From an uncultured Staphylococcaceae bacterium (GTDB lineage Bacteria > Bacillota_I > Bacilli_A > RFN20 > CAG-826), in the NCBI GenBank assembly GCA_964639215.1, contig CAZXCV010000007.1, positions 6,316 through 66,804 of the forward strand: DNA of 60,489 nt, in the 5' to 3' direction. Both the position numbers and the translations under genes were made by a program. This document shows positions 1 to 60,489 of the stretch, one piece after another. Positions within the stretch are counted from its first letter, which is position 1; every line of letters begins with the position of its first letter. The notes under the pieces were generated by a model that ran no database searches, had not been told where the DNA came from, and saw only the letters and a list, made by a program, of their open reading frames with translations.

Positions 1-10
1 TTGTGCATTT

Positions 11-86
11 TGGTGGAGCTGACGAGGATCGAACTCGCTACCTCATCGTTGCGAACGATGCGCTCTCCCAGATGAGCTACAGCCCC
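11..86 (-). tRNA. tRNA-Ala (anticodon CGC)
   Basis: The reverse complement reads GGGGCTGTAGCTCATCTGGGAGAGCGCATCGTTCGCAACGATGAGGTAGCGAGTTCGATCCTCGTCAGCTCCACCA. It folds as a cloverleaf with the G3:U70 Ala identity pair, anticodon loop TTCGCAA, a TTCGATC T-loop and an encoded CCA. Confidence 0.9.
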
Positions 87-247
87 AAATGCCATATTAC
101 AATATCAAATCGACTGATTTTTTTCAATCAAATAGTACGAGTCTTCGCCAGATTATGTCGTTCAAGGATATTGATACAATATTAAGATCTAAAAATCCAT
201 TTGCTCAAACTATGAATCATCATAATCGGGAATCAGAAACTATTTGT

Positions 248-2068
248 TTAGTCGTCAATTTGGGGAAAAGGTGTTCGCGCATGATAATGCGTGTGTAGCA
301 ATTGATGGGCTAATTCACTATTAGGATGACCAAGAAATTCTTGGTAAAGATTTTGGATGAGCGGATTGAGATGGGCGCTACGGATTGGGCGAGATGCATC
401 CTCATCATAAATAGCCTTTGCACGCTTCATTAATAAATCATTCATCGTGATTTTTTCTTGGAAAGATAATAACCCCGGTTTGATGAACGATTGGCCACCA
501 CCATTGATACAGCCACCTGGGCAACCCATGATTTCAATAAAGTGATACGGACTTGTTCCATCCTTGACTTGGTCCATTAACACTTTCGCATTTTTTGTGG
601 AACTCGCGATCGCGATTTTAAGATCTAAATCGATACCCGAGCGTTTGCCATCAATCAAGATATTTTTTAGTGGGATAGTTGTTTCTTTGATTCCTTTAAG
701 ACCTCGGACCGCTTCAAATACGACTTTGCCATATTCTTTACCTTGAGTAATCGCGTATACCGTTCGTAACGCGGCTTCGGTCACACCACCAGATACGCCA
801 AACAAAGCACCAGCACCGCTATAATCACCGAGCAAGTCAGTATCAAATTCACCATCGGGTAAACTTAAAAAATCAATACCGCATGATTTGATATAATCAC
901 CAAGTTCCCGCGTTGTAATGACGGCATCAACGTCTGCATATGTTTCGTGGCGCATTTCTAGACGCGTTTTCTCATATTTTTTAGCAGTACAAGGCATGAC
1001 GGACACCATGAAAATGTCTTCGGGTCGAATACCTTGCTTCATCGCATAGTATGATTTAACAAGCGCGCCCATCATCATCTGAGGTGATTTGCATGTTGAG
1101 AGGTGATCGAGTTGATCGTGATAATTATATTCAGCGTAGTTAACCCAACCAGGTGAACAAGACGTAATTTGTGGTAACGCTACTCGTTCGCCTTTTAAAT
1201 GTTTATGAAGTCGCGTTAATAATTCCGTTCCCTCTTCCATGACAGTTAAGTCGGCTGTGAAATTTGTATCGTAAATTCTTTCAAATCCAAGGCGCTTAAG
1301 TGCCGTACACATCTTTCCAGTCACGCGGGTTCCAATTGGTAAATCGAATTCTTCACCAAGTGAGGCACGGACTGCAGGAGCGACTTGAACAATCACATGT
1401 TTCCCATCAACTTGTGCTTTTTGAATCCGGTGAACTTCTTCATGGACATATAAAGCACCAGTTGGACAAACATTGACGCATTGCCCACAATAGATGCATG
1501 GTACTTGTGTCAGTGAACGATTCTCGGCTGGTCCAATCACCGTCTCGAACCCACGATGAATGAAATCGAGAATCCCAATACCCTGGCTCTTTTTACAAAC
1601 TTCAACGCAACGACCACATAAAATGCATTTGGAGCTATTACGCCGAATGCTTGGCGATAAGCGATCAATCGTCGCTGTTGTCATTGCTCCTTCAAACGGG
1701 ATTTCGCGAATCCCGCATTTCTCCGCAGCTTTTTGTAGTTCACACCGGCCATTGGCTGTGCAATGGAGGCAGTCATTGACATGATTTGACAAGATTAGTT
1801 CAACGCTATGTCGTCGAGCGCGCAGCACGCGTGGTGAGTGTAAATTAACTTCCATCCCTTCATGTACTGGGGTCGTGCATGAAGTGGTCAAAGCTTTCAT
1901 GCCTTTAACTTCAACCAAACAGACGCGACAAGCTCCGGTTTCGACGAGGTCCTTATAATGACACAATGTTGGAATATCAAAACCAACACTGCGCGCCGCT
2001 TCAAGAATTGAAACATACCGGGGTACTGAATATTCTTGACCATCAAATTTAACGGTAATCATTTCCAT
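248..2068 (-). CDS. hydA: [FeFe]-hydrogenase catalytic subunit (HydA/HndD type, multidomain)
   Basis: 606 aa. It has an N-terminal 2Fe-2S ferredoxin-like domain and Cys-rich F-cluster domains. H-cluster motifs are MPCTAKKYE (L2) and EIMGCPGGCINGGGQ (L3), but L1 is TSCSPGW. A C-terminal small-subunit-like tail is present. It lies directly downstream of hydB. Confidence 0.9.
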   Translation of the reverse strand: MEMITVKFDGQEYSVPRYVSILEAARSVGFDIPTLCHYKDLVETGACRVCLVEVKGMKALTTSCTTPVHEGMEVNLHSPRVLRARRHSVELILSNHVNDCLHCTANGRCELQKAAEKCGIREIPFEGAMTTATIDRLSPSIRRNSSKCILCGRCVEVCKKSQGIGILDFIHRGFETVIGPAENRSLTQVPCIYCGQCVNVCPTGALYVHEEVHRIQKAQVDGKHVIVQVAPAVRASLGEEFDLPIGTRVTGKMCTALKRLGFERIYDTNFTADLTVMEEGTELLTRLHKHLKGERVALPQITSCSPGWVNYAEYNYHDQLDHLSTCKSPQMMMGALVKSYYAMKQGIRPEDIFMVSVMPCTAKKYEKTRLEMRHETYADVDAVITTRELGDYIKSCGIDFLSLPDGEFDTDLLGDYSGAGALFGVSGGVTEAALRTVYAITQGKEYGKVVFEAVRGLKGIKETTIPLKNILIDGKRSGIDLDLKIAIASSTKNAKVLMDQVKDGTSPYHFIEIMGCPGGCINGGGQSFIKPGLLSFQEKITMNDLLMKRAKAIYDEDASRPIRSAHLNPLIQNLYQEFLGHPNSELAHQLLHTHYHARTPFPQIDD

Positions 2069-2076
2069 ACATGTAC

Positions 2077-3948
2077 CTATACCTTTCTAATCACATCGAA
2101 CGGGCAACTGGAGAGGCATGTGCCACATTTGATGCAAGCGGTTTGATCAATGATAAATGCTTCTTTACCCCGCACGCCACTAATGCAATTCACAGGACAG
2201 TGAATCGCACATATGCCACATTTTTTACAAGTGTCGGGATTGATATAGTATTTGAACAAGGATTTACACACTTTGGCTGGACACGTCTTATCAATAATAT
2301 GCGCCTTGTATTCATCCATGAATTTGGTTAGTGTTGATAAAACCGGGTTCGGCGCTGTCTGACCAAGCCCGCATAACGAGGCGTCTTTGATAAAAATGGC
2401 GAGCTCGCGCAATGTATCTAAATCTGCTAACGTCGCTGTCCCTGTGGCAATTTTATCAAGTATTTCTTTCATGCGCGTCGTTCCAATCCGACAAGGGGAA
2501 CACTTACCACAAGATTCATCACAAATAAAATCAAGATAAAAACGAGCGACGTCAACCATACAATTATCTTCATCCATGACAATCGCACCACCCGAACCCA
2601 TCATCGAGCCACGCGCGATAAGATTATCGAAATCAATCGGTGTGTCTAAATCATCGTCGGTTAAACAACCACCAGAGGGGCCACCAGTTTGAATCGCCTT
2701 AAACTTTTTATCTTTTTCGATTCCGCCACCAATGTTAAAAATGAGTTCGCGTAAAGTCGTCCCCATCGGTACCTCAACCAGCCCGACATTTTTGATTTTC
2801 CCGGCGAGGGAAAATACTTTCGTACCTTTTGATTTTTCAGTACCGATCGTCTTATAAATCTCGAGTCCTCCTGGACGATATATAAAGGGAATATTCGCAA
2901 ACGTTTCGACATTATTAATAATCGTCGGATGACCCCACAAACCCTTGACAGCTGGGAAAGGTGGTTTTGAACGTGGCATGCCTCGTTTTCCTTCAATCGA
3001 ACTCATGAGTGCCGTTTCTTCGCCACAAACGAAGGCACCAGCTCCAACGCGAATTTCAATATCGAATGAAAACTCTGTCCCAAGTATTTTTTCACCTAAC
3101 AATTTATTAGCACGCAACAACTCAATCGCCTGTTGGAGTCGTTTTGAGGCTGTCGGATATTCAGCGCGTACATAAATGAAACCACGTATCGCGCCGATAC
3201 CATAAGCGGCAATCATCATTCCTTCAAGAATGAGATGTGGTGTGCGCTCCGAAATAGCTCGGTCCATAAATGCGCCCGGGTCGCCTTCATCAAGATTGCA
3301 GATTAGGTATTTTTCAGAATCTGTTTGCATGCGAGCATACCGCCATTTAACACCCGTTGGATAACCGCCACCACCACGTCCACGCAATCCTGAATCAAGG
3401 GCAATGTTAATCACGTCTTCTCCGGTTTTGTTCTCGAGCACATGAGCAAGTGCTTCATAACCGCCGATTCCCATGTAATGATCAATATTGTCTGGTTCAA
3501 TAGTGGCAAAGTCAGCCATTGCAATGGCTTTTTGCTTTTCGTAGAAAGGTATTTCTTCTTGTTTGGCGTAAAAAGCGCCTGTGTCCGGATTCTTAAATAC
3601 GAGCGATTCAACGATGCCAAATCCTTTAAGATCTTTTTCAAAAATTAAGGTGGCATCACTAGGTTTAACTAAACGGTAAAGCGTTCCTTCGGGATAAACT
3701 TTTACAAATGGTCCTTGTGAACATAAACCAAAACATCCAGCATACAAAATCGTAATTTTATCACCAAGACCTTCGGCCTTAACGAGTTCATCAAGCTTGT
3801 CTTTTACTTCGGATGAATGGCTGGCAAGACATCCGGTATCACCGCAGATAAACACAACTTTTTTACCACCGTAAAGTAATTGTTGATATTGTGTTTTAGC
3901 TTCTAGTAATAACGCCTTTAATGATGCGATATCAGTGACTGGTCTCAT
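2077..3948 (-). CDS. hydB: NADH-binding flavoprotein subunit of bifurcating hydrogenase (NuoF-like, HydB/HndC)
   Basis: It has the FMN/NAD motif GRGGGGYPTG, the NuoF 4Fe-4S motif CGKCSPCR, and C-terminal 2x[4Fe-4S] ferredoxin motifs (CKKCGICAIHCP, CIKCGTCLSSCP). I moved the start to the ATG at 3948, which is preceded by AAGGAGG. The ORF-track start at 3981 has no RBS. The stop codon is TAG. Confidence 0.9.
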   Translation of the reverse strand: MRPVTDIASLKALLLEAKTQYQQLLYGGKKVVFICGDTGCLASHSSEVKDKLDELVKAEGLGDKITILYAGCFGLCSQGPFVKVYPEGTLYRLVKPSDATLIFEKDLKGFGIVESLVFKNPDTGAFYAKQEEIPFYEKQKAIAMADFATIEPDNIDHYMGIGGYEALAHVLENKTGEDVINIALDSGLRGRGGGGYPTGVKWRYARMQTDSEKYLICNLDEGDPGAFMDRAISERTPHLILEGMMIAAYGIGAIRGFIYVRAEYPTASKRLQQAIELLRANKLLGEKILGTEFSFDIEIRVGAGAFVCGEETALMSSIEGKRGMPRSKPPFPAVKGLWGHPTIINNVETFANIPFIYRPGGLEIYKTIGTEKSKGTKVFSLAGKIKNVGLVEVPMGTTLRELIFNIGGGIEKDKKFKAIQTGGPSGGCLTDDDLDTPIDFDNLIARGSMMGSGGAIVMDEDNCMVDVARFYLDFICDESCGKCSPCRIGTTRMKEILDKIATGTATLADLDTLRELAIFIKDASLCGLGQTAPNPVLSTLTKFMDEYKAHIIDKTCPAKVCKSLFKYYINPDTCKKCGICAIHCPVNCISGVRGKEAFIIDQTACIKCGTCLSSCPFDVIRKV

Positions 3949-4435
3949 GTTCAACCGCCTCCTTACGGACGTATTCATCAATTATTCGTTGTAAATCATT
4001 AACCTTCACACGTGGCAAAATTTTCTCATTGATCACCATGACTGGGGCTAATGCACAGGCACCTAAACATCGCAAAATATCGATGGTGAACAACCCATCG
4101 CTTGTGGTTTCCCCTGGTTTGATCCCGAGTATTTCTTCAAGGCGATTGGCAATTTGTTGCGCCGCTTGGACATAACAGGCGGTTCCTAAGCAAATACCAA
4201 TTACGTATTTCCCTTTTGGTTTTAATGAAAACATTGAATAGAAGGTCACAATGCCATAAATCTCAGCCACAGGAATATCCAAGCGTTTTGAGATAATCTC
4301 TTGTACTTCAAGTGGTACATAACCAAATTCCTTTTGGAAATCACTTAAAATCATCATCAGTGGTGTCTTCATGCCTTCATAATGAGCAATGATTTGATTA
4401 AGGCGGTCTTTCGCAAGACTTGTGATAGGTTTCAT
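3932..4435 (-). CDS. hydC: NuoE-like thioredoxin-fold [2Fe-2S] subunit (HydC/HndA)
   Basis: 167 aa with the NuoE pattern CLGTACY...CLGAC. It sits first in the hydCBA order and overlaps hydB. Confidence 0.85.
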   Translation of the reverse strand: MKPITSLAKDRLNQIIAHYEGMKTPLMMILSDFQKEFGYVPLEVQEIISKRLDIPVAEIYGIVTFYSMFSLKPKGKYVIGICLGTACYVQAAQQIANRLEEILGIKPGETTSDGLFTIDILRCLGACALAPVMVINEKILPRVKVNDLQRIIDEYVRKEAVEHETSH

Positions 4436-5007
4436 GCATGTCCTCCATAACGGTATTTAAGCGCCTTTGTCACTGGAATCGCGGTCATCATCGCCAGCAA
4501 TCCTCCAATGAGCGCTGTTGGTAATTGGTTAATCGAATATACAGCAGATAAAAGCGTAATCTGTGTTGCGTTTAATGGTAATGTCGGCAATAACAATATG
4601 ACGATTGTGAGATACATTACTCCCGTCTTGATCAATGCGGCGATAGCGACGCTTATGAAACCAAGAACGACTTTGATATTCGCGGTTGCTTTGATTTTAT
4701 AAATAAAATGCAATGTAATAGCAAAGATTCCATTTGCTAAAGCAATCAACGGGATGATCTCGATAAATGGTGGTGCGATTCCAACTAATAACGCGACAAA
4801 CGGAGAAATAACACCGAGCGCCAATCCATACGGCCAACCGAGAACTATGGCTGCAAGGGCTAATATTAAATTGACCCAGCTACCAACAAAATATTGTGAA
4901 AGTGGCGCGCCAATGAGACCAAAGACCAGTTGACCCACAATTAGCAATGCCAAAAAAATCGCTGTGATTGTAATGCGTCGAATCTGTTCTCTCATTTGAA
5001 CATTCAT
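4432..5007 (-). CDS. polytopic membrane protein, ECF-transporter S-component-like
   Basis: 191 aa with about 5-6 predicted TM helices. The N-terminal pattern (R-I-T-I-T-A-I-F-L-A-L) resembles ECF substrate-capture subunits. Its stop overlaps the hydC start (ATGA). The family assignment is tentative. Confidence 0.4.
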   Translation of the reverse strand: MNVQMREQIRRITITAIFLALLIVGQLVFGLIGAPLSQYFVGSWVNLILALAAIVLGWPYGLALGVISPFVALLVGIAPPFIEIIPLIALANGIFAITLHFIYKIKATANIKVVLGFISVAIAALIKTGVMYLTIVILLLPTLPLNATQITLLSAVYSINQLPTALIGGLLAMMTAIPVTKALKYRYGGHA

Positions 5008-5063
5008 GATTAGATATTAACATCATTATTTTATAAATTCATAGTAGTTATGGACATTTATTA

Positions 5064-5093
5064 ATGAAAAAAAGACCATTGCTCATGGTCTTT
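5064..5093 (-). terminator. rho-independent terminator downstream of the CvpA-like gene
   Basis: On the minus strand the stem AAAGACCAT / ATGGTCTTT has a 5-nt loop and is followed by a T-run. Confidence 0.6.
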
Positions 5094-5119
5094 CCTAAAT
5101 CATAAAATGTAAGCGCTTT

Positions 5120-5956
5120 TTATGAGGCCGGCGTATCCGTGGCCTCAACAAATGCCACGAAGGTCGACACTAAATCATACGTGGTGCCATCGTGCTCAAA
5201 TGATGCAATGCTCGTAAAGAAGCCAAATGGGTTACTCGGAGTCGTGATGCTTAATAAAAGTGAGTTTTCAGGACGAAGACCGCCCGAAGCTAGTGGTAAA
5301 ACTTCACCAAATTGATAGGGAGGTTCCGTCGGGTTTTGAATTGCCGCTAAGCCAGCAGTTAATGGGCTAAAGGCAATCGTGAACATCAAGACGTATAAAT
5401 ATCCTTGAGCTAAACCAAGCACACCACCGACAATTCCGATTTTCTTTTTAGCAAGCGATTTTAATAGTGGTTTCCAGATGACGAGCCATAATAATCCGGA
5501 TACAAGCCAACCAATAACCATCGTGACCATGGCGACAACAAACCAACCGATGGCGCGTGATAACGCGAGCGATAATGAAATCAAGAATGCTTCATCGGCA
5601 TAAATTGACGCTGGAGATAAAGTTCCAACACCTTCGGCATATGCCGCAAATCCAATCACTAACTCTTGCACCGAGTTAAATGACACAGCCGTGCCACCAA
5701 TATCCATCGTAATGCCCATACCCGTCAATGCCCAGAAACCTTGATTAACGAAATCACCAAGCGCCGGCAGTGCAAAGATGTTCACCAACACCAATGCTAT
5801 GACCACAAAGATGAGACGCCAAAGCGAGCGCCAGAGACCACGCTTTACTCCAATAAAGAAAGCGATTAATAGAAAGATACCAATAATTATGTCGACGAGA
5901 TACTGAAATCCAAAGATGGCTCCGAGTATTTGTTGGACAATCGCTGATTGCATCAT
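5120..5956 (-). CDS. CvpA-family (colicin V production-like) membrane protein
   Basis: It has N-terminal CvpA-like TM helices (DIIIGIFLLIAFFIGVKRGLWRSL). The start was chosen at ATGATG (5956), 8 nt after AAGGAG. Confidence 0.6.
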   Translation of the reverse strand: MMQSAIVQQILGAIFGFQYLVDIIIGIFLLIAFFIGVKRGLWRSLWRLIFVVIALVLVNIFALPALGDFVNQGFWALTGMGITMDIGGTAVSFNSVQELVIGFAAYAEGVGTLSPASIYADEAFLISLSLALSRAIGWFVVAMVTMVIGWLVSGLLWLVIWKPLLKSLAKKKIGIVGGVLGLAQGYLYVLMFTIAFSPLTAGLAAIQNPTEPPYQFGEVLPLASGGLRPENSLLLSITTPSNPFGFFTSIASFEHDGTTYDLVSTFVAFVEATDTPAS

Positions 5957-6275
5957 AGTATAGCTCCTTAAAAAATGTCGATACGTGCGTGATAACAATT
6001 GATTACTATACTATGGCAACAATGTGTTCAATGCAATATTAGATAGTTAAGGTTTTAAAATATATTTTATGAGTACATGCCTAGAATTATCGATGCCGTT
6101 ATACACGAGCCGAATCCGAGCCCACTAAACTCAAATTCATACGTAAAATAATTTTTAGCCGTCTTTCGTTGTCAGTGTCATGCTAAGCCTATTTACCAAC
6201 TGAAATCAAGACTTAAAATGAATAAAATGGCGCTTTATAATATGAACAATCTAAAGCAAAGGAGTTGCCAAAAAC

Positions 6276-7532
6276 ATGGCCGATCAAGTCGTCGCTGTTA
6301 TCGATTTGAAGGCGTTTTACGCCGTGGTAGAATGTGTCGAACGCGGGCTCGATCCTTTTACAACGCCGCTCCTTGTCGCTGATAAATCTCGAGGCAAGGG
6401 CACAATTGTTTTGTCGGTGTCGCCTTTTTTAAAGGCGCGTGGCGTTCCTTCGCGTTGTCGGGTCTTTGAACTTGTTAAATTTAATGTCACGATTGATAAT
6501 ATCTTATTTGCCACACCACGCATGAGTCTCTATTTAGAAAAATCGGCAGCCGTCATTTCGATTATGCTCGATTTTATCGGCGAGGATGATTTACACGTTT
6601 ATAGTATCGACGAATCTTTCCTAAACCTCGGCCCCTATTTGAAACTATATCGCGCAACGCCACGGCAACTTGTTACTCGCATCATCAAAACAATTCATCA
6701 AAAACTTGGCTTGTATGCTACTGCTGGTATTGGCCCTAATAACTTCATTGCTAAATCTGCGCTCGATCTTGAAGCTAAAAAATGTCAAGATGGCATCGCT
6801 GAGTGGACACTTGACGACATTAAAACAAAACTTTGGCCTCGGATTCCACTATCAACGATGTGGGGCATCTCCTCACGTCTCGAAGCCCGCCTAAACGAGA
6901 TGGGTATTCATTCAATCAAAGATCTCGCCCATTTTCCGAAAGAAGCGCTTGTGGCTTACTTTGGGATCATGGGAGCGCAATTATGGAATCACGCTAACGG
7001 CATTGATGATTCACACATCCGTCAAAAATACGCTCCAGTCGCTCCAAGTTTGAATATGGGACAAGTGCTTATGCGTGATTATCATAGCCATGAAATCCCA
7101 ATTGTGATTCGGGAAATGGTCGATGATTTGTGCATCCGTCTGCGTCTTGAAGGAAAACTGACTGGTCTTGTGTCGTTATTTGTCGGTTACAGCGAATATG
7201 GTGGTTTTTCACACCAAATGTCACTGCAACAAGCCACGGATGATAATCAAGTATTAACTGAAGCTCTACTGACGCTTTACCACCGTCATATCGATGAGCG
7301 ACGCTTTGTTCGTAACGTCGGGTTCTCGTTTGGAAAACTTGAACCGCTCGTCTACGAACAACTTAATCTTTTTATTGACCCTCATGAACAAGATGATCGT
7401 CGCCGCTTGCAACATGCACTCGATGAAATTCGCTATCGCTACGGTAAAAATGCCGTGTTGCGCGCCAACGCTTTACTTAGATCCAGTACGACCATCGCGC
7501 GGCATGAACTCATTGGAGGACATCGTCGATGA
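6276..7532 (+). CDS. Y-family (translesion) DNA polymerase, UvrX/YqjW/UmuC-like
   Basis: 418 aa. The N-terminus VIDLKAFYAVVECVERGLDP, SIDESFL and the little-finger region are typical of ImpB/MucB/SamB polymerases. RBS AAAGGAG. Confidence 0.85.
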   Translation: MADQVVAVIDLKAFYAVVECVERGLDPFTTPLLVADKSRGKGTIVLSVSPFLKARGVPSRCRVFELVKFNVTIDNILFATPRMSLYLEKSAAVISIMLDFIGEDDLHVYSIDESFLNLGPYLKLYRATPRQLVTRIIKTIHQKLGLYATAGIGPNNFIAKSALDLEAKKCQDGIAEWTLDDIKTKLWPRIPLSTMWGISSRLEARLNEMGIHSIKDLAHFPKEALVAYFGIMGAQLWNHANGIDDSHIRQKYAPVAPSLNMGQVLMRDYHSHEIPIVIREMVDDLCIRLRLEGKLTGLVSLFVGYSEYGGFSHQMSLQQATDDNQVLTEALLTLYHRHIDERRFVRNVGFSFGKLEPLVYEQLNLFIDPHEQDDRRRLQHALDEIRYRYGKNAVLRANALLRSSTTIARHELIGGHRR

Positions 7533-7831
7533 GCGATCGGGGAATGAAAAAATGGGCACCATACGCTTCTTTAATTGAACAAAAAGGCGTGATGGCAAAG
7601 ATGCTCTATAACCGTAAAAAAGTCGCGCGCCCGCATATTAGCCATGATCAAGCGGAACTAATAGAACGACAACTTATTCAATATCAAGGCGAACACCTTA
7701 ATATTACGTATTTTGACGATGGTTTCATTTTAAAAATGGTCACTACGATTACCAAAATCGATTCCTTTCATCGGCTGATTGTGTGCGATGATGTGACGAT
7801 TTCCTATTGTGACATTATTGCGATTGAATAA
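7529..7831 (+). CDS. YolD-like protein (accessory partner of Y-family polymerase)
   Basis: 100 aa with the motif KWAPYASL. The ATGA overlap with the polymerase gene mirrors the B. subtilis uvrX-yolD and yqjW-yqzH pairs. Confidence 0.7.
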   Translation: MSDRGMKKWAPYASLIEQKGVMAKMLYNRKKVARPHISHDQAELIERQLIQYQGEHLNITYFDDGFILKMVTTITKIDSFHRLIVCDDVTISYCDIIAIE

Positions 7832-7925
7832 ATAACCAATAAAAAATAGTTATTGTTCGTTTATTTAATGAGGTTAATCCATCACTTGCATCGTACCTAA
7901 ACGATTGCGTTATTATTAAGCTAAG

Positions 7926-8471
7926 ATGAAACGCCAAATCGATCTTGCATTAACGAGCATACAACAAGGCGAACGTGATGGATTAGCCACTCTATATGAG
8001 CAATCCAACCGCGTCGTCTTTGCCTTTATTTTGCCGCTGATCAATGACTATCAATTAGCCGAGGACATTATGCAAGACACCTACGTTAAGGTTTATCAAT
8101 CGATTGCCTCATATACCAAGGGTACGAATGGTCTGAGTTGGCTCTTAACAATTGCTAAAAACATGGCTTTAACTTTGTTGGAGCGACAAAAACGCGAAGA
8201 AAAAGTCGATTTTGACGCAAGTTATGAGCGAGCTGGAGCGATTATCGAACATCCGAATCTCGACCATCCAACCATCGATTTAGCCAAACGTCTCTTGCCA
8301 AATGATGAGCAACAAATCGTCTTCTTGTATGTCATTGGTGAATATAAACATCGGGAAATTGCCGAATTGCTCAACCTGCCAATCGGAACCGTTACTTGGA
8401 AATATCAGCAGGCGATGAAAAAACTACGTGATTATTATAAGAAAGGGGGAACGCTTAATGAATCGACGTAA
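7926..8471 (+). CDS. ECF-type sigma-70 family RNA polymerase sigma factor
   Basis: 181 aa with region 2 (DIMQDTYVKVY) and region 4 (EIAELLNLPIGTVTWKYQQAMKKL). Confidence 0.85.
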   Translation: MKRQIDLALTSIQQGERDGLATLYEQSNRVVFAFILPLINDYQLAEDIMQDTYVKVYQSIASYTKGTNGLSWLLTIAKNMALTLLERQKREEKVDFDASYERAGAIIEHPNLDHPTIDLAKRLLPNDEQQIVFLYVIGEYKHREIAELLNLPIGTVTWKYQQAMKKLRDYYKKGGTLNEST

Positions 8472-9336
8472 ATTAGAGAAGCAGCTGCGAATTGAAGCGG
8501 AACGCTTACGTCCAAATGTACTTGATCAGGTATATCAAACGCTCGGGCTTGAACCACAAACCACAAGTCGACGTCCCCGCTTTTGGAGTCTCGGTCTTTT
8601 AGGAGCTGTGACGACACTAGCTCTTGCCGGTACAATCGTCATCACTGCGATTAATAAACCAATCGTTGTCAGCCAGGCTGAAACATATGTCCGTTTACAA
8701 ATTGTCCCCGCCTCAATTGCAAATGATCAAGCTGCCATCCTGCTTGCTCAAAGAGCGCCTGATGAAGCGATCGTCCCAACTTTCTCATATAAAATAAATA
8801 TTTATGGAAAAACAAGTGCGCTTGATAATGGAAAAAACAATGCGTTACACGCTGAAAATGAAGCGGCAAAAATCATTGCTAGTGGCTTAGAACTTCGAAA
8901 AACGATAAATCAAGATCCAGCCACACTTGCCGTCTCATTAACACGCCTTGCTCGCCAAGCCGGCTATCTTGAATCATATGAGATCGGCAATATCGTCCGG
9001 TTCCGTCTCAGCGGTGATGATAATAATTATCGAGCAACATTAATTGAACAAATTCGAACATCGATTCAAAATTATTTACGTGATGAACTCATCTATGGTG
9101 TAGCTACAAATGACGAAACAATGAGTCCTCCTGATTTTGCGTCATATCAAGATTTTTCAAATCAACTAAATGAATATCGTCAATCATTCGATATGCGTTG
9201 TCAGGACCATGAAGATGATGATATGCGTCGTGGACCAAACTGGGGTCAAGATATCGACACCTGGATTGAGACACATGGCGGCCATGCAAATCATAATAAA
9301 GATGCATCCGATGCTGGTCACAGTGCCGGTCGTTAA
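8458..9336 (+). CDS. putative single-pass anti-sigma factor
   Basis: It overlaps the sigma gene and starts at ATG 8458 after the AAAGGGGG RBS. One TM helix (FWSLGLLGAVTTLALAGTIVITAI) is followed by an extracytoplasmic domain and a His/Asp-rich tail. Confidence 0.55.
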   Translation: MNRRKLEKQLRIEAERLRPNVLDQVYQTLGLEPQTTSRRPRFWSLGLLGAVTTLALAGTIVITAINKPIVVSQAETYVRLQIVPASIANDQAAILLAQRAPDEAIVPTFSYKINIYGKTSALDNGKNNALHAENEAAKIIASGLELRKTINQDPATLAVSLTRLARQAGYLESYEIGNIVRFRLSGDDNNYRATLIEQIRTSIQNYLRDELIYGVATNDETMSPPDFASYQDFSNQLNEYRQSFDMRCQDHEDDDMRRGPNWGQDIDTWIETHGGHANHNKDASDAGHSAGR

Positions 9337-9482
9337 TGTTTTTTGATTAGAACCTGCGTTGTTTTCCATTTTTACGTTCAAATATATGCGTCTATGTCAT
9401 CTTTTTAAAAATGTGTGGTAAATAATATTGCATTTTAGTCCGAAATCATCATAATTTTATCTATCGCAATGAGGTAACAATT

Positions 9483-10832
9483 ATGAATGGCAATCGCTAT
9501 ACAAAAAAAGACATTATCCAATTAGCCGCTGACGAAGGCGTCCGCTTTATCCGCCTGCAATTTACCGACATGCTCGGCACGATTAAGGCGGTGGAAATTC
9601 CATCAACCCGACTCGAAGACGCCCTAAACGGCAAAATTATGTTTGATGGTTCATCAATCGAAGGATTCGTTCGTATCAAAGAAGCTGACATGTACTTACG
9701 ACCCGATATCAACTCATGGCTCATCTTAAGCTTTGAAGATATGAACTATGGGAAAGTCGCACGCCTAATTTGTGATGTTTATACCCCTTATGGGAAACCA
9801 TTTCAAGGTGATCCACGTTTCATTTTAAAACGCGCGATTAAAAAAATGAACGATATGGGAATTGCCAATTTGAACATTGGCTTTGAACCAGAATTTTTCT
9901 TATTCAAACTCGACGCCCAAGGTAATCCGAAAACGACATTACCAAATGATGATGGTGGCTATTTTGATATGGCGCCACTTGACGGTGCCGAATACGCGCG
10001 ACGTGACATCGCTCTAGAAATGGAACGACTCGGTTTCATCGTACAAACGAGTCATCATGAAGTCGCTCATGGTCAACACGAAATTAATTTTATGTTCGCC
10101 GATGTCTTGTCGGCCTGCGATAATGTCCAGACATTCAAGCAACTTGTGAAAGTCATCGCCAGACGCCATAACTTATTTGCAACTTTCATGGCGAAACCGA
10201 TTGCCACAGTCAACGGTAACGGGATGCACACCAACTGTTCGCTATCCGATGAAAACGGGAATAATCTTTTCTATGATGAAAATGACAGCATGAAATTATC
10301 GTTATTAGCGCGCAAATGGATTACGGGAATATTGAAACACGCTCGTGGTTTCGCCGCGGTCACGAATCCAACCGTCAACTCATATAAACGGCTAATCCCC
10401 GGATATGAAGCCCCTTGTTATGCTTGTTGGAGCGATGCTAACCGCAGTTCCATGATTCGAATTCCGGCCGCTCGTGGTGAAAGTACACGCACGGAAATCC
10501 GAAATGTCGATCCGATGGCAAACCCCTATCTCGCCCTCGCCGCTATCTTAATGGCGGGACTCGAAGGCATTGAGAATCAATCGAATGAAACACTACCACC
10601 AGTATATGACAACATCTTTTCCTTAACGCGAGAGCAACGTGAAGCTCAAGGCATTCCAAACTTACCCGAAAACTTAAAGGACGCGATTAAAGAACTTAAA
10701 GCTGATCCATTGATGGTTGAAACGCTCGGCGATCACACGATTAATAGATACGTCTACGCTAAAGAACTCGAGTGGGAAGAATATCGCAAGCTCATTACCG
10801 AGTGGGAACTGCGTAAATATTTATCGAACTAA
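9483..10832 (+). CDS. glnA: glutamine synthetase, type I
   Basis: 449 aa, GS-I throughout (FTDMLGTIKAVEIP, HHEVAHGQHEINF, NGNGMHTN, SYKRLIPGYEAP). Confidence 0.95.
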   Translation: MNGNRYTKKDIIQLAADEGVRFIRLQFTDMLGTIKAVEIPSTRLEDALNGKIMFDGSSIEGFVRIKEADMYLRPDINSWLILSFEDMNYGKVARLICDVYTPYGKPFQGDPRFILKRAIKKMNDMGIANLNIGFEPEFFLFKLDAQGNPKTTLPNDDGGYFDMAPLDGAEYARRDIALEMERLGFIVQTSHHEVAHGQHEINFMFADVLSACDNVQTFKQLVKVIARRHNLFATFMAKPIATVNGNGMHTNCSLSDENGNNLFYDENDSMKLSLLARKWITGILKHARGFAAVTNPTVNSYKRLIPGYEAPCYACWSDANRSSMIRIPAARGESTRTEIRNVDPMANPYLALAAILMAGLEGIENQSNETLPPVYDNIFSLTREQREAQGIPNLPENLKDAIKELKADPLMVETLGDHTINRYVYAKELEWEEYRKLITEWELRKYLSN

Positions 10833-10833
10833 A

Positions 10834-10862
10834 CAAAGAGGGTCACATGACCCTCTTTCATT
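10834..10862. terminator. bidirectional rho-independent terminator between glnA and the M6 protease gene
   Basis: The hairpin AAAGAGGGTCACATGACCCTCTTT is flanked by A/T runs on both sides, between convergent genes. Confidence 0.7.
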
Positions 10863-10865
10863 TTG

Positions 10866-12401
10866 TTAAATTTTAGTGATGGTGAGTGTGGTTTCGGTAC
10901 TACTCATTGCAGTAATTGCAATTGAATAACCAATTTGAGTTCCATCATTAAAGCGCCCCCCTGTGCGTGGGAAGAATGTTGCAAAAGTGCTGGGAGTGAA
11001 CGTATCACCTGCTTGGAAAAGCGTCGCGTTTGTTGCATAATCGTCATAATCTTTAAACGTGTTGATACCGCCTGCCTCAATGAGGTGTAACAATTTATAT
11101 TCTTCAGTCTGACTATATTCAGACGAATTACTCGCGGCAATATACGGATATGTTTCACTACTTGGTTGCGCGCGATCGGTATAACCCATAAAATGATTGT
11201 CTTCATTAGCATAAAGACCAAGGCGCGAATCAACATGATATATTTTAATGCCCGGTTCAGTAAAAGCGCGCAAATTATTGCTGGGATAACCACCAGGCAA
11301 TGAATCTTTATAATTCAAACCGGTTGGAGTATAAAATTCTATCGCGAGATATTCATCATAGGCTGAACTATTCCAACTATTGTTAATCAAAATGAAATCG
11401 CCTGATGATTCAAATGGATCGAGCGTAATTACGGTGACGTCTTGGCTCCCATCGATGACATAAGGACGGACCCAGCCAAGAATAAACTTTGAATAGGCGT
11501 TATGATCGACAACGTTGTAGTCCATCATATCGATAGCACCCGCCGCACCCCAGTCACCTTCGGTATACGTATAATAATCATCGAGTCCAAGAACATGGCC
11601 TGTCTCGTGAATATATGTGTGTGCATCAATCCCAAGGGAACCGTAGCCGTCGTACATAAAATCATAACTTGCCCAGGCATAAGTCATCGAGACTGGACTA
11701 CTGGGATTATCGTTCCCAAAGTTATCGTAATTCCAATATGTGTATGCCCAATAAATATCTTCGTACGCCTTTGGATATGTCTTATTGCGACTGCTTGGTG
11801 CGTTATAAACAAGCCAAAGGGCATCGATATAACCGTCACTGTCTTGATCATAATCTTGTAAATTAGAACTAGAATAATTTTTATACCAAGCCACGGCTTG
11901 GTCGGCCACAATCCAAGTTGGATCAAAGTATTCAAGATAATCGCTTGAAGGTCTTGAACTCAGCCCTAATTCTGCGGTTGACATATTCATTTCAAAATAC
12001 GGGGTAACGATGCCCTCAAGTGTTAACTTACCATAACTGGATTTTTCATAATAACTAGCAACTGATTCCCAGCTTGTTTCATCACTAGTTCCAAAAAATG
12101 TCGTTTGAAGATCAGCACGCCTTGCGGCACAACCACTGCCACACGGATAATCTGTGAACGACACGGGAATGACGAGCACTTTTTGGGTTCCCGTTGCTTC
12201 TAGTGAAAAAGATCCTGAGGCGTTTTTGTATTGTTCTTGGGTAATCGAATAGGCTGATGGGCGATAATAGCCACCCTCTGATTGGATTGGAATTGAGGAA
12301 TTGACACTACCACTCGAATTAGGCAGTGAAAACGTAATGTCGCAAGCGCTGAGTGCGAGTGTTAAAAGTGCTAATAGTGGTGTCAGTTTTTTATAATTCA
12401 T
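10866..12401 (-). CDS. M6-family (immune inhibitor A-like) zinc metalloprotease lipoprotein
   Basis: It has a signal peptide with a lipobox (LTLALSAC) and the zinc motif HETGHVLGLDDYY. Confidence 0.75.
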   Translation of the reverse strand: MNYKKLTPLLALLTLALSACDITFSLPNSSGSVNSSIPIQSEGGYYRPSAYSITQEQYKNASGSFSLEATGTQKVLVIPVSFTDYPCGSGCAARRADLQTTFFGTSDETSWESVASYYEKSSYGKLTLEGIVTPYFEMNMSTAELGLSSRPSSDYLEYFDPTWIVADQAVAWYKNYSSSNLQDYDQDSDGYIDALWLVYNAPSSRNKTYPKAYEDIYWAYTYWNYDNFGNDNPSSPVSMTYAWASYDFMYDGYGSLGIDAHTYIHETGHVLGLDDYYTYTEGDWGAAGAIDMMDYNVVDHNAYSKFILGWVRPYVIDGSQDVTVITLDPFESSGDFILINNSWNSSAYDEYLAIEFYTPTGLNYKDSLPGGYPSNNLRAFTEPGIKIYHVDSRLGLYANEDNHFMGYTDRAQPSSETYPYIAASNSSEYSQTEEYKLLHLIEAGGINTFKDYDDYATNATLFQAGDTFTPSTFATFFPRTGGRFNDGTQIGYSIAITAMSSTETTLTITKI

Positions 12402-12485
12402 AATGCGAAACTTTCATGTAAAACAAAATATTTTATGGCTTATTTTACCATAGTACATATTTGTATATGTAAATATTGCAATTAT

Positions 12486-13709
12486 TTAGAAAGCCCAGCT
12501 ACCGTGTTTGAAAATTTGGATACGCTGTCCGTCTTTTGTATAACCAACGATATCAAGATCGCGTGTGCCAATCATGAAATCGACATGAATCATCGATTCG
12601 TTGACTCCTAATGCTTTAAAGTCTTCTTGTTTCATCTTTTCAAATCCTTTAACGGCATTAGAGAAACCACGACCTAGAGCAAAATGGCACGCGGCATTTT
12701 CATCAAATAACGTGTTATAAAAGAGGACGCCGCTTTTGCGAATTGGCGATTCATAAGGCACTAAAGCAACTTCACCGAGCATCGAAGCACCCTCGTCCAT
12801 CTTCACCATTTGTTCTAATAACGATTGATTGCGTTTGGCGGCCACTTCGCTTACCTTACCATCTTTAAAGGTGACTGAGAAATCTTCAATCAGTTCGCCA
12901 CGATAACTGAGTGGCATCGAAGCGACAATTTTTCCTTCAGCTTTTCCACGCATCGGGGTCGTAAATGTTTCTTCGGTTGGCATATTCGGATTAAAGAAGA
13001 CGCCCTTTAATGTTTTTTCGCCACCGCCCAACCATTGTGATTCGTTCATTAACCAAACTTTAAAATCGGTGCCAAGTTCTGATTTATAATGCAAGTGATC
13101 AAGTTTTAAACTATTGAGATAATCGCACCGTTTCTGAATATCGGCGTTGTGTTCTTTCCATGCTTTAATCGGATTATCAGTAATCCGGGTTGAAGTTAAA
13201 ATTGCATCCCACAAAGCTGCCACTGCTTTCTTTTTTGGCAAATCTGGAAATACTTTTTGCGCCCAAGCTTCACCAGGTACCGCAACAATCGTCCACTGAT
13301 ATTTATTATCCATTGCGTCATGGAATGGTTTAAAAATCGGATATCGTTTCATTTGTGCTTGTGTCATTTTTGCTTGGTCAATGCCTTTTAATCCATCCGG
13401 ATCTTGACTGGCAATGTGTATCATGACTGGTAATTTGTCGACATAATGCTGCATCCGAGCTTTTTGCCATTCGGTCACGTCAGATAGCGCCTCTAAACTC
13501 ATATAATTGGCGTTTAATCGCGTTAATGGCAAATAATTCCATTCAACGGTGACAGTTCGAGCGCCGGCTTTATAAGCTTCCTCGACAACCATCATCACAA
13601 ATTCAGGTTGATCGAAAGCGGCATGAACGAGCACGTCTTGCCCTTTACGCACGTTTCCGCCCATCTTGACGACTAACTTCGCAAATTTTTTTATTTGACT
13701 CTTTTTCAT
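12486..13709 (-). CDS. M29-family aminopeptidase (AmpS/PepS-like)
   Basis: 407 aa with an N-terminus (FAKLVVKMGGNVRKGQDV) and overall layout typical of aminopeptidase II/PepS. Confidence 0.8.
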   Translation of the reverse strand: MKKSQIKKFAKLVVKMGGNVRKGQDVLVHAAFDQPEFVMMVVEEAYKAGARTVTVEWNYLPLTRLNANYMSLEALSDVTEWQKARMQHYVDKLPVMIHIASQDPDGLKGIDQAKMTQAQMKRYPIFKPFHDAMDNKYQWTIVAVPGEAWAQKVFPDLPKKKAVAALWDAILTSTRITDNPIKAWKEHNADIQKRCDYLNSLKLDHLHYKSELGTDFKVWLMNESQWLGGGEKTLKGVFFNPNMPTEETFTTPMRGKAEGKIVASMPLSYRGELIEDFSVTFKDGKVSEVAAKRNQSLLEQMVKMDEGASMLGEVALVPYESPIRKSGVLFYNTLFDENAACHFALGRGFSNAVKGFEKMKQEDFKALGVNESMIHVDFMIGTRDLDIVGYTKDGQRIQIFKHGSWAF

Positions 13710-13791
13710 GGTAAACTCCTTATGTAAGTATTACTTTCATTATTTTAACGAGATTACTAGCAATTACCAACACATATGAGGTGAAAATATC

Positions 13792-14355
13792 GTGAAAAGC
13801 ACACATTTAAAAATCGGGATTTCAATCTTACTCATCATCTTTGGCATTGCGTTAATGGTGTGGCCTTCATTTGTTTATGGTATCGCCACATACATTCTTG
13901 GTGCTGGTCTAATCCTCAATGGATTAATTTTGATTTATGATTATATTCAAACTTCAAAATCCGTGAAAGAGCGTCCATATACGATTGTGGGCGCGATAGC
14001 ATTCATCCTTACGGGATTGGCAATGCTCATCATTCCCGTTAATTGGATTCAATTAGCGCTCGGTCTCGTCATCGCCATTGGTTTGCTGCTCATGAGTATT
14101 GGAACCGTCAGTCGTGCCATCTTGGAACGAAGTCATAGTGATAGCTGGATTATTCGCCTACTCGTCGGTATGATTCTTTTTCTTGGAAGTGTCATTGTCT
14201 TCTCACGCATCAATCAAGCTGGCGATGCTTTGGCATTTGTCATCGGCGGCGTTGCTATTTATGTTGGTATTAGTAACCTTCTTGGCACCGTGCTCATTAA
14301 AACCAAGACCAAAAAAGATTCTAATCACATCGATATTGATTTCAGTAAAAAATGA
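13792..14355 (+). CDS. HdeD/DUF308-family membrane protein
   Basis: 187 aa with repeated paired TM helices. It has a GTG start after GAGGTG. Confidence 0.5.
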   Translation: MKSTHLKIGISILLIIFGIALMVWPSFVYGIATYILGAGLILNGLILIYDYIQTSKSVKERPYTIVGAIAFILTGLAMLIIPVNWIQLALGLVIAIGLLLMSIGTVSRAILERSHSDSWIIRLLVGMILFLGSVIVFSRINQAGDALAFVIGGVAIYVGISNLLGTVLIKTKTKKDSNHIDIDFSKK

Positions 14356-14365
14356 ATTCAGCTAA

Positions 14366-14968
14366 TTAGCTGTTATCTTTTAATAAATAATTAGTCAATT
14401 CTTGAAACTGCGGTAACGTTTCACACCACTGGCAGAATTCACGCCATTCAATCAGTTTATGATTACGACGTTGGAAATACATCGTTTTTAATTGTTGGTA
14501 ATTTGTCGTCATCGTAGCCCCAAGGCAAAATCCTGATGGTAACGAGGCAACAATCGTGCGCCACATTTCTTTCCGATCATCATTATCTTCATTTATCGCA
14601 TGATACTGATCAATCAATGACTGGACAAGTTTGATGACATCAGGATGCGTACTTTCGACGCATTGATCAACAAGTGAAAATTTTAACAAGCAATGCATCG
14701 TTGATTGACTCGAAACGAAATCAAACCAATGATACCGCTGAGCTTGTTTCCACCAATATAATGGTGCCATCACGTGCATTTGCACGATGATGCCCTTTAA
14801 AAAATTATCATGCCCTTCGCCATTACGCGTTTGGCCAAGTCGGGAAGCTCGCGCATAATCCTTATCTTCAAGCGGACCAGTTTCAATGACTGTGCGCATT
14901 GGATTACCACTCGCTTTAATCGCTTTTTCAAGCCCATAAACCTCGGTTCCCGTGATCTTAAATTCCAT
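14366..14968 (-). CDS. ThyX (Thy1)-fold protein with a degenerate catalytic motif
   Basis: About 200 aa. EGHDNFLKGIIVQMHVMAPLYWWKQAQRYHWFDFVSSQST aligns, from my memory of the sequence, with T. maritima ThyX [41 protein letters not shown]. However, RHR becomes RYH, and the downstream Ser/Arg are not conserved. The start ATG at 14968 overlaps the folD stop by 11 nt. Confidence 0.45.
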   Translation of the reverse strand: MEFKITGTEVYGLEKAIKASGNPMRTVIETGPLEDKDYARASRLGQTRNGEGHDNFLKGIIVQMHVMAPLYWWKQAQRYHWFDFVSSQSTMHCLLKFSLVDQCVESTHPDVIKLVQSLIDQYHAINEDNDDRKEMWRTIVASLPSGFCLGATMTTNYQQLKTMYFQRRNHKLIEWREFCQWCETLPQFQELTNYLLKDNS

Positions 14969-15749
14969 GACGATACGCCTCCCAAACATTTTGTAATAAC
15001 GCTAACCGTGTCAATAGTCCAATCCCACCAGGTACCGGTGTTTGCAGTTGCACTTTTAGCCCAGGGCGAGCATCGCCATAAAGGACGCCTTCGTGCCGAT
15101 TGATGCCGACATCAATTACAATCGCTGATGGTTTCAATGGCTGCGTGTCAAGAAACCATTTTTTTCCAACAGCAACACACACAAGATCGGCATGGATCAG
15201 GTAATAGCTTAAATCATCTAATGTCGTCTTTGAATGAAGCAAGGTAACATTTGCGTTTTTATTTGTTAAATAGCTCGCTAGTGGTCTACCAACAATATTT
15301 GATCGACCAATAACCACGGCGTTTTTGCCGCTAAAATCAAAGCCATAATCAGTTAAATAGTCAATAATTCCTTTGGGGGTACATGTTTGTAATTCACTAA
15401 GAGGATGAAAACCGTCAACATCTTTGCTGGGAAAGATTGCAACCTTAACGGCTTCCTCGCGAATGTGTTTAGGAAGTGGCATTTGCACGATGATTCCATG
15501 AACTGATGGATCTTGATTAAATAATTTAATCGTGGCTAATAGTTCGGCTTCACTCGTAGTAATCGGTAACTTAATATGTGTGGCGAAAATTCCGACGTCA
15601 TGACAGTCGCTTAATTTTCCACGAATATATGTGTCTGAGGCTGGATCATCATTTGCTTGGATAATGACAAGGTGTGGTTCAGCACCAGCGGTTTTGATTT
15701 GTTTTTCTAATTCTTTTTTCTTCTGGCTAACATATGTTTTTATTTCCAT
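14958..15749 (-). CDS. folD: bifunctional methylene-THF dehydrogenase / methenyl-THF cyclohydrolase
   Basis: Motifs: SDTYIRGK, GIIVQMPLP, DVDGFHP, CTPKG, GRSNIVGRP, PGGIG. The start was chosen at the second ATG (15749), 7 nt after GAGGT. Confidence 0.9.
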   Translation of the reverse strand: MEIKTYVSQKKKELEKQIKTAGAEPHLVIIQANDDPASDTYIRGKLSDCHDVGIFATHIKLPITTSEAELLATIKLFNQDPSVHGIIVQMPLPKHIREEAVKVAIFPSKDVDGFHPLSELQTCTPKGIIDYLTDYGFDFSGKNAVVIGRSNIVGRPLASYLTNKNANVTLLHSKTTLDDLSYYLIHADLVCVAVGKKWFLDTQPLKPSAIVIDVGINRHEGVLYGDARPGLKVQLQTPVPGGIGLLTRLALLQNVWEAYRHGI

Positions 15750-15805
15750 TGTCATACCTCAAATCGATAGCATTATAACACGCGGTATCATGATACCGCA
15801 GCGAT

Positions 15806-15834
15806 AAATAAAAAAAGAGCCAATGAAGGCTCTT
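15806..15834 (-). terminator. rho-independent terminator after secG
   Basis: On the minus strand the stem AAGAGCC / GGCTCTT is followed by TTTTTTTAT. Confidence 0.65.
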
Positions 15835-15856
15835 GACTAATTTCAAGCAAACGTTA

Positions 15857-16096
15857 TTAAGCTGGAACGACTGCTAATGCATTAACAAGTAGCGCCAGCA
15901 TGAAGAAGACAACCGCAAAGCCAAACGTTAGCCACGAAATGAATAACTCACTGCCACGTTCCTTGGTTTTCACGAAAATATTGAGACCACTACCAGTAAT
16001 CGCTCCTGACGCACCTTCAGATTTACCACCTTGTAATAATGATAAGATAATGACGATGATCGCAACGATCAAGAAGATAATATCCAATGCACCCAT
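15857..16096 (-). CDS. secG: preprotein translocase subunit SecG
   Basis: 79 aa with two TM helices, the Gly-rich loop LLQGGKSEGASGAITGSG and a GGAGG RBS. Confidence 0.85.
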   Translation of the reverse strand: MGALDIIFLIVAIIVIILSLLQGGKSEGASGAITGSGLNIFVKTKERGSELFISWLTFGFAVVFFMLALLVNALAVVPA

Positions 16097-16186
16097 AATT
16101 TAACCTCCAATAGAAACCACTTAATTCAAAGCAAGTTACATTTTACCATTTAATACATAAATATAAAGAAAAAACTCATCGTAATA

Positions 16187-18166
16187 TTATTTAATATTAT
16201 ATTCGCTTTTAAGATCAAACATAATGTCGCGAATTTTTGCGGCACTTTCAAAGTCAAATTGTTTGGCAGCATCGCGCATTTGCCGTTCAAGTTCTTTGAC
16301 GCGTTTTTCAATTTCACTGCGTGGAGCTTTGCCGATGACAGTTGCCAATTCTCCAAGTTTGTCATCAATCGCGTGAATCGGTCGCTGAATATCCTTGACG
16401 ATCGTCGTTGGAATAATCCCGTTGACATCGTTGTAGTCTAGTTGAATATCGCGTCGACGATTAGTTTCATCAATCGCGGCTTGCATTGACGCTGTGATTT
16501 TATCAGCATACATGATGACGTGGCCATTGACATTACGAGCGGCACGCCCAATTACTTGAATTAGTGATCGCGTTGAACGAAGAAAACCTTCCTTATCAGC
16601 ATCAAGAATGGCAATCAGGGAAACTTCAGGAATATCAAGTCCTTCACGTAGCAGGTTAATGCCGACGAGCACGTCATATTTACCCCTGCGGAGTTGATAG
16701 AGAATCTCGGTTCGTTCAAGTGTTTTCGTCTCATTGTGCATATAGACAACTTTCATATTTCGATGCTTGAGAAACGAGGTTAAATCTTCAGCCATTCGAA
16801 TCGTCAGCGTAACAATCATCGTCCGTTCGTTATTTTGAACACGTTTATTGATTTCATTCATCAAATCATCGATTTGACCAAGTGAAGGTCGGATTGAAAT
16901 CGTTGGATCGACAAGACCGGTCGGGCGAATAATTTGTTCAATGACATGTCCACCGCATTTTTCTAGTTCATAATCACCCGGCGTCGCACTCGTGCAAATC
17001 ACGTGTGGCATTAATGCTTCAAATTCATCATATCTAAGTGGGCGATTATCAAGCGCTGATGGAAGTCGAAAGCCGTATTCAACTAATGTCGTTTTACGAC
17101 TGCGGTCGCCATTATACATCCCTCGAACTTGGGGAAAAGTGACGTGTGATTCGTCAACTACGAGAAGAAAATCGGACGGAAAGTAATCAATCAGGCAAAA
17201 TGGTCGCGATCCTTCCGCTCGCTTGTCGATGTGTCGCGTATAGTTTTCAATCCCGGGACAAGTGCCGAATTCTTGCATCGATTCAATATCTTGTTTCGTG
17301 CGCATTTCAAGTCGTTGGGCTTCTAATAATTTGTTGTTTTCTTCAAAATATTTTAAGCGTTCGATTAATTCTAATGAAATCGTGTGGCAAGCATCGAGAA
17401 CACGCTGATGGGTTGAGGCGTGGGTGTAGGCGGGGAAAATATAATAAATATTGTAGCTTCGGCGAACTTCACCGGTCGTGAGATCCACTTCGGCAATCCG
17501 TTCTATTTCATCACCAAACATGTCAATTTTTAGCGCGATGTCATCGCTGCTTGCAGGTGCAATTTCGATGATGTCACCACGAACGCGAAAGGTTCCTGGC
17601 GCTAAATCGAGATTGTTGCGTTTATACTGTCCATCAATTAAAGCCTTAAATAGTTTTTTGCGATTAATCGTTTCACCAACACGAATGAAAAACACGAGTT
17701 TTTTGTACTCTTCAGGATCTGTTAAACCATAGATTGAGGCAACTGAGGCAACGATAATCGTATCGCGCCGCTCGACGAGTGAATTAATAGCACTCGTGCG
17801 CAGCATTTCAATCTCCTCATTCATTAAGGCGCTTTTTTCAATATAGGTGTCTGATTTTGGTAAATAGGCTTCCGGTTGATAAAAATCGAAGTTTGAAACG
17901 AAATATTCAACGCGATTATGTGGAAAAAGCTCCTTAAACTCACCATATAATTGTCCCGCCAACGTTTTATTGTGAACGAGCACCAATGTTGGTTTTTGGA
18001 CCGTTTGAATCACATTGGCAATTGTAAAAGTTTTCCCGGTTCCCGTCGCTCCTAAGAGCACTTGCATCCTAGCGTTATCGTTAATGCCTTGAACTAATTG
18101 CTCAATTGCTTGGGGCTGATCGCCAGTTGGTTTATACGTCGTGACGATTTGAAACTTTGTTGTCAT
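16187..18166 (-). CDS. uvrB: excinuclease ABC subunit B
   Basis: It has the canonical start [21 protein letters not shown], Walker A GATGTGKT, helicase motifs and a C-terminal UVR domain. The ORF-track N-terminal extension overlaps the yitT-like gene and was trimmed. Confidence 0.95.
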
Positions 18167-19094
18167 TCGTTGCTTTTCTTTTTTTCTTGGCGAGATTGAT
18201 TGACCGTTGCGGAAATGGTTCAAAACCATATCCGTTGATCGATTTGACATTTGTGAAAATGGCAAATGCTTTTGGATCAGTGTGCGCGATAAAGTCTTTG
18301 AGTTTGATTAACTCTTTACGATCAAACGCGACTTGAATCATTTGATAATTTGCGCTCGTTAGTCCGCCCTTAACTGGAATTATCGTTGAGCCACGTTCGA
18401 GGTCGTGCAAGATAAATTCATTAATATCTTCCCACTTGGTCGAGATAATCGTGCCGAGAAACGATGATGATAATCCGATAAAAACGACCTCAATCACAAA
18501 CGCCGAAATAAAGGCAGAAATAATCCCATATAAACCTGTCATTATACCAATGGCAAACATGCCGCCGATGATAATTCCGGCATCGATCAAAAACGCGGTA
18601 ATTGATTGTTTGATGTCAAAATATTTTTTAAGGATGAAATAAATGACGTCAACGCCACCAGTCGAACCACCCGAAAGAAACGTGATGGCAACACCTAAAC
18701 CTAAGAGTGCTCCACCAAAAATACCGGCTAATAATGTATGCATTTCTTTTGTTTCAGCACTTAAAAAATCAAAACCGAGCGGATTGTAGGGTACGAGTCG
18801 CAATAAGATCGTCAAGGCTAACGGATATACAATCGTAGCAATCAGCGTATTCACTGAAAACTTCCATCCTAAAAAGAAAAGACCAATGAAAAACAGCACA
18901 ATTGATAAAATAGCGACCGTCAAGTCGACGGGGAATTGTAAAACAGCTAATAAAATGATGGCAATACCAGAAAGCCCACCGTTAATCACATTGCCTGGTA
19001 CGAGAAAAAAGGCGGTACTAATTGCTATCACGAGGCTGCCAAACGCGATGAAAAACCAATTTTTAATCGTTTGGATGCGATCAGCGCGCGTCAT
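18132..19094 (-). CDS. YitT-family membrane protein (with C-terminal DUF2179-like domain)
   Basis: It has multi-TM YitT repeats and a C-terminal soluble domain. The start was chosen at ATG 19094 (GGGAG upstream), just after the prfB stop. Confidence 0.7.
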
Positions 19095-19098
19095 GTTT

Positions 19099-20209
19099 TT
19101 AAGCACTCCCATGTTTCTTGGCCTCGCTTTCTAAATAACTGTACATAAATTTATCAAGGTGTCCGTCCATCACTTTATGAACATCGCCTTCTTGATAGTC
19201 GGTCCGATGATCTTTGACCATGGTATAGGGACAAAAGACGTATGAACGAATTTGACTTCCCCATTCAATTGTCTTTTGCTCACCGACGATTTTATTCATC
19301 GTCGCTTGTTTTTCTTGCGTTTTTAGTTCATAAAGTTTCGCCTTTAACAAATTAAGGGCAAGCGTCCGATTTTGAAGTTGCGTTCGCGCAGATTGGCTTG
19401 AAGTGACGATGCCTGTTGGAATGTGGGTGATTCTAACAGCCGTTTCAACTTTGTTGACATTTTGGCCGCCGGCGCCACCGCTACGATATGTATCGACTTT
19501 GATATCTTTATCAGCTATTTCAATATCAATCTCATCATTAAATTCGGGAATAACGTTAACCGAGGCAAATGAAGTATGGCGGCGACCATTCGCGTCAAAG
19601 GGCGAAATGCGCACCAAGCGATGGACCCCTTTCTCGCTTTTAAGAAGACCGTAGGCATGATGACCTCTGATGATCATCGTCACGCTTTTTAGCCCGGCTT
19701 CATCACCCGGAATATAATCGAGCACTTCCATCTCAAATTGCTTTTCTTCAGCCCATCGGACATACATCCGATAAAGCATGTCGGCCCAGTCGGTTGATTC
19801 AGTGCCTCCAGCACCTGGATGTATTTCAATAATCGTGTTAAGTGCATCAAATTCATGGGCAAACAGGAGTGTAATCCGCATTTGTTCCACAGCTTCTTTC
19901 AAAGTCAGTAATTCTCTTGCTGCTTCAATAAGTAATGCCGGATCATCTTCGGCGAGGAGCACAAGTTCCTTCAGATCTTTGTAAGTCGTTTGAATATATT
20001 GGGCGCGTTCGAATAAGCGCTCGTTTTCTTTTAAGCGTGAAGTAATCGTTTTGGCTGTTTTGGAATCTGCCCAGAAATCATCAGCTTCCATTAAGTGATG
20101 ATCAGTTTTTATGGCGTTGGCGAGTCGATCCAGGTCAAAGTGAATCACTGACTTGCTGCACGAGTGGCGCTAAGTCATTTAACTCCGTTTTTATCGCAAG
20201 ATATTCCAT
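19099..20209 (-). CDS. prfB: peptide chain release factor 2, expressed via programmed +1 frameshift
   Basis: Frame 0 encodes [24 protein letters not shown] and then CTT TGA C. The +1 frame continues [10 protein letters not shown]... through the SPF tripeptide (ISPFDA) and GGQ (here GGQNVNK). Confidence 0.95.
20134..20140 (-). promoter_or_regulatory. prfB +1 programmed ribosomal frameshift site (CTT TGA C)
   Basis: The coding strand reads TCA CTT TGA CCT, the canonical autoregulatory RF2 recoding heptamer. Confidence 0.9.
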
Positions 20210-22615
20210 TTAGGCGTCTCCTTTTGGAGTTTCCGTTACTTGATTTTCATCAACTGGCGGGACGCTGTCTTGTTTCCGCACCTCAATTTTAGCATTGAGT
20301 AAGTTTAAAATAACCTCAACGGCAATCGTTTCATTGCATTCTTGGAAAAGACGATAACCCTCATTGACATAATCTTGTAATGGATTCGTGTTCGCATAGC
20401 TACGTAAGTGAATACCTTCACGCAAATGCTCCATCGTATCAATGTGCTTCGTCCAGTTGCGGTCAATTGAACGCAGTGAAATTTGCCGCTCAATTTGGTT
20501 GGAAACTTCAGATGGCCATTCATTTCGGCGTTTCTTATAATTGTTAATCATTAATAGTGACAAATCCTCAGCCACTTCTTCAAGTGGTGATTCTTCGTAG
20601 GCTGCTGGCTTAATTGTCCCTTCAGGCAAAAAGCGTGGTTCCACTTCTTTTTTTAGCAATTGGCCATGGACCGTACGACTCCGATCATCTGGTTCGATCG
20701 CTTTATTAGCTAAAAACGACCCCGCTAAATCAAAGAAATCTTGGATTAAATAATTAATTTCTGACGCGTACAAAATATCATCGCGCTTCTTATAAGTGAT
20801 TGAACGTTGTTTTGCCAAGACATCATCGTATTCAAGGAGGTTTTTCCGAGCATCGAAGTTTTGTCCTTCAATTCGTTTTTGTGCTGAAGTTATTGATTTC
20901 ATAACTAAGGTATTTTCAATTGCTTCATCGCCAAGTTTGGCAAAAATATTGCGTAGACCATCACTTCCAAAGCGAATCATCAATTCATCATCTAGACTCA
21001 CATAAAAACGAGAGTAACCAGGATCGCCTTGACGACCGCTACGACCACGAAGTTGGTTGTCAATTCGGCGTGATTCATGACGCTCCGTGCCAAACACGCA
21101 TAATCCGCCAATTTTTTTAATTTCGTCATTGATTTTTATATCGGTTCCACGGCCAGCCATATTGGTGGCAAGCGTAATCATGCCTTTTTCGCCCGCATGT
21201 TTAATGATGTCGGCTTCGCGGGCGTGATTTTTCGCGTTTAAGAGTTCGTGCTTCAAACCTTCTTTTGTTAAAATCGCGCTTAATTCCTCAGACGCTTCCA
21301 CTGATGGTGTCCCAATGAGGATTGGTTGTCCGATTTGATGCCGTTCTTTAAGCTCGTTAATAAGCGCTTTTAATTTAGCCTGTTTATTTGCATAAACGAG
21401 ATCGACGGCATCGTTACGAGCAATTGGACGATTAGTCGGAATCACGATGACGCGCATGTTATAGATTTTACGGAATTCTTCTTCTTCGGTTTTCGCGGTG
21501 CCGGTCATTCCCGACAATTTTTTATACAGTCGGAAGAAATTTTGATAAGTGATTGTCGCTAAAGTAATCGTCTCCTGCTTGATTTCGACGCTTTCTTTTG
21601 CTTGGATTGCTTGATGAAGGCCATCGCTATATTCACGGCCTTTTAAAATGCGACCTGTAAATTGGTCAATCAGCTGAATCGCGCGATCAGCATCAACCAT
21701 GTATTCAACATCACGCATCATAATATAGTTTGCTTTGAGCGCTTGATGAATCCGGTGCACCAAATCGGCGTATTGTGGATCATATAAATTTTTGACCCCA
21801 AACATCCGCTCAGCCATGTTGTTTCCTTCATCAGTTAAGTTGCATGTTTTTGTTTTAATATCGACGGTAAAATGCTTTTCACGTCTGAGTGTCTTCACAA
21901 AACGATCGGCAATATTGTATTGACTTGCCGTGGCTTTCGCACCACCAGATATAATTAATGGTGTGCGTGATTCATCAATGAGAATCGAGTCGGCTTCATC
22001 GATAATCGCATATTCAAGACCACGCAAGACGCGATCAGGGACGCGGCTTGCCATATTGTCGCGAAGATAATCAAATCCAACTTCTGAATTTGTCGTGTAA
22101 GTAATATCGCATAAATATGCCGCTTGTTTTTCACTCGTTGTTTTTTCACGTAAATTAACACCGACTGTCAAGCCCAAGAAACGATAAATTTGACCCATCC
22201 ACTCAGCATCACGACTCGCTAGGTATTCGTTAACCGTTACGACATGAACGCCTTTTCCTTGCAATGCATTCAGGTAGACCGCCATCGTTGCTGTTAACGT
22301 CTTGCCTTCACCAGTTTTCATTTCCGCAACATCGCCTTCGTGTAAGGCTAATGCGCCTATAACTTGTACTTTAAATGGAAATTCTCCAAGTGTTCGCTTG
22401 GCTGCTTCGCGACTCACGGCAAACGCTTCGTACTTAATATCACTCAGTGTTTTACCATTCGCTAACAGCTCACGAAAATATGGTGTTTTCGCCTTTAATT
22501 CTTCGTCGCTCAAAGTGGCCATCTGCGCTTCATACGCTAGTACTTGCATGGCTTCTTTTTCTAATTTCTTCAAGGCACGGGCATCAATCCGTAACAATTT
22601 ATCTAAAAATCCCAA
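20210..22615 (-). CDS. secA: preprotein translocase ATPase SecA
   Basis: 801 aa with the DEAD-like motor (MKTGEGKTL, DEADSILIDE) and preprotein cross-linking and helical scaffold domains. Its TAA stop abuts the prfB ATG. Confidence 0.95.
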   Translation of the reverse strand: MGFLDKLLRIDARALKKLEKEAMQVLAYEAQMATLSDEELKAKTPYFRELLANGKTLSDIKYEAFAVSREAAKRTLGEFPFKVQVIGALALHEGDVAEMKTGEGKTLTATMAVYLNALQGKGVHVVTVNEYLASRDAEWMGQIYRFLGLTVGVNLREKTTSEKQAAYLCDITYTTNSEVGFDYLRDNMASRVPDRVLRGLEYAIIDEADSILIDESRTPLIISGGAKATASQYNIADRFVKTLRREKHFTVDIKTKTCNLTDEGNNMAERMFGVKNLYDPQYADLVHRIHQALKANYIMMRDVEYMVDADRAIQLIDQFTGRILKGREYSDGLHQAIQAKESVEIKQETITLATITYQNFFRLYKKLSGMTGTAKTEEEEFRKIYNMRVIVIPTNRPIARNDAVDLVYANKQAKLKALINELKERHQIGQPILIGTPSVEASEELSAILTKEGLKHELLNAKNHAREADIIKHAGEKGMITLATNMAGRGTDIKINDEIKKIGGLCVFGTERHESRRIDNQLRGRSGRQGDPGYSRFYVSLDDELMIRFGSDGLRNIFAKLGDEAIENTLVMKSITSAQKRIEGQNFDARKNLLEYDDVLAKQRSITYKKRDDILYASEINYLIQDFFDLAGSFLANKAIEPDDRSRTVHGQLLKKEVEPRFLPEGTIKPAAYEESPLEEVAEDLSLLMINNYKKRRNEWPSEVSNQIERQISLRSIDRNWTKHIDTMEHLREGIHLRSYANTNPLQDYVNEGYRLFQECNETIAVEVILNLLNAKIEVRKQDSVPPVDENQVTETPKGDA

Positions 22616-22695
22616 TGTCCGGTCCCCCTTTCAAATCCAATTGTATATTTTATCTTATAAAATAACTTATTCCAATTGATTACTTACTATTGTCG

Positions 22696-23316
22696 TTATT
22701 TTATCGTCGTTTTTGTCTTTGACATCACGAGTATTTTTACTTCTTTAACATCGGCTTTCTTCACTAACTCATAAGCTTGCTTCATCGAAGTTCCCGATGT
22801 ATAAACATCATCAACTAAGAGAATGCGCTTATTTATCAATAATTGTGGTTGTTCGAGTGCAAATAAATTTTTGATGTTGTGCCGCTCTTGAAACGGTATC
22901 ATCGCTTGTTTATGGGGCACGATTTTTCGGAGTGCTAAAATCATTGGTAGTCGTAAGAACGAGAAGATTGTCTCGACATGATTAAAACCTCGCTTATTAT
23001 CATCCTCGTACCAACTAGGAATCGGGACGATGTGAAACCCACGATATTTTATGTGTAACCATATTTTGATGCGATCGAAAAAAATACCGGCAAGTTCGAC
23101 ATCACCACATCCTTTCAGTAAATATAGTTTTTCCTTGATGTAGTCATCATAGTCATAGATTGCGAATGCCGAAACACCCTCGACATTGAACTGCTGATAC
23201 TTTGGGCTTAACGCCCGATAACAGCGATCACATAATGCGACATTTTTTAAAAATAAAGTGGTAAAACTTTGAACAGTGATTGGTTTAAAACACACTTTAC
23301 AAATGTTGGTTGGCAT
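22696..23316 (-). CDS. comFC: ComF-family phosphoribosyltransferase-like protein (ComFC)
   Basis: It has an N-terminal Cys4 motif (CKVC...CDRC) and a C-terminal PRTase motif ILLVDDVYTSGTS. It overlaps comFA. Confidence 0.75.
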   Translation of the reverse strand: MPTNICKVCFKPITVQSFTTLFLKNVALCDRCYRALSPKYQQFNVEGVSAFAIYDYDDYIKEKLYLLKGCGDVELAGIFFDRIKIWLHIKYRGFHIVPIPSWYEDDNKRGFNHVETIFSFLRLPMILALRKIVPHKQAMIPFQERHNIKNLFALEQPQLLINKRILLVDDVYTSGTSMKQAYELVKKADVKEVKILVMSKTKTTIK

Positions 23317-24445
23317 AAGATATTTCTCTAATTGCTTCCTTCATTTCATTAGTAGATCGAATGGCAAGAAAGACGACATCGCCAGTTGGAGCTTCACTTT
23401 TACGCCCGACACGCCCTGCCATTTGTAGTAACGTACCACGATCAAATAATGAATGATGGGCATCATATATTAATACTTGTAGATTCGTTAAAGTGATACC
23501 TCGTTCCAGCACGGATGTGCTTACTAAATATCGATATTTTCTCTTTCTAAAATCATTAATAATGGTTTCGCGATCTTTACATTTTGAGTGAACGAGTGCG
23601 CCACCATTACAAAAACACTTGAGCCAGCGAAATAAGGATTCGCCACTCTGGATTGTCGGAACAAACACAATGATTGGCCGTTCCTTTTTGATGTGTAGCT
23701 TGATGAAATCAAGTGTATAGTCAATTTTAAACATAAAATGACGCTTAACAATCCGTGGAATCGGTAAAGGATGACGGTGATATCGAGTCCAAAGATGTAA
23801 AATCTTGTGACCAGTCGTTTGAAACCTCCGCATCATGGTGGATGTTGGAGTCGCCGTTAAAGCCACAAGTGGTCCCCGTCTACTTCGAGTTGCTAAAGCC
23901 ATGAGCACTTCGTTGTCTTTAAATGGAAAAGCGTCAAATTCATCGATGATTAATAAATCAAATGTTTGTTCATATCGATAAATTTGATGGGTTGTTAAAA
24001 TGATGAGATCACCGGCTAATTTATCGTGATGGCCACCATACACGGCAATCACATTTATATGTGGGAACGCTTGCTCGAAGCGTTTTGTCAATTCAATCAC
24101 GACATCACGCCGGGGAATCGCAAATCCAATCTGGGCTTTTTTCATTAATGCATGCTGAATCAGTGGAAAAACAATTTCGGTTTTTCCTGCTCCAGTTACA
24201 GCATGGATGAGTACATTCTGTTTTTGCTCGTATGCTTCAATTAACGCTTGTCCTAAACGTTGTTGCTCTTCGCTTAAGTGATACGTGAGTTCGAGCGTCG
24301 GGTCTATGTTATCGTCGATGGTATCAACGACAGCATCAGCACCAGAAAAAATAATGCACGCACGACAGTAGGGTACATGATTGAGATAGCCAATTTTTTC
24401 AAATGTGCGATTACCACAACGTGGACAAACATATTGGGTGCCCAT
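23297..24445 (-). CDS. comFA: ComFA-like DEAD/DEAH-box helicase
   Basis: It has an N-terminal Zn-ribbon (CPRCGN...CRAC), Walker A TGAGKTE, a DEFD box and helicase C motifs. Confidence 0.8.
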   Translation of the reverse strand: MGTQYVCPRCGNRTFEKIGYLNHVPYCRACIIFSGADAVVDTIDDNIDPTLELTYHLSEEQQRLGQALIEAYEQKQNVLIHAVTGAGKTEIVFPLIQHALMKKAQIGFAIPRRDVVIELTKRFEQAFPHINVIAVYGGHHDKLAGDLIILTTHQIYRYEQTFDLLIIDEFDAFPFKDNEVLMALATRSRRGPLVALTATPTSTMMRRFQTTGHKILHLWTRYHRHPLPIPRIVKRHFMFKIDYTLDFIKLHIKKERPIIVFVPTIQSGESLFRWLKCFCNGGALVHSKCKDRETIINDFRKRKYRYLVSTSVLERGITLTNLQVLIYDAHHSLFDRGTLLQMAGRVGRKSEAPTGDVVFLAIRSTNEMKEAIREISYANQHL

Positions 24446-24480
24446 ACTTAGTAATAGTCACCCTGAATCGCGTTTAGAGT

Positions 24481-24930
24481 TTATTTATAAATCTGATCTT
24501 CATAAGCTTTGATGATATCGACGCGGGTCGCATGACGTCCGCCATCAAAGGGAGTCGCTAGGAAGATATCGACACGGCGCAATACATCTTCAAGCGCCAT
24601 AAAATGGGCGCCAAACGAGAGCATGTTCGCATTGTTGTCTTTACGGGTTAGTGCAACAACAGTGTCGTCATATCCAACGCCGCAGCGAACACCTTTAACT
24701 TTATTAGCGGCAATGGAAATGCCAATTCCCGAATTACAAATGACAAAACCAAACATCGCTTCGCCACAACTGATTTTTTCACCAGCGCCAATCGCAAAAT
24801 TTGGATAGTGCGTTGATTCGAAACTATTGGTGCCGACATCAATCACATGGTGTCCCTTGGCTTCAAGATGTTTGATAATCGCGGCTTTATAAGTGAAGCC
24901 ACCATGATCACTTCCAACAACGATATTCAT
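24481..24930 (-). CDS. rpiB: ribose-5-phosphate isomerase B
   Basis: 149 aa, RpiB/LacAB family (GSDHGG, ICNSGIGISIAANK). Confidence 0.9.
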   Translation of the reverse strand: MNIVVGSDHGGFTYKAAIIKHLEAKGHHVIDVGTNSFESTHYPNFAIGAGEKISCGEAMFGFVICNSGIGISIAANKVKGVRCGVGYDDTVVALTRKDNNANMLSFGAHFMALEDVLRRVDIFLATPFDGGRHATRVDIIKAYEDQIYK

Positions 24931-25547
24931 ACGTGCTCCTTTTTAATAAGTTTGATTTGCTCTAGGGTAATCATCCCTTGACGAATCAATTTAATATTAT
25001 CATCTTGATCAATCTCAATCACCGTTGAAGGTGTCCCCGATGTGACATTACCAAAAACAAGCGCATCAATCTCACCATCAAAGACCGCGAGCACTTCATC
25101 TGGCGTCAGTGCCGGTGGTTGCTCGGCTTTGTTGGCACTTGGTACGAGTAGAGGCTTTCCAACTTTCATGATTAACGATTGAATCGTTTGGAGATTCGAT
25201 ACACGAATTCCAACTTTACCAGTATTTAGATGGACCCAAACCGGCATTTTTTTAACAACTGGCAAAATAATCGTTAATGGTCCTGGTAAAAATGTATCGA
25301 GGATTGCTCTTGTCACATCACTAACATAAGCAAAATGTTCAATATCGTCAACCGCTGCACACATGAGTGTGAATGGTTTATCTGGACGTCGGTTTTTGAC
25401 GGACACTAAGCGATTAAACGCTTGTTCATCGTCATAGACAACTCCAAGACCAAACACCGTCTCCGTTGGAAAAGCTACAAGACCACCTTGTCTTAATATT
25501 TCGGCAGCTTGATCGAGGTTAATATATGTTAATGATCGTGTTTTCAT
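24927..25547 (-). CDS. tsaC: L-threonylcarbamoyladenylate synthase (Sua5/YwlC/TsaC family, short form)
   Basis: It has YrdC-domain motifs (FPTETVFGLG, KNRRPDKPF, SAN). Confidence 0.85.
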   Translation of the reverse strand: MKTRSLTYINLDQAAEILRQGGLVAFPTETVFGLGVVYDDEQAFNRLVSVKNRRPDKPFTLMCAAVDDIEHFAYVSDVTRAILDTFLPGPLTIILPVVKKMPVWVHLNTGKVGIRVSNLQTIQSLIMKVGKPLLVPSANKAEQPPALTPDEVLAVFDGEIDALVFGNVTSGTPSTVIEIDQDDNIKLIRQGMITLEQIKLIKKEHV

Positions 25548-25548
25548 A

Positions 25549-26367
25549 TTATAACTCCACGGTAATGAAGCGATTTTTCCCTTGCAAATCCCTGCTTATT
25601 TTAATTTTAGCATCTTTAAAGTAGCTCGATGCAATTGCCTTAACTTGTTGGTCTTGTTCCTCATCAATTTCAAGTATGATCACACCGTGGGGGTTAATGA
25701 TGCGTGATGCCATACTTAGAATATGCTGATGATTACTAATGCCATCTAATGCAAATAACGCTGAGTGTGGTTCGTGTTGAAGCACATTTGATGCAACGGT
25801 TTTCGATGAGGCAATGTAAGGTGGGTTGGCGATAATAGCATCGACATTGATTTGTCGACGCTCGAATGGTTCAAGCCAATTGCCCTCCAAAAAGATGATA
25901 TCAGTCCCATGGAACTTAGCATTCTTTTTTGCGACTTCAAGTGCAGTTTGTGAAATATCACTCGCATAGACAATCATGTGTGGATAACGTTTTTTTATTG
26001 CGATTGCGAGACATCCTGATCCTGTACCTAAATCAGCAATAACCTTAATTTGACGATGCTTCATCGATGCGATTAACTCATCAATCAACTGCTCAGTTTC
26101 AGGACGAGGAATCAGGACGGCTTCATCGACATAAAGTTCTAAATCGAGAAAATACGCCTTATTCAATAAATACTGAATTGGCATTCCATCAAGATGTTTC
26201 AAGATGAGCATCTCAAAATCAGCAAGATGTTGCATTGGTTCATGCATGTGAAGAAATAATTCATTGGTGTCTTGATATTTTAAAACGTGGGCCATGAGTA
26301 TTTGGATGGCTTTCGTTTCAACTTGATAATTATTAATCGTTTTGGCGTACACTTGGCCAATCGTCAT
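25549..26367 (-). CDS. prmC: release-factor glutamine N5-methyltransferase
   Basis: It has the SAM motif DLGTGSGCLA and the catalytic NPPY (IANPPYI). It lies directly downstream of prfA. Confidence 0.9.
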   Translation of the reverse strand: MTIGQVYAKTINNYQVETKAIQILMAHVLKYQDTNELFLHMHEPMQHLADFEMLILKHLDGMPIQYLLNKAYFLDLELYVDEAVLIPRPETEQLIDELIASMKHRQIKVIADLGTGSGCLAIAIKKRYPHMIVYASDISQTALEVAKKNAKFHGTDIIFLEGNWLEPFERRQINVDAIIANPPYIASSKTVASNVLQHEPHSALFALDGISNHQHILSMASRIINPHGVIILEIDEEQDQQVKAIASSYFKDAKIKISRDLQGKNRFITVEL

Positions 26368-27443
26368 TTAAGAATTTCCTAATAATTTTTGCTCTTGATC
26401 ATAATTAACAAGTGCATCGATCACTTCGTCAAGTAAGCCTTCCATCACACGATCGAGCTTTTGGATTGTAAATCCAATGCGATGGTCGGTTACACGATTT
26501 TGTGGATAATTATATGTGCGAATTTTTTCAGAGCGTTCACCGGTTCCGACTTTTAATTTTCGTTCACTGCCGATTTTTTCGTCTTGCTCGGCTTGTTTTT
26601 GGGCTTGAATTTTCGCCCGTAACATTTTCATGGCCAGTTCGCGATTTTGCATTTGTGACTTTTCAACTTGGCAATAAACGGTGACTCCGGTTGGAATATG
26701 AGAAATACGAACAGCGGATTCAACTTTGTTGACATTTGACCACCCGCTCCTTGAGAACGGAATGTATCGATTTCAAGATCGGCGGGGTTAATTTGAATAT
26801 CGACTTCTTCAACTTCTGGCATAACTAGTACCGTTGCTGTCGATGTATGAATACGTCCTGATGCTTCTGTCTTTGGCACGCGTTGGACGCGATGGGCACC
26901 ACTTTCAAATTTCATTTTTGAATACACCTGGTCACCTTTGATCATGAATGAGACCAAACTAAAACCACCAGCTTCAGATGGAGAACCATCAAGCATTTGT
27001 ATTTTCCAACCATTACTTTCGGCATATTTGGTATACATGCGAAAGAGATCGCCCGCAAAAATGTTGGCTTCATCGCCACCAGCTGCGCCACGAATTTCGA
27101 TAACGATATTTTTATCGTCATTAGGGTCTTTGGGAATTAATGAAAACTTTATTTTTTCAAGCAATTCATCAAGTTTGGTACTCAAAGATCGTACTTCTTC
27201 CTTACCGAGTTGGGCAATATCAGGATCAGTGTCATCTTTCATGATAAGCGCATCATCGAGATTGGCTTCTGTTTTGTTATATATCTGGAACAAATCAAGA
27301 ACCGGAACAATTTCGGCGCGCTCTTTCGATAAATCGCGAAATTGACGAAAATCAGCGGTGATATGCTCATCGAGCAGTAACTTATCAATCGTCTCTAAAC
27401 GTTGCTGCATGGCTAAGAGCCGCGCTTTTAATGTATCTTCCAT
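26368..27443 (-). pseudogene. prfA: peptide chain release factor 1, split by a 1-nt frameshift immediately after the GGQ codons
   Basis: The two ORFs (27443..26628 and 26652..26368) together give a full-length RF1 of about 358 aa. The frame is lost at GGT GGT CAA ATG TC (26733-26744). Adding one A restores [20 protein letters not shown]... This may be an assembly error rather than a true pseudogene. Confidence 0.7.
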
Positions 27444-27586
27444 AGTTCCTCAAGTAAATCCAATGTATTTTATCATATCCGAAGGATATTAAAAAGAGTG
27501 ACTTCCTAGCATCTAGACAAAGAACAAAACAGGGTTTTATGTTTCAGAAACACCCCTCATTATGTATAATGATACGTAGGTAATTT

Positions 27587-29410
27587 ATGGCATATAAAGC
27601 ACTCTATCGCACATATCGTCCGTTAACTTTTTTAGAGGTGGCTGGGCAAAAACATATCGTTAAAACTTTGCAAAATGCACTAAAAACTAACAAAGTCGCC
27701 CACGCATACTTATTCACAGGTCCCCGGGGCACTGGTAAAACATCGATGGCCAAATTAATGGCCAAAGCCTTAAACTGTGAAGAAGGCATCGGCCACCAGT
27801 GCAATGTCTGTCCCAATTGCCTCGCCATCAATGATGGTTCGCATCCTGACGTGATTGAAATTGATGCGGCAAGTAACAACGGTGTCGACGAAGTTCGTGA
27901 TTTAATCGACAAAGTCAAATATGCGCCGATTAAAGGCAAATACAAGGTTTATATCATTGATGAAGTGCACATGATGACGAGTGGGGCCTTTAATGCTTTG
28001 TTAAAAACGCTTGAAGAGCCACCGGCACACGTTGTCTTTATCTTAGCAACGACCGAACCTCATAAGGTCATCGCCACAATCGTCAGCCGGTGCCAGCGCT
28101 ATGACTTTGCCAAGGTCAGCGATATTGATATCAAAACACGAATGGTCGAAATTCTCAAACAAGAAAACATATCGTATGAACCTCGCGCCATTGACACGAT
28201 TATCAGTCTCGCTGATGGCGGTGTTCGCGATGCTTTATCGCTTCTCGATCAAGTGATTGCTTATAGTGATGAACAAGTCAATGAAACCGAGATTTATGAA
28301 TTGTTTGGTTTGGCTGGTACACCAGACAAAATTAAATTACTGAAACACGTTGCAAATGGTGAGACGAAACTATTGCTTGAAACACTCCAACAATTCATGG
28401 TTCAAGGCGTCGATATTAAGCGTCTTGTTAGCAATCTCCTCGATATTCTCAAAGACTTACTAATATATTTACAAACTTCAAATCATCGTTTGCTGCAAAC
28501 GCTTACGGCCACTGAAGCCGATGATTTACTCACAATTCTTGATTATGAAGAAGTTCCCGTATATCTTGATGCCTTACTCAAAGCGCAACAAGATTTTCGT
28601 TATGTCGCCTCAATTCGAACACTATTCGAAGTCGTGCTCTTGAAACTTGCGCATAAAGAATCTCCTGTTCCGGTCGAGCCCACCATTAAGCAAGAAATCA
28701 TTAAAAATGAAGCGACACCACCATCGATACCACAAAGAGAATCCCTTCCGGAAATTGAGCCGTCAAACGAACCAGCGCCAGCACCAATTAAAGACGACGA
28801 CATTACTTTTAAGCCAGTTAATGGTAACGGTGAATCGAAAATCAACCACTTTCCAAAAGTGGTGCGCCCCGACACTCAAGAAATTCCAAAAGTGCCCGAA
28901 GAACCTCTAGCTATTTTTGTAGAATTAAAAAAAGAAGTGACGCCACCACCCGAACTGGTGATTGAAGATGCACCCGCAACCGTACTCGCCACAAGTGGTG
29001 ATCACATTACGATTGATGATGATAACATTATCAAAATCATGGTTAGTGGCCTTAAGGACGATAAACTCGCATTGCTTAATCGGTGGGGTGAATTACGCTC
29101 ACTCAGTGTTGATTTAGCAATTGGACGTTTTGCCGCTTTATTAAGTGATGGACGTCCCTTCGTATTATGCAAACAAGTGTTGATTTTGGAATATGATTTA
29201 GCAACACTTGTCGAAAAAGTGAATATTGTTGCTAATCAACCTAGTTTTCAATCGATTATTAAAGCGATGATCAAGCGTCACATCGTCGTCTATGCCTTAA
29301 CGCGGAGCGAATGCTTGCGACTAAAGAAAAAATATTTTGAATTGAATCAAATCAAAAAATTACCCGATCGTAAATCATTGACGATAGAAATCAAAGGTTA
29401 TGACTTATGA
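27587..29410 (+). CDS. dnaX: DNA polymerase III subunit gamma/tau
   Basis: It has Walker A GPRGTGKT, a Zn module CNVCPNC, the SRC motif and a long Pro-rich linker plus a C-terminal domain. Confidence 0.95.
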   Translation: MAYKALYRTYRPLTFLEVAGQKHIVKTLQNALKTNKVAHAYLFTGPRGTGKTSMAKLMAKALNCEEGIGHQCNVCPNCLAINDGSHPDVIEIDAASNNGVDEVRDLIDKVKYAPIKGKYKVYIIDEVHMMTSGAFNALLKTLEEPPAHVVFILATTEPHKVIATIVSRCQRYDFAKVSDIDIKTRMVEILKQENISYEPRAIDTIISLADGGVRDALSLLDQVIAYSDEQVNETEIYELFGLAGTPDKIKLLKHVANGETKLLLETLQQFMVQGVDIKRLVSNLLDILKDLLIYLQTSNHRLLQTLTATEADDLLTILDYEEVPVYLDALLKAQQDFRYVASIRTLFEVVLLKLAHKESPVPVEPTIKQEIIKNEATPPSIPQRESLPEIEPSNEPAPAPIKDDDITFKPVNGNGESKINHFPKVVRPDTQEIPKVPEEPLAIFVELKKEVTPPPELVIEDAPATVLATSGDHITIDDDNIIKIMVSGLKDDKLALLNRWGELRSLSVDLAIGRFAALLSDGRPFVLCKQVLILEYDLATLVEKVNIVANQPSFQSIIKAMIKRHIVVYALTRSECLRLKKKYFELNQIKKLPDRKSLTIEIKGYDL

Positions 29411-30015
29411 AACAACTTTCAACGCTCGAAACGTTAATCGAAGCATTTCACCGCCTCCCTGGTGTCGGGCTTAAGTCCGCTGAACGCATGGCCTACAGTC
29501 TCTTAGAAATGGAAACATCTGATGTCCGTGCTTTTATCGAAGCACTTGAAAATGTCAGTAAAAATATTCACCGCTGTCCCATCTGCGGTATTTATACCGA
29601 GCATGAACGCTGTGAAATATGCACCGATAAAACGCGTGATCACCATACGTTAATCGTCGTCAGCTACGTGAAAGATGTCTATGCGTTTGAAAAGCTTGAG
29701 AACCCGCCGTTTGTCTACCATGTCCTCGGGGGCGTCTTATCGGCGGTTAAAGGCATTAATATTGAAGATTTAAGCATTGATGCCATGCTTGAACGTATTA
29801 ATACCGAAGATATCCATGAAGTTATTTTGGCAACTAATCCGACGATTGAAGGAGAAACGACAGCGCTGTTTCTCTCAAAATTATTAATGAACCATCCCGT
29901 TAAAGTAACGCGATTAGCTTATGGTTTACCAATGGGTGGCCATCTTGACTATGCCGATAGTTTAACGTTGGCAAAATCATTGGCTAATCGGACAAAATTG
30001 AAGGGGGAATCATAA
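29407..30015 (+). CDS. recR: recombination protein RecR
   Basis: It has an HhH (LPGVGLKSAERMA), a C4 zinc finger (CPICG...CEIC) and a Toprim domain. Confidence 0.95.
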   Translation: MKQLSTLETLIEAFHRLPGVGLKSAERMAYSLLEMETSDVRAFIEALENVSKNIHRCPICGIYTEHERCEICTDKTRDHHTLIVVSYVKDVYAFEKLENPPFVYHVLGGVLSAVKGINIEDLSIDAMLERINTEDIHEVILATNPTIEGETTALFLSKLLMNHPVKVTRLAYGLPMGGHLDYADSLTLAKSLANRTKLKGES

Positions 30016-30638
30016 TGTTTATTACGATAGAAGGTCCTGAAGGTAGTGGCAAGACAAGTGTCATGAACGTCGTGACGGAACGCCTTATTGCCGATGGATA
30101 CAAAATTGTTCGGACGCGCGAACCAGGTGGAACCCCGATTGCCGAAGAAATTCGTGATATTATCTTAGATCGTCAAAACACTAACCTCGATCCGAGAGCG
30201 GAAGCGTTATTATATGCGGCAAGTCGCCGGCAACACTTAATCGAAAAAGTATGGCCAGCGTTAAATGAAGGAAAAATCGTCATTTGTGATCGCTTTCTCG
30301 ATAGTTCGCTCGCCTATCAAGGTGGGGCACGCAAACTCGGAATTAATAATGTTTTAAAAATTAATTTATTTGCAACTGAAGGAACATATCCCGATTTAAC
30401 ATTGCTCTTTGATATTGATCCCAAACTTGGACTCGCCCGCATTAATAAGACGGCCAATCGGGAAGTTAATCGCCTTGATCTTGAAGCGCTATCTTTTCAT
30501 CGCCTCGTCCGCAAAACATTTTTGAAACTTGCAAAAAAATACCCAAATCGCTATGTGATTATCGATGCTTCATTACCGTTTGATAAAGTTGTGGCCTCCG
30601 CCGAGTACATTATCCGCGCCAAATTACACACGTCATGA
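30015..30638 (+). CDS. tmk: thymidylate kinase
   Basis: It has the P-loop EGPEGSGKT and the DRF motif (CDRFLDSSLAYQG). Confidence 0.95.
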   Translation: MFITIEGPEGSGKTSVMNVVTERLIADGYKIVRTREPGGTPIAEEIRDIILDRQNTNLDPRAEALLYAASRRQHLIEKVWPALNEGKIVICDRFLDSSLAYQGGARKLGINNVLKINLFATEGTYPDLTLLFDIDPKLGLARINKTANREVNRLDLEALSFHRLVRKTFLKLAKKYPNRYVIIDASLPFDKVVASAEYIIRAKLHTS

Positions 30639-31627
30639 ATGTCAGCGCTTATCTTACAAAGCAACAACCATTATTGTTAAAACAATTTAGTAGTGCATTG
30701 CTGCGCCAACATTTATCGCATGCTTATTTATTGTCAGGTGAAGCTGGCGCACCTTTACTTGAAATTGCCAAATACCTAGCCAAATCAATCGTGTGCGAAA
30801 ACGCGACGCCACTCGCTGACGAAACGTGTATGCATTGCCTGCGCATTGACGATGGTAATTATGCAGATATCCAAATATTCGATGGTGGAAACGCGACGAT
30901 TAAAAAAGAAGAAATTCAGCAGCTCGAAACATCGTTTGAACGCACCCCCGTCGAGAAAGCTGGGAAGCTCATCTATATCTTGCATTTAGTGGAAAATTTG
31001 ACCGTCGAAGCGATTAATTCACTGTTAAAATTTTTAGAGGAACCACATCAAGAGGTCTATGCGTTTTTAACGACTGAAAATGAAAACAAGGTGTTAGAAA
31101 CAATTATTTCTAGAAGTCAACGACTGCGCGTTTTGCCGATTAATCGCTCATTGATTATCAAAGATGCGCTCGATGATGGAATTCCTGCTAATGATGCCGA
31201 ACTATTATCGTTCTTTTATCATGATTTGAATATCATGAAAAATGTAATAAACGAAGATTACTATATCTCAATTCGCGATGCGATGATCGAATTTTTCAAA
31301 CAGTTAAATGAAGATGTCAATGAAGCCAAGTTAATTTTTCTTGAACGGTTCAGTGATGCCTTTTTTCAAAAAGACCAATTGCGATTTCTCATTGACGTAT
31401 TTGTACTCATGATCACGGACATTCATCGTTATCAAAATGGGCAAATGCGACAATTACCAAGTTATGCTAAAATATTAAAGCCCCTTACCGAGTGCTTTCC
31501 ACCACTGGCCGAGGTGCTCCATCAATTGATGCTACTACGCGGTCAGATTGAATTGAATGTCAATCCCGCGTTATTGCTTGATCACGTCTTATCTTTGTTA
31601 ACGAAGGAGTTTATTCATGTTAAATGA
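30635..31627 (+). CDS. holB: DNA polymerase III delta-prime subunit
   Basis: It has the AAA+-like fold without an intact P-loop (HAYLLSG), an SRS/SRC-like motif (IISRSQ) and the conserved position after tmk. Confidence 0.85.
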   Translation: MNVSAYLTKQQPLLLKQFSSALLRQHLSHAYLLSGEAGAPLLEIAKYLAKSIVCENATPLADETCMHCLRIDDGNYADIQIFDGGNATIKKEEIQQLETSFERTPVEKAGKLIYILHLVENLTVEAINSLLKFLEEPHQEVYAFLTTENENKVLETIISRSQRLRVLPINRSLIIKDALDDGIPANDAELLSFFYHDLNIMKNVINEDYYISIRDAMIEFFKQLNEDVNEAKLIFLERFSDAFFQKDQLRFLIDVFVLMITDIHRYQNGQMRQLPSYAKILKPLTECFPPLAEVLHQLMLLRGQIELNVNPALLLDHVLSLLTKEFIHVK

Positions 31628-32477
31628 TGCCCCATCCCTAATGGAAACGCCAACTGGCTATTTTGTTGGGATTCGCTTTACCGAAAGCGGTAAGTCATAT
31701 TATTTTGAAACGAAAGATGCGAATCTCGAGCTTGGCGTTTATGTGATTGTGGAAACAGTCCGTGGCCTTGAGCTTGGAACCGTTTCGATGATTCCCGTAA
31801 CATTAGCTAAATATCAAAGTCCCCTCAGCCTCAAACCAATCGTTCGCAAAGCAACAGTTAGCGATATTGAAGCATTTGAGCATAACCGCGAGCAAAGCCG
31901 GAGCGCTTATAAATTTTGCCAAGAACAAATTACATCATTAAAACTGAACATGAACTTGGTATCTGCCGAATACACACTCGATCGCAGTAAGTTGATCTTT
32001 GCCTATCTCGCTGATGAACGCGTCGATTTTCGTGAGTTACTGAAAATATTGGCTTCACACTTCCATACTCGAATTGATTTAAGACAAATAGGTAGTCGCG
32101 ATAAGGCAAAAATGATTGGTGGCATCGGCATTTGCGGTCTCCCCTTATGCTGTGCGACATTTTTGAATGAATTTGATAATATCTCGATTAATCGAGCGAA
32201 GAATCAGTTATTGACGCTTAATATTCCTAAATTATCTGGTCATTGTGGCAAACTCATCTGCTGCCTAAAATATGAAGATGACGCTTATACCGAACTTAAG
32301 GAAGAATTTCCCAAAGTTGGGCAGCGCGTCACTTATGATGGTGAAATTTTCCGCATTACTTCGATGAATATCTTAACAAAGATTATTAAACTTGAAAATT
32401 CTAACGCTGTTCACTTCCTTAAACTTGAAGAAGTTAATCAACTCCCAAAAGTGAGTGCTGAATACCGCAACAAATGA
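31617..32477 (+). CDS. ricT: PSP1-domain protein (RicT/YaaT-like)
   Basis: It has a PSP1 C-terminal domain with the Cys cluster (GICGLPLCC...GHCGKLICCL). Synteny after holB matches Bacillus. Confidence 0.85.
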   Translation: MLNDAPSLMETPTGYFVGIRFTESGKSYYFETKDANLELGVYVIVETVRGLELGTVSMIPVTLAKYQSPLSLKPIVRKATVSDIEAFEHNREQSRSAYKFCQEQITSLKLNMNLVSAEYTLDRSKLIFAYLADERVDFRELLKILASHFHTRIDLRQIGSRDKAKMIGGIGICGLPLCCATFLNEFDNISINRAKNQLLTLNIPKLSGHCGKLICCLKYEDDAYTELKEEFPKVGQRVTYDGEIFRITSMNILTKIIKLENSNAVHFLKLEEVNQLPKVSAEYRNK

Positions 32478-33325
32478 AACGTCATCGTAGCTTTGAAGCA
32501 CCGGTCGCCCGATTATATCTTCTAGCGACACCAATTGGAAATCTTGCTGAGGTATCACCCCGGGCTTTAACCATTCTTGAAAGTGTCGATTACATCGCCT
32601 GTGAAGATACGCGCGTCACCGCCAAACTACTCCACCATTTTTCAATTAAAAAACCGCTAATTACTTGTCATGAACATAATGAAGTACTGGCGGCTAACGA
32701 AATCATCGGTTTGTTACGCGATCAAAAAACGGTCGCCTATGTATCTGATGCTGGATATCCGGGTATCTCTGATCCTGGGCGCCGTCTCGTCGCCTTTGCC
32801 CTGGAATCTGATATCAAAGTTAGCGTCATCTCGGGACCGAGCGCTATTTTAAACGCACTAGTCGCCTCGGGTCTCGACACCGAGCACTTTTATTTTCATG
32901 GTTTTCTGCCAAGTAAGGCTAATGCGCGACGTCAAGATTTAGCATCGCTTTATCTACGCCAAGAGACACTTATTTTTTATGAAGCACCCCATCGAATTAT
33001 CGCCACGCTTAAAGCGATGCGCGATCAATTTGGCAACCGCAAAGCTTGTCTTGCGCGTGAATTAACGAAGAAGTTTGAAGAATATATTTATGGCACGCTC
33101 AATGAACTAGCAGAACTCGACGAAGCGACGCTTAAAGGTGAAATGGTTATCGTCGTCAGTGGCAATCAGGATGAATTCCAAGCCAAGATTGGCGATGATG
33201 AAATCGTCCGCTTTATTCAGTCGCTCACCGATGTCGGCATCTCGACAAAAGACGCCATTAAACAGGCGAGTTCCGTTTTAAAAGTTCATAAAAATTATAT
33301 TTATAAATTAATGCACCGCAGTTAA
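32474..33325 (+). CDS. rsmI: 16S rRNA (cytidine1402-2'-O)-methyltransferase
   Basis: It belongs to the tetrapyrrole-methylase-fold RsmI family (LYLLATPIGNL, CEDTR, SDAGYPGISDPG). Confidence 0.9.
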   Translation: MKRHRSFEAPVARLYLLATPIGNLAEVSPRALTILESVDYIACEDTRVTAKLLHHFSIKKPLITCHEHNEVLAANEIIGLLRDQKTVAYVSDAGYPGISDPGRRLVAFALESDIKVSVISGPSAILNALVASGLDTEHFYFHGFLPSKANARRQDLASLYLRQETLIFYEAPHRIIATLKAMRDQFGNRKACLARELTKKFEEYIYGTLNELAELDEATLKGEMVIVVSGNQDEFQAKIGDDEIVRFIQSLTDVGISTKDAIKQASSVLKVHKNYIYKLMHRS

Positions 33326-36300
33326 GTCGTCGCATCAAGTGGAAGCGCGGGGTCATCCTCGCGTTTTTGTCTGAGCGTCGTCACTAAATAAACCGCTGCC
33401 CAGCTCCCACCGAATAAAGCAAAGCCTGCTAGAGAAATCAGTAAACCTTCAGTCAAATATGGCGTCCAATAAGACACGATATATTCGGTTTGTCCTACTT
33501 CTGAGAGGAAGCCAACGAAGCCTCCTTGCGCTTTATAAACTTTCGGGGTGGTCGTAACGCCATCTCCGCTAATTGCTTTGATGGACCAGCCCGGGTCATA
33601 GGGCGTCGTCAACACGATAAAGCGCGCTTCATTGAAATTAGTCGTAAATGTTTGACGATTGGCGCTATAGGCAAAGTTTTCTAAAGGATAAGCGGCTAAA
33701 TCGTCGTGTCGTGTTAGGAAGTTGCCATAAGGCTCGCCATACAACCGTGGATAATCAATATCAAAGGTCGTGACGTTTTTCGGGATAATCATGATTTTAG
33801 CGACTGGTTCGTCGGCGTAAAATCCTCGCATGTGCTTAAAACTCGAAGTAACAAATGAATGGGCATCGCGCACGATGATTTCATTCGCTTGATTAAGTAA
33901 ATACACCGTGGCATGATGTGTTAACCGTAGTTCTAATGCGTAAAAGTAATCTTGATCTTCCGTTCCAAAGTAAGGTCCATCATTGGGTTCAATCATGATG
34001 GCAGAGCGATGGCCAACATAACCAGCAATCTTGCTATTTACATAAATGAGACGACGGCTACAACCGATGTACCCATCGGTGCGTAACGGATCGATATATT
34101 CACCTTGTTCGATTGGACAGGTGATGAGGGTAACGTCGGTGGATTGATACTGAATATTACGATTTGGTCGCGAAATTCTTGCTAAATTAGGCGCGCCACT
34201 CAGCACTTCATCAACATCGGTATTTCGTAAAATCGCACCGCGTAAATACGCTTCTTCATTTGCCAATACTTCAGTCGTCGTATTCACATAAAAATCAGAT
34301 CGTCCCGTTGTCTCATTGTAATTAGTATCAATTAAGGTGTCATAAGAAAAGCCACCCTCGATATAATTCGTATTCATGTAGACTGTGTGTAAATCAGTCG
34401 TATACTCATCCATTTTGATAAAGCCATGCGGTACATTTTGATAAAGAAAGTTTCGTCGTCCATCTTCACCGATTTGACTCGTCCATGAATCATATTCATT
34501 TTTCAACATGTAATATTTGATGTTCAAAAAGAGATCGAGATTATAACGTTTTTCATGATATCCGAGTGACCAACCGTTATGGTTATAATTCATGTGTGAC
34601 CATTCATTGAATTCGGTCGTGTAAAAATTATAGAGCGAATGAAACGCACCAAGACCGTTATAACCAAGGCGCATGTTAATATTGCTGGATTCACCAGCAT
34701 TTAGATTATAAATGCGATAAAAACTTTGATCGTCAGTCGTGATTTTTTTAATAATCGCTCGTTCATCATTGACGATTTCTAAGCCGCTATCATAGTCATT
34801 AACATAGAAAATGAGCCCTTGCATCGACATTGTCATCGCCCCCATGACAATCGCCTCAAGCGTCACGAACCATGTCAGATACTTCGTGAAAATTTGGCGT
34901 CTTGCATGCACGCGCATGATGATATAAGCGGCCACGATGACTGCAAGTTGGTAAATACCAATATAAAGTCGTTCTTCGAGTGCCGAGAAACCATATTTAT
35001 ATTGGAATTGGCTTGCCTGATAAAACGTCAAGGCGGCCATCACCAGCACCACGGCGCCAGACACATCATAATACCAACGTTTAAATTCATGACGCTCCTC
35101 AAAGTTAATCGCGATATAGGCGATTAACGAAACAACCACGAAGATTTGCCACCGTCCGTAATCAACGGTAAAGCCATGGAAAAGTTGATAAAAGAATGGC
35201 GTGAATAACGCAAAACTAAAGAATAGGAGTGGAATCAGATGACTAAATTTCTTTTTGCGCAGCGAATGGATGAGCGAGGGGATAAAAAGCAACATGATCG
35301 GGGTATAAATGAAGAGGCTTGAAATGGTGTTATCATAAGCGCTCGTTCTTAATAACGTGGAGCTGCGGTTACTGACGGTTGGGAAGAAAAAAGTAATCAG
35401 TGGATACAGTTTTTTATAAGGCGATGACCAGGCTGTCACATATTCGTAGACGACATCCCAATTTTTGACTTCAATCACAGCTAAAAGTCGTTCGAGATAA
35501 CTGGCATTGACAGCCCGATCGCTCATGGTTGCCACAATAATCGATGGCCAAAATACAAACGCCGACATCATAATTCCAGTCGCGAACGCGAATACACCAA
35601 GTGGTGCTGTAATCAGACGATCTTTCCAACTCTTCTTAGGCGCAACTTGAAAATAACGGAATAGCGCGTAGATCACGCCGACCATCGCGGCCGTGACGAG
35701 GAAGAAATAATTCGTTAATCCCATGAGGAATAATGCAAAAATTAAAAACCATGGGCGTTTATCTTTGAGTAATTTTTCTATTCCAAGGAAGATAAGGGGG
35801 AAAACGACCGCAACTTCCATAAAGTGATTGAACCACAAGTAATAAGTAATCCATCCGCAATAAGCGTAGACGAGTCCAAATAACCGGGCTGATTTTTCAC
35901 TGACACCAAAGTATCGTAAATATAGCCGCATTGCCAATCCAGCCAGGACGTTTTTGGTAATCATTAAAATCGCCAGCCCTTGTGGCACTAGTGCGCGTGG
36001 AAATAAGATAATCGGAATGAAAAATGGATTGAGGTAATAGTAAAATGAATTGCTGCCAATATTATTAACGCCAAGATATGTGGAACTATCCCATAAGACG
36101 AATTCACCAGTCTTGATGAAATGCCACCAATCGTCATAACCGTTAAAGTAAAACGGAATTTGCTGAAGCACATAATCGCCACTTAATGGAATCGTAAATA
36201 AATTGCTGATGAGGGCGACGCCATAAAAACAGATACCGACCAAGGTTAGATAAATAATATAGCGAAGCATACTATGTTCATCTTTGAGGGCTACCATCAA

Positions 36301-36387
36301 ACGATGGAACGATTTTGAAAACCAAGCGGTAATATGTGCGCTTGTTCGTTTGGTTGATTGTTTAATTTGGCTCATTAAATTGTTCAT
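33322..36387 (-). CDS. YfhO-family large polytopic membrane (glycosyltransferase-like) protein
   Basis: 1021 aa. The N-terminal half has many TM helices, followed by a large extracytoplasmic domain and a C-terminal TM helix. This architecture is typical of the YfhO family. Confidence 0.7.
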   Translation of the reverse strand: MNNLMSQIKQSTKRTSAHITAWFSKSFHRLMVALKDEHSMLRYIIYLTLVGICFYGVALISNLFTIPLSGDYVLQQIPFYFNGYDDWWHFIKTGEFVLWDSSTYLGVNNIGSNSFYYYLNPFFIPIILFPRALVPQGLAILMITKNVLAGLAMRLYLRYFGVSEKSARLFGLVYAYCGWITYYLWFNHFMEVAVVFPLIFLGIEKLLKDKRPWFLIFALFLMGLTNYFFLVTAAMVGVIYALFRYFQVAPKKSWKDRLITAPLGVFAFATGIMMSAFVFWPSIIVATMSDRAVNASYLERLLAVIEVKNWDVVYEYVTAWSSPYKKLYPLITFFFPTVSNRSSTLLRTSAYDNTISSLFIYTPIMLLFIPSLIHSLRKKKFSHLIPLLFFSFALFTPFFYQLFHGFTVDYGRWQIFVVVSLIAYIAINFEERHEFKRWYYDVSGAVVLVMAALTFYQASQFQYKYGFSALEERLYIGIYQLAVIVAAYIIMRVHARRQIFTKYLTWFVTLEAIVMGAMTMSMQGLIFYVNDYDSGLEIVNDERAIIKKITTDDQSFYRIYNLNAGESSNINMRLGYNGLGAFHSLYNFYTTEFNEWSHMNYNHNGWSLGYHEKRYNLDLFLNIKYYMLKNEYDSWTSQIGEDGRRNFLYQNVPHGFIKMDEYTTDLHTVYMNTNYIEGGFSYDTLIDTNYNETTGRSDFYVNTTTEVLANEEAYLRGAILRNTDVDEVLSGAPNLARISRPNRNIQYQSTDVTLITCPIEQGEYIDPLRTDGYIGCSRRLIYVNSKIAGYVGHRSAIMIEPNDGPYFGTEDQDYFYALELRLTHHATVYLLNQANEIIVRDAHSFVTSSFKHMRGFYADEPVAKIMIIPKNVTTFDIDYPRLYGEPYGNFLTRHDDLAAYPLENFAYSANRQTFTTNFNEARFIVLTTPYDPGWSIKAISGDGVTTTPKVYKAQGGFVGFLSEVGQTEYIVSYWTPYLTEGLLISLAGFALFGGSWAAVYLVTTLRQKREDDPALPLDATT

Positions 36388-36423
36388 TTTAATCGAAACA
36401 TATTAATTATAACTAGTTACTAT

Positions 36424-37392
36424 CTATTTTCTAATAGGAGTTTGTTTTTTTCTAAAGACGACCGGCTCGTCTTTTTTACTAGTCGGAGCTTTCATAAATA
36501 CTTTGAGAAATTCAACTGGTAACTTCGCTTTGAAACTGTATCCTTTGCCAGTCTCGGGATGTTTTATTTCCAAAGCGTAAGCATGAAGCCCCAAGCGATT
36601 GATCGGATTGAGTAACGTGTCGTATTTATCGTCTCCGACAACTGGATGACCGATATGGCGCAGTTGCACGCGGATTTGATTTTTTCTTCCTGAATCGATG
36701 TTAACGTCAAGCAGGGCATAATCAGGTGCGCTTTTAATCACTTTATAATGTGTGATTGCTAACTGTCCGTCGCCACTTCGATCAGAAATGTACATTAAGT
36801 GGGTACTTGTTTCCTTCAAGTAGTGTCGTAAAGTATCGACTTCTTTTTTCGGAACACCAGCGACAAGTGCATAATAGCCACGTTTTGTGACTAAATCATT
36901 CCATGCGTCTTGCCATTTCTTACGTAACGAGTCCGACTTTGCAAAAAGTAACACACCTGAAGTATCTTGGTCAATTCGATGAACAACGAAGACGCGGGCT
37001 TTAGGATCGATCCCCCGGAGATAATCCATTACTTGCCGATAAGCAGTCGCGGCTTTTTCTTTATCGGAAGCAATTGAAAGGAGTCCCGCGGGTTTATTAA
37101 TGGCAATCATCTCCTGGTCTTCATAAATAATGTCGATTTTTGGTGATGTGTGACGATCAAGGCGTTGCTTAGCAATCATCACAATGTCCCCAGGATAGAC
37201 AACAAAATCAAATTGAGCAACTGGTGCACCATCGACGGCGACTTGTCGCCTCTTGAGTAACGACTTGATATTGTTCCGAGAAACACCAGGAACATTTTCT
37301 AACAAAAACTCGAGTAACCCGCTTTGCTTTTTTACGCGGATTTGATTGCTGAATTCAGTTTGTGAACGGGAATTATGGTTATTTCTCATCAT
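36424..37392 (-). CDS. RluA-family pseudouridine synthase with N-terminal S4 domain
   Basis: It has the catalytic motif HRIDQDTSGVLLFAK and an S4-like N-terminus. The stop codon is TAG. Confidence 0.85.
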   Translation of the reverse strand: MMRNNHNSRSQTEFSNQIRVKKQSGLLEFLLENVPGVSRNNIKSLLKRRQVAVDGAPVAQFDFVVYPGDIVMIAKQRLDRHTSPKIDIIYEDQEMIAINKPAGLLSIASDKEKAATAYRQVMDYLRGIDPKARVFVVHRIDQDTSGVLLFAKSDSLRKKWQDAWNDLVTKRGYYALVAGVPKKEVDTLRHYLKETSTHLMYISDRSGDGQLAITHYKVIKSAPDYALLDVNIDSGRKNQIRVQLRHIGHPVVGDDKYDTLLNPINRLGLHAYALEIKHPETGKGYSFKAKLPVEFLKVFMKAPTSKKDEPVVFRKKQTPIRK

Positions 37393-38302
37393 TCATTTCC
37401 TTGATAAATCGTCCGTAGCGACGCACGCTTCGATATGGCATGCGCACTAGTTCATCTTTCTTGTGATATTGAGCGGTGGTATACCAGCCATCAAAACGAT
37501 AGCCTGCTTGTGTTGGTAACGTGATATCGCTGATGTCTTCTTGGCCACGGTATCGTACCTCTCGATAGTATTGACCGTCGATATATAGTAACATTGGTCG
37601 CTTAAATGACAAGAAATAAATGATGATAAACATCGATAAAAATGACATGGGAATAATAACTGCTAGCCATGGGAACTCACCGTAGATCGTTAGCCAAACG
37701 GAACTCGTTTCATGGCGAGTTCGATCAATCAGTTGGCCACTACCATCATAATTGGGGGTACGATAAACAAGACGATAGCCATGATAACCATTACGAAGCG
37801 GTCGATAAGTCGTTCCTGTCGCGCCAGCGATATCCCGCCAAACACCCGTTTCATTTAATTTCATTTGCCACTGATATCTGACGTCAGTTTGCATTGCTTC
37901 AAATAGTTCAAACGATAATGTGATTGTTCCGCTTTTGAATTCATCGCCCACACTTGACATGCTTAATTGAGCTTTCATGACACTATCATCTTGATAGTCC
38001 CAACGCGCATATAACATCATTGAGTTCATAACTGGTGTTGAAAAATTCCAGGTTTCTTCAAAATCAAGTCCGAGATACCAACCATTAAGACTAACATTTT
38101 CACGCATAATATACGTCGGGGCACTGATTGGTGCTGGTTCATCAAGCGTGATACTTGAAAGTGATTGGTCATCGTTTACAATCGAAAAGGTAATCGTAAG
38201 CGTCTCCGCCTGAACGCCTAAAACGTTCCTAAATGGAAAAAGACCGAGCCAACATAAAAGCGTCCCGCTGACGAATATTAATTTATGAAACCGTTTAATC
38301 AC
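37379..38302 (-). CDS. single-pass membrane protein with InlB B-repeat (Listeria-Bacteroides repeat)-like modules
   Basis: It has a signal or anchor sequence and GWY-containing repeats (LNGWYLGLDFEETWNFSTPV; GYRFDGWYTTAQY). An Ig-like middle segment and a TM helix at about residues 222-244 are also present. Confidence 0.5.
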   Translation of the reverse strand: MIKRFHKLIFVSGTLLCWLGLFPFRNVLGVQAETLTITFSIVNDDQSLSSITLDEPAPISAPTYIMRENVSLNGWYLGLDFEETWNFSTPVMNSMMLYARWDYQDDSVMKAQLSMSSVGDEFKSGTITLSFELFEAMQTDVRYQWQMKLNETGVWRDIAGATGTTYRPLRNGYHGYRLVYRTPNYDGSGQLIDRTRHETSSVWLTIYGEFPWLAVIIPMSFLSMFIIIYFLSFKRPMLLYIDGQYYREVRYRGQEDISDITLPTQAGYRFDGWYTTAQYHKKDELVRMPYRSVRRYGRFIKEMNDEK

Positions 38303-38972
38303 TGTTAAAACGCTGGACCGTTAAGGAGACGGTGAGGTTTCCATTCCGTTCCCGGATTTCATCAAGCAACATTTTCGGCGAAGCACTTTTCTTTAAGACG
38401 ACAAAAAAAGTTAACTCAAACATCGTGCCAAAATCAGTCGTACGTACACGATTTGTATGATAAGAGAGACATGCTTCTTTGAGTAAATCATCAAATAAAT
38501 TTTCGAAGTTAAGGCTTTCGGGTACAATGATTTTTAACACCATGTGACGATCGCTCGTTTGGCCAAACTTCACCATGTACATTGTAAATAGAGCAATCAT
38601 CATGATGAGTGTGAACACAGCTGAATAGGCAATGTATCCAGTGCCATTAATGACACCAATGACGACTGTTAATAGTATAAAAGCAATGTCCTCGGTTTCT
38701 TTTTGTTGGGTCCGAAATCGCGTTAAGGCAAAGAGTCCACCAACAGCGATGCCACCAGCAAGATTCGTCGACAGCATGATGATGAGCATCGAGACAACGG
38801 GTGGGATAATTACAAGTGTCCATGGAAAATCATGGGTAAAACCGACTTCACGTTTTATGCGCATATAAAATATTGCGAGGACAAGACCAAGTATTAATGA
38901 AACAAGTGTCGCAATCAAAGCGACCATAATAATATCGGCGACATAAAGTTGAATTGGGTCAAATATATTCAT
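38295..38972 (-). CDS. DUF4956-domain membrane protein
   Basis: It has 4-5 TM helices and the family-typical segment GGLFALTRFRTQQKETEDIAFILLTVVIGV, plus a C-terminal soluble domain. It overlaps both neighbours. Confidence 0.7.
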   Translation of the reverse strand: MNIFDPIQLYVADIIMVALIATLVSLILGLVLAIFYMRIKREVGFTHDFPWTLVIIPPVVSMLIIMLSTNLAGGIAVGGLFALTRFRTQQKETEDIAFILLTVVIGVINGTGYIAYSAVFTLIMMIALFTMYMVKFGQTSDRHMVLKIIVPESLNFENLFDDLLKEACLSYHTNRVRTTDFGTMFELTFFVVLKKSASPKMLLDEIRERNGNLTVSLTVQRFNSD

Positions 38973-39696
38973 CTGGATCGAGCTCCTTTTTCATGCGTTT
39001 TTCAAATTCCTTACCGTATTTTGAAAAACTAGTTAAATAAATTTTATACTGGCTTAACGCCTTTGCAAACCATAGTGGCATCGCTTTACCAACTTTGACT
39101 TCCATGAGGCGATAATCATCGTCAATGAGGCGTTGGCCACTTGGACGATAATCGAAGGCAAAGTTTGATCTCCGTGTATAAATATTGTGGTCAATCGTCA
39201 GCCGAAACATCTTCGTTTCACGGTCGATATATGCATGACGTTCATAACTGATAAACACGGATGGGACGATGGCATATACCTGTAAATAATAACCGATTTC
39301 ACCGAGGATTTGACGTGAATAATAATCTTCTTTTATCGGGATATTATGTTCATGAATCAAGCCATTTGCTTCTGCTAAAGTTAATTTGACCCGTCGTTTA
39401 ATACCCACGCCTTGATATTTGCGTTTAATCTCGAGATATACCTCATCGGATGGATCATCACATGTCCCATACTTTCGTAAGCGGAGTTTTTCTTTAAACT
39501 TCGGTTGATCAATGGATCGACGGATTACATCATGATCGGGCGTATCAAAGTAAATCGTTCTCACCGTGTAGGTTTCGCCATTAAGACAAAAAGGATCGAG
39601 ATCCATATGCTTCTCGATAATTGGCAAAATATCTTCTAACTGTGCTTTAGTTAGTAAGAACTTTTTTTCGTAGCGGCGAAAAACATTAATGACCAT
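38959..39696 (-). CDS. VTC-domain protein (triphosphate tunnel metalloenzyme, polyphosphate-polymerase-like)
   Basis: 245 aa. Alternating charged beta-strands are typical of the Vtc4-like tunnel: RYEKKFLL, RTIYFDTP, LRLRKY, YLEIKRK, KRRVKL, SYERHAY, RLTIDHN, LMEVKV. Confidence 0.7.
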   Translation of the reverse strand: MVINVFRRYEKKFLLTKAQLEDILPIIEKHMDLDPFCLNGETYTVRTIYFDTPDHDVIRRSIDQPKFKEKLRLRKYGTCDDPSDEVYLEIKRKYQGVGIKRRVKLTLAEANGLIHEHNIPIKEDYYSRQILGEIGYYLQVYAIVPSVFISYERHAYIDRETKMFRLTIDHNIYTRRSNFAFDYRPSGQRLIDDDYRLMEVKVGKAMPLWFAKALSQYKIYLTSFSKYGKEFEKRMKKELDPDEYI

Positions 39697-39698
39697 AG

Positions 39699-40802
39699 CT
39701 ATAACGTTTGGTTATAAGTGATAAAAGCTTCATTAACGACGTTATTAAAATCACCTTTTGTTGAATTAGCATAATCAACCATAACAATTGGCATTGTGAC
39801 AAGCCACGCTTCAAAATCAGCGTGTTCGATTAAAGCCATATTCGAAGAATTTGCCAAATCTAAGAGTGACCAGCCAAAGATGGTGTCCCACAAATCGCTA
39901 CCAGATAAAACTCCGGTTTTTTGGGCTTGGTTGACCCGGAGGATATCTTGGTAAATAACTGTCGTATTTAAATATTCGTGTTCAGACGTGATTCCTTCTA
40001 ATAACGTGGTAGTGTCTGCGGTGTTATGCCAGAGACTACGAATATTAATGACCGCGGTGTCACCATTGCCACGATTATAGTGATAAGGCAAGGTGACGCT
40101 TGAAGGAGTCTTGGCTAAAATAACAACACCCGCGCTTGTCTGGTTATTTGTGACAATGTCATAAGTTAGATCTCGCAATTGCTCGGTTAGCGGATCGTGG
40201 TGCACAAAATCCAATAGTGACTTTCCCGATACTTGATAACTTCCAAGATAATCAAACAAGTCATCATAAGTGGTACCATCAGGAAAATAGACGTGCTGCA
40301 TGTCAAAAATAATGAATTCGGCTGGATGATTGGCTAAAAAAGGAATCAGTTCATCGAGATAGGTACTTAAGTGGTCCGATAATAACCCGTGCTTGGTCCA
40401 CCAAACACCATCAACATAACTAAGGCGCACATCGAAATAACGAACCCCAGCTTTAAGTAAGGTTGCAGCCCCGCCTTTTTGAGCGCGTGACAATCTGACG
40501 AACACCCCATCAACGATTTTGCCAAGTGTCGCATTACGCAAAAGCGAGCCCTCTGGCTCTCCTGGATCAACTTGCGAGGTTGTCGTGATGTGATGACTAA
40601 ACGCATCGTGAGCGCCGAGCATCGCAATATCAACAATCGAAGCATCACCGTTTGTAACACCATCTTCGATCACATTCGAATAATCTTCTTTACTCGAGGA
40701 GAAAGTAAGACTGAAACCTCCTTTAGCAAACAGTATTAATGGGGCGATAATTAACGCTAAAACAATTAGTGGACGAATGATACGTTTTCGAATGAAGCGC
40801 AT
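39699..40802 (-). CDS. membrane-anchored PLC-like phosphodiesterase (PI-PLC X-domain-like)
   Basis: It has an N-terminal signal anchor and X-box-like motifs GAHDAFSH, GVRYFDVRLS and TKHGLL. The TAG stop lies 2 nt before the VTC gene ATG. Confidence 0.55.
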   Translation of the reverse strand: MRFIRKRIIRPLIVLALIIAPLILFAKGGFSLTFSSSKEDYSNVIEDGVTNGDASIVDIAMLGAHDAFSHHITTTSQVDPGEPEGSLLRNATLGKIVDGVFVRLSRAQKGGAATLLKAGVRYFDVRLSYVDGVWWTKHGLLSDHLSTYLDELIPFLANHPAEFIIFDMQHVYFPDGTTYDDLFDYLGSYQVSGKSLLDFVHHDPLTEQLRDLTYDIVTNNQTSAGVVILAKTPSSVTLPYHYNRGNGDTAVINIRSLWHNTADTTTLLEGITSEHEYLNTTVIYQDILRVNQAQKTGVLSGSDLWDTIFGWSLLDLANSSNMALIEHADFEAWLVTMPIVMVDYANSTKGDFNNVVNEAFITYNQTL

Positions 40803-40952
40803 AAGTAAACTCCTTATTATGAATATATCATATATGTTAATCGTCGCTTTACCGTGATATTTTTACTAAAATATGTATGAATTTTTGAAAAATTGATGCT
40901 TAACCCTTTATTATTAGTAATAGGAATTAAGCTTGTGGAAGGATGATTTTTT

Positions 40953-41816
40953 ATGGAATATGCATTTTCACTTAAACATGTCAGTTTCCGCTATCATAAA
41001 AAACGGCCCTTGGTACTTCAGGATATTTCACTCGACATTAAACCCGGGACAATCTTTGGTTTGCTTGGTCCCAGCGGGGCTGGTAAATCCACAACTCAAA
41101 AACTCATGTCCAAATTACTAGGCGATTACGATGGTGAGATTATTTATTTCGGCAAGAATCTCAAATCGTTTAATCACTCCTTTTATGAAGACATTGGCGT
41201 TGGATTTGAAATGCCCGTTCATTTCAACAAACTGACCGCACTTGAAAACTTAGCGTTTTTTGCGAATCTTTATAAAACGCATATCGATTATGAAGCATTA
41301 CTCGTTCGCGTCGGGCTTGGTGAAGCAAAAAACCAACAGGTTGGCCAATATTCAAAAGGCATGAAAGCTCGGCTTAATTTTGTGCGAGCATTACTTAATA
41401 ATCCCCACGTTATCTTCCTTGATGAACCAACGAATGGTCTTGATCCTAGTAATGCTCGGATTATTAAAGACATCATTTTAGAACTTAAAGCACAAGGGAA
41501 AACGATTTTCATATCGACTCATTTAATGGGAGATGTTGAAGAATTATGCGATGAAGTTGCTTTTATCGCACATGGCAAACTAATGGCAATCGATTCACCA
41601 AAGAATCTTAAAATGCAATATGGGACTCGTCAAGTACGCCTTGAATACTTAGATGGCGATACATCAAAAATGTTAAGCGTCCCCCTTCATGAATTATCAA
41701 GCAATCAATCGTTCCTCGACATTATTAAAGAAAAACCAATTATAACGATGCATACCGATGAAGTTAGTATGGAACAAATTTTCATCGACATCGTTGGAAA
41801 GCAAGCTGACCAATGA
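40953..41816 (+). CDS. ABC transporter ATP-binding protein (ABC-2 exporter type)
   Basis: It has Walker A GPSGAGKST, the signature YSKGMKARL and Walker B IFLDEPTNGLD. Confidence 0.9.
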   Translation: MEYAFSLKHVSFRYHKKRPLVLQDISLDIKPGTIFGLLGPSGAGKSTTQKLMSKLLGDYDGEIIYFGKNLKSFNHSFYEDIGVGFEMPVHFNKLTALENLAFFANLYKTHIDYEALLVRVGLGEAKNQQVGQYSKGMKARLNFVRALLNNPHVIFLDEPTNGLDPSNARIIKDIILELKAQGKTIFISTHLMGDVEELCDEVAFIAHGKLMAIDSPKNLKMQYGTRQVRLEYLDGDTSKMLSVPLHELSSNQSFLDIIKEKPIITMHTDEVSMEQIFIDIVGKQADQ

Positions 41817-42529
41817 AATCCTGGTGGACATTGTTAAAAGGCGAAATCATCCGTCTTTTCAAATATAAAATCATGTGGTTTGGCATCGCCCTTTCCTTAC
41901 TATGGGTCTTAGTTCTCGTTTTATCATCTGAAGCTGATGCCCGAGCGCTTATGCCTTTTCTTATTGTTTTGGATACTGGGATGATGGCCATCATTTTGTT
42001 AGCATCGAGTTTTTATTTTGAAAAACAAGAAAGCACAATCAAAACATTATTTGTCGCTCCAGTGACAATCAGACAGATCTTAAGCGCCAAGGTCGTTGCT
42101 TCTCTCCTATCAGGCGTTATCTCAATTGGACTCGTTGGTTTAGCGATGCTCATCGTTCATGGTGTCGTCATTAATTACGCATTAGCGTTTCTTTATGCAA
42201 TATTGTCGACATTAGCACATGTATCGATTGGTTATATCATCGTCTTCTACAGTGTTGATTTCATGGCATTTCTTATGAAATACATGGGTATGGCTATTAT
42301 GTTAATGGTACCCGTCTTACTCGTGATGCTCGACATCATTCCATCTGATCTGATCGGATTAGCGTTCATCTCGCCAAGTTACGCTGCTCAATATCTTATC
42401 AATAGCTTGTTTACGACAAGTGATATTTGGCTAATTGTCTTAGGAATCGCCGTTCTCATCGCCATTCCTTCAATCTTATATCCACTAGTGGTTTATCCGA
42501 AATTCAAGGCATATGCGGTCCGAGGTTAA
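41813..42529 (+). CDS. ABC-2-type transporter permease
   Basis: 238 aa with 6 TM helices. It overlaps the ATPase gene (ATGA). Confidence 0.7.
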   Translation: MKSWWTLLKGEIIRLFKYKIMWFGIALSLLWVLVLVLSSEADARALMPFLIVLDTGMMAIILLASSFYFEKQESTIKTLFVAPVTIRQILSAKVVASLLSGVISIGLVGLAMLIVHGVVINYALAFLYAILSTLAHVSIGYIIVFYSVDFMAFLMKYMGMAIMLMVPVLLVMLDIIPSDLIGLAFISPSYAAQYLINSLFTTSDIWLIVLGIAVLIAIPSILYPLVVYPKFKAYAVRG

Positions 42530-42531
42530 CT

Positions 42532-43344
42532 ATGAAAAAATATTTAAAACTCGTAACCTATGAACTAAAGACAATCCTTCGCGATCCCTTAAATTTGTTT
42601 TTATTGATTTATCCCGTCATTATGTTTGGACTAATCGGTTGGCTTTTACCCGCCAGTTTGTCGCGAGGTGGATTGACGAATACTGATCCAGCTTATAGCC
42701 TTACGCTCCTGATTGCCTTTGTCGTGATTATTTCGATTGGTGGTTTCGTTAGTGGTGCCCTCCTGGGCTTTTCATTACTTGAAAACAAAGATGAGAAAAC
42801 AATTTATTCGATTGCGGTCACTCCCGTTTCTATCACCGGATATATCACATTTAAATCAATTTATACATATGTGCTCGCCGTCGCTGGTAATCTCTTCATG
42901 ATTTATGCAATTAAGTGGTGGGCTTCCGATTACTATAGTTTTACATATGGACCATATACGTTCGGGTTTGATAATCTTACGGCAATCCATATATTCCCAT
43001 TCGCACTGATTAGTTCGTTATTCGTTGCCGCGGTCGGATTGCTAATTGCCTCGGTTGCCAAAAATAAAATTGAAGGCTTTGCGTTTATGAAAAGCGGTGG
43101 CATCATCTTCATGATTCCCGTGCTCGTTTTGCTTGATGCATTTAGCGATGGAAAGCAGTATCTGTTAGGCATTGCTCCCAATTTCTGGACGACAAAGGCG
43201 TTATTGAATGTCGCCTTAAACGCTGAAGGGGCTAACGATTTGCCCTATTGGGCTTATTTGTTAATTGGTGGTGTTTATATGCTTGTTTTGGCGGTAGTTG
43301 CCATTATCGCCTTTAGTAAAAAACAACAACACGGAGGTAATTAG
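42532..43344 (+). CDS. ABC-2-type transporter permease (second subunit)
   Basis: The start was chosen at MKKYLKLVTYEL, immediately after the stop of the previous permease. It has 6 TM helices. Confidence 0.7.
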   Translation: MKKYLKLVTYELKTILRDPLNLFLLIYPVIMFGLIGWLLPASLSRGGLTNTDPAYSLTLLIAFVVIISIGGFVSGALLGFSLLENKDEKTIYSIAVTPVSITGYITFKSIYTYVLAVAGNLFMIYAIKWWASDYYSFTYGPYTFGFDNLTAIHIFPFALISSLFVAAVGLLIASVAKNKIEGFAFMKSGGIIFMIPVLVLLDAFSDGKQYLLGIAPNFWTTKALLNVALNAEGANDLPYWAYLLIGGVYMLVLAVVAIIAFSKKQQHGGN

Positions 43345-43346
43345 TC

Positions 43347-43502
43347 ATGTTAGCAGCTACTGGAAGTTTCCCGTGGTGGGGCTGGGTGCTCATCGGAGTT
43401 GGCGTCATCGCGCTTGGAGCGTTAAAATTGTTTATCTTTGATAAAATCAAAAAAAATCACAAAGCCAAGGACGAATCCAAAAAAGATATCAACGAAGACT
43501 AA
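43347..43502 (+). CDS. 51-aa single-TM small protein (not in the supplied ORF track)
   Basis: The ATG is 8 nt after GGAGGT and 2 nt after the permease stop. The product is MLAATGSFPWWGWVLIGVGVIALGALKLFIFDKIKKNHKAKDESKKDINED: one TM helix plus a Lys-rich tail. Confidence 0.5.
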   Translation: MLAATGSFPWWGWVLIGVGVIALGALKLFIFDKIKKNHKAKDESKKDINED

Positions 43503-43573
43503 TTTTGATTATTTTGATATAATTATTTTTAATCTACTGCTGGTCGTAGCTAGATATTCCAAGGAGGAACATT

Positions 43574-44257
43574 ATGGAAGATGTTAAGTTATCACGCATG
43601 CCTTTGATTGGTGATCCCGCCCCTCATTTCGTCGCTAAAACGACACAAGGGACCATCACTTTCCCAGAAGACTACAAAGGAAAATGGGTCATTCTCTTTT
43701 CCCATCCAGCAGACTTCACACCCGTCTGCACCACTGAATTCATGACCTTTGCGTCAATGATTGATGAATTCAAAAGCTTGAATACCGAGTTGGTCGGATT
43801 ATCGGTTGATTCGCTTTATGCTCATATCGCCTGGTTACGAAAGATTCAAGACATTAAATGGAAGAAATTTAAAAACATCGAAGTTACTTTTCCATTAATT
43901 GAAGACATCCGCATGGATGTATCAAATCTTTACGGGATGATTCAACCAGGACAAAGCAATACCCAAGCTGTCCGGGCTGTTTTCATTATTGATCCGAAGG
44001 GTATTATCCGTTTAATGCTTTATTACCCATTATCAACTGGCCGTAACTTTGATGAAATCAAACGTTGCGTCCTCGCCTTACAAAAAGCCGATCAAGACGG
44101 CGTTGCCACTCCTGCTGATTGGCGCCCAGGCGATGATGTCATCGTACCAACCGCTGGTAGCTGTGGCACAGCCAAAGAACGGATGGAAGCCACTGATGAT
44201 GATATGTATTGTCTCGATTGGTTCATGTGCTTCCGGCGTGAAAAGAAAGCTAAATAA
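43574..44257 (+). CDS. peroxiredoxin (Prx6/1-Cys-like)
   Basis: It has the motif FSHPADFTPVCTTEF and a strong RBS AAGGAGG. Its 227 aa length fits the Prx6 subfamily. Confidence 0.85.
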   Translation: MEDVKLSRMPLIGDPAPHFVAKTTQGTITFPEDYKGKWVILFSHPADFTPVCTTEFMTFASMIDEFKSLNTELVGLSVDSLYAHIAWLRKIQDIKWKKFKNIEVTFPLIEDIRMDVSNLYGMIQPGQSNTQAVRAVFIIDPKGIIRLMLYYPLSTGRNFDEIKRCVLALQKADQDGVATPADWRPGDDVIVPTAGSCGTAKERMEATDDDMYCLDWFMCFRREKKAK

Positions 44258-44280
44258 TCATTAGTCTCACACAATAATTA

Positions 44281-44314
44281 AGATGGCGTTATCCAAATTG
44301 CGCCATCTTTTTTC
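44281..44314 (+). terminator. rho-independent terminator after the peroxiredoxin gene
   Basis: The stem AGATGGCG / CGCCATCT is followed by TTTTTT. Confidence 0.75.
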
Positions 44315-44406
44315 TATGAAGACACCGTTTTAAAAGAAAATAAGAAAAGCCCTAGACTGATGTCTAGAGCTTAATGGTTATTAGCAATTAGAGATTCTAG
44401 GAAAAA

Positions 44407-45654
44407 CTATTGCCGTTTAGCTTTGAAGATGCAGAATACGGATCCGGCAAGCAATGTTAAAGTCATGATCATCAGAGCGATGATATAACTAACGTTTGTT
44501 GTAGCACTTTCAACAACTTGGATGAGTCCCGAACTACCACCACCGTTTTCGGCATTAAACAAACCTTGCATCATCGTATATTTTGCATAGGCGTCGGTTG
44601 CTGCAACAGTTTCACGTGTGCCAGTTGTATAGTCAGTTTTATCTAAGAAGTCTTTGATCAATTGACCGCCTAAATCACCTTCCATATTCCAAACTTCGGC
44701 TGTTCTTGGCAAGAAGTTCGTATCGATGTCATCAAAGGCCATGAAACCATTGATTGCACTTTCATCACAAGATAAATAGCCTTCAAGCACTTTGGCGAAG
44801 AAACTATTATAAATCCGTTCAGTAATTGCGCCTTTGGTAATTGACCAGTTGGGATCAACAAAGTTAATTTTCCAAACTTTATTGTTATCGCCCGCTGTAT
44901 AGGGGACGGCAGGAATTTCTACGGTGACGCCAAGTGAAGCATTAACGATTGTGATTCCAATATCACCAGTAAGTTCTGAAATCGGAACATCATAATAGGC
45001 AAACCATCGATTGGTTTCTGTTAATTTAAGCGCCATTTCCCAGCCAGTTGGCCGATATCGTGTTTCACCAATTTTTAAGGCGTGGGTGTAACCATCTTCG
45101 TAATGACCACCACGATCGAGCCAAATACGGACTTTATCGCTCTTAATGCCAGGTGTCGTATCTGACAACGTTACCGTTGGTGGTAATGGATGATCGTCTG
45201 GATCATAAACGCTCCAAGTCGTTGTCGCACTATCCCAAGCACCATCTGGAATCGTAAACAAATTGTTAGTACCATCATAGGTTAAGTCCGCTGTTTGATT
45301 CCACTTATTATCCCAATTATTTTCAGTTGTCGCGCCATTCATGCGCGTGAAGATGATGGTTGCGTATTCAGTCGCTGGTGCCACGACTTTATAAATGTCG
45401 AGGACCCCGGCTTCGGCGGTAAGATCAACCCATTCACTACCACCAGAAGTTGTATAAAAATAAGCCGCGAACCGTTGGTCAGCACTAAGCCAGTTAGAAT
45501 TCGGTTTCAAATAAAGTGATGTGCCAGATGGAATTGCCACGGCTCGGGCTGGCATCATGTCTTTTTGGTTACTGATCACGCTTCCTAATCCAAGCGCTAA
45601 TGCCAGCGTACCTAAAAAGACAAAAAGACGATTTCTATATTGTTTTTTTGACAT
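44407..45654 (-). CDS. secreted, C-terminally TM-anchored surface protein, unknown function
   Basis: It has a signal peptide and an N-terminal beta-rich module resembling carbohydrate-binding modules (LYLKPNSNWLSADQRFAAYFY...NKWNQTADL). A C-terminal TM helix is followed by KAKRQ. Confidence 0.5.
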   Translation of the reverse strand: MSKKQYRNRLFVFLGTLALALGLGSVISNQKDMMPARAVAIPSGTSLYLKPNSNWLSADQRFAAYFYTTSGGSEWVDLTAEAGVLDIYKVVAPATEYATIIFTRMNGATTENNWDNKWNQTADLTYDGTNNLFTIPDGAWDSATTTWSVYDPDDHPLPPTVTLSDTTPGIKSDKVRIWLDRGGHYEDGYTHALKIGETRYRPTGWEMALKLTETNRWFAYYDVPISELTGDIGITIVNASLGVTVEIPAVPYTAGDNNKVWKINFVDPNWSITKGAITERIYNSFFAKVLEGYLSCDESAINGFMAFDDIDTNFLPRTAEVWNMEGDLGGQLIKDFLDKTDYTTGTRETVAATDAYAKYTMMQGLFNAENGGGSSGLIQVVESATTNVSYIIALMIMTLTLLAGSVFCIFKAKRQ

Positions 45655-45696
45655 AAGTTTTCCTCCAACTTATTTTGATTTTGTCAACTTAGTTTA

Positions 45697-45725
45697 ATTA
45701 TGGTTAGAATTAGTTTTTTTGTCAA
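45697..45725 (-). promoter_or_regulatory. sigma-A-type promoter for the surface-protein gene
   Basis: The minus strand reads TTGACA, a 17-nt spacer, then CATAAT. It lies about 40 nt upstream of GGAGG-ATG. Confidence 0.5.
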
Positions 45726-45936
45726 CGTGAAAAAAGTGGTATGGCACGACTTAAATTATTTGCTGCGAGTCTCATAATTGGTATTTTTGAAGAATTTTAA
45801 CAATATTATCGATGCGACTTATATTTCTTGGCTTGCTCATCGGTATAAATTATTAAAAAATAGCGTTAATAACACATAAAAATTAAGTGAACATTTACGG
45901 TGATTCCATCACAAAATATCATTTTTAGTTATTGGA

Positions 45937-46935
45937 TTATCCTCGTTCGTATTGGCTAATAACGAGTTCGGGTTGATATTTTTTTGCTGCTTCCATGAGC
46001 AAGAATGGATGTAACAATAATGGTCTTCCAAAGTAGATTAAATCAGCCTGATTACGTTCGAGCGCGGCTTCAGCATCTTCCACACTATTGATAAGACCGC
46101 CTCCAAATGTCAATAGACCTTTATTTCTAATGGCTTCTGAGAAAGTTAATTGATAGCCGGGATATGCCTTTGGAACAATTGGAACGATTCCACCCGAGCT
46201 AACATTAACACCATCAATGAATGGTTTGATTATATCGACGACTGCTAGTGTTTCTTCGATATGGTGCCCTTGCTTGGCATATTCTTCGGCTGATAACCGA
46301 ACCCATAAAGGTCCATCCCATTCTTTGCGAATTGCTAAGATGATATCTAACAAGAATTTTGTGCGGTTTTGTAATGATCCACCGTATTCATCGTTACGAT
46401 AATTTGTTAAAGGAGAAAGAAACTGGTTAATTAAATAACCATGGGCTCCATGAATTTCAATTCCATCATATCCAGCGATTTTGGCACGCCGCGCCCCCTG
46501 TCGAAAGGCGTCAATCACATCTTTTATTTCATCGCTTGATAAAGCAACTGGCGTGTCATATTTATCATTAAATGCCTCATTTGAACTTGAAACAATCGGT
46601 GTTCCAGTCGCTCGGCTTTTGCGTCCGGCATGAGCGAGTTGGATTGCCATTTTGCTTCCAGCAAGATGCACATCATCAATTAATTGCCTTAACGGTTCTA
46701 TTTGCTCATCACTCCAAATTCCTAAGTCATGATCCGTGATGCGCCCACGTGGTTCGACACCTGTTGCTTCTTGAATGATCAGACCAATACCTCCATATGC
46801 TCTCGCAGCATAATGAATGTGGTGGAAACGAGCGACGAGTCCATCGCGAGCGGCTGAATACATGCACATCGGCGCCATGACCGCGCGATTTTTCAATTTT
46901 AAATCTTTGATTTTAATTGGTTCAAATATTAGCAT
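45937..46935 (-). CDS. namA: Old Yellow Enzyme family NADPH dehydrogenase (YqjM/NamA-like)
   Basis: 332 aa with motifs MAPMCMY, HGAHGYLINQFLSPLTN and GRP. Confidence 0.9.
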   Translation of the reverse strand: MLIFEPIKIKDLKLKNRAVMAPMCMYSAARDGLVARFHHIHYAARAYGGIGLIIQEATGVEPRGRITDHDLGIWSDEQIEPLRQLIDDVHLAGSKMAIQLAHAGRKSRATGTPIVSSSNEAFNDKYDTPVALSSDEIKDVIDAFRQGARRAKIAGYDGIEIHGAHGYLINQFLSPLTNYRNDEYGGSLQNRTKFLLDIILAIRKEWDGPLWVRLSAEEYAKQGHHIEETLAVVDIIKPFIDGVNVSSGGIVPIVPKAYPGYQLTFSEAIRNKGLLTFGGGLINSVEDAEAALERNQADLIYFGRPLLLHPFLLMEAAKKYQPELVISQYERG

Positions 46936-46945
46936 ACAGTACTCC

Positions 46946-48688
46946 TTAAATCGTATTCACACCGAGAATAAAAGCCGCGCTTGACACTGTAAAACGCTCA
47001 GATTCTTTGTATAAATACCCATTTATGTAACGAAGATATAACGTAAAATCAAACCCGTTATTACTACCGGTGTAGGTCATTTCCGTTAAAGTATAACCTT
47101 CTTTGCCACGCTCAACATTGTCATAGAAATATGCCGCAACATCATACATGTCAAACGTAATGTCGATATTATCATTCGTTAACTGATAAATACTTCCGGT
47201 CACCGTTATTGATAATAATAGATCACTGCCACTCTCGAGTGGTAACGGAGTGATATCATACAAAAAATCGAATGTTGAAAAACTATTAAGATCGATAGCA
47301 ATCGTGTCCAGTTGATAATTGACGAATTGATACTCTTGTTCACCGCCACCAATGTAGAAAAACGGAAAACCAAAGACGGTTTCAAAATCAAGATAGGTGT
47401 AATTATCGGGTAGATATTTAAGTCGATGAACACCTATTTCATCAGCTTTGATGATTAATCTGACAATTGCTTCTTTTTCGGAAAGGGTTAAATCATCACG
47501 TGGCACAATTTGATTATCAACTAGCATATTGTTGCTAGTTAGAATCGCTTTAAATTCGGCATTATATTGATACGTCGCTATGTTAATAACATTAATGAAT
47601 GGGAAAAACATAATTAGAAACAGTGTATCCGCCCCTGATAAGAAAAATATCTGCCCACGACTCATCTTGAAAAGTGGTCGTTTTATGATATTGATGATTA
47701 GGACAGCGATTAACCAAATGCCTAAATACACCGATGTCATGTGCATCATGATGAAACCATCAGTGATAATTTGACGGATTACTTCAACGATATAACCGAT
47801 CATCACTGGCGCGAACACATACGGCCAATATTTGGCATAAATCGTTAAATGTGGGGTGTCTTTTATAAATGGATCGAGGGCAATCAAAGCCGCAAAACCC
47901 CCACCACCAACAACAATCGTCGCAATGACAAATACCTCAGGATAATAATTTTGATTAAATGATGATGTGATGATGTATATGAGAAGAATCATCGTAAATA
48001 CCGTCACAACCGGGACGATTATTAATGAGAAAACCGTTTTCCAAATCTTGTGATAATCGTCGATTGTTAGCTCTTGATCTTGCATTGGGATAAAGCCAAG
48101 GAAAATTGGAATGGCGACCAAATTAGCAATGATAATTAAAAGGTTTAAGTAAATATATGTGCCAAAATCGATATTAAATAGCGATTCCATGGCAACAAAA
48201 ATTGCGACAAGGGAGCCATAAAGTACGCCGGCATAGAAAAGCGTGGCGAATAGTTTCGTTGCGAGATACATCACATAGATTGAAAAGTTTTGGCGCCTTG
48301 GAAAATACGCTACGCATAATGCCAGAACACTAATGATGCCGAGCAAAGCTGCAAACCGGAAATTTTCAATGTAGCGAGAGCCTTCGAGTGGTCCAACAAA
48401 GTAATAAACAAGCGCACCGATGACGCTTAAACCCATCAGTGCATATCGATGCCATGTTTTTAGTTTGAAGCGAGCGACAATTAATGTCATCAATAACATG
48501 AGTGAAAGCAACAACCAAAGTGATTTTAAAATCGGATTAAATATTTGACGTAATTGGGTTTCATTACTCGTTATTTGTAAGACGATGATGATGAGACTAA
48601 CAACAACGGCTTCGGTAAATCGCGAAAAACTTCGCAAAAACGGATCAATCAACGCGGTCTTCATGAATAAGACAAATTTATTAGTCAT
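46946..48688 (-). CDS. DUF4153-like polytopic membrane protein with C-terminal soluble domain
   Basis: 580 aa with about 12 TM helices followed by a soluble domain of about 190 aa. Its stop lies 10 nt upstream of the namA start. The family assignment is from memory. Confidence 0.45.
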   Translation of the reverse strand: MTNKFVLFMKTALIDPFLRSFSRFTEAVVVSLIIIVLQITSNETQLRQIFNPILKSLWLLLSLMLLMTLIVARFKLKTWHRYALMGLSVIGALVYYFVGPLEGSRYIENFRFAALLGIISVLALCVAYFPRRQNFSIYVMYLATKLFATLFYAGVLYGSLVAIFVAMESLFNIDFGTYIYLNLLIIIANLVAIPIFLGFIPMQDQELTIDDYHKIWKTVFSLIIVPVVTVFTMILLIYIITSSFNQNYYPEVFVIATIVVGGGGFAALIALDPFIKDTPHLTIYAKYWPYVFAPVMIGYIVEVIRQIITDGFIMMHMTSVYLGIWLIAVLIINIIKRPLFKMSRGQIFFLSGADTLFLIMFFPFINVINIATYQYNAEFKAILTSNNMLVDNQIVPRDDLTLSEKEAIVRLIIKADEIGVHRLKYLPDNYTYLDFETVFGFPFFYIGGGEQEYQFVNYQLDTIAIDLNSFSTFDFLYDITPLPLESGSDLLLSITVTGSIYQLTNDNIDITFDMYDVAAYFYDNVERGKEGYTLTEMTYTGSNNGFDFTLYLRYINGYLYKESERFTVSSAAFILGVNTI

Positions 48689-48713
48689 ATTATTTTCTCC
48701 AGTTATAACATAT

Positions 48714-48741
48714 CACAAAAAAAGCGAGATAATTCTCGCTT
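48714..48741 (-). terminator. rho-independent terminator after the LURP-one-related gene
   Basis: On the minus strand the stem AAGCGAGA / TCTCGCTT is followed by TTTTTTTGT. Confidence 0.7.
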
Positions 48742-48767
48742 TATCGATTATGTTTTTACTTTTCTTG

Positions 48768-49265
48768 TTATCGGCGATTATTTTGGTTGTCATGAAGACA
48801 ATCATCAATCATCAACATCAGCGCGATGAGCAGTTCTGTTTTGCTTTCATCATGAATGGTAATTTCATAAGTATCGCCCCACGATAACCATTTTTTGTGC
48901 ACTTCAAGTAATGTGGTTTCACCTTGTTTTACCTCAAAGTCATGCCCCCACATATTGCCTTCCATCTCTAACTCTCCAAGCGTGGACTCGATATGGAATT
49001 TATGTTTCATGAACGCAAATTTCTTCTGGACAGTCGCCGTTTCTTCACCATTAACTCCAAGCAGACGATACTTAGGCATGAAGGAAAATAATTTCCGTTT
49101 AATCGTGTAAAGATGCTCTTTTCCTTCGGTTTTATAAAAATCCATTTGCCGTGAAAAACTAAAAAGTTTGCCTTCGCAGTAATAAGTAATCTGTTGCTGT
49201 TCGTCATAAACTTTATAGCGATCTCTAAATGCAAACACTTTTTGCTTCAAATAGTATTTTTTCAT
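48768..49265 (-). CDS. LURP-one-related / YxjI (tubby C-terminal-like, DUF567) protein
   Basis: 165 aa. The start pattern YYLKQKVFAFRDRYKVYDE and repeated beta-hairpin pattern are typical of the family. Confidence 0.65.
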   Translation of the reverse strand: MKKYYLKQKVFAFRDRYKVYDEQQQITYYCEGKLFSFSRQMDFYKTEGKEHLYTIKRKLFSFMPKYRLLGVNGEETATVQKKFAFMKHKFHIESTLGELEMEGNMWGHDFEVKQGETTLLEVHKKWLSWGDTYEITIHDESKTELLIALMLMIDDCLHDNQNNRR

Positions 49266-49330
49266 ATTGTGCTCCTTAGTGTAATTTTACTATGCTTGGT
49301 TGTCATATTTGAATAGTTACTGCCTGACAA

Positions 49331-49364
49331 AAATAAAAAAGCTAGGGCGAATATGCCCTAGCCT
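49331..49364 (-). terminator. rho-independent terminator after the heliorhodopsin gene
   Basis: On the minus strand the stem GCTAGGGC / GCCCTAGC is followed by TTTTTTATTTTT. Confidence 0.8.
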
Positions 49365-49386
49365 TATTACTTAATATTCTAAAGTA

Positions 49387-50205
49387 TTAGGATGGTTGCA
49401 TCGCGCCGAAGAGCACAAGCCATGCGAGGATTGATTTAGCAACGAGCGATAACACGATATAAACGCGTTCTCCGTATAAATAGTCTTTCCATTTTCCGAC
49501 TTTGAGATATTGGAGAATCATGTTGATCGGGAAGGTGTTGAAAGCGACGAAATAGGTGCCAACAATCGCCCAAACGAACCATGGGACTTGATCATAATTT
49601 CCTGTACCAAACATATAAATCATAATGACAGCCCAGGGTGTTAAACCAGCGATCGTTCCCCAAACAAATGGACCCCAATCGAGGTGCTTTCGATCTTTGC
49701 CAACATTCAATTGTTCCATCACAAGACCAAACAAATTCATCGCGGCATTAACGACAAATATTAGTATCAGTGAGGCGATGTCTTTAACCCCAAATAACGT
49801 GGAAATTAAGACAATCATGACCGAACTAGATAACGCATATTCAAACCATCGGAATTTGTTAATCCCGACTTTTAAGTCGCGTTCATATATCGCATACGTG
49901 GGTTTTGGGAGCGAAATAAGGGCGTGGGCTAGTGCTGAAATAATGAGGAATGAAGCGACAAGCACACCAAACGGTAAATTGAATAGGAATTGAGAATCGA
50001 CAACCAAAGCTTGGGTCGGAACATCATAACGAATAAAGAATTGAACGATTTGAGGTTGGAATTCGGCAATCTTCTGAATGACTGTTCCCGCGAGAATGAG
50101 CATGATGAGGCCTTGTAATAAGTGCACGGCACCCATGATCACATTGAAGCGACGTAAACGGTCCATCTCAGTCGCCCCTTTAAAGAAGGCAAAGTATTGT
50201 TTCAT
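49387..50205 (-). CDS. heliorhodopsin
   Basis: 272 aa with 7 TM helices. It closely matches my recollection of HeR 48C12: FNVIMGAVHLLQG (conserved His), FRWFEYALSSSVMIVL (counterion Glu), VNAAMNLFG and GERVYIVLSLVAKSILAW (Schiff-base Lys). RBS AAAGGAG. Confidence 0.85.
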   Translation of the reverse strand: MKQYFAFFKGATEMDRLRRFNVIMGAVHLLQGLIMLILAGTVIQKIAEFQPQIVQFFIRYDVPTQALVVDSQFLFNLPFGVLVASFLIISALAHALISLPKPTYAIYERDLKVGINKFRWFEYALSSSVMIVLISTLFGVKDIASLILIFVVNAAMNLFGLVMEQLNVGKDRKHLDWGPFVWGTIAGLTPWAVIMIYMFGTGNYDQVPWFVWAIVGTYFVAFNTFPINMILQYLKVGKWKDYLYGERVYIVLSLVAKSILAWLVLFGAMQPS

Positions 50206-50494
50206 GGTTAATTTCTCCTTTTTTATAAAAAATATTATACGAATTCGAAATATTTTTTTCTAATGAAATGCTCAACTTTTTTAATGACTAACTTTTACTT
50301 TATTTTTTTTATTTAAAACGACTGAAGACCATTAATAATTTTTAAAAATCGGTAGCGTGATTAACGTGAGTTAATGATTTCTAATATATCCTTGTGCTTT
50401 TTTATTTTGTGCGGCTTAGCCGAGCTAATTCACGGTGCGGAGTAATATCGCTACTTGATATTTATATTTGAAGTGCTATCATAAAAGCAAAGAG

Positions 50495-50510
50495 TCGGTC
50501 ATTTGACCGA
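50495..50510. promoter_or_regulatory. perfect 7-2-7 inverted repeat, candidate TetR operator
   Basis: TCGGTCA TT TGACCGA ends 9 nt before the TetR ATG. It lies downstream of a candidate promoter (TTGATA, 16-nt spacer, TATCAT at 50455-50482). Confidence 0.5.
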
Positions 50511-50518
50511 GAAACATT

Positions 50519-51094
50519 ATGGGTCGTCCGTTAGGATACATAAACAAAACCACGATTCTTGAGGCAGTTGGTCGGCTAATCGCCACGCGAGGCATTAACC
50601 AAGTTTCTTTGCGTGATATCGCCAAAGAAACAAAACTGAGTCCTGGCACTTTGTATTATTACTATGCGACAAAAGATGAGCTGGTCTTCGATATCATCGC
50701 CAAACATATCGATGAATTAAAAGATGAATATCTTGCATGGATTGGACGACACGAACATGACTTAACAGTCGATCGCTTTTTAGAAGTCATCTTTTTTAAG
50801 GGAGTCAAACTATTCAACCGCGCGCGGTTACATATTTTTATTATTAATCAATGTATGGCTGACAATGAGACATTAAAACAACGATTTAATGACAAATATT
50901 CCGAATGGCGAACCGCGCTTCGTCAAGGTGTCATCAATATTTTTCCAAATCATCATGATCCTGAAGCATTTGCGACGCTTCTTTTGACAATTATCGATGG
51001 CCTAGTCATCCAAGAAGTTTTGAATCTGCCGGAAATCGATCAAACCCGACTCATTAACCTCGTCAAGCGGATGGGAGATTCCACGATTGAATAA
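50519..51094 (+). CDS. TetR/AcrR-family transcriptional regulator
   Basis: It has the N-terminal HTH (VSLRDIAKETKLSPGTLYYYY). Confidence 0.9.
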   Translation: MGRPLGYINKTTILEAVGRLIATRGINQVSLRDIAKETKLSPGTLYYYYATKDELVFDIIAKHIDELKDEYLAWIGRHEHDLTVDRFLEVIFFKGVKLFNRARLHIFIINQCMADNETLKQRFNDKYSEWRTALRQGVINIFPNHHDPEAFATLLLTIIDGLVIQEVLNLPEIDQTRLINLVKRMGDSTIE

Positions 51095-52814
51095 GCAAAA
51101 ATTGTTAAAACAGACGATTAAGCAAATCGAGCTTTCATTTCCGAAAGTCAACGTTAATGTTCGTGACAACATCATCTTTCTTGATGGCGAACTCTCAAAT
51201 TATGACGAAATTGTTGCGGTGGGCTATTTAGCGGCAAAAGCAAAAACCGAAGGTGTTGTTAATCGGATTAAATTATCGGGTTATCAAGAAGAACCTATGC
51301 GTATTTCACCCGAAAATGACATGAAGTATGATGGTACGTCATGTGATGTTTTGATTATTGGAGCTGGTATTTGTGGTGCGGCAATCGCACGAGAAATGAG
51401 CAAATATAAGTTAAAAACAATCGTGATTGAAAAAGAAAATGACGTTGGCCTTCATGCGAGTAGTCGCAATGATGGCGTCATTCATGTTGGGATTGATCTT
51501 AAGGTCAACACCGAGAAACACCGTTACCTTCGGCAAGCAGTGGCGATGTATCCAAAGCTGGCATCTGAATTACATATTCCATACATACAACGTGGTCAAC
51601 TTGTCGTGTTTTCTAAAGCATGGCTGCGCCCATTGATGTTCATCTTTCGCAAGATGGCGAAAAAGCGTAATATTCACGGTTTTGAAATTTGGAATCACCA
51701 GCGTTTAATGAAGGAAGAACCGCAACTAGGACCAGATGCGAAATTTGGCATTATTTTTAAAGAAGGGGCAAATATTTGTCCATATGAGACCGTCATTGCA
51801 CTTTCAGAAAACGCGATTGAAAACGGTGTGACTTTCTATCTTGATACCGCACTACTTGACATGGTAGTGACTAATGGCGTCATTAAGAAAGTTAGCACAA
51901 ATCATGGGACAATTTATCCAAAAATCGTCATCAATGCTGCTGGAACATTTTCTGATAAAGTCGCTGCTTTGGCTCATGATCAATTTTATACAATTCATCC
52001 ACGCCTTGGGATTGAAGCAATTCTAGATAAAAAGGCGAAGTCCCGCTCTTCATCACGCTCTGTATCAATGTATCGAGGAAGTCACGATCGGAAAAAAGAC
52101 CACACGAAAGGTGGCGGCATTATTCCAACGGTTGACGGTAACGTATTAATCGGGCCAACCGCTGTTGAAACACCCGAACGTGAAAATTTTGAAACCGATG
52201 CTGAAAGTATTGATGTATTATTTGCAAAGCATCATCCGACATTGCCAAAACTAGGCAAGCCCGACGTTATTACCTACTTTGCCGGCATTCGAGCTGCAAC
52301 TTATGAAGAAGATTTTATCGTTAGAATTGGTAAATGGACGCAGAACATCATCCACGTAGCCGGCATTCAATCACCTGGGCTGACCGCAGCACCAGCGATT
52401 GCCGTGACTGTCGCTAATTTAGTTGCTCGCCTCCATGGTGCGCCATTACCATTAAATGAGACATTTGATCCGATTCGGAAAGTAAGACCTCCGCTTCACA
52501 GTTTGTCACTGAATGAACGTCATCGCCACATTCTCGAAAATCCCGATGATGGTCAAATTGTTTGCCGTTGTGAAGAAATATCTCGAGGTGAAATAATCGC
52601 AGCATTGCATCGTCCACTAGTCGTCCCAACAATCGATGGCATCAAACGGCGCGTTCGTGCTGGTATGGGGCGTTGCCAGGGTGGTTTTTGCGGACCATTA
52701 ATTACCAAAATCATTCACGAGGAATTAGACATTCCCTATCTAAATATTTATAAAAAAGGTCATGGCCACATTATTTTGCGAGAGACAAAGGAAGCAACTT
52801 ATGGCGAACTATGA
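51087..52814 (+). CDS. BON-domain-fused FAD-dependent dehydrogenase (GlpA / glycerol-3-phosphate dehydrogenase-like) with BFD-like [2Fe-2S] domain
   Basis: The TTG start is 8 nt after GGGAGA. Residues 1 to about 66 fit the BON pattern (VNVNVRDNIIFLDGELSNYDEIVAVGYLAAKAKTEGVVNRIKL). The FAD motif is DVLIIGAGICGAA and the C-terminal BFD motif is CRCEEISRGEI...GMGRCQGGFC. Confidence 0.75.
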   Translation: MNKQKLLKQTIKQIELSFPKVNVNVRDNIIFLDGELSNYDEIVAVGYLAAKAKTEGVVNRIKLSGYQEEPMRISPENDMKYDGTSCDVLIIGAGICGAAIAREMSKYKLKTIVIEKENDVGLHASSRNDGVIHVGIDLKVNTEKHRYLRQAVAMYPKLASELHIPYIQRGQLVVFSKAWLRPLMFIFRKMAKKRNIHGFEIWNHQRLMKEEPQLGPDAKFGIIFKEGANICPYETVIALSENAIENGVTFYLDTALLDMVVTNGVIKKVSTNHGTIYPKIVINAAGTFSDKVAALAHDQFYTIHPRLGIEAILDKKAKSRSSSRSVSMYRGSHDRKKDHTKGGGIIPTVDGNVLIGPTAVETPERENFETDAESIDVLFAKHHPTLPKLGKPDVITYFAGIRAATYEEDFIVRIGKWTQNIIHVAGIQSPGLTAAPAIAVTVANLVARLHGAPLPLNETFDPIRKVRPPLHSLSLNERHRHILENPDDGQIVCRCEEISRGEIIAALHRPLVVPTIDGIKRRVRAGMGRCQGGFCGPLITKIIHEELDIPYLNIYKKGHGHIILRETKEATYGEL

Positions 52815-54048
52815 CATTATCATCATTGGAGGCGGACCCGCTGGTTTGGCAGCCGCTTTAAAATTAGGTCAAACATCAACCTCCGCTCTACTGATTGAGC
52901 GTGAAGCACGACTGGGCGGCATATTAAAACAATGCATCCATGATGGATTTGGCCTCTTGCGTTTTAATGAAAAATTAAGTGGGCCTGAATATGCCGAACG
53001 TGAAATTGAAGCGCTTAATGCCAGTAACGTTACGGTCAAGACCTTAACGTTTGTCACTGACATCAAAAAGCGCGATGTTGGTTTTGAATTAACGTTAATT
53101 ACCCGCCAAGGCATTGAAATTATTACTGGCAAGCGCTTGATATTAGCAACCGGTTGCCGTGAACGCACCTCAAAACAAGTCGCGATTCATGGAACTAATC
53201 CTAGTGGTGTCCTCACCGCAGGGAGCGCCCAATACTATATGAATATTTTGGGACAAATGCCGACCAAACGTTGTGTGATTTTAGGAAGTGGCGATATCGG
53301 TTTAATCATGGCTCGTCGCATTACGCTTGAGGGAGGTCAAGTGCTGGGCGTCTATGAAATCAAAGACCAACCTTCGGGGTTAACGCGCAACCTCATTCAA
53401 TGTCTCGAAGATTACAATATTCCGCTATATCTCAAAACGACAGTCACGCGCGTGTTCGGTCATGACCGCCTGACTGGGGTGGAAATCGCCCAAGTCGATG
53501 AAAAAATGCAACCCATTAAGGGAAGCGAACAATATCTGGCATGTGATGCACTCATCTTATCAGTCGGCCTAATCCCAGAAAATGAAATGGCTGAAAAACT
53601 TGAGGTCCCAATCAATCCAAAAACCAAAGGTCCATATGTTGACCAAGGGATGGAAACGTTAATTAGTGGGATCTACTGTTCCGGTAATGCTCTTCATGTC
53701 AGTGATGTCGCTGATCTTGTGTCTGAAACAGGCGAAATGGCTGCGTTAACTGCCCAAAATTATCAAAAACAATCGCGAAACCTTATTGAAATTGATATTA
53801 ATGAACGTATGGCATATGTCGTGCCTTCTCATCTTGATTTAAATAAACCGCACGATAAAGTCATCTTCTATTTCCGCTCACGCACTTGTCTTAGCAATCA
53901 ACAGCTAAAAATTTATGCTGGTGACCAATTGCTTTTATCACGAAAATATCGCAATGTACGACCACCGGAGATGGAACGGATTATTGTCGATTTAACAAAA
54001 GCAAAAAATCTTTCGACATTAAAACTACAATTGGAGGATGAATCATGA
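52801..54048 (+). CDS. pyridine-nucleotide-disulfide-family FAD/NAD(P) oxidoreductase
   Basis: The start was chosen at MANYDIIIIGGGPAGLAAA. A second Rossmann motif is VILGSGDIGLIMA. This is the usual partner of GlpA-like and DUF1667 genes. Confidence 0.8.
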   Translation: MANYDIIIIGGGPAGLAAALKLGQTSTSALLIEREARLGGILKQCIHDGFGLLRFNEKLSGPEYAEREIEALNASNVTVKTLTFVTDIKKRDVGFELTLITRQGIEIITGKRLILATGCRERTSKQVAIHGTNPSGVLTAGSAQYYMNILGQMPTKRCVILGSGDIGLIMARRITLEGGQVLGVYEIKDQPSGLTRNLIQCLEDYNIPLYLKTTVTRVFGHDRLTGVEIAQVDEKMQPIKGSEQYLACDALILSVGLIPENEMAEKLEVPINPKTKGPYVDQGMETLISGIYCSGNALHVSDVADLVSETGEMAALTAQNYQKQSRNLIEIDINERMAYVVPSHLDLNKPHDKVIFYFRSRTCLSNQQLKIYAGDQLLLSRKYRNVRPPEMERIIVDLTKAKNLSTLKLQLEDES

Positions 54049-54410
54049 AAGACGTAATTTGCATCGTGTGTCCGAATTCTTGTCACCTCCAAGTCGATCC
54101 GAAAACAAACAATGTAATCGGGCAACTTTGTCCTCGTGGCGAAGCTTATGCTATCCAAGAAATCACAAATCCAAAGCGTTCAATTACCTCAAGTGTGAAA
54201 ACAATATACAAAGAGCAACCACTCATTAGTGTGCGCACTGTAAGTGAAGTAAATAAAAACCTAATTCCGATGATTATGCAAGAAATCAAAAAAATCGTCC
54301 TTGATAAACCATTGCCAAGAGCGACTGTTATCATTGAAAATGTAGCTGGTAGCGGTGTTGATATCATCACGACAACTACTTTGCATAAAGGAGATAGTTA
54401 TGAATCGTAA
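54045..54410 (+). CDS. DUF1667-domain protein
   Basis: 121 aa with the N-terminal Cys motif CIVCPNSCHL...CPRG. It is the third member of the conserved trio. Confidence 0.75.
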   Translation: MKDVICIVCPNSCHLQVDPKTNNVIGQLCPRGEAYAIQEITNPKRSITSSVKTIYKEQPLISVRTVSEVNKNLIPMIMQEIKKIVLDKPLPRATVIIENVAGSGVDIITTTTLHKGDSYES

Positions 54411-55953
54411 TCCACTTGTTCTAACGTTTGATTGTGGGACGCAGAGCATTCGCGCTTTAATATTCGATCAAACTGGGGCGCTTCTTGCAAAAGAACAACA
54501 TTCGTTTACTCCCTATTATTCACTCAAACCTGGTTATACCGAACAAAAACCAGCGGTATATCGCGATGCCTTAAAACGCGTTTCTACTCAAATTATTGCT
54601 AATAACCCGAACTTAAAAGCTTCAATTGTTGCAGTAACAATTACGACGATTCGTGATACGTGCGTCTGTCTTGATGAGAATGGAGAGCCGCTGCGCGACA
54701 TTATCGTTTGGCTCGACCAACGCATGGCGCAGTGCTCTAATAAATTACCGGCTGTTTCACGCGCCTTATTTGCCGTCGCGGGAATGACAGATGCCATTGC
54801 CGACCAACGAAAAATAACTAAAAGCAACTGGCTGATCGAAAACGAACCCGAACTATGGAATAATACCGTTAAATATGTGATGTTCTCGACATATATGGTG
54901 TCACTATTAATCGGTAAAATCATCGATAGTTCCGCGAGTCAAATCGGACACATTCCGTTTGATTTTAAGAATAAGGCTTGGTATCAACCATCCCATTTCA
55001 AGTTTCCAATCTTCAATGTTCCACTTGAGAAACTACCTCCGATTATCGAACCGGGCGAGACGCTTGGTTATATTAGTAAAGCGGCAAGTCTTGAGTTTGG
55101 GTTACCTGAAGGATTACCACTAATTGCTACTGGTTCTGATAAAGGCTGTGAAACACTAGGGACTGGCGTTGTTGATACGACGATGGCTTCCTTAAGTTTT
55201 GGCACGACGGCGACGATTCAAACGACAACAAGGAAGTACCTTGAACCAGTCCAATTCATGCCGGCATATCCTGGCGTCGCCCCCGGTACCTATAATCCCG
55301 AGATTCAAATTTACCGAGGTTATTGGATGGTCAGTTGGTTTAAAAAAGAATTTGCAAGTAAAGAGGTTAATGAGGCGCCACAACTTGGATTATCACCAGA
55401 ACAATTATTAAATCAACGGCTCAAGGAAATTCCGCCCGGTTGCGATGGGTTATTATTACAGCCGTATTGGGCGCCACTACTCAAGAGTCCAGAAGCCAAA
55501 GGGGCAATTATCGGCTTTTCCGGTGATCACACGCGCATTCATATCTATAAGGCGATCATTGAAGGAATCGGTTATGGTCTGATTGATGGGCTTCGCCATC
55601 TCGAAAAACGTCTCCATCATAAAATAAGAGGATTAACCGTATCTGGTGGCGGTTCGCAAAGCGATGAAATTTGTCAAATAACGGCCGATATGTTCGGATT
55701 ACCTGTATCCAAGATTCAAACGTATGAAGCTTGTGGTCTTGGTAGCTCGCTCGTCGCCTTTGTGGCTTTAGGGATTCATAAAACATACGAAGATGCAGTA
55801 AAAGAAATGGTGCATTACGAAAAAGTTTATCAACCAAATGATGATGTTCATCGTATCTATGACCGTCTGTACCGAAAGGTATACACAAAAATATATCCAT
55901 CCCTTCGTCCCCTCTACCGCGAATTAAGAAAATTTGAACAAGACAAGGAGTAA
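54400..55953 (+). CDS. FGGY-family carbohydrate/polyol kinase (not a canonical GlpK)
   Basis: The start was chosen at MNRNPLVLTFDCGTQSIRALIFD. It has FGGY N- and C-terminal domains (GSDKGCETLG, VSGGGSQSD). Confidence 0.8.
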   Translation: MNRNPLVLTFDCGTQSIRALIFDQTGALLAKEQHSFTPYYSLKPGYTEQKPAVYRDALKRVSTQIIANNPNLKASIVAVTITTIRDTCVCLDENGEPLRDIIVWLDQRMAQCSNKLPAVSRALFAVAGMTDAIADQRKITKSNWLIENEPELWNNTVKYVMFSTYMVSLLIGKIIDSSASQIGHIPFDFKNKAWYQPSHFKFPIFNVPLEKLPPIIEPGETLGYISKAASLEFGLPEGLPLIATGSDKGCETLGTGVVDTTMASLSFGTTATIQTTTRKYLEPVQFMPAYPGVAPGTYNPEIQIYRGYWMVSWFKKEFASKEVNEAPQLGLSPEQLLNQRLKEIPPGCDGLLLQPYWAPLLKSPEAKGAIIGFSGDHTRIHIYKAIIEGIGYGLIDGLRHLEKRLHHKIRGLTVSGGGSQSDEICQITADMFGLPVSKIQTYEACGLGSSLVAFVALGIHKTYEDAVKEMVHYEKVYQPNDDVHRIYDRLYRKVYTKIYPSLRPLYRELRKFEQDKE

Positions 55954-55957
55954 CCTT

Positions 55958-57691
55958 ATGAGCAATAAACCTTACAAAGGCTATGAACCACAATGGATTG
56001 CCAGACCAGCACCAGCCAATTCATTTCGCTCAATTTTTCGCTGGGGTGACCCCAATTATTACAAATGGCCGAAAGAAACTTTATTCAAAGCCATCAAGGA
56101 AAAATTTGGCTTAACCGATGATGATTTCAAGAAGTATGATGGGGATCTCGGATTCGGAGAAGTAAAATATCATGTGCCTTCAATGATTGAGGAGCGTCAC
56201 ATCGAGGCATTTAAAAAGATAGTCGGCGTTAATTTTGTTCGGGTCGATGATTATGCTCGTCTTAGCGTCGCTTATGGTAAAACGATGTTTGACGTTTTAC
56301 GAATTCGTCAGCAAATTATCGAAAATCTGCCTGATGTCGTCTTATATCCCGATGACCGTGAACAAATCGAGGCAATTGTTGCTTACTGCGTCAAAGAAAA
56401 AATCCCGGTCTATGTTTATGGAGGCGGGTCAAGTGTCACTCGCGGTGTTGAATGTATGAAGGGTGGCGTATCGCTTGATATGCGACTACGCTTCAACAAG
56501 GTTGTCAGCTTCAACGAGATTGACCAAACGATTACCGTGCAAGCAGGTATGAGCGGTCCGCAACTCGAAACCGCATTAAATGAAGCGCCAGTTCGCTTTA
56601 AAGCAAAACGCCAATACACATGTGGTCATTTTCCCCAGTCGTTTGAATATAGTTCTGTCGGAGGTTGGGTCGTGACCCGTGGTGCTGGGCAAAATAGCAC
56701 TTATTATGGAAAAATTGAAGATTTGGTACTTGAACAGAAATATGCCACCCCAATTGGAAATATCGTGACGTCCCCTTATCCACGCGAAGCGACCGGTCCT
56801 TCGCTCAACCATATCATGATGGGATCTGAAGGCGCTTTTGGTGTTTTAACCGATGTCACGCTCCGAATATTTCGACTGACAAAAGCCAATCGCAAGAAAT
56901 TTTCTTATATGTTCAAAACTTGGGATGATGGCATGGCGGCCACACGCGAAATGATGCAATGTGAAGCTGGATTTGCCTCGGTGTTCCGTCTTTCAGATGC
57001 TGAAGAAACCGATGTAATGATGCGCTTATATAATGTCGATGAATCGCCACTTGCCCCCATTTTTAAAATGCGTGGGATGAAACCGATGGAACGCTGTTTA
57101 TTTTTGGGTTGGAGTGAGGGTGAAAAAGGCTTTGCCAAAAATGTCGCCCGAAACATCCATCGCATTGCCCGAAAACACGGGGGCATGAATTTAACAAGCA
57201 TTGTCACAAACGCATGGGAACATGGACGGTTTACCGACCCCTATTTACGTGATTCGATGCAAGATTTTGGCATCTTAACCGACACGCTCGAATGCAGCGT
57301 CTTATGGTCAAACATGGAACAAGTTCATCAAGCTGTGCGCACTTATTGTAAATCACGTCCACAAACGATTGTGACGACTCACCTATCACACGCTTATCCT
57401 CAAGGCGCCAACCTCTATTTCATTTTCATTACGAAGATGAACGATATTGATGACTATCTTGCCTACCACTCGGGTATTCTTGATGCGATTCAAGCTTCAG
57501 GCGCGAGCATGAGCCATCATCACGGGATTGGTAAAATGTTCGGGCGCTGGTTAGAAGGTTCACTTGGAAGCATTGAATACAGTGTTTTAAAAGCATTGAA
57601 ACAGCATTTTGATCCTGACAATTTAATGAATCCTGGTGGAACATTGGGATTTGATTTACCTAAAGAGAAACTTAAGTTTTTAAAAAAATAA
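55958..57691 (+). CDS. FAD-linked oxidase, alkyl-dihydroxyacetonephosphate-synthase-like
   Basis: The start is after AAGGAG. It has an N-terminal extension of about 100 aa (FRWGDPNYYKWP) and a PCMH-type FAD-binding domain (YVYGGGSSVTRG). The C-terminal motif HHHGIG is typical of AGPS/GlcD-like enzymes. Confidence 0.7.
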   Translation: MSNKPYKGYEPQWIARPAPANSFRSIFRWGDPNYYKWPKETLFKAIKEKFGLTDDDFKKYDGDLGFGEVKYHVPSMIEERHIEAFKKIVGVNFVRVDDYARLSVAYGKTMFDVLRIRQQIIENLPDVVLYPDDREQIEAIVAYCVKEKIPVYVYGGGSSVTRGVECMKGGVSLDMRLRFNKVVSFNEIDQTITVQAGMSGPQLETALNEAPVRFKAKRQYTCGHFPQSFEYSSVGGWVVTRGAGQNSTYYGKIEDLVLEQKYATPIGNIVTSPYPREATGPSLNHIMMGSEGAFGVLTDVTLRIFRLTKANRKKFSYMFKTWDDGMAATREMMQCEAGFASVFRLSDAEETDVMMRLYNVDESPLAPIFKMRGMKPMERCLFLGWSEGEKGFAKNVARNIHRIARKHGGMNLTSIVTNAWEHGRFTDPYLRDSMQDFGILTDTLECSVLWSNMEQVHQAVRTYCKSRPQTIVTTHLSHAYPQGANLYFIFITKMNDIDDYLAYHSGILDAIQASGASMSHHHGIGKMFGRWLEGSLGSIEYSVLKALKQHFDPDNLMNPGGTLGFDLPKEKLKFLKK

Positions 57692-57702
57692 CTTAGATTA
57701 AA

Positions 57703-57735
57703 CGAGTGTTGCTGAGCAACCTCGCTTTTTCTTTT
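57703..57735 (+). terminator. rho-independent terminator ending the TetR-to-AGPS-like operon
   Basis: The hairpin CGAGTGTTGC TGA GCAACCTCG is followed by CTTTTTCTTTT. Confidence 0.7.
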
Positions 57736-57749
57736 GCTACAATATTTAT

Positions 57750-58370
57750 ATGGAACGCATTCATATTTATAAACAAGGCGCGGCCGACCATCCAGTCTTC
57801 CTATTACTACACGGCACTGGTGGTAGCGAATCTGATTTAATCGATATCGCTCATTTCATCGATGCTAAGGCGACGATTCTCAGCTTGCGTGGCGAAGTAA
57901 CTGAAGATGGTCTTACCAGACATTCCAAACGTTTCGGTCCGATGACATTCGATCAACTTGACTTAAATAAGCGAACGCATGATTTGCAACATTTTATTGA
58001 ATGGGCAGCACCTCATTATGGTTTGGATATTCATCAAATTATAGGAATCGGTTATTCTAACGGCGCGAATCTATTGGCAAGTCACATGTTTCGCTATCCA
58101 CAAGCGATTAAAGGCGCCATCTTATTCCATCCGATGAGTGGTGGCGAAATTAGTGATGTGCCTAATTTATTTCAGCTACCAATATTTATTGGCGCTGGAA
58201 ATAACGACCCCATCTGTCCCCCTGAAATGACCGCAGATTTGCAGCAGAAATTACAAAAGTTTGGGGCTAATGTCTCGCTGTCATGGCATAACTACGGTCA
58301 CCAATTATCTTATGAAGAAATTCAAAAAGCCGGGAGTTGGTATATCAAACATTTTGTATCATCAACTTAA
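57750..58370 (+). CDS. alpha/beta hydrolase (phospholipase/carboxylesterase family)
   Basis: 206 aa with the HG oxyanion motif (LLHGTGG), the nucleophile elbow GYSNGAN, and a distal D and H. Confidence 0.75.
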   Translation: MERIHIYKQGAADHPVFLLLHGTGGSESDLIDIAHFIDAKATILSLRGEVTEDGLTRHSKRFGPMTFDQLDLNKRTHDLQHFIEWAAPHYGLDIHQIIGIGYSNGANLLASHMFRYPQAIKGAILFHPMSGGEISDVPNLFQLPIFIGAGNNDPICPPEMTADLQQKLQKFGANVSLSWHNYGHQLSYEEIQKAGSWYIKHFVSST

Positions 58371-58912
58371 AATAACTGAACGTTTTCCTCATAATAACGA
58401 CGGTCAATAATATACACCACATCATCAAGCACAAGGCCATCGTATCGTACGGTGGCTTTTTTAATCGTGGCTTCATATTGAAAACCACACTTTTCAATCA
58501 CGCGTTTTGAACGCTCATTAAAGGGATAGTGTGTCGCACTGATAAGATCGAGACCAAGTTCATCGAAACCATAACGAATGACCGCTCGAGCGGCTTCAAG
58601 CACTAAGCCCTGTCCCCAATATTCATCATCAAGAACAAAACCAATTGATTTGGCTTTAGGGTTACGCCGATGGTTATCATCATGAAGTCCAATTGATCCA
58701 ATCAGTTGGTTATTTTTTTTATAAGTGATTGCCCATAGCGATTCTTGATTCACAAACCGCGACAATATTTGTAACGATTCGGTGACTGATTCATGCGGTT
58801 TCCAACCAGCGCTTGGACCAATATTGGGTTTCGATGCGTATTGGTAAAAACTCGGCAAATCGAGTAACGTAAATGGTCGTAATAATAACCGGGCTGTTTC
58901 GAGTGTTTTCAT
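58367..58912 (-). CDS. GNAT-family N-acetyltransferase (RimJ/RimL-like)
   Basis: 181 aa with the start TARLLLRPF and the acetyl-CoA motif WGQGLVLEAARAVIRYGF. Confidence 0.8.
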   Translation of the reverse strand: MKTLETARLLLRPFTLLDLPSFYQYASKPNIGPSAGWKPHESVTESLQILSRFVNQESLWAITYKKNNQLIGSIGLHDDNHRRNPKAKSIGFVLDDEYWGQGLVLEAARAVIRYGFDELGLDLISATHYPFNERSKRVIEKCGFQYEATIKKATVRYDGLVLDDVVYIIDRRYYEENVQLF

Positions 58913-59031
58913 AAATTTAGAATATACGATTTTACGCTTCTTGATAATGAGGGCAATTGCTTTATTTTATATTTCAATTATTATAAAGTTAATATAAGTA
59001 ATCCATCTTCGTATATTCCTTGGAGGAATGT

Positions 59032-60438
59032 ATGGTAACCAAAATGCCTGATGACCAGTTATGGGTGACATTTGCCGAACATAGCGATGATCATTTTTGG
59101 ATGATTACCCCTGATTATCAATATGTTTGCCTCAATGATGCTCATGCGCGCTTTTTCAATGCGACACCACAAGATTTTTATAATAACAACCGCACCTTAA
59201 TTACCAACGATTTTATTACATGCATCAAAATGGATTTGAATCGGGTGTTCAAAGGCGAACACATCATGACTGATCATGATTTTTTGTCGTCATCGGGTCA
59301 ACCTCGAACACTAGAAATTCGCATGAATCCCGTCTATGACCACAATAAACGCATATGTTACGCGGCCTGTGTTGCTCGTGATGTCACTGAATACAAAGCA
59401 CGACAAAGTGAAATTGAATATAGTTCATATCATGATTATTTAACCAATTTGTATAACCGTCGTTATTTTGAACAAAAACTCGAGCAACTAGATATCCCAA
59501 TAAATTATCCACTCACTGTCATCATGATGGATCTTAACGGTTTGAAACTAATTAACGATACATATGGTCATCACATTGGAGATTTAGCACTAAAGCGCAT
59601 CGGTTATATCCTCAATAACGTTTTTTATAAGCAAGGCGTCATTGCCCGGATTGGGGGCGATGAATTCGCTGTCATCCTATCGCTCGTAGATGAGGCGAAA
59701 ATTACGCTACTCACCAAACGATTAATGAAAGAAGTCAGTCGCTGCAAAATTGAAAACATCAATCTTTCACTCGCTTATGGTTATGATATCAAGCGTCATC
59801 ACGCGATTGAAATGTCAGAAATCTTGCGCCATGCTGAAAATAGCATGTATCGTCATAAACTAAATGATGGTCAACAATCGCGTAATCAAAGTGTCCGGGC
59901 CATTTTAAAAACATTGTGGGAACGCGATGCGTATGAAAAACACCACAGTCAAGAGGTCGGAAGTTTGTGTCATGCACTTGGTGTTGCCTATGGGATACAT
60001 CAAGAAGACTTGATCCGGCTACGATTAGCAGGCGAATACCATGATATTGGCAAAATATCGATTGCCGCCGCGATTTTACATAAGACAGAACCACTGACAG
60101 CTGAGGAACGCACCATCGTGAAGACCCATGCTGAAAATGGTTATCAAATATTGAAAGCAGCTGATAACTTCTCTGATATCGCCCCCCACACCCTCTATCA
60201 TCACGAGCGATACGATGGTTCCGGTTATCCACAAGGGTTAGCAGGCAACGATATCCCGCTCTTCTCACGCATGATTACCATCGCTGATAGTTATCACGCG
60301 ATGCGGTCAAGTCGCCCATATCGCAATAAGGCACTGACAAAAGAAAAAGCCATCAAGCATTTGCTCGATGGCCGTGGCACTTTATACGATTGTGATCTCG
60401 TGAACATCTTTGTTTTGAAAGTTTTACCTCATTATTGA
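59032..60438 (+). CDS. PAS - GGDEF - HD-GYP multidomain c-di-GMP signalling protein
   Basis: It has an N-terminal PAS-like domain and a GGDEF domain with an intact RIGGDEF. The HD-GYP domain has HHSQEV, HDIGK and HHERYDGSGYP. The start is at the ATG 5 nt after GGAGG. Confidence 0.85.
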   Translation: MVTKMPDDQLWVTFAEHSDDHFWMITPDYQYVCLNDAHARFFNATPQDFYNNNRTLITNDFITCIKMDLNRVFKGEHIMTDHDFLSSSGQPRTLEIRMNPVYDHNKRICYAACVARDVTEYKARQSEIEYSSYHDYLTNLYNRRYFEQKLEQLDIPINYPLTVIMMDLNGLKLINDTYGHHIGDLALKRIGYILNNVFYKQGVIARIGGDEFAVILSLVDEAKITLLTKRLMKEVSRCKIENINLSLAYGYDIKRHHAIEMSEILRHAENSMYRHKLNDGQQSRNQSVRAILKTLWERDAYEKHHSQEVGSLCHALGVAYGIHQEDLIRLRLAGEYHDIGKISIAAAILHKTEPLTAEERTIVKTHAENGYQILKAADNFSDIAPHTLYHHERYDGSGYPQGLAGNDIPLFSRMITIADSYHAMRSSRPYRNKALTKEKAIKHLLDGRGTLYDCDLVNIFVLKVLPHY

Positions 60439-60489
60439 AATTGTGATTCTTGACTCGCTAATTCTAGGAACAAGTGACCGATAAGATTA

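Follow-up and report, generated by a model that had tools for sequence, protein, structure and literature searches.

Described VTC systems and the present locus

Polyphosphate synthesis in bacteria is attributed to PPK1 and PPK2, and coupling of synthesis to translocation has, to our knowledge, been shown in yeast only. The pairing of VTC with DUF4956 has already been described in bacteria, beside Gram-positive pel loci that also carry CotH (Whitfield et al., 10.1101/768473; 10.1101/2024.04.20.589940). In S. intermedius, the cotH, VTC and DUF4956 accessory genes are SIR_1594, SIR_1593 and SIR_1592, and an AlphaFold model of the VTC homologue was reported to have an eight-stranded beta-barrel tunnel fold. 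Mutants lacking the VTC, DUF4956 or CotH homologue still produced Pel and aggregated, with a small decrease in the DUF4956 mutant only (10.1101/2024.04.20.589940). NELoc-2 of C. perfringens likewise has genes for VTC, a "tubulin-FtsZ-like" membrane protein and CotH (PMC2879425). The preliminary description of the present DNA had stated that, as far as its author knew, the bacterial VTC/DUF4956 pair lacked biochemical work, and our own search agrees with this: no enzyme assay of any bacterial VTC protein was found in the literature searched.

We analysed a stretch of 60,489 nucleotides (hereafter the window) of contig CAZXCV010000007.1 from an uncultured Staphylococcaceae bacterium. The genome is compact (1.1 Mb), and its sole VTC gene is the one in the window. 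As in the pel-locus and NELoc-2 systems, the gene for a soluble single-domain VTC protein precedes one for a membrane protein that has several helices and, at its C-terminus, an ACT-like domain; the tunnel residues show the same degree of conservation in the VTC proteins of the window and of those systems. In contrast to the pel-locus genes, however, there is no pel operon at the window's locus. The only CotH gene of the genome, encoding a protein with a lipoprotein-type signal, is on another contig (C20), beside a cation-efflux gene and outside the VTC operon. The third gene encodes a putatively single-pass Flg_new protein, whereas CotH or DUF4832 takes this place in the pel-locus and NELoc-2 systems; within the clade of the window's VTC protein, the commonest third gene is of the Cthe_2159 family. 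The cassette belongs to a widespread bacterial VTC–DUF4956 module that is already in print.

A further comparison is with the eukaryotic VTC complex (yeast Vtc4/Vtc3/Vtc1; 3g3q, 7ytj, 8i6v). The catalytic tunnel domains are homologous, and each enzyme has a genetic link to a membrane protein. Unlike the yeast complex, the window's VTC protein has neither an SPX domain nor a fused membrane domain, and its DUF4956 partner, with five predicted helices and a PII/ACT-like domain, could not be related to the three-helix subunits of the Vtc1 type.

The VTC, DUF4956 and Flg_new genes

Six open reading frames follow each other on the minus strand. They encode a PI-PLC-like phosphodiesterase (40802..39699; 367 aa), a VTC-domain protein (39696..38959; 245 aa), a DUF4956 membrane protein (38972..38295; 225 aa), a Flg_new protein with a GTG start (38302..37379; 307 aa), an RluA-family pseudouridine synthase (37392..36424; 322 aa) and a YfhO-family polytopic membrane protein (36387..33322; 1021 aa). 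The coordinates agree with the dense packing claimed for these genes in the preliminary description. The PLC-like stop and the VTC start form a TAG-CT-ATG junction with a 2-nt gap (TAGCTATG), the VTC and DUF4956 genes overlap by 14 nt (ATGAATATATTTGA), DUF4956 and Flg_new by 8 nt (GTGATTAA) and Flg_new and RluA by 14 nt (ATGATGAGAAATAA), and 36 nt separate RluA from YfhO. Upstream of the PLC-like start lies a GGAG ribosome-binding site; the VTC gene, starting 2 nt past the PLC-like stop, has no obvious site of its own. The genes are indeed tightly packed, but this does not set the run apart, as the PLC-like gene lies 4 nt from RluA in two congeners. Upstream, the only non-coding stretch of any size is a 150-nt intergenic region (40803..40952) between the PLC-like gene and a divergent ABC-transporter operon, and this is likely to be the promoter region of the run. 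A promoter and terminator scan, which included this region, gave matches no richer than those in shuffled sequence.

The VTC domain call holds. The protein matches Pfam VTC (PF09359) with an E-value of 9.6e-44 (150.1 bits; cut-off 23) over profile positions 2–230 of 235, and it is a single domain with zero predicted membrane segments. A profile built from 24 VTC homologues matched yeast Vtc4 (3g3q) at 1.8e-13, and alignment to 3g3q and 8i6v placed identical residues at 13 tunnel positions: R8, K12, R72, R74, E89 and K91 correspond to R196, K200, R264, R266, E279 and K281 of Vtc4, and Y151, R153, R165, E199, K201, S225 and K226 correspond to Y359, R361, R373, E426, K428, S457 and K458, although a second, weak segment alone covers the stretch with E426 and K458. 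All 13 counterparts are invariant across the 24 homologues. The tunnel Lys, Arg and Glu residues expected from the preliminary description are indeed present. The 2009 Vtc4 structure paper reportedly singled out K458 as the residue that sets active Vtc4 apart from inactive Vtc2. Because the catalytic residues are conserved, we read the protein as a probable Vtc4-type tunnel enzyme, and we lean, if only slightly, towards a putative function as a polyphosphate polymerase.

So does the DUF4956 call (PF16316; E-value 1.4e-11, 44.8 bits, cut-off 30.6). The AlphaFold model (pLDDT 79.6) has five predicted helices and a C-terminal beta-alpha-beta-beta-alpha-beta domain that is ferredoxin-like (PII/ACT-like). 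In a fold search with this model, the C-terminal domain alone gave matches, to the PII-like SbtB and to TM1266 (E about 0.02), and none of the membrane domains of Vtc1, Vtc3 and Vtc4 was returned; the DUF4956 profile likewise found no Vtc chains in the PDB. Conserved positions include an RFR(S/T) motif (85–88), D95, G106/G110, P151/E152 and R207/N210/N212. All conserved charges are on the side predicted to be cytoplasmic, and none is in the membrane core of the predicted topology. That DUF4956 would move a polymer across the membrane, the channel role suggested for it earlier, is in our view unlikely.

The downstream gene was correctly described as encoding a repeat membrane protein: it matches Pfam Flg_new (Listeria-Bacteroides repeat) above the cut-off, in two stretches (E-value 3.6e-14). 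A signal peptide is followed by a repeat and a beta-rich domain, a membrane helix at about residues 209–232 and a tail with the second repeat. To judge from the sequence, the protein would be bitopic, with the first repeat and the beta-rich domain facing outward. Full-length orthologues were found only in genomes G000, G001, G003 and G014, each directly after DUF4956 and with this architecture kept in all four, making Flg_new a lineage-specific third gene of the cassette.

The coupling of VTC and DUF4956 is very strongly conserved. Both are present in the identical 15 of 61 related genomes (Fisher 1.4e-14) and in the same three control genomes, and they adjoin at each related locus that was fetched or has comparable coordinates. 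Of 80 VTC loci from other genomes, 77 have DUF4956 as the next gene downstream, in the same orientation. The two genes are obligate partners.

In two congeners, G002 and G004, precisely VTC, DUF4956 and Flg_new are missing, and PLC-like–RluA–YfhO is retained. In a YfhO tree they are sisters (100/100 support) nested among cassette-bearing species, a pattern that fits a single event in which all three genes were cleanly lost. Since these two congeners do without it, the cassette is dispensable, and G002 and G004 can be regarded as natural "knock-outs". The full six-gene order is common to G001 and G003, and G014, from another genus, has the cassette and RluA–YfhO with no PLC-like gene. We conclude that the co-varying unit is very probably VTC–DUF4956–Flg_new, with PLC-like, RluA and YfhO excluded; the genes inherited together are VTC, DUF4956 and one for a surface protein that varies.

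Possible functions of the cassette

We propose that the VTC, DUF4956 and Flg_new proteins, encoded between the PI-PLC-like gene and RluA–YfhO, form a functional unit. VTC, being soluble and most likely a tunnel enzyme of the Vtc4 type, would lengthen a polyphosphate chain with the gamma-phosphate taken from ATP. Its most likely place of action would be the cytoplasmic side of the membrane, in a complex with DUF4956, whose RFR loop and PII/ACT-like C-terminal domain should be cytoplasmic according to the predicted topology. The product would be either handed outward to cell-surface partners or held at the membrane. Such a partner would be Flg_new here and often a secreted Cthe_2159-family protein in relatives, with a CotH kinase usually encoded elsewhere in the genome. 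We give an even chance to the core of this proposal, a three-gene accessory cassette with a membrane-associated polyphosphate polymerase, leaving the direction of delivery out of the estimate. Counting against it are the S. intermedius deletions, which left Pel production and aggregation in place, the dispensability of the cassette, and the two features of DUF4956 given above, namely no likeness to the Vtc1-type channel and no conserved charge in the predicted membrane core. If true, a yeast-type polymerase with a dedicated membrane protein would constitute a third bacterial polyphosphate route beside PPK1 and PPK2, and a possible means of placing polyphosphate at or outside the membrane.

Since bacteria normally hold polyphosphate in the cytoplasm, a translocase is not required. 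The polyphosphate made by VTC might stay inside, with DUF4956 as an anchor or regulator whose PII/ACT-like domain senses a nucleotide or metabolite and with surface neighbours that are merely co-regulated. We hold this to be possible, if on the unlikely side. It is consistent with the likeness of the DUF4956 C-terminal domain to the PII-like nucleotide sensor SbtB and to ACT-like proteins, and with the lack in DUF4956 of a Vtc1-like channel signature and of conserved charge in the membrane core. The S. intermedius authors also suggested that the polymer may remain cytoplasmic (10.1101/2024.04.20.589940). In addition, the 61 relatives yielded no PPK1 domain (PF02503) and no credible PPK2 match, so that intracellular polyphosphate in this order of small-genome Bacilli would have to come from VTC. 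A regulator alone, however, leaves the perfect co-occurrence and the fixed gene order across phyla unexplained, and the patchy distribution in 15 of 61 genomes is unlike that of a core phosphate store. Moreover, the recurrent third genes encode exported or surface proteins: besides Flg_new, 21 of 48 same-strand cases have a Cthe_2159-family gene right after DUF4956, and CotH is enriched in genomes with VTC (13/15 versus 20/46 without; p = 0.006). For our proposal, too, the lack of PPK1 and PPK2 matches in the order means that polyphosphate in cassette-bearing members could be assigned to VTC.

The outward version of our proposal would make VTC–DUF4956 a split bacterial counterpart of yeast VTC, in which the polymerase sits on a DUF4956 oligomer and threads polyphosphate to the surface, where varying outward-facing partners would bind or use it: Flg_new in this genome, Cthe_2159-family proteins in most relatives and CotH kinases in other cases. 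Taken as a whole, we consider this quite unlikely.

It is very unlikely that the VTC protein is instead another triphosphate-tunnel enzyme, for example a tri-/polyphosphatase or a transferase that places phosphate on an acceptor, lipid or glycan, which DUF4956 would present. The triphosphate-tunnel fold is shared by hydrolases, cyclases and RNA triphosphatases (PMC4641920). Position 10 of the VTC protein is Glu (Thr in Vtc4), which brings its R-x-E-x-K start nearer to the classical tunnel motif. Pfam, however, assigns the protein to VTC and not to CYTH. Invariance also extends to the residues matching S457 and K458, the latter being the residue said to mark active Vtc4 as opposed to inactive Vtc2.

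The PLC-like, RluA and YfhO neighbours

The preliminary description had called the first gene product a secreted PLC-like phosphodiesterase, and this stands at the level of the fold and not of the profile. No Pfam or NCBIfam family, PI-PLC-X included, matched the protein even at E = 10, and phmmer matched S. aureus PI-PLC weakly (E-value 5e-4). The AlphaFold model (pLDDT 93.5), in contrast, is a PI-PLC TIM barrel: bacterial PI-PLCs make up all of its 23 best PDB matches (Foldseek E-values 6e-12 to 1e-7), with target-normalised TM-scores of 0.64–0.72 (0.71 for the best match) and a Foldseek probability of 1.0 for the S. aureus (3v18), B. cereus (1ptd) and Listeria (1aod) enzymes. H65, D66, R121, R126, H138 and D343 are invariant across 30 homologues. 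The catalytic set of the B. cereus enzyme is H32, H82 and R69. Within the weak phmmer match, R126 and H138 fall on FDIR and HHG of the S. aureus enzyme, so that the FDxR and HG motifs would line up with the catalytic Arg and His of the bacterial enzymes; H65, in an invariant GAHD motif, is the putative counterpart of B. cereus H32. Like bacterial PI-PLCs, the protein has an N-terminal export signal, in the form of a signal or anchor helix. It exceeds these enzymes by about 60 residues, however, and shares just 13–17% identity with them. The analysis delimits a PI-PLC-fold family of about 190 proteins, all annotated as hypothetical, for which Pfam has no model.

The proposal that the PLC-like, VTC, DUF4956 and repeat proteins, possibly with YfhO, constitute a single module for the synthesis, export and processing of an envelope polymer that contains phosphate is highly improbable and largely refuted by the comparative data: co-orientation with overlaps or a 2-nt gap, a VTC start directly after the PLC-like stop with no obvious ribosome-binding site, a predicted extracytoplasmic location with a phosphodiesterase fold and a weak phyletic association (PLC-like in 5/15 genomes with VTC versus 4/46 without; p = 0.03) speak for it, but the association weakens with genus collapsed (p = 0.07), a full-length PLC-like homologue, found in 9 related genomes, adjoins VTC in only 3 of them, all in one genus, G002/G004 and G014 separate the two, and PLC-like and YfhO are missing from at least 78 of the 80 other VTC loci. 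PLC-like and VTC are on different contigs in G041 and G047, PLC-like occurs with no VTC match in G002, G004, G008 and G046, and more distant PLC-like homologues have unrelated neighbours. From the four to six genes originally grouped together, the co-varying VTC–DUF4956–Flg_new part survives, and PLC-like, RluA and YfhO are only neighbours. They form a syntenic backbone, because G002 and G004 lost only the cassette and G014 lacks PLC-like; the PLC-like gene is a putatively co-transcribed neighbour outside the cassette.

RluA (PseudoU_synth_2, 3.9e-28; TIGR00005, 174 bits, below the cut-off of 192.7) is a housekeeping neighbour within this backbone, and it directly follows the PLC-like gene in G002, G004 and G008. 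The YfhO protein is a clear family member (PF09586; 7.6e-60, 203.6 bits, cut-off 28.5). Homologues occur in 2 of the 80 VTC loci of other genomes, both from close relatives, and YfhO is kept in congeners with or without the cassette.

Gene order and boundaries of the cassette

The gene cluster picked out in the preliminary description is present as six co-oriented minus-strand ORFs. In gene order, these encode a PLC-like protein (40802..39699; 367 aa), a VTC protein (39696..38959; 245 aa; Pfam VTC, 9.6e-44), a DUF4956 protein (38972..38295; 225 aa; Pfam DUF4956, 1.4e-11, above the cut-off), a Flg_new protein with a GTG start (38302..37379; 307 aa; Pfam Flg_new, 3.6e-14), an RluA protein (37392..36424; 322 aa; Pfam PseudoU_synth_2) and a YfhO protein (36387..33322; 1021 aa; Pfam YfhO, 7.6e-60). 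The VTC and DUF4956 assignments, made originally from the sequence alone, are thus both matched by Pfam models. The first junction reads TAG-CT-ATG, the next three are overlaps of 14, 8 and 14 nt, and a 36-nt gap precedes YfhO.

The broad sample comprised 80 VTC loci from other genomes with 10-kb flanks, mostly from Clostridia with some Bacilli and Treponema. In 77 of them, the gene directly downstream of VTC, in the same orientation, is DUF4956; in at least two of the remaining three, VTC sits at a contig end. Moreover, VTC and DUF4956 are present in the identical 15 of the 61 nearest genomes (Fisher 1.4e-14). The pair is also present in S. intermedius, Bacteroides thetaiotaomicron and Corynebacterium glutamicum. 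By contrast, PLC-like homologues occur in just one of the 80 loci and homologues of the Flg_new protein, RluA and YfhO in two each, in every case in closest relatives. The proposal that the PLC-like, VTC, DUF4956 and repeat proteins, possibly with YfhO, form a synthase-exporter-processing module therefore holds for its core pair, and the membership of PLC-like and YfhO falls away. Full-length PLC-like homologues are found in 9 of the 61 nearest genomes and stand beside VTC in 3 of these 9, all from this genus; in two others (G041 and G047) VTC and the PLC-like gene lie on separate contigs, and the carriers G002, G004, G008 and G046 have no VTC match.

Comparison within the genus sets the boundaries more sharply. 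Congeners G001 and G003 have the complete order PLC-like–VTC–DUF4956–Flg_new–RluA–YfhO. In G002 and G004 the order is PLC-like–RluA–YfhO: precisely VTC, DUF4956 and Flg_new are missing, and only 4 nt separate the PLC-like stop and the RluA start. In G014, from another genus, an ABC gene is followed by VTC–DUF4956–Flg_new–RluA–YfhO, without a PLC-like gene. In the YfhO tree, with G014 as outgroup, G002 and G004 form a sister pair (100/100 support) nested among cassette-bearing species. The simplest history is that all three genes were lost together, in a single clean event. We are highly confident that VTC–DUF4956–Flg_new is the co-inherited unit, with PLC-like, RluA and YfhO as its syntenic backbone; the short distances between the genes here stem from genome compaction and not from common function.

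The base composition of the cassette (GC about 0.39-0.41) is indistinct from its flanks, giving no sign of recent foreign origin. A promoter/terminator scan returned site counts equal to those of shuffled sequence and is therefore uninformative on operon structure. One promoter-like site, TAGAAA-16-TATAAT at 36406-36433 (-), lies at the RluA end ahead of YfhO, which may have its own promoter, such sites being no more frequent across the region than in shuffled sequence. An anti-phage role is unsupported, as no PADLOC defence model matched any of the four proteins searched.

The VTC protein as a candidate polyphosphate polymerase

The VTC protein consists of one 245-aa domain and is encoded by the sole VTC gene of a 1.11-Mb, 98.8%-complete genome. 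A phmmer search of the PDB with the single protein gave only noise, so that a profile of 24 homologues was needed to reach yeast Vtc4 (1.8e-13). In the profile alignment, R8, K12, R72, R74, E89, K91, Y151, R153 and R165 correspond to Vtc4 R196, K200, R264, R266, E279, K281, Y359, R361 and R373, and a weaker second segment aligns E199, K201, S225 and K226 with Vtc4 E426, K428, S457 and K458. All 13 of these residues are invariant across the 24 sequences. The preliminary description would have been abandoned had the tunnel Lys, Arg and Glu residues been absent; they are present and kept, so it does not fail on this ground. In one related genome (G034:C45:5235-5873, L099), an in-frame TAG interrupts the VTC reading frame, perhaps through gene decay or through an error in sequencing.

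The 61 genomes of the order-level sample, which include the genome under study, yielded no PPK1 domain (PF02503) and no credible PPK2, the one PPK2 match being sub-threshold and containing stop codons. If any of these organisms make polyphosphate, the VTC protein is the sole recognisable candidate synthase. With VTC in only a quarter of the genomes, this would be an accessory trait, and in the majority of these Bacilli with small genomes no polyphosphate synthase of any kind can be recognised. On the strength of its tunnel residues, the VTC protein could act as a Vtc4-type polyphosphate polymerase, and we lean slightly towards such an activity.

The locus belongs to an already described kind. 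In Gram-positive pel loci, a VTC ('PPP')–DUF4956 pair is described, along with CotH and DUF4832, as an accessory gene set (10.1101/768473), and C. perfringens NELoc-2 carries the same VTC/DUF4956 gene set (PMC2879425). In S. intermedius, the set was treated gene by gene, and deletion mutants had little or no phenotype (10.1101/2024.04.20.589940). In the locus of the window, unlike the pel-type sets, the third gene is lineage-specific and CotH is unlinked. Our literature search found gene-neighbourhood mentions only, with no biochemical work on either protein from a bacterium. The function of the pair is a real and previously recognised question, to which this locus mainly contributes clean comparative boundaries of the cassette and a genetic background without PPK.

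DUF4956 and possible polymer export

Given the obligate pairing, the VTC protein would operate at the membrane together with DUF4956. An alignment of 37 DUF4956 sequences shows an invariant R87 inside an RFR(S/T) motif; other conserved features are D95, G106xxxG110 and, towards the C-terminus, P151/E152 and R207/N210/N212. The AlphaFold model (pLDDT 79.6) has five helices (5-39, 49-67, 71-88, 93-110 and 114-134) and a beta-alpha-beta-beta-alpha-beta domain, and by the positive-inside rule the RFR loop and C-terminal domain are predicted to be on the cytoplasmic face. In the fold search, the C-terminal domain alone has matches, to PII-like SbtB and ACT-like TM1266 (E about 0.02), both generic ferredoxin-like regulators. 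Neither the sequence profile nor the fold search against the PDB found a Vtc1, channel or transporter relative, and no conserved charged residue lies within the predicted membrane core, leaving a channel role compatible with the data and without support.

Export of the polymer across the membrane is favoured by analogy to yeast VTC and by the exported partner proteins. Against it stand the lack in DUF4956 of both Vtc1 similarity and conserved charges in the membrane core, and the little or no phenotype of the S. intermedius mutants. Bacteria also tolerate cytoplasmic polyphosphate, which removes a need for export, and we consider export unlikely.

Surface proteins and the PLC-like protein

The neighbourhoods suggest that the polymerase product could be handled by variable surface proteins. 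The predicted architecture of the Flg_new protein combines a signal peptide with an outward-facing repeat and a conserved beta-rich domain, followed by a single membrane helix and a tail that carries another repeat. Full-length orthologues exist only in this genome, G001, G003 and G014, each directly after DUF4956. The protein is fast-evolving, with a within-genus identity of 51-54% versus 88-90% for DUF4956.

Elsewhere, the commonest further VTC neighbour is a Cthe_2159-family protein (37 of 80 loci), followed by two-component regulators (18 and 14 of 80). The Cthe_2159-family gene lies immediately after DUF4956 in 21 of the 48 same-strand cases. In the VTC clade nearest the window, the commonest third gene is this family (PF14262; ~560-610 aa) rather than CotH; examples are L009:14047-15885 (-), L089:4190-5980 (-), L093:8612-10288 (+), L096:5461-7164 (+) and L100:1913-3634 (+). 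The genome under study has no Cthe_2159 gene, and the literature search found no published link of the family to VTC or DUF4956.

The sole CotH gene of this genome (C20:1894-2949 = L002:1468-2979, -) is on another contig than the cassette, with a cation-efflux (CDF) transporter gene directly after it; the protein has a lipoprotein-type signal (…ILTSC) and then a Ser/Thr-rich linker. CotH is found in 13 of 15 genomes with VTC versus 20 of 46 without (p=0.006), and is still present in G002 and G004, which lack the cassette. It occurs in a few of the 80 VTC loci, a lower bound given detection solely by Pfam on cluster representatives; phmmer with this genome's CotH found no matches among their ORFs. 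Near one VTC–DUF4956 pair, a CotH protein (L053:12498-14552, +) carries a C-terminal Flg_new_2 repeat, of the superfamily that forms the third cassette gene of the window.

The PLC-like protein has no Pfam or NCBIfam match up to E=10, and the only hint from sequence comes from phmmer, which weakly matches residues 106-183 to S. aureus PI-PLC (E 5e-4). Its ~190 homologues are all annotated 'hypothetical'; the 30 aligned share invariant H65/D66 (GAHD motif), R121, R126, H138 and D343. The predicted structure (pLDDT 93.5) has bacterial PI-PLCs as all of its 23 best PDB matches (Foldseek E 6e-12 to 1e-7), with a target-normalised TM-score of about 0.7 at 13-17% identity. The original PLC-like assignment is thus upheld by the predicted fold and not by profile HMMs, and the protein can be described as a phosphodiesterase of this type whose N-terminus forms an export or anchor helix. 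Neighbours of distant homologues include an MFS transporter, HlyIII, ABC/FtsX proteins, CTP synthase, an SNF2 helicase and heliorhodopsin, with no common partner among them. In the relative G008, a heliorhodopsin gene (L087:5263-6057, +) lies directly upstream of the PLC-like gene; the window has a heliorhodopsin gene at 49387-50205, ~9 kb from its PLC-like gene.

Follow-up and report, generated by a model that had tools for sequence, protein, structure and literature searches.

A canonical, solitary heliorhodopsin gene and its neighborhood in an uncultured member of the Bacilli

Heliorhodopsin gene and its surroundings

The window analyzed here, i.e., the whole stretch of 60,489 nucleotides, carries on its reverse strand a gene for a heliorhodopsin (HeR), a light-sensor membrane protein that binds retinal, together with the genes and sequence features listed in Table 1. 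The first-pass annotation had read the 272-aa product as an HeR, and this reading was borne out: the protein matched Pfam family PF18761 over the entire profile (positions 1 to 242 of 242; E = 1.9e-94; 316 bits against a cutoff of 26.7) and the NCBIfam HeR equivalog NF038020 with 293.2 bits against a cutoff of 100. A sequence search of solved structures returned only HeRs (E = 6e-51 to 3e-44), with the best values for TaHeR (6e-51), eukaryotic Cv06 (2e-48), and 48C12 (7e-45). The hallmark motifs pointed out earlier, GAVHLLQ (with His28), RWFEYALSSS (with Glu122), and SLVAKSILAW (with Lys257), are present, and both the TM3 Glu and the TM7 Lys are in place in the alignment with 48C12. The matching residues of TaHeR also align to these three residues and to His94 and Ser253, and none of the five varied across the aligned HeRs (83 of 83).

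Table 1. Features of the HeR locus in the window. Positions are nucleotides of the window unless given as residues of the HeR; L001 is a related HeR locus.
Feature	Position	Strand	Remarks
HeR coding sequence	49387..50205	-	272 aa, ATG start; profile, alignment, and structure matches
His28	residue 28		48C12 H23; conserved His; by alignment
His94	residue 94		48C12 H80; conserved His; by alignment
Glu122	residue 122		48C12 E107; counterion, TM3; by alignment
Ser253	residue 253		48C12 S237; conserved Ser, one turn before Lys; by alignment
Lys257	residue 257		48C12 K241; Schiff base, TM7; by alignment
Shine-Dalgarno sequence AAGGAG	50215..50220	-	9 nt 5' of the HeR ATG; read from the sequence; kept in L001
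Sigma-70-like promoter-like site TAGAAA-17-TATAAT	50234..50262	-	10 of 12 consensus positions
27-nt block AATATTTCGAATTCGTATAATATTTTT	50228..50254	-	Spans the -10 box and an 8-nt palindrome, CGAATTCG
HeR intrinsic terminator	49328..49365	-	Hairpin 49365-49338: 11-bp stem, 6 G-C pairs, 6-nt loop, T-run
Palindrome TCGGTCA-AA-TGACCGA (TCGGTCAAATGACCGA)	50495..50510	.	Perfect; directly upstream of the TetR start codon
LURP-one/YxjI-like protein	48768..49265	-	165 aa; PF04525, E = 5e-12; own AAGGAG; own terminator 48742-48721
580-aa polytopic membrane protein	46946..48688	-	Soluble C-terminal part of ~200 aa; no known family
Old Yellow Enzyme (OYE)/NamA-like NADPH dehydrogenase	45937..46935	-	PF00724; NCBIfam NF010047, 405.8 bits versus cutoff of 431
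1-Cys peroxiredoxin	43574-44257		Profile scan
ABC-2 type transporter system	40953-43344		Nearest ABC system, 6.9 kb from HeR with other genes between
Divergent TetR-led operon	50519..57691	+	Profile scans
glnA	9483-10832	+	39 kb from HeR, opposite strand

An AlphaFold2 model built with 22 homologues as input (mean pLDDT, 84.9) had seven helices and a β-hairpin in ECL1, between TM1 and TM2 (strands 52 to 61 and 66 to 76). In a Foldseek comparison with the PDB, ranks 1 to 10 were all HeRs (TM-score, 0.79 to 0.91), with scores of 0.84/0.91 to solved HeRs, and type 1 rhodopsins began at rank 11 with TM-scores of ≤0.67. Lys and Arg residues numbered 12 in the N terminus and loops 2-3, 4-5, and 6-7, and 3 on the opposite side of the membrane. 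This excess on the N-terminal side fits the inverted topology stated earlier for HeRs, and the positive-inside count predicts that the N terminus is inside the cytoplasm. In the loop between TM6 and TM7 (GKWKD), Gly237, Lys238, and Trp239 were invariant within the clade.

Full-length identity to TaHeR (PDB 6IS6) and 48C12 (PDB 6SU3), whose hosts belong to phyla different from that of the window host, was 40 to 42%, with model TM-scores of 0.81 to 0.91. The His/His/Glu/Ser/Lys constellation and the ECL1 β-hairpin are common to all three proteins, whereas the window HeR has Thr184 in place of Cys166 and, as in Cv06, Pro226 in place of the Ala at fenestration position 210 (48C12 numbering). The fenestration motif, defined in 48C12 numbering by aromatic residues at 162/206, nonbulky residues at 166/210, and Gly at 169 (bioRxiv 10.1101/2025.11.27.691015), is present at the sequence level as Phe180/Phe222, Thr184/Pro226, and Gly187, with Asn223 at the Asn position, and these positions were invariant or nearly so in the clade. 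By family, fold, and catalytic residues, the ORF encodes a canonical, intact HeR, and we predict with high confidence that the protein truly binds retinal. It is a routine member of a well-known family, and NCBI's HeR model would name it.

The HeR gene has its own promoter-like site, Shine-Dalgarno sequence, and terminator, and the LURP-one gene has signals of its own; HeR therefore looks monocistronic, as had been proposed together with a strong ribosome-binding site. The terminator placed earlier at 49331 to 49364 coincides with the hairpin and T-run in Table 1; it is the strongest hairpin of the region, and a homologous terminator was still recognizable in L087, a locus with a decayed HeR gene. 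Between the window and L001, the -10 hexamer of the promoter-like site was kept and the -35 hexamer was not. The 27-nt block was identical in the two, whereas the spacer around it had diverged, and with its internal palindrome it could be a candidate operator. No second copy of the block was detected across the window, and the regions 5' of HeR in the remaining 79 loci lacked it; thus, it is lineage specific and uninformative on any general regulator.

As stated in the first-pass annotation, 313 bp separate HeR from the divergent operon, whose TetR gene starts at 50519. The perfect palindrome at the TetR start was kept in L001, L087, and L101, including loci without HeR, and it thus likely serves as operator for the TetR operon rather than for HeR. 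Control of HeR by TetR was rejected because the palindrome lies ~230 bp from the HeR promoter and is conserved where HeR is absent. The operon encodes TetR, a glycerol-3-phosphate-oxidase/GlpA-like DAO+BFD flavoprotein, a pyridine-nucleotide disulfide oxidoreductase (Pyr_redox_2), a DUF1667 protein, an FGGY sugar kinase, and a GlcD-like FAD oxidase.

Among the neighbors named earlier, LURP-one, OYE, the peroxiredoxin, and the TetR-flavoprotein operon were all recovered, whereas the DUF4153 label of the 580-aa protein was dropped: in scans against Pfam and NCBIfam, its best Pfam match was to an unrelated domain well below the cutoff (E = 0.038), and NCBIfam gave none. With 14 homologues among 5.8 billion proteins, it is an unclassified lineage-specific membrane protein. 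The window also encodes a HydABC-type [FeFe] hydrogenase, implying that the host is probably a fermentative anaerobe. Judged by gene content, Bacillota-type genes (YfhO, YitT, and YolD) are present in the window and no outer-membrane marker was found; besides, the genome records closest to the window HeR carry the label "Bacilli bacterium," and several relatives come from sediment and bioreactor metagenome-assembled genomes (MAGs). A GC anomaly of the HeR gene was considered as a sign of recent transfer and rejected, since its 42.9% GC gives no signal against the 41.2% of the window.

Pfam scans took in all 57 pruned ORFs of ≥80 aa in the window, 6 of which had no family match. Among these ORFs, no crtE, crtB, crtI, crtY, Blh/Brp, carotenoid oxygenase, or short-chain dehydrogenase gene was detected, which agrees with the earlier statement that crtEBIY, blh, and brp-like genes are missing from the 60-kb window; photolyase (PF00875) was not detected either. 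A 472-aa ORF (59020 to 60438) that matched two HeR loci was rejected as a photolyase, since it encodes a PAS-GGDEF-HD-GYP protein. The window held neither an adjacent, cotranscribed glnA, as in the AbHeR-type module, nor a heterodimeric multidrug ABC exporter in the HeR operon, as in the OcHeR-OmrDE type; given the distance and strand of its glnA, the earlier restraint in drawing no link to that gene was justified. The ABC ATPase at 40953 to 41816 seemed to recur in 20 of 80 HeR loci, and it was set aside: most of these matches reflect generic ABC similarity of 25 to 35%, which is no evidence of an HeR-ABC linkage, and the protein was orthologue-like only in L001, L012, and L024.

In published surveys, 38.6% of helR genes were predicted to be cotranscribed with neighbors (PMC11109279), and only 1 of 381 HeR-only genomes in a GTDB survey had a full retinal pathway, which led to the proposal that exogenous retinal is captured (bioRxiv 10.1101/2021.02.01.429150). 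Thus, a solitary HeR without retinal genes is the norm of the family rather than the oddity that the first-pass annotation implied.

Relatives of the heliorhodopsin and conservation of the locus

The protein database contained 4625 homologues of the window HeR at E ≤ 1e-10. The best 120 of them were 70 to 91% identical and, where named, usually called "heliorhodopsin HeR"; the sources named among these 120 were Bacilli, Izemoplasmatales, Acholeplasma, Trichococcus, and Sedimentibacter, and near-identical proteins were already labeled "heliorhodopsin HeR [Bacilli bacterium]." Among species-representative genomes, a relative was encoded in 425 stretches. Uncultured Bacilli MAGs were nearest (84 to 89% identity), and identities of 70 to 77% were seen for Acholeplasma laidlawii, Trichococcus, Christensenellaceae, Proteiniclasticum, Anaerolineaceae, and Dehalococcoidales. 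Relatives with 70 to 91% identity thus span Bacilli, Mollicutes, Clostridia, and Chloroflexi. In a rough neighbor-joining (distance) tree, the window HeR grouped with L001, then with L002/L003, and then with L005/L016 and L004; this subclade lies within one tight clade remote from 48C12 and TaHeR. A 13-residue N-terminal extension of the window HeR was common to L001 to L004 only.

The closest studied relative is TfHeR of Trichococcus flocculiformis (PMC9769723), which is 73% identical to the window HeR over residues 15 to 271, belongs to the same tight Bacillota/Mollicutes/Chloroflexi HeR clade, and has all key residues identical; its published contig, NZ_FOQC01000073.1, is our locus L029. 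TfHeR lacks the 13-residue extension. Furthermore, its gene is clustered with a class II CPD photolyase gene and a DUF2238 gene, whereas in the 60-kb window the HeR gene forms a single cistron and no photolyase was detected.

To describe the neighborhoods, all ORFs within 10 kb of 80 related HeR genes were clustered; the ORFs of the comparison loci were called mechanically, and enrichment arguments are informal. The commonest nontrivial neighbor was a class II-type DNA photolyase, found in 17 of the 80 loci and within 1.5 kb of HeR in 13 of the 17. The photolyase loci are spread over some seven distinct branches of the HeR tree, one of them being that of L004, whose HeR belongs to the same subclade as that of the window and adjoins the photolyase. 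SDR and DUF2238 neighbors also recurred, and these agree with the ten published neighbor groups (PMC11109279). Outside the published neighbor list, a tocopherol-cyclase-like protein directly adjoined HeR in seven loci, including that of A. laidlawii, and TspO lay directly 3' of HeR in four. A PadR/HAAS pair was found near HeR in six loci and an Na+/H+ exchanger in four, and neither is on the published list.

LURP-one was found near HeR in three arrangements. It lies directly 3' of HeR in the window, L001, L083, L088, and L089; it ends a photolyase-side gene string 3.4 to 4.6 kb from HeR in L039 and L043 (32 to 37% GC); and in L090 and L095 (57 to 60% GC) it ends an operon, divergent from HeR, of two CrtISO/CrtI-superfamily flavoenzymes, which scored 238 bits on a carotenoid-isomerase model, below the cutoff. 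When the LURP-one protein was used for a reverse search of metagenome contigs, 14 loci were recovered, of which 9 had usable flanks: an intact HeR lay within 6 kb in 6 (L090 and L095 among them), an HeR remnant was present in 1, and no HeR was present in 2, in a sample biased by the reach of the search to close homologues only. By a back-of-the-envelope estimate, three arrangements in unrelated lineages exceed what we would expect by chance for a usually single-copy gene, which we regard as a weak lead. OYE recurred similarly and more weakly, at <1 kb from HeR in L048, L059, and L067, 2.4 kb in the window lineage, and 5 to 9 kb in Trichococcus. Our literature search found no paper linking HeR with LURP-one, YxjI, or OYE, and the portions of the supplements to the HeR neighbor survey that were available to us make no mention of LURP-one (PMC11109279).

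The order TetR operon, HeR, LURP-one, 580-aa protein, OYE, peroxiredoxin, and ABC-2 transporter was kept in L001/L085, L083, L088, and L089, where HeR is 80 to 89% identical to that of the window, whereas the flanking proteins are only 47 to 76% identical. Against six close relatives (these syntenic L001, L083, L088, and L089, plus L002 and L003), pN was 0.08 to 0.13 and pS was 0.73 to 0.82. Synonymous sites are thus saturated while pN is low, and the window HeR is under strong purifying selection. In L087, the HeR slot holds a remnant of the 3' third (residues 170 to 271; 57% identity) that is interrupted by three stop codons and by frameshifts, and in L101 it consists of 207 bp with no remnant. 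LURP-one and OYE are intact where HeR is decayed (L087) or absent (L101, L094, and L092). Since the same slot may be intact, decayed, or empty, HeR is an accessory gene, present or absent within the lineage, and its neighbors are independent of it. In addition, the HeRs of L002 and L003 (84 to 85% identical) have entirely different neighbors, with an ABC-ATPase fusion gene directly downstream. The 580-aa protein is also reduced to a remnant in L087; coupling of this protein with HeR was rejected, as L101 has the 580-aa gene and no HeR. Distant homologues of the 580-aa protein (L097 to L100) lie near no HeR.

Possible role of the heliorhodopsin

Taken as a whole, the evidence is best explained by a functional, nonpumping HeR that acts on a partner encoded elsewhere, a reading to which we assign a probability of roughly 0.6. 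All-trans-retinal would be bound at Lys257 with Glu122 as counterion, and the host, probably a fermentative member of the Bacilli and presumably a monoderm, would most likely scavenge retinal or make it from unlinked genes. Green light would then drive the protein, with no pumping of ions, through a slow photocycle into a long-lived state, in which the basic cytoplasmic loops may dock onto a partner, either an enzyme or a transporter, and alter its activity. The window HeR is probably a helper in sensing or regulation and not a transporter.

Regulation of a partner has precedents in the family. AbHeR regulates glutamine synthetase (PMC9529153), OcHeR regulates the OmrDE ABC exporter (PMC11109279), and TfHeR binds photolyase and enhances it (PMC9769723). 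AbHeR and OcHeR belong to the same family as the window HeR and probably share its mode of action through light-dependent binding of a partner by the cytoplasmic loops, although their partner genes are adjacent, whereas glnA and the nearest ABC system of the window are 39 and 6.9 kb away. The partner would most likely be a class II CPD photolyase or another light- or oxidative-stress enzyme encoded elsewhere in the genome; photolyase is named because of the TfHeR experiments on the closest studied relative and because it is the commonest neighbor in the clade. That photolyase in particular would be the partner is a tentative guess, and we rate it as rather doubtful. Against this reading, HeR adjoins neither a photolyase nor a glutamine synthetase operon partner nor a multidrug ABC exporter; moreover, the host carries a HydABC-type hydrogenase and several relatives derive from sediment and bioreactor MAGs, so the cell may see little light.

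A different source of partners would be the local neighbors, if LURP-one, a Tubby/scramblase-like lipid-binding barrel, with or without OYE, handled the chromophore or served as a light-regulated partner. The three gene arrangements in lineages of 32 to 60% GC, the intact HeR in 6 of 9 LURP-one loci, and the recurrence of OYE argue for this idea, but each of the two genes, HeR and LURP-one, is equipped with a promoter-like site and a terminator of its own, LURP-one and OYE outlast HeR in L087, L101, L094, and L092, the close HeRs of L002 and L003 do without them, and the enrichment comes from biased sampling and an informal estimate; we therefore consider it unlikely. The decayed slot of L087 and the empty one of L101 might suggest a functionless relic being lost in a dark-living anaerobe. 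This is very improbable for the window HeR itself, which spans the full length, retains all key residues, has saturated synonymous sites at low pN, and shares a conserved -10 block, Shine-Dalgarno sequence, and terminator with L001.

Light-gated transport of protons or ions, as in viral V2HeR3, seems no less improbable; some viral HeRs have been shown to transport ions, but the window protein groups with bacterial HeRs, of which 48C12, TaHeR, and TfHeR are reportedly nontransporting. Furthermore, the fenestration motif, which the window HeR has, is missing from the viral subfamily that transports ions (bioRxiv 10.1101/2025.11.27.691015). The same motif bears on a proposal in this 2025 preprint that most HeRs harvest light with two chromophores and are not sensors, according to which the window HeR would use a second, scavenged carotenoid as an antenna instead of being a pure sensor. 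All fenestration positions are suitably occupied (Phe180/Phe222, Thr184, Pro226, Gly187, and Asn223), but the preprint's basis for HeRs is structure and docking, with energy transfer undemonstrated in a bacterial HeR (bioRxiv 10.1101/2025.11.27.691015), nonviral HeRs have no known energy-conserving output, and the host looks like an anaerobic fermenter. We thus hold the antenna to be quite unlikely.

The window HeR is one more example of a photoreceptor under strong conservation in a probable hydrogen-producing fermenter, and the comparison of syntenic loci with an intact, a decayed, or no HeR gene shows that both gain and loss affect HeR on its own, as one gene. The LURP-one lead, weak as it is, bears on the chromophore source of HeR-only bacteria and on HeR partners. 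It is a long shot that the LURP-one/YxjI barrel, CrtISO/RetSat-like flavoenzymes, and OYE form an unrecognized module for chromophore acquisition or partnership with HeR in anaerobic monoderms unable to make retinal; if so, the LURP-one gene 3' of the window HeR would be its first traceable member.

Heliorhodopsin and the 580-residue membrane protein in syntenic relatives

In the syntenic relative L087, heliorhodopsin persists only as a decayed 3' remnant that covers residues 170 to 271 and carries three stop codons as well as frameshifts. The gene for the 580-residue membrane protein is reduced at the same locus to approximately 35 N-terminal codons, and the LURP-one gene, the OYE gene, and the TetR operon are intact. 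In a second relative, L101, neither heliorhodopsin nor a remnant of it was found in the interval from TetR to LURP-one, and the 580-residue protein is retained. The GC content ranges from 41% to 53% across loci of the same gene order (L083, L088, L089, and L101 versus the window), which is wide for a single syntenic lineage.

The 580-residue protein is predicted to have approximately 10 to 11 membrane helices, followed by a soluble C-terminal part of approximately 200 residues. It matched no Pfam or NCBIfam family, only 14 homologues were found among 5.8 billion proteins, and it is fast-evolving, with an identity of 47 to 54% in the syntenic relatives. A 415-residue predicted surface protein, likewise with no family match, is encoded between the OYE and peroxiredoxin genes. 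Its gene is a lineage-specific insertion: the syntenic relatives are without it, and the OYE and peroxiredoxin genes directly adjoin there.

Positions of features in the window and in comparison loci
Locus	Position	Strand	Feature
Window	248-4435	-	HydABC-type [FeFe] hydrogenase, three genes
Window	26368-27443	-	prfA, split
Window	44407-45654	-	415-residue predicted surface protein
Window	46946-48688	-	580-residue membrane protein
Window	59020-60438	+	PAS-GGDEF-HD-GYP protein
L087	5478-6000 and 6487-6804		Region of both remnants
L101	7223-7429		TetR to LURP-one interval
L090	1354-6483		Region of CrtISO/CrtI-LURP-one operon
L095	1383-6525		Region of CrtISO/CrtI-LURP-one operon
L094	2450-6486		Region of CrtISO/CrtI-LURP-one operon
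L005 (A. laidlawii)	8937-9911		Tocopherol-cyclase-like protein (PF14249)

Recurrent neighbors and upstream palindromes of heliorhodopsin genes

In a lineage of 57 to 63% GC, two tandem flavoenzymes of the CrtISO/CrtI superfamily form an operon with a LURP-one gene. Heliorhodopsin is divergent from this operon in L090 and L095; L094 has the same operon, and heliorhodopsin was not found nearby. A tocopherol-cyclase-like protein (PF14249), which is outside the ten published heliorhodopsin neighbor groups (PMC11109279), immediately adjoins heliorhodopsin in seven loci (L005, L035, L040, L042, L058, L066, and L078). Directly 3' of heliorhodopsin, at approximately 50 bp, four loci of Clostridia-type MAGs (L065, L070, L071, and L072) carry a TspO/MBR tryptophan-rich sensory protein gene. 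Besides, palindromes of the TGTGAC-N3-GTCACA type lie no more than 75 nt upstream of heliorhodopsin in five loci of Christensenellaceae and Clostridiaceae (L006, L007, L008, L010, and L015), and these look like candidate operators of some regulator.

Release factor 1 and host metabolism

A deletion of one base immediately 3' of the GGQ codons divides prfA, the gene for peptide chain release factor 1, which lies upstream of prmC. Beyond the deletion, the coding sequence resumes in a different frame. Since 5 of the 57 open reading frames in the window end in TAG, release factor 1 is expected to be required. This interruption probably arose as an error during sequencing or assembly, although it could be a genuine frameshift.

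A PAS-GGDEF-HD-GYP signaling protein is encoded 9 kb from heliorhodopsin, and homologues occur within 10 kb of heliorhodopsin in L001 and L037 as well. The window also encodes a HydABC-type [FeFe] hydrogenase, which is probably electron bifurcating. Based on the presence of this hydrogenase, the host is read as a fermentative anaerobe, a surprising host for a photoreceptor.

Follow-up and report, generated by a model that had tools for sequence, protein, structure and literature searches.

Gene content and predicted operon structure

The window, meaning the whole 60,489-nucleotide stretch of DNA analyzed, carries at 50519-57691 six open reading frames on the forward strand, which encode a TetR-family regulator and five enzyme proteins (Table 1). 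From 5' to 3', successive genes overlap by 8, 14, 4, and 11 nt, and the last two are separated by a gap of 4 nt. These coordinates and junction lengths agree with an earlier note on this DNA, which had described six same-strand genes with overlapping or nearly abutting junctions, and the domains that it had assigned were found again (TetR_N; DAO and Fer2_BFD; Pyr_redox_2; DUF1667; FGGY_N and FGGY_C; FAD_binding_4 and FAD-oxidase_C). A Shine-Dalgarno sequence lies 6 to 10 nt 5' of the chosen start in all five enzyme genes, and the TTG start of fngA is consistent with the N termini of 37 orthologues.

The flanking signals that the note had reported, a candidate operator/promoter and a terminator, were also detected as a candidate promoter, a palindrome, and a terminator. 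The promoter candidate is the top-scoring promoter-like site within 50150-57850, while promoter-like and terminator-like matches inside the operon showed no excess over shuffle expectation. The palindrome lies 13 nt past the -10 element and 8 nt ahead of the tetR ATG; it occurs once in the window, where 0.08 matches (≤2 mismatches) are expected by chance. In 13 other loci, the same palindrome (≤2 mismatches) starts no more than ~150 nt ahead of fngA or tetR, a recurrence that speaks for dedicated regulation through this candidate operator. The TetR protein itself reached no NCBIfam equivalog cutoff. Taken as sequence, the six genes are best explained as a single operon, predicted to be TetR repressed.

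Table 1. Features of the predicted operon and its flanks
Feature	Coordinates	Strand	Details
Candidate sigma-70-type promoter, extended -10	50455-50482	+	TTGATA-16-TGcTATCAT; 10/12 matches plus TG; consensus match only
Candidate TetR operator	50495-50510	.	Perfect 7+2+7 palindrome TCGGTCA-tt-TGACCGA; predicted
tetR, TetR-family regulator, 191 aa	50519-51094	+	TetR_N 1.5e-12; TetR_C_6 7e-08
fngA, FngA/GlpA-like FAD dehydrogenase with C-terminal BFD-type [2Fe-2S] domain, 575 aa	51087-52814	+	TTG start; DAO 1.3e-54; Fer2_BFD 1.1e-11
N-terminal BON-like domain of FngA, residues 1 to ~85	51087-51341	+	alpha-beta-beta-alpha-beta fold, pLDDT ~95
FngB-like NAD(P)/FAD oxidoreductase, 415 aa	52801-54048	+	Pyr_redox_2 5.5e-27
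FngC-like DUF1667 protein, 121 aa	54045-54410	+	DUF1667 9.1e-26
FGGY-family kinase, no assigned subfamily, 517 aa	54400-55953	+	FGGY_N + FGGY_C
AGPS-family (alkyl-DHAP-synthase-like) flavoenzyme, 577 aa	55958-57691	+	FAD_binding_4 + FAD-oxidase_C; PDB 2uuu 5.9e-62, 4bby 2.3e-61
Intrinsic terminator	57703-57735	+	Stem 57708-57720, then T-run; read in the sequence and by terminator scan

An FngABC-type complex with an N-terminal BON domain

Judged by their sequences, the three genes downstream of tetR encode an FngABC-type complex. The FngB-like protein is 50 to 60% identical to the neighbor of FngA in ~70 loci, and the DUF1667 protein corresponds to the third FngABC subunit (PMC13689815). The earlier note's remark that this trio is generally assumed to oxidize glycerol-3-phosphate is outdated, as the family has now been characterized: in October 2026, FngABC of Pyrococcus furiosus was described as a ferredoxin- and NAD-dependent electron-bifurcating glycerol-3-phosphate oxidoreductase (PMC13689815). 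That complex, alias the GPDH/NOX/MOX complex of Thermococcus, matches the operon in its three subunits and their order, whereas the operon's FngA carries an additional N-terminal BON domain and the operon is linked to a non-GlpK kinase. Some 32% of FngABC enzymes are not linked to glycerol genes; many adjoin sugar kinases, and other polyol derivatives have been proposed for this group (PMC13689815). Among NCBIfam models, the operon's FngA matches type 2 glycerol-3-phosphate oxidase best, with 197 bits against a cutoff of 460, and the predicted substrate of this complex is probably something other than plain glycerol-3-phosphate.

The predicted structure of the operon's FngA has a pLDDT of 90. 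Foldseek matched its N-terminal domain best to OsmY, DolP, BonA, and Rv0899. Pfam BON was matched in 19 of 32 FngA orthologues (best E value, 6.3e-05); the window's copy (E value, 0.025) stayed under the cutoff, making the assignment weak by sequence. The domain is kept in all AGPS-linked FngA orthologues. The BON fold of DolP binds phospholipid, but the fold alone is no proof of lipid binding.

The kinase and the flavoenzyme

The kinase satisfied no NCBIfam equivalog, scoring 221 bits with XylB (cutoff, 380) and 138 bits with GlpK (TIGR01311; cutoff, 590). It is far from the glycerol kinases, as the earlier note had claimed, and we rejected GlpK as its identity: a genuine GlpK is encoded on another contig of the genome and reaches 690 bits with the same model. 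At the glycerol-binding positions of GlpK it retains Arg, Trp, and the catalytic Asp, which we take to be the residues that bind glycerol in GlpK. We know of no FGGY kinase with a lipid substrate; the characterized members known to us all use water-soluble sugars or polyols.

The flavoenzyme is, by sequence, a true member of the AGPS family, with its activity predicted. Its PDB matches to AGPS have E values of 6e-62 and 2e-61 compared to 4e-20 for D-lactate dehydrogenase, and it scored 112 bits with the GlcD model (cutoff, 568). GlcD and Dld were rejected accordingly, with AGPS some 40 orders of magnitude closer than D-lactate dehydrogenase, and the AGPS likeness claimed earlier is borne out. 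Thus, on two of the points on which the earlier note had let its reading depend, the kinase lies outside GlpK and the oxidase outside the lactate and glycolate dehydrogenases. Every known AGPS catalytic residue, which the note had left to an alignment, is retained, including the phosphate-binding arginines: R344, R431, Y487, and H520-H522 align with Arg352, Arg447, Tyr508, and the HHH loop, residues important by mutagenesis in Dictyostelium AGPS (PMC3509576).

Relative to alkylglycerone-phosphate synthase, the ether-lipid enzyme known from animals (AGPS/ADPS; EC 2.5.1.26; Dictyostelium 2uuu, guinea pig 4bby), the protein shares the two-domain VAO-type flavoprotein architecture, with ~30% identity over ~480 residues, and part of the AGPS-specific N-terminal region can be aligned. 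The AGPS mechanism comprises C1 deprotonation, an N5-flavin adduct, and expulsion of the C1 oxygen substituent. The operon protein differs in belonging to a separate, tightly conserved bacterial clade (SH-aLRT support, 100) of FngABC-linked proteins, which stands apart from acyltransferase-fused, classical-looking homologues. Its gene is grouped with those for an FGGY kinase and a glycerol-3-phosphate-type dehydrogenase, in place of DHAP acyltransferase and fatty-acyl reductase genes, and proteins of this type, their activity predicted, occur in strict anaerobes, here in a genome that lacks fatty-acid synthesis.

Conservation of the module

The comparative-genomics test of the block that the earlier note had proposed showed a conserved core: fngA, fngB, fngC, and the AGPS-like gene are contiguous in ~70 of 80 genomes from several phyla (Bacillota, Treponema, Thermotogae, Caldisericota, Brevinematales, and Fibrobacterota-type bins). 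An FGGY kinase gene adjoins the AGPS-like gene in 50 of the 80 loci, and a tetR gene, on the same strand or divergent, adjoins the module in ~30. The kinase gene is missing from the locus in ~30 of the 80 genomes; since three of five such genomes checked had no close orthologue anywhere, the proposed kinase step is not universal. The same module, of predicted function, recurs in hundreds of anaerobes.

In Anaerolineae, a GlpD-type dehydrogenase takes the place of FngABC beside the same AGPS-like and FGGY genes, a non-orthologous replacement. Among distant homologues of the AGPS-like protein, those at 31 to 36% identity include several joined to GlpD-type dehydrogenases and a single PlsC-type acyltransferase fusion; distant homologues are also encoded close to acyltransferase, SDR, and HAD genes. 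A gene resembling long-chain fatty-acid-CoA ligase, with all matches under NCBIfam cutoffs, opens the operon in five loci, and the Anaerolineae version has a FadR_C-type regulator; each of the two is confined to a minority of loci. Across the 80 neighborhoods, no transporter and no sugar or polyol isomerase, aldolase, or epimerase is conserved, and no locus has a linked DHAP acyltransferase or fatty-acyl reductase gene. We count as new the conservation of FngABC with the AGPS-like gene, the recurrent palindrome, the BON domain of FngA, the GlpD- and PlsC-type fusions, the ligase-like and FadR-type genes, and the lack of a conserved transporter.

Among counterparts, only the PA3026-PA3024 operon of Pseudomonas aeruginosa has been studied, and it gave no phenotype. 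With PA3023 it forms the regulon of GliR (PA3027), and a role in glycerolipid metabolism has been proposed for it; it is coactivated with phospholipase C, and its deletion mutant still grows on glycerol (PMC8151288). Going by the annotation in that study, three of its genes correspond to genes of the module: they encode an FAD oxidase annotated as AGPS, a homologue of glycerol-3-phosphate dehydrogenase, and an FGGY kinase, and they have a regulator of their own (PMC8151288). The differences are an aerobic host, a GlpD-type dehydrogenase, an AraC-type activator in place of the TetR repressor predicted here, and an adjoining YegS-like lipid kinase.

The host genome

The host is an anaerobic member of the Bacilli with a 1.1-Mb genome that is 98.8% complete. 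At this completeness, the absence of a ketoacyl synthase indicates that it cannot make fatty acids; five PF01553 acyltransferases are encoded. A glycerol facilitator was not found in the genome, and no fatty-acyl reductase that could supply fatty alcohol was detected. A second FngABC is present, whose FngA lacks the BON domain and scores 303 bits with the glycerol-3-phosphate oxidase model compared to 197 for the operon's FngA. Together with the real GlpK, this BON-less complex argues against a plain glycerol route as the best explanation of the operon.

Interpretation

We give a little short of an even chance to the reading that the operon would process 1-O-substituted glycerol phosphates without oxygen, by way of a DHAP-type intermediate. 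This would be a TetR-repressed, oxygen-independent route of three steps whose substrate is a glycerol derivative and not free glycerol. The FGGY kinase would act on a glycerol-type alcohol with a 1-O substituent, phosphorylating its free primary hydroxyl. A specialized FngABC-type complex, possibly kept at the membrane by the BON domain of its catalytic FngA, would then interconvert the sn-glycerol-3-phosphate-type and dihydroxyacetone-phosphate-type forms via NAD and ferredoxin, chemistry known for the family and extended here to a presumed substrate. The AGPS-family enzyme, its catalytic residues in place, would use the AGPS mechanism to exchange or remove the C1 oxygen substituent, either swapping acyl and alkyl groups or alkyl/acyl for water. 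Its substrates would most likely resemble lyso-lipids, as 1-O-acyl or 1-O-alkyl glycerol phosphates do. Hints of a lipid come from the BON domain, the ligase-like gene, the FadR_C-type regulator, the lack of a conserved transporter, five PF01553 acyltransferases without a ketoacyl synthase, and the Pseudomonas counterpart. The reading is weakened by the water-soluble substrates of the characterized FGGY kinases, the weak BON match of the window's copy, the small share of loci with the ligase-like or FadR-type gene, the loci that lack the kinase, and the failure to find a fatty alcohol source. The chain that the earlier note had drawn, from alcohol to phosphate ester to keto-phosphate to an AGPS-type step, gains support from the strongly conserved synteny, the Anaerolineae replacement, and the AGPS-like/GlpD fusions.

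Catabolism of a small water-soluble polyol, is possible but doubtful. Here the kinase would yield a polyol phosphate that FngABC oxidizes to a ketose phosphate, on which the AGPS-like protein would have evolved a new, non-lipid reaction. A repressor with a kinase is typical catabolic logic, FGGY kinases use sugars and polyols, xylulokinase is the best model for this one at 221 bits, and the FngABC-linked AGPS-like clade is apart from the acyltransferase-fused homologues; the polyol derivatives proposed for the 32% of FngABC enzymes unlinked to glycerol genes also fit (PMC13689815). Against this stand the retained AGPS residues, with their phosphate-binding arginines and HHH loop, the survival of the core without the kinase in many genomes, the lack of conserved sugar or polyol transporters and downstream enzymes, and the Pseudomonas operon deletion, which had no phenotype on Biolog plates or glycerol. 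In the erythritol pathway of Brucella, the EryA kinase is followed by EryB, a glycerol-3-phosphate-dehydrogenase-like enzyme, and then by EryC, TpiA2, and RpiB (racemase, isomerase). The likeness lies in a polyol kinase followed by FAD-dependent oxidation to a keto-phosphate, but EryC, TpiA2, and RpiB have no counterpart in the 80 neighborhoods, where an AGPS-like flavoenzyme is found instead.

The earlier note's first reading was de novo ether-lipid synthesis of the animal or myxobacterial type (glycerol to glycerol-3-phosphate, DHAP, and acyl-DHAP, then AGPS with a fatty alcohol to alkyl-DHAP), which is also the KEGG-based pathway drawn for PA3026-PA3024 (PMC8151288). It accords with the AGPS family membership, the intact catalytic residues, and the distant homologues fused to PlsC-type proteins or near acyltransferase, SDR, and HAD genes. 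We nevertheless regard it as unlikely because none of the 80 loci has a linked DHAP acyltransferase or fatty-acyl reductase and the host cannot make fatty acids. Moreover, as a central metabolite DHAP requires no supply of its own, GlpK and the second FngABC would already serve that purpose, a substrate-type repressor and a kinase suit salvage more than biosynthesis, and the protein's clade is not that of the acyltransferase-fused homologue. Between ether lipid and polyol catabolism, which the note had left as alternatives, the evidence speaks more for a lipid-like 1-O-substituted glycerol than for a free polyol, with the animal-style route disfavored.

Very improbable, and already disfavored, is an ordinary glycerol cluster, with or without lactate or glycolate, in which a divergent glycerol kinase and an FngABC acting on glycerol-3-phosphate adjoin an unrelated 2-hydroxy-acid dehydrogenase. 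Pyrococcus FngABC does oxidize glycerol-3-phosphate (PMC13689815). In the kinase, the Arg, Trp, and catalytic Asp presumed to form the GlpK glycerol site are also conserved. Yet the kinase scores far under the GlpK cutoff in a genome with a true GlpK, a second, more canonical FngABC, and no detected glycerol facilitator; the oxidase matches AGPS better than D-lactate dehydrogenase by 40 orders of magnitude and stays far under the GlcD cutoff, and in other lineages it is fused to the dehydrogenase.

Under the reading we prefer, processing of 1-O-substituted glycerol phosphates would let this fatty-acid-auxotrophic host, with its 1.1-Mb genome, salvage or remodel exogenous glycerolipids, and the module may form, exchange, or cleave ether or ester bonds of glycerol in the absence of oxygen.

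Results

By its sequence, the protein encoded by the last gene of the operon clearly belongs to the alkylglycerone-phosphate synthase (AGPS; EC 2.5.1.26) family, in line with the earlier note, which had likened it to alkyl-DHAP synthase. A profile search found a VAO/PCMH-type FAD-binding domain (PF01565, 7e-31) followed by a FAD-oxidase C-terminal domain (PF02913, 2e-27). Against the PDB, the AGPS structures 2uuu (5.9e-62) and 4bby (2.3e-61) aligned over ∼480 residues, compared to 3.6e-20 for the best D-lactate dehydrogenase structure; structures of D-lactate dehydrogenase and glycolate oxidase covered the FAD domain only, with E values of 1e-17 to 1e-20. An identity as GlcD or D-lactate dehydrogenase was rejected, as the protein scored 112 bits on TIGR00387 (cut-off, 568) and its closest solved relatives are AGPS. 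AGPS has an N-terminal domain of its own with a gating helix, as well as a hydrophobic tunnel that takes a C16 chain. The AGPS alignment begins at residue 73 to 92 of the window protein, and part of the AGPS N-terminal region is common to both. In Dictyostelium AGPS, Arg352, Arg447, Tyr508, and the HHH loop have been shown to matter (PMC3509576). All of these catalytic residues are present in the window protein, where they align with R344, R431, Y487, and H520-H522, and their equivalents are kept in 42 to 44 of 44 diverse homologues. A quick maximum-likelihood tree with SH-aLRT support grouped the window protein with FngABC- or FGGY-linked proteins in one clade (SH-aLRT, 100), apart from the half of the tree that holds GlpD-fused and acyltransferase-fused forms.

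Reading of the ORFs and the sequence bore out the six-gene, single-strand layout described in the earlier note, with its bounding promoter-like site, palindrome, and terminator. Consecutive genes overlap by 8, 14, 4, and 11 nt, the last junction being a 4-nt gap, and a good Shine-Dalgarno sequence precedes every enzyme gene. The TTG start of the fngA-like gene is consistent with the N termini of 37 orthologues. The top promoter-like site found in the region by a consensus scan, TTGATA-16 nt-TG-n-TATCAT, lies upstream of a perfect 7+2+7 palindrome present once in the window. A hairpin and T-run follow the last gene, and promoter-like or terminator-like matches within the operon did not exceed the expectation from shuffled sequence. 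We infer that the six genes are co-transcribed.

Features of the operon and its surroundings. Positions are those of the window unless a contig (C1, C13) of the host genome, G000, is named; L084 and L085 are loci cut from that genome.
Feature	Position	Strand	Remarks
580-aa ORF	46946-48688	-	no Pfam or NCBIfam match
LURP-one-related gene	48768-49265	-	after heliorhodopsin gene
Heliorhodopsin gene	49387-50205	-	divergent, upstream of operon; Pfam 1.9e-94, NCBIfam HeR 293 bits
Promoter-like site	50455-50482		
Palindrome	50495-50510		
tetR	50519-51094	+	ORF
DAO + BFD-[2Fe-2S] dehydrogenase (fngA-like)	51087-52814	+	ORF, TTG start
Pyr_redox_2 flavoprotein (fngB-like)	52801-54048	+	ORF
DUF1667 protein (fngC-like)	54045-54410	+	ORF
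FGGY kinase	54400-55953	+	ORF
FAD_binding_4 + FAD-oxidase_C protein (AGPS-like)	55958-57691	+	ORF
MhqD-like alpha/beta hydrolase gene	57735-58370	+	Abhydrolase_2 (phospholipase/carboxylesterase family)
Second FngABC set	G000 C1:79985-83020 (L084 6983-10048)	-	between pnp and RNase J genes; no BON, no adjacent kinase
Third flavoprotein set	G000 C13:19682-22550 (L085)	+	FngB-like Rossmann protein, BFD-like piece, 403-aa DAO protein

Thirteen other loci, of differing lineage, carry the palindromic sequence TCGGTCA-nn-TGACCGA, with up to two mismatches, no farther than ∼150 nt upstream of fngA or tetR, and there are only ∼8 matches elsewhere in 1.38 Mb. This recurrence makes the palindrome a convincing candidate for a conserved TetR operator, and TetR and its operator would offer a direct way to find the inducer by experiment. 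A near-copy, TCGG-n6-TGACCGA, occurs at one fixed position in the AGPS-like coding region of three of the compared loci (L001, 11307; L007, 11313; L027, 11298) and ∼10 others. We rejected it as a second operator, because it falls in one conserved codon stretch and is probably a coding coincidence.

Among the neighbors of the operon, the heliorhodopsin gene is found in a host that is apparently anaerobic. The MhqD-like gene begins 15 nt past the terminator and has a TGcTACAAT element right before its ATG, without a Shine-Dalgarno sequence, for which it had been named a leaderless candidate on first reading; its position beside the module is not conserved in the other 80 loci.

The three genes after tetR fit the definition of FngABC, with adjacent FngA (DAO plus BFD 2Fe-2S), FngB (pyridine-nucleotide flavoprotein), and FngC (DUF1667). 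The Pyrococcus FngABC was purified and named in October 2026 as a glycerol-3-phosphate oxidoreductase that bifurcates electrons and depends on ferredoxin and NAD (PMC13689815). Thus, the identity given to the trio in the earlier note stands, while its statement that glycerol-3-phosphate oxidation is merely assumed for such trios does not, as that activity has now been shown for the Pyrococcus enzyme. The operon trio shares the subunit order of Pyrococcus FngABC but lacks the adjacent glycerol kinase that is a usual feature of these sets: its kinase neighbor is not GlpK, which is encoded on another contig. On the type-2 glycerol-3-phosphate oxidase model, the operon FngA scored 197 bits, versus 303 bits for the second FngA of the host genome. 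The operon complex probably acts on a substrate other than plain glycerol-3-phosphate.

The operon FngA further differs from that of Pyrococcus by an added domain at its N terminus. This conserved stretch of ∼85 residues is found in all AGPS-linked FngA orthologues and is missing from the second FngA of the host. Its model has an alpha-beta-beta-alpha-beta arrangement (pLDDT, ∼95) with the topology of BON (PF04972), a fold of ∼65 residues that has a conserved Gly, and its top Foldseek matches include OsmY (E = 5e-04; TM, 0.58), DolP, BonA, and the Rv0899 B domain. PF04972 was matched by 19 of 32 FngA orthologues (best E, 6.3e-05). The window copy taken alone scored 15 bits, under the Pfam cut-off of 27, so that the domain was missed at the default threshold and surfaced at E ≤ 1 as well as through the orthologues and the fold. 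On its modeled fold and the matches of its orthologues, the region is a predicted BON domain. The E. coli DolP entry, 7a2d, has phospholipid binding in its title. That a dehydrogenase of the cytoplasm carries a BON domain suggests that it may associate with membranes or phospholipids.

The kinase had been described as unlike glycerol kinase, and curated HMM cut-offs agree. It scored 138 bits on TIGR01311 (cut-off, 590) and 125 bits on NF000756 (cut-off, 498), compared to 690 and 763 bits for the host's own GlpK. The other named FGGY equivalogs were rejected as well: XylB (221 versus 380 bits), GntK (155 versus 649), LsrK (149 versus 528), and FucK (119 versus 471). Relative to the host GlpK, the operon kinase still has the Arg, Trp, and catalytic Asp found at the glycerol site but has Asp in place of Glu84, lacks the Tyr135 segment, and has Phe270 replaced; for all of these residues we take the roles to be those in E. 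coli GlpK. Such a pocket might fit a glycerol-like head group carrying a larger substituent.

With one genome scanned for each species, at least 599 relatives of the AGPS-like protein were obtained, and we compared the neighborhoods of the best 80, which are 56 to 71% identical to it. These come from Bacillota (Clostridia, Bacilli, and Anaeroplasmataceae), Treponema, Brachyspira, Thermotogae, Anaerolineae, Caldisericota, and other bins. Within this set of 80, the block proved to be conserved to differing extents: FngA-FngB-FngC lies directly upstream of the oxidase in ∼70 loci, an FGGY kinase adjoins the oxidase, before or after it, in 50, and a TetR gene is present at ∼30. Five loci lacking the kinase were checked genome-wide; an orthologue was located elsewhere in two and was absent in three. 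Since the kinase is missing from some genomes, the invariant core consists of the dehydrogenase and the AGPS-like enzyme. Two Anaerolineae loci carry a GlpD-type dehydrogenase (DAO plus DAO_C) instead of FngABC beside the same oxidase and kinase, and in the only one that extends upstream (L071) a GntR/FadR_C-type regulator precedes it. An AMP-binding enzyme is the first operon gene in five loci, its best matches being long-chain fatty-acid-CoA ligases, all below cut-off. No transporter, isomerase, or aldolase was conserved around the module in the 80 neighborhoods.

More distant homologues (31 to 36% identical) from Calditrichota, Fidelibacterota, and Planctomycetes are single polypeptides of ∼1100 residues in which the AGPS-like part is joined to a GlpD/GlpO-type dehydrogenase, and downstream of one such fusion there are acyltransferase, SDR, and HAD genes. 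These fusions tie an AGPS-type enzyme independently to the dehydrogenase step. In further homologues, the fusion partner is a PlsC-type acyltransferase or a NUDIX domain; in two metagenomic proteins (P0129 and P0147), the NUDIX hydrolase domain is N-terminal to the AGPS-like part.

The host genome (1.11 Mb, 98.8% complete) has uncultured "Bacilli bacterium" bins as its nearest relatives. Its bona fide GlpK stands alone on contig C21, and the second FngABC set is probably the partner of this kinase. No ketoacyl synthase, PlsA-type plasmalogen enzyme (HGD-D), or MIP-family glycerol facilitator was found in the genome, yet it has five PF01553 acyltransferase genes, none of them in the operon, which suggests that the host relies heavily on scavenged lipids. 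Its sole NAD_binding_4 matches are open frames of 338 to 350 aa that appear to be SDR-type rather than fatty-acyl reductase (FAR).

Discussion

AGPS chemistry, in which acyl-DHAP and a fatty alcohol are turned into alkyl-DHAP and a fatty acid, is known from the O2-era ether-lipid synthesis of eukaryotes and myxobacteria, and anaerobes are thought to make ether lipids by unrelated reductive enzymes (PlsAR and Ger). All enzymes of the operon belong to known families; as a set they have not been described from anaerobes, and experiments have touched only one operon, from Pseudomonas. That operon, PA3026-PA3024, holds, by its published annotation, the same triad of AGPS-like oxidase, glycerol-3-phosphate-type dehydrogenase, and FGGY kinase. 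It adjoins a YegS-like lipid kinase and is activated together with phospholipase C, and its deletion mutant grows on glycerol and has no Biolog phenotype (PMC8151288). Beyond that study, we found in the literature no functional work on a bacterial AGPS-like/FGGY/glycerol-3-phosphate-dehydrogenase pathway, on erythritol use, or on Rv2251/Rv3107c. What we add is the BON domain on FngA, an operator conserved across loci, the argument drawn from paralogues in a 1.1-Mb genome that is nearly complete, and the link to the newly published FngABC family.

The most economical reading is a three-step sequence in which the kinase, the dehydrogenase, and the AGPS-type enzyme would act in turn on a 1-O-substituted glycerol phosphate via substituted DHAP, whose C1 substituent the last enzyme would swap or remove. 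A lipid-like substrate is hinted at by the BON domain on FngA, the fatty-acid-ligase-like and FadR-type neighbors in some lineages, the absence of a conserved transporter, the lipid-scavenging lifestyle of the host, and the Pseudomonas context. Because we know of no FGGY kinase that acts on a lipid, and because each of these hints is indirect, we hold this lipid-type route tentatively, at a little under an even chance. A more specific form of it, oxygen-independent catabolism or salvage of ether lipids, we consider rather unlikely: the FGGY enzyme would be an alkylglycerol or lyso-glycerolipid kinase, the first in bacteria, a membrane-tethered, electron-bifurcating FngABC would make alkyl-DHAP from 1-O-alkyl-glycerol-3-phosphate, and the AGPS-type enzyme, running in reverse, would free the fatty alcohol. 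If true, many anaerobes of gut and sediment would have a route that parallels the O2-dependent alkylglycerol monooxygenase but works without oxygen.

About one-third of bacterial FngABC sets lie away from glycerol genes, often beside sugar kinases, and are assumed to act on other polyol derivatives (PMC13689815). A route for a small water-soluble polyol, here, seems to us somewhat improbable, and we rejected its erythritol-type version, as isomerase or racemase genes are not conserved in the best 80 of at least 599 neighborhoods. Animal-style de novo ether-lipid synthesis would suit the family of the oxidase, but AGPS has the DHAP acyltransferase GNPAT and FAR as pathway partners and neither is conserved in those 80 neighborhoods, making this reading distinctly unlikely. 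Plain use of glycerol or lactate is more doubtful still, and we give it very little credence; a tiny, fatty-acid-auxotrophic genome with two kinase/dehydrogenase sets argues that the operon does not simply burn glycerol.

In hundreds of strict anaerobes, a tightly conserved AGPS-type enzyme is firmly coupled to a dehydrogenase of the glycerol-phosphate type, and the enzyme persists in a 1.1-Mb genome that has lost fatty-acid synthesis, which points to an unrecognized glycerolipid step in gut, rumen, and sediment microbiomes. Naming that step would give a function to a large class of genes annotated as "FAD-binding oxidoreductase" and "FGGY carbohydrate kinase," would supply a second substrate for the bifurcating FngABC family, and may account for the turnover of ether lipids without oxygen.
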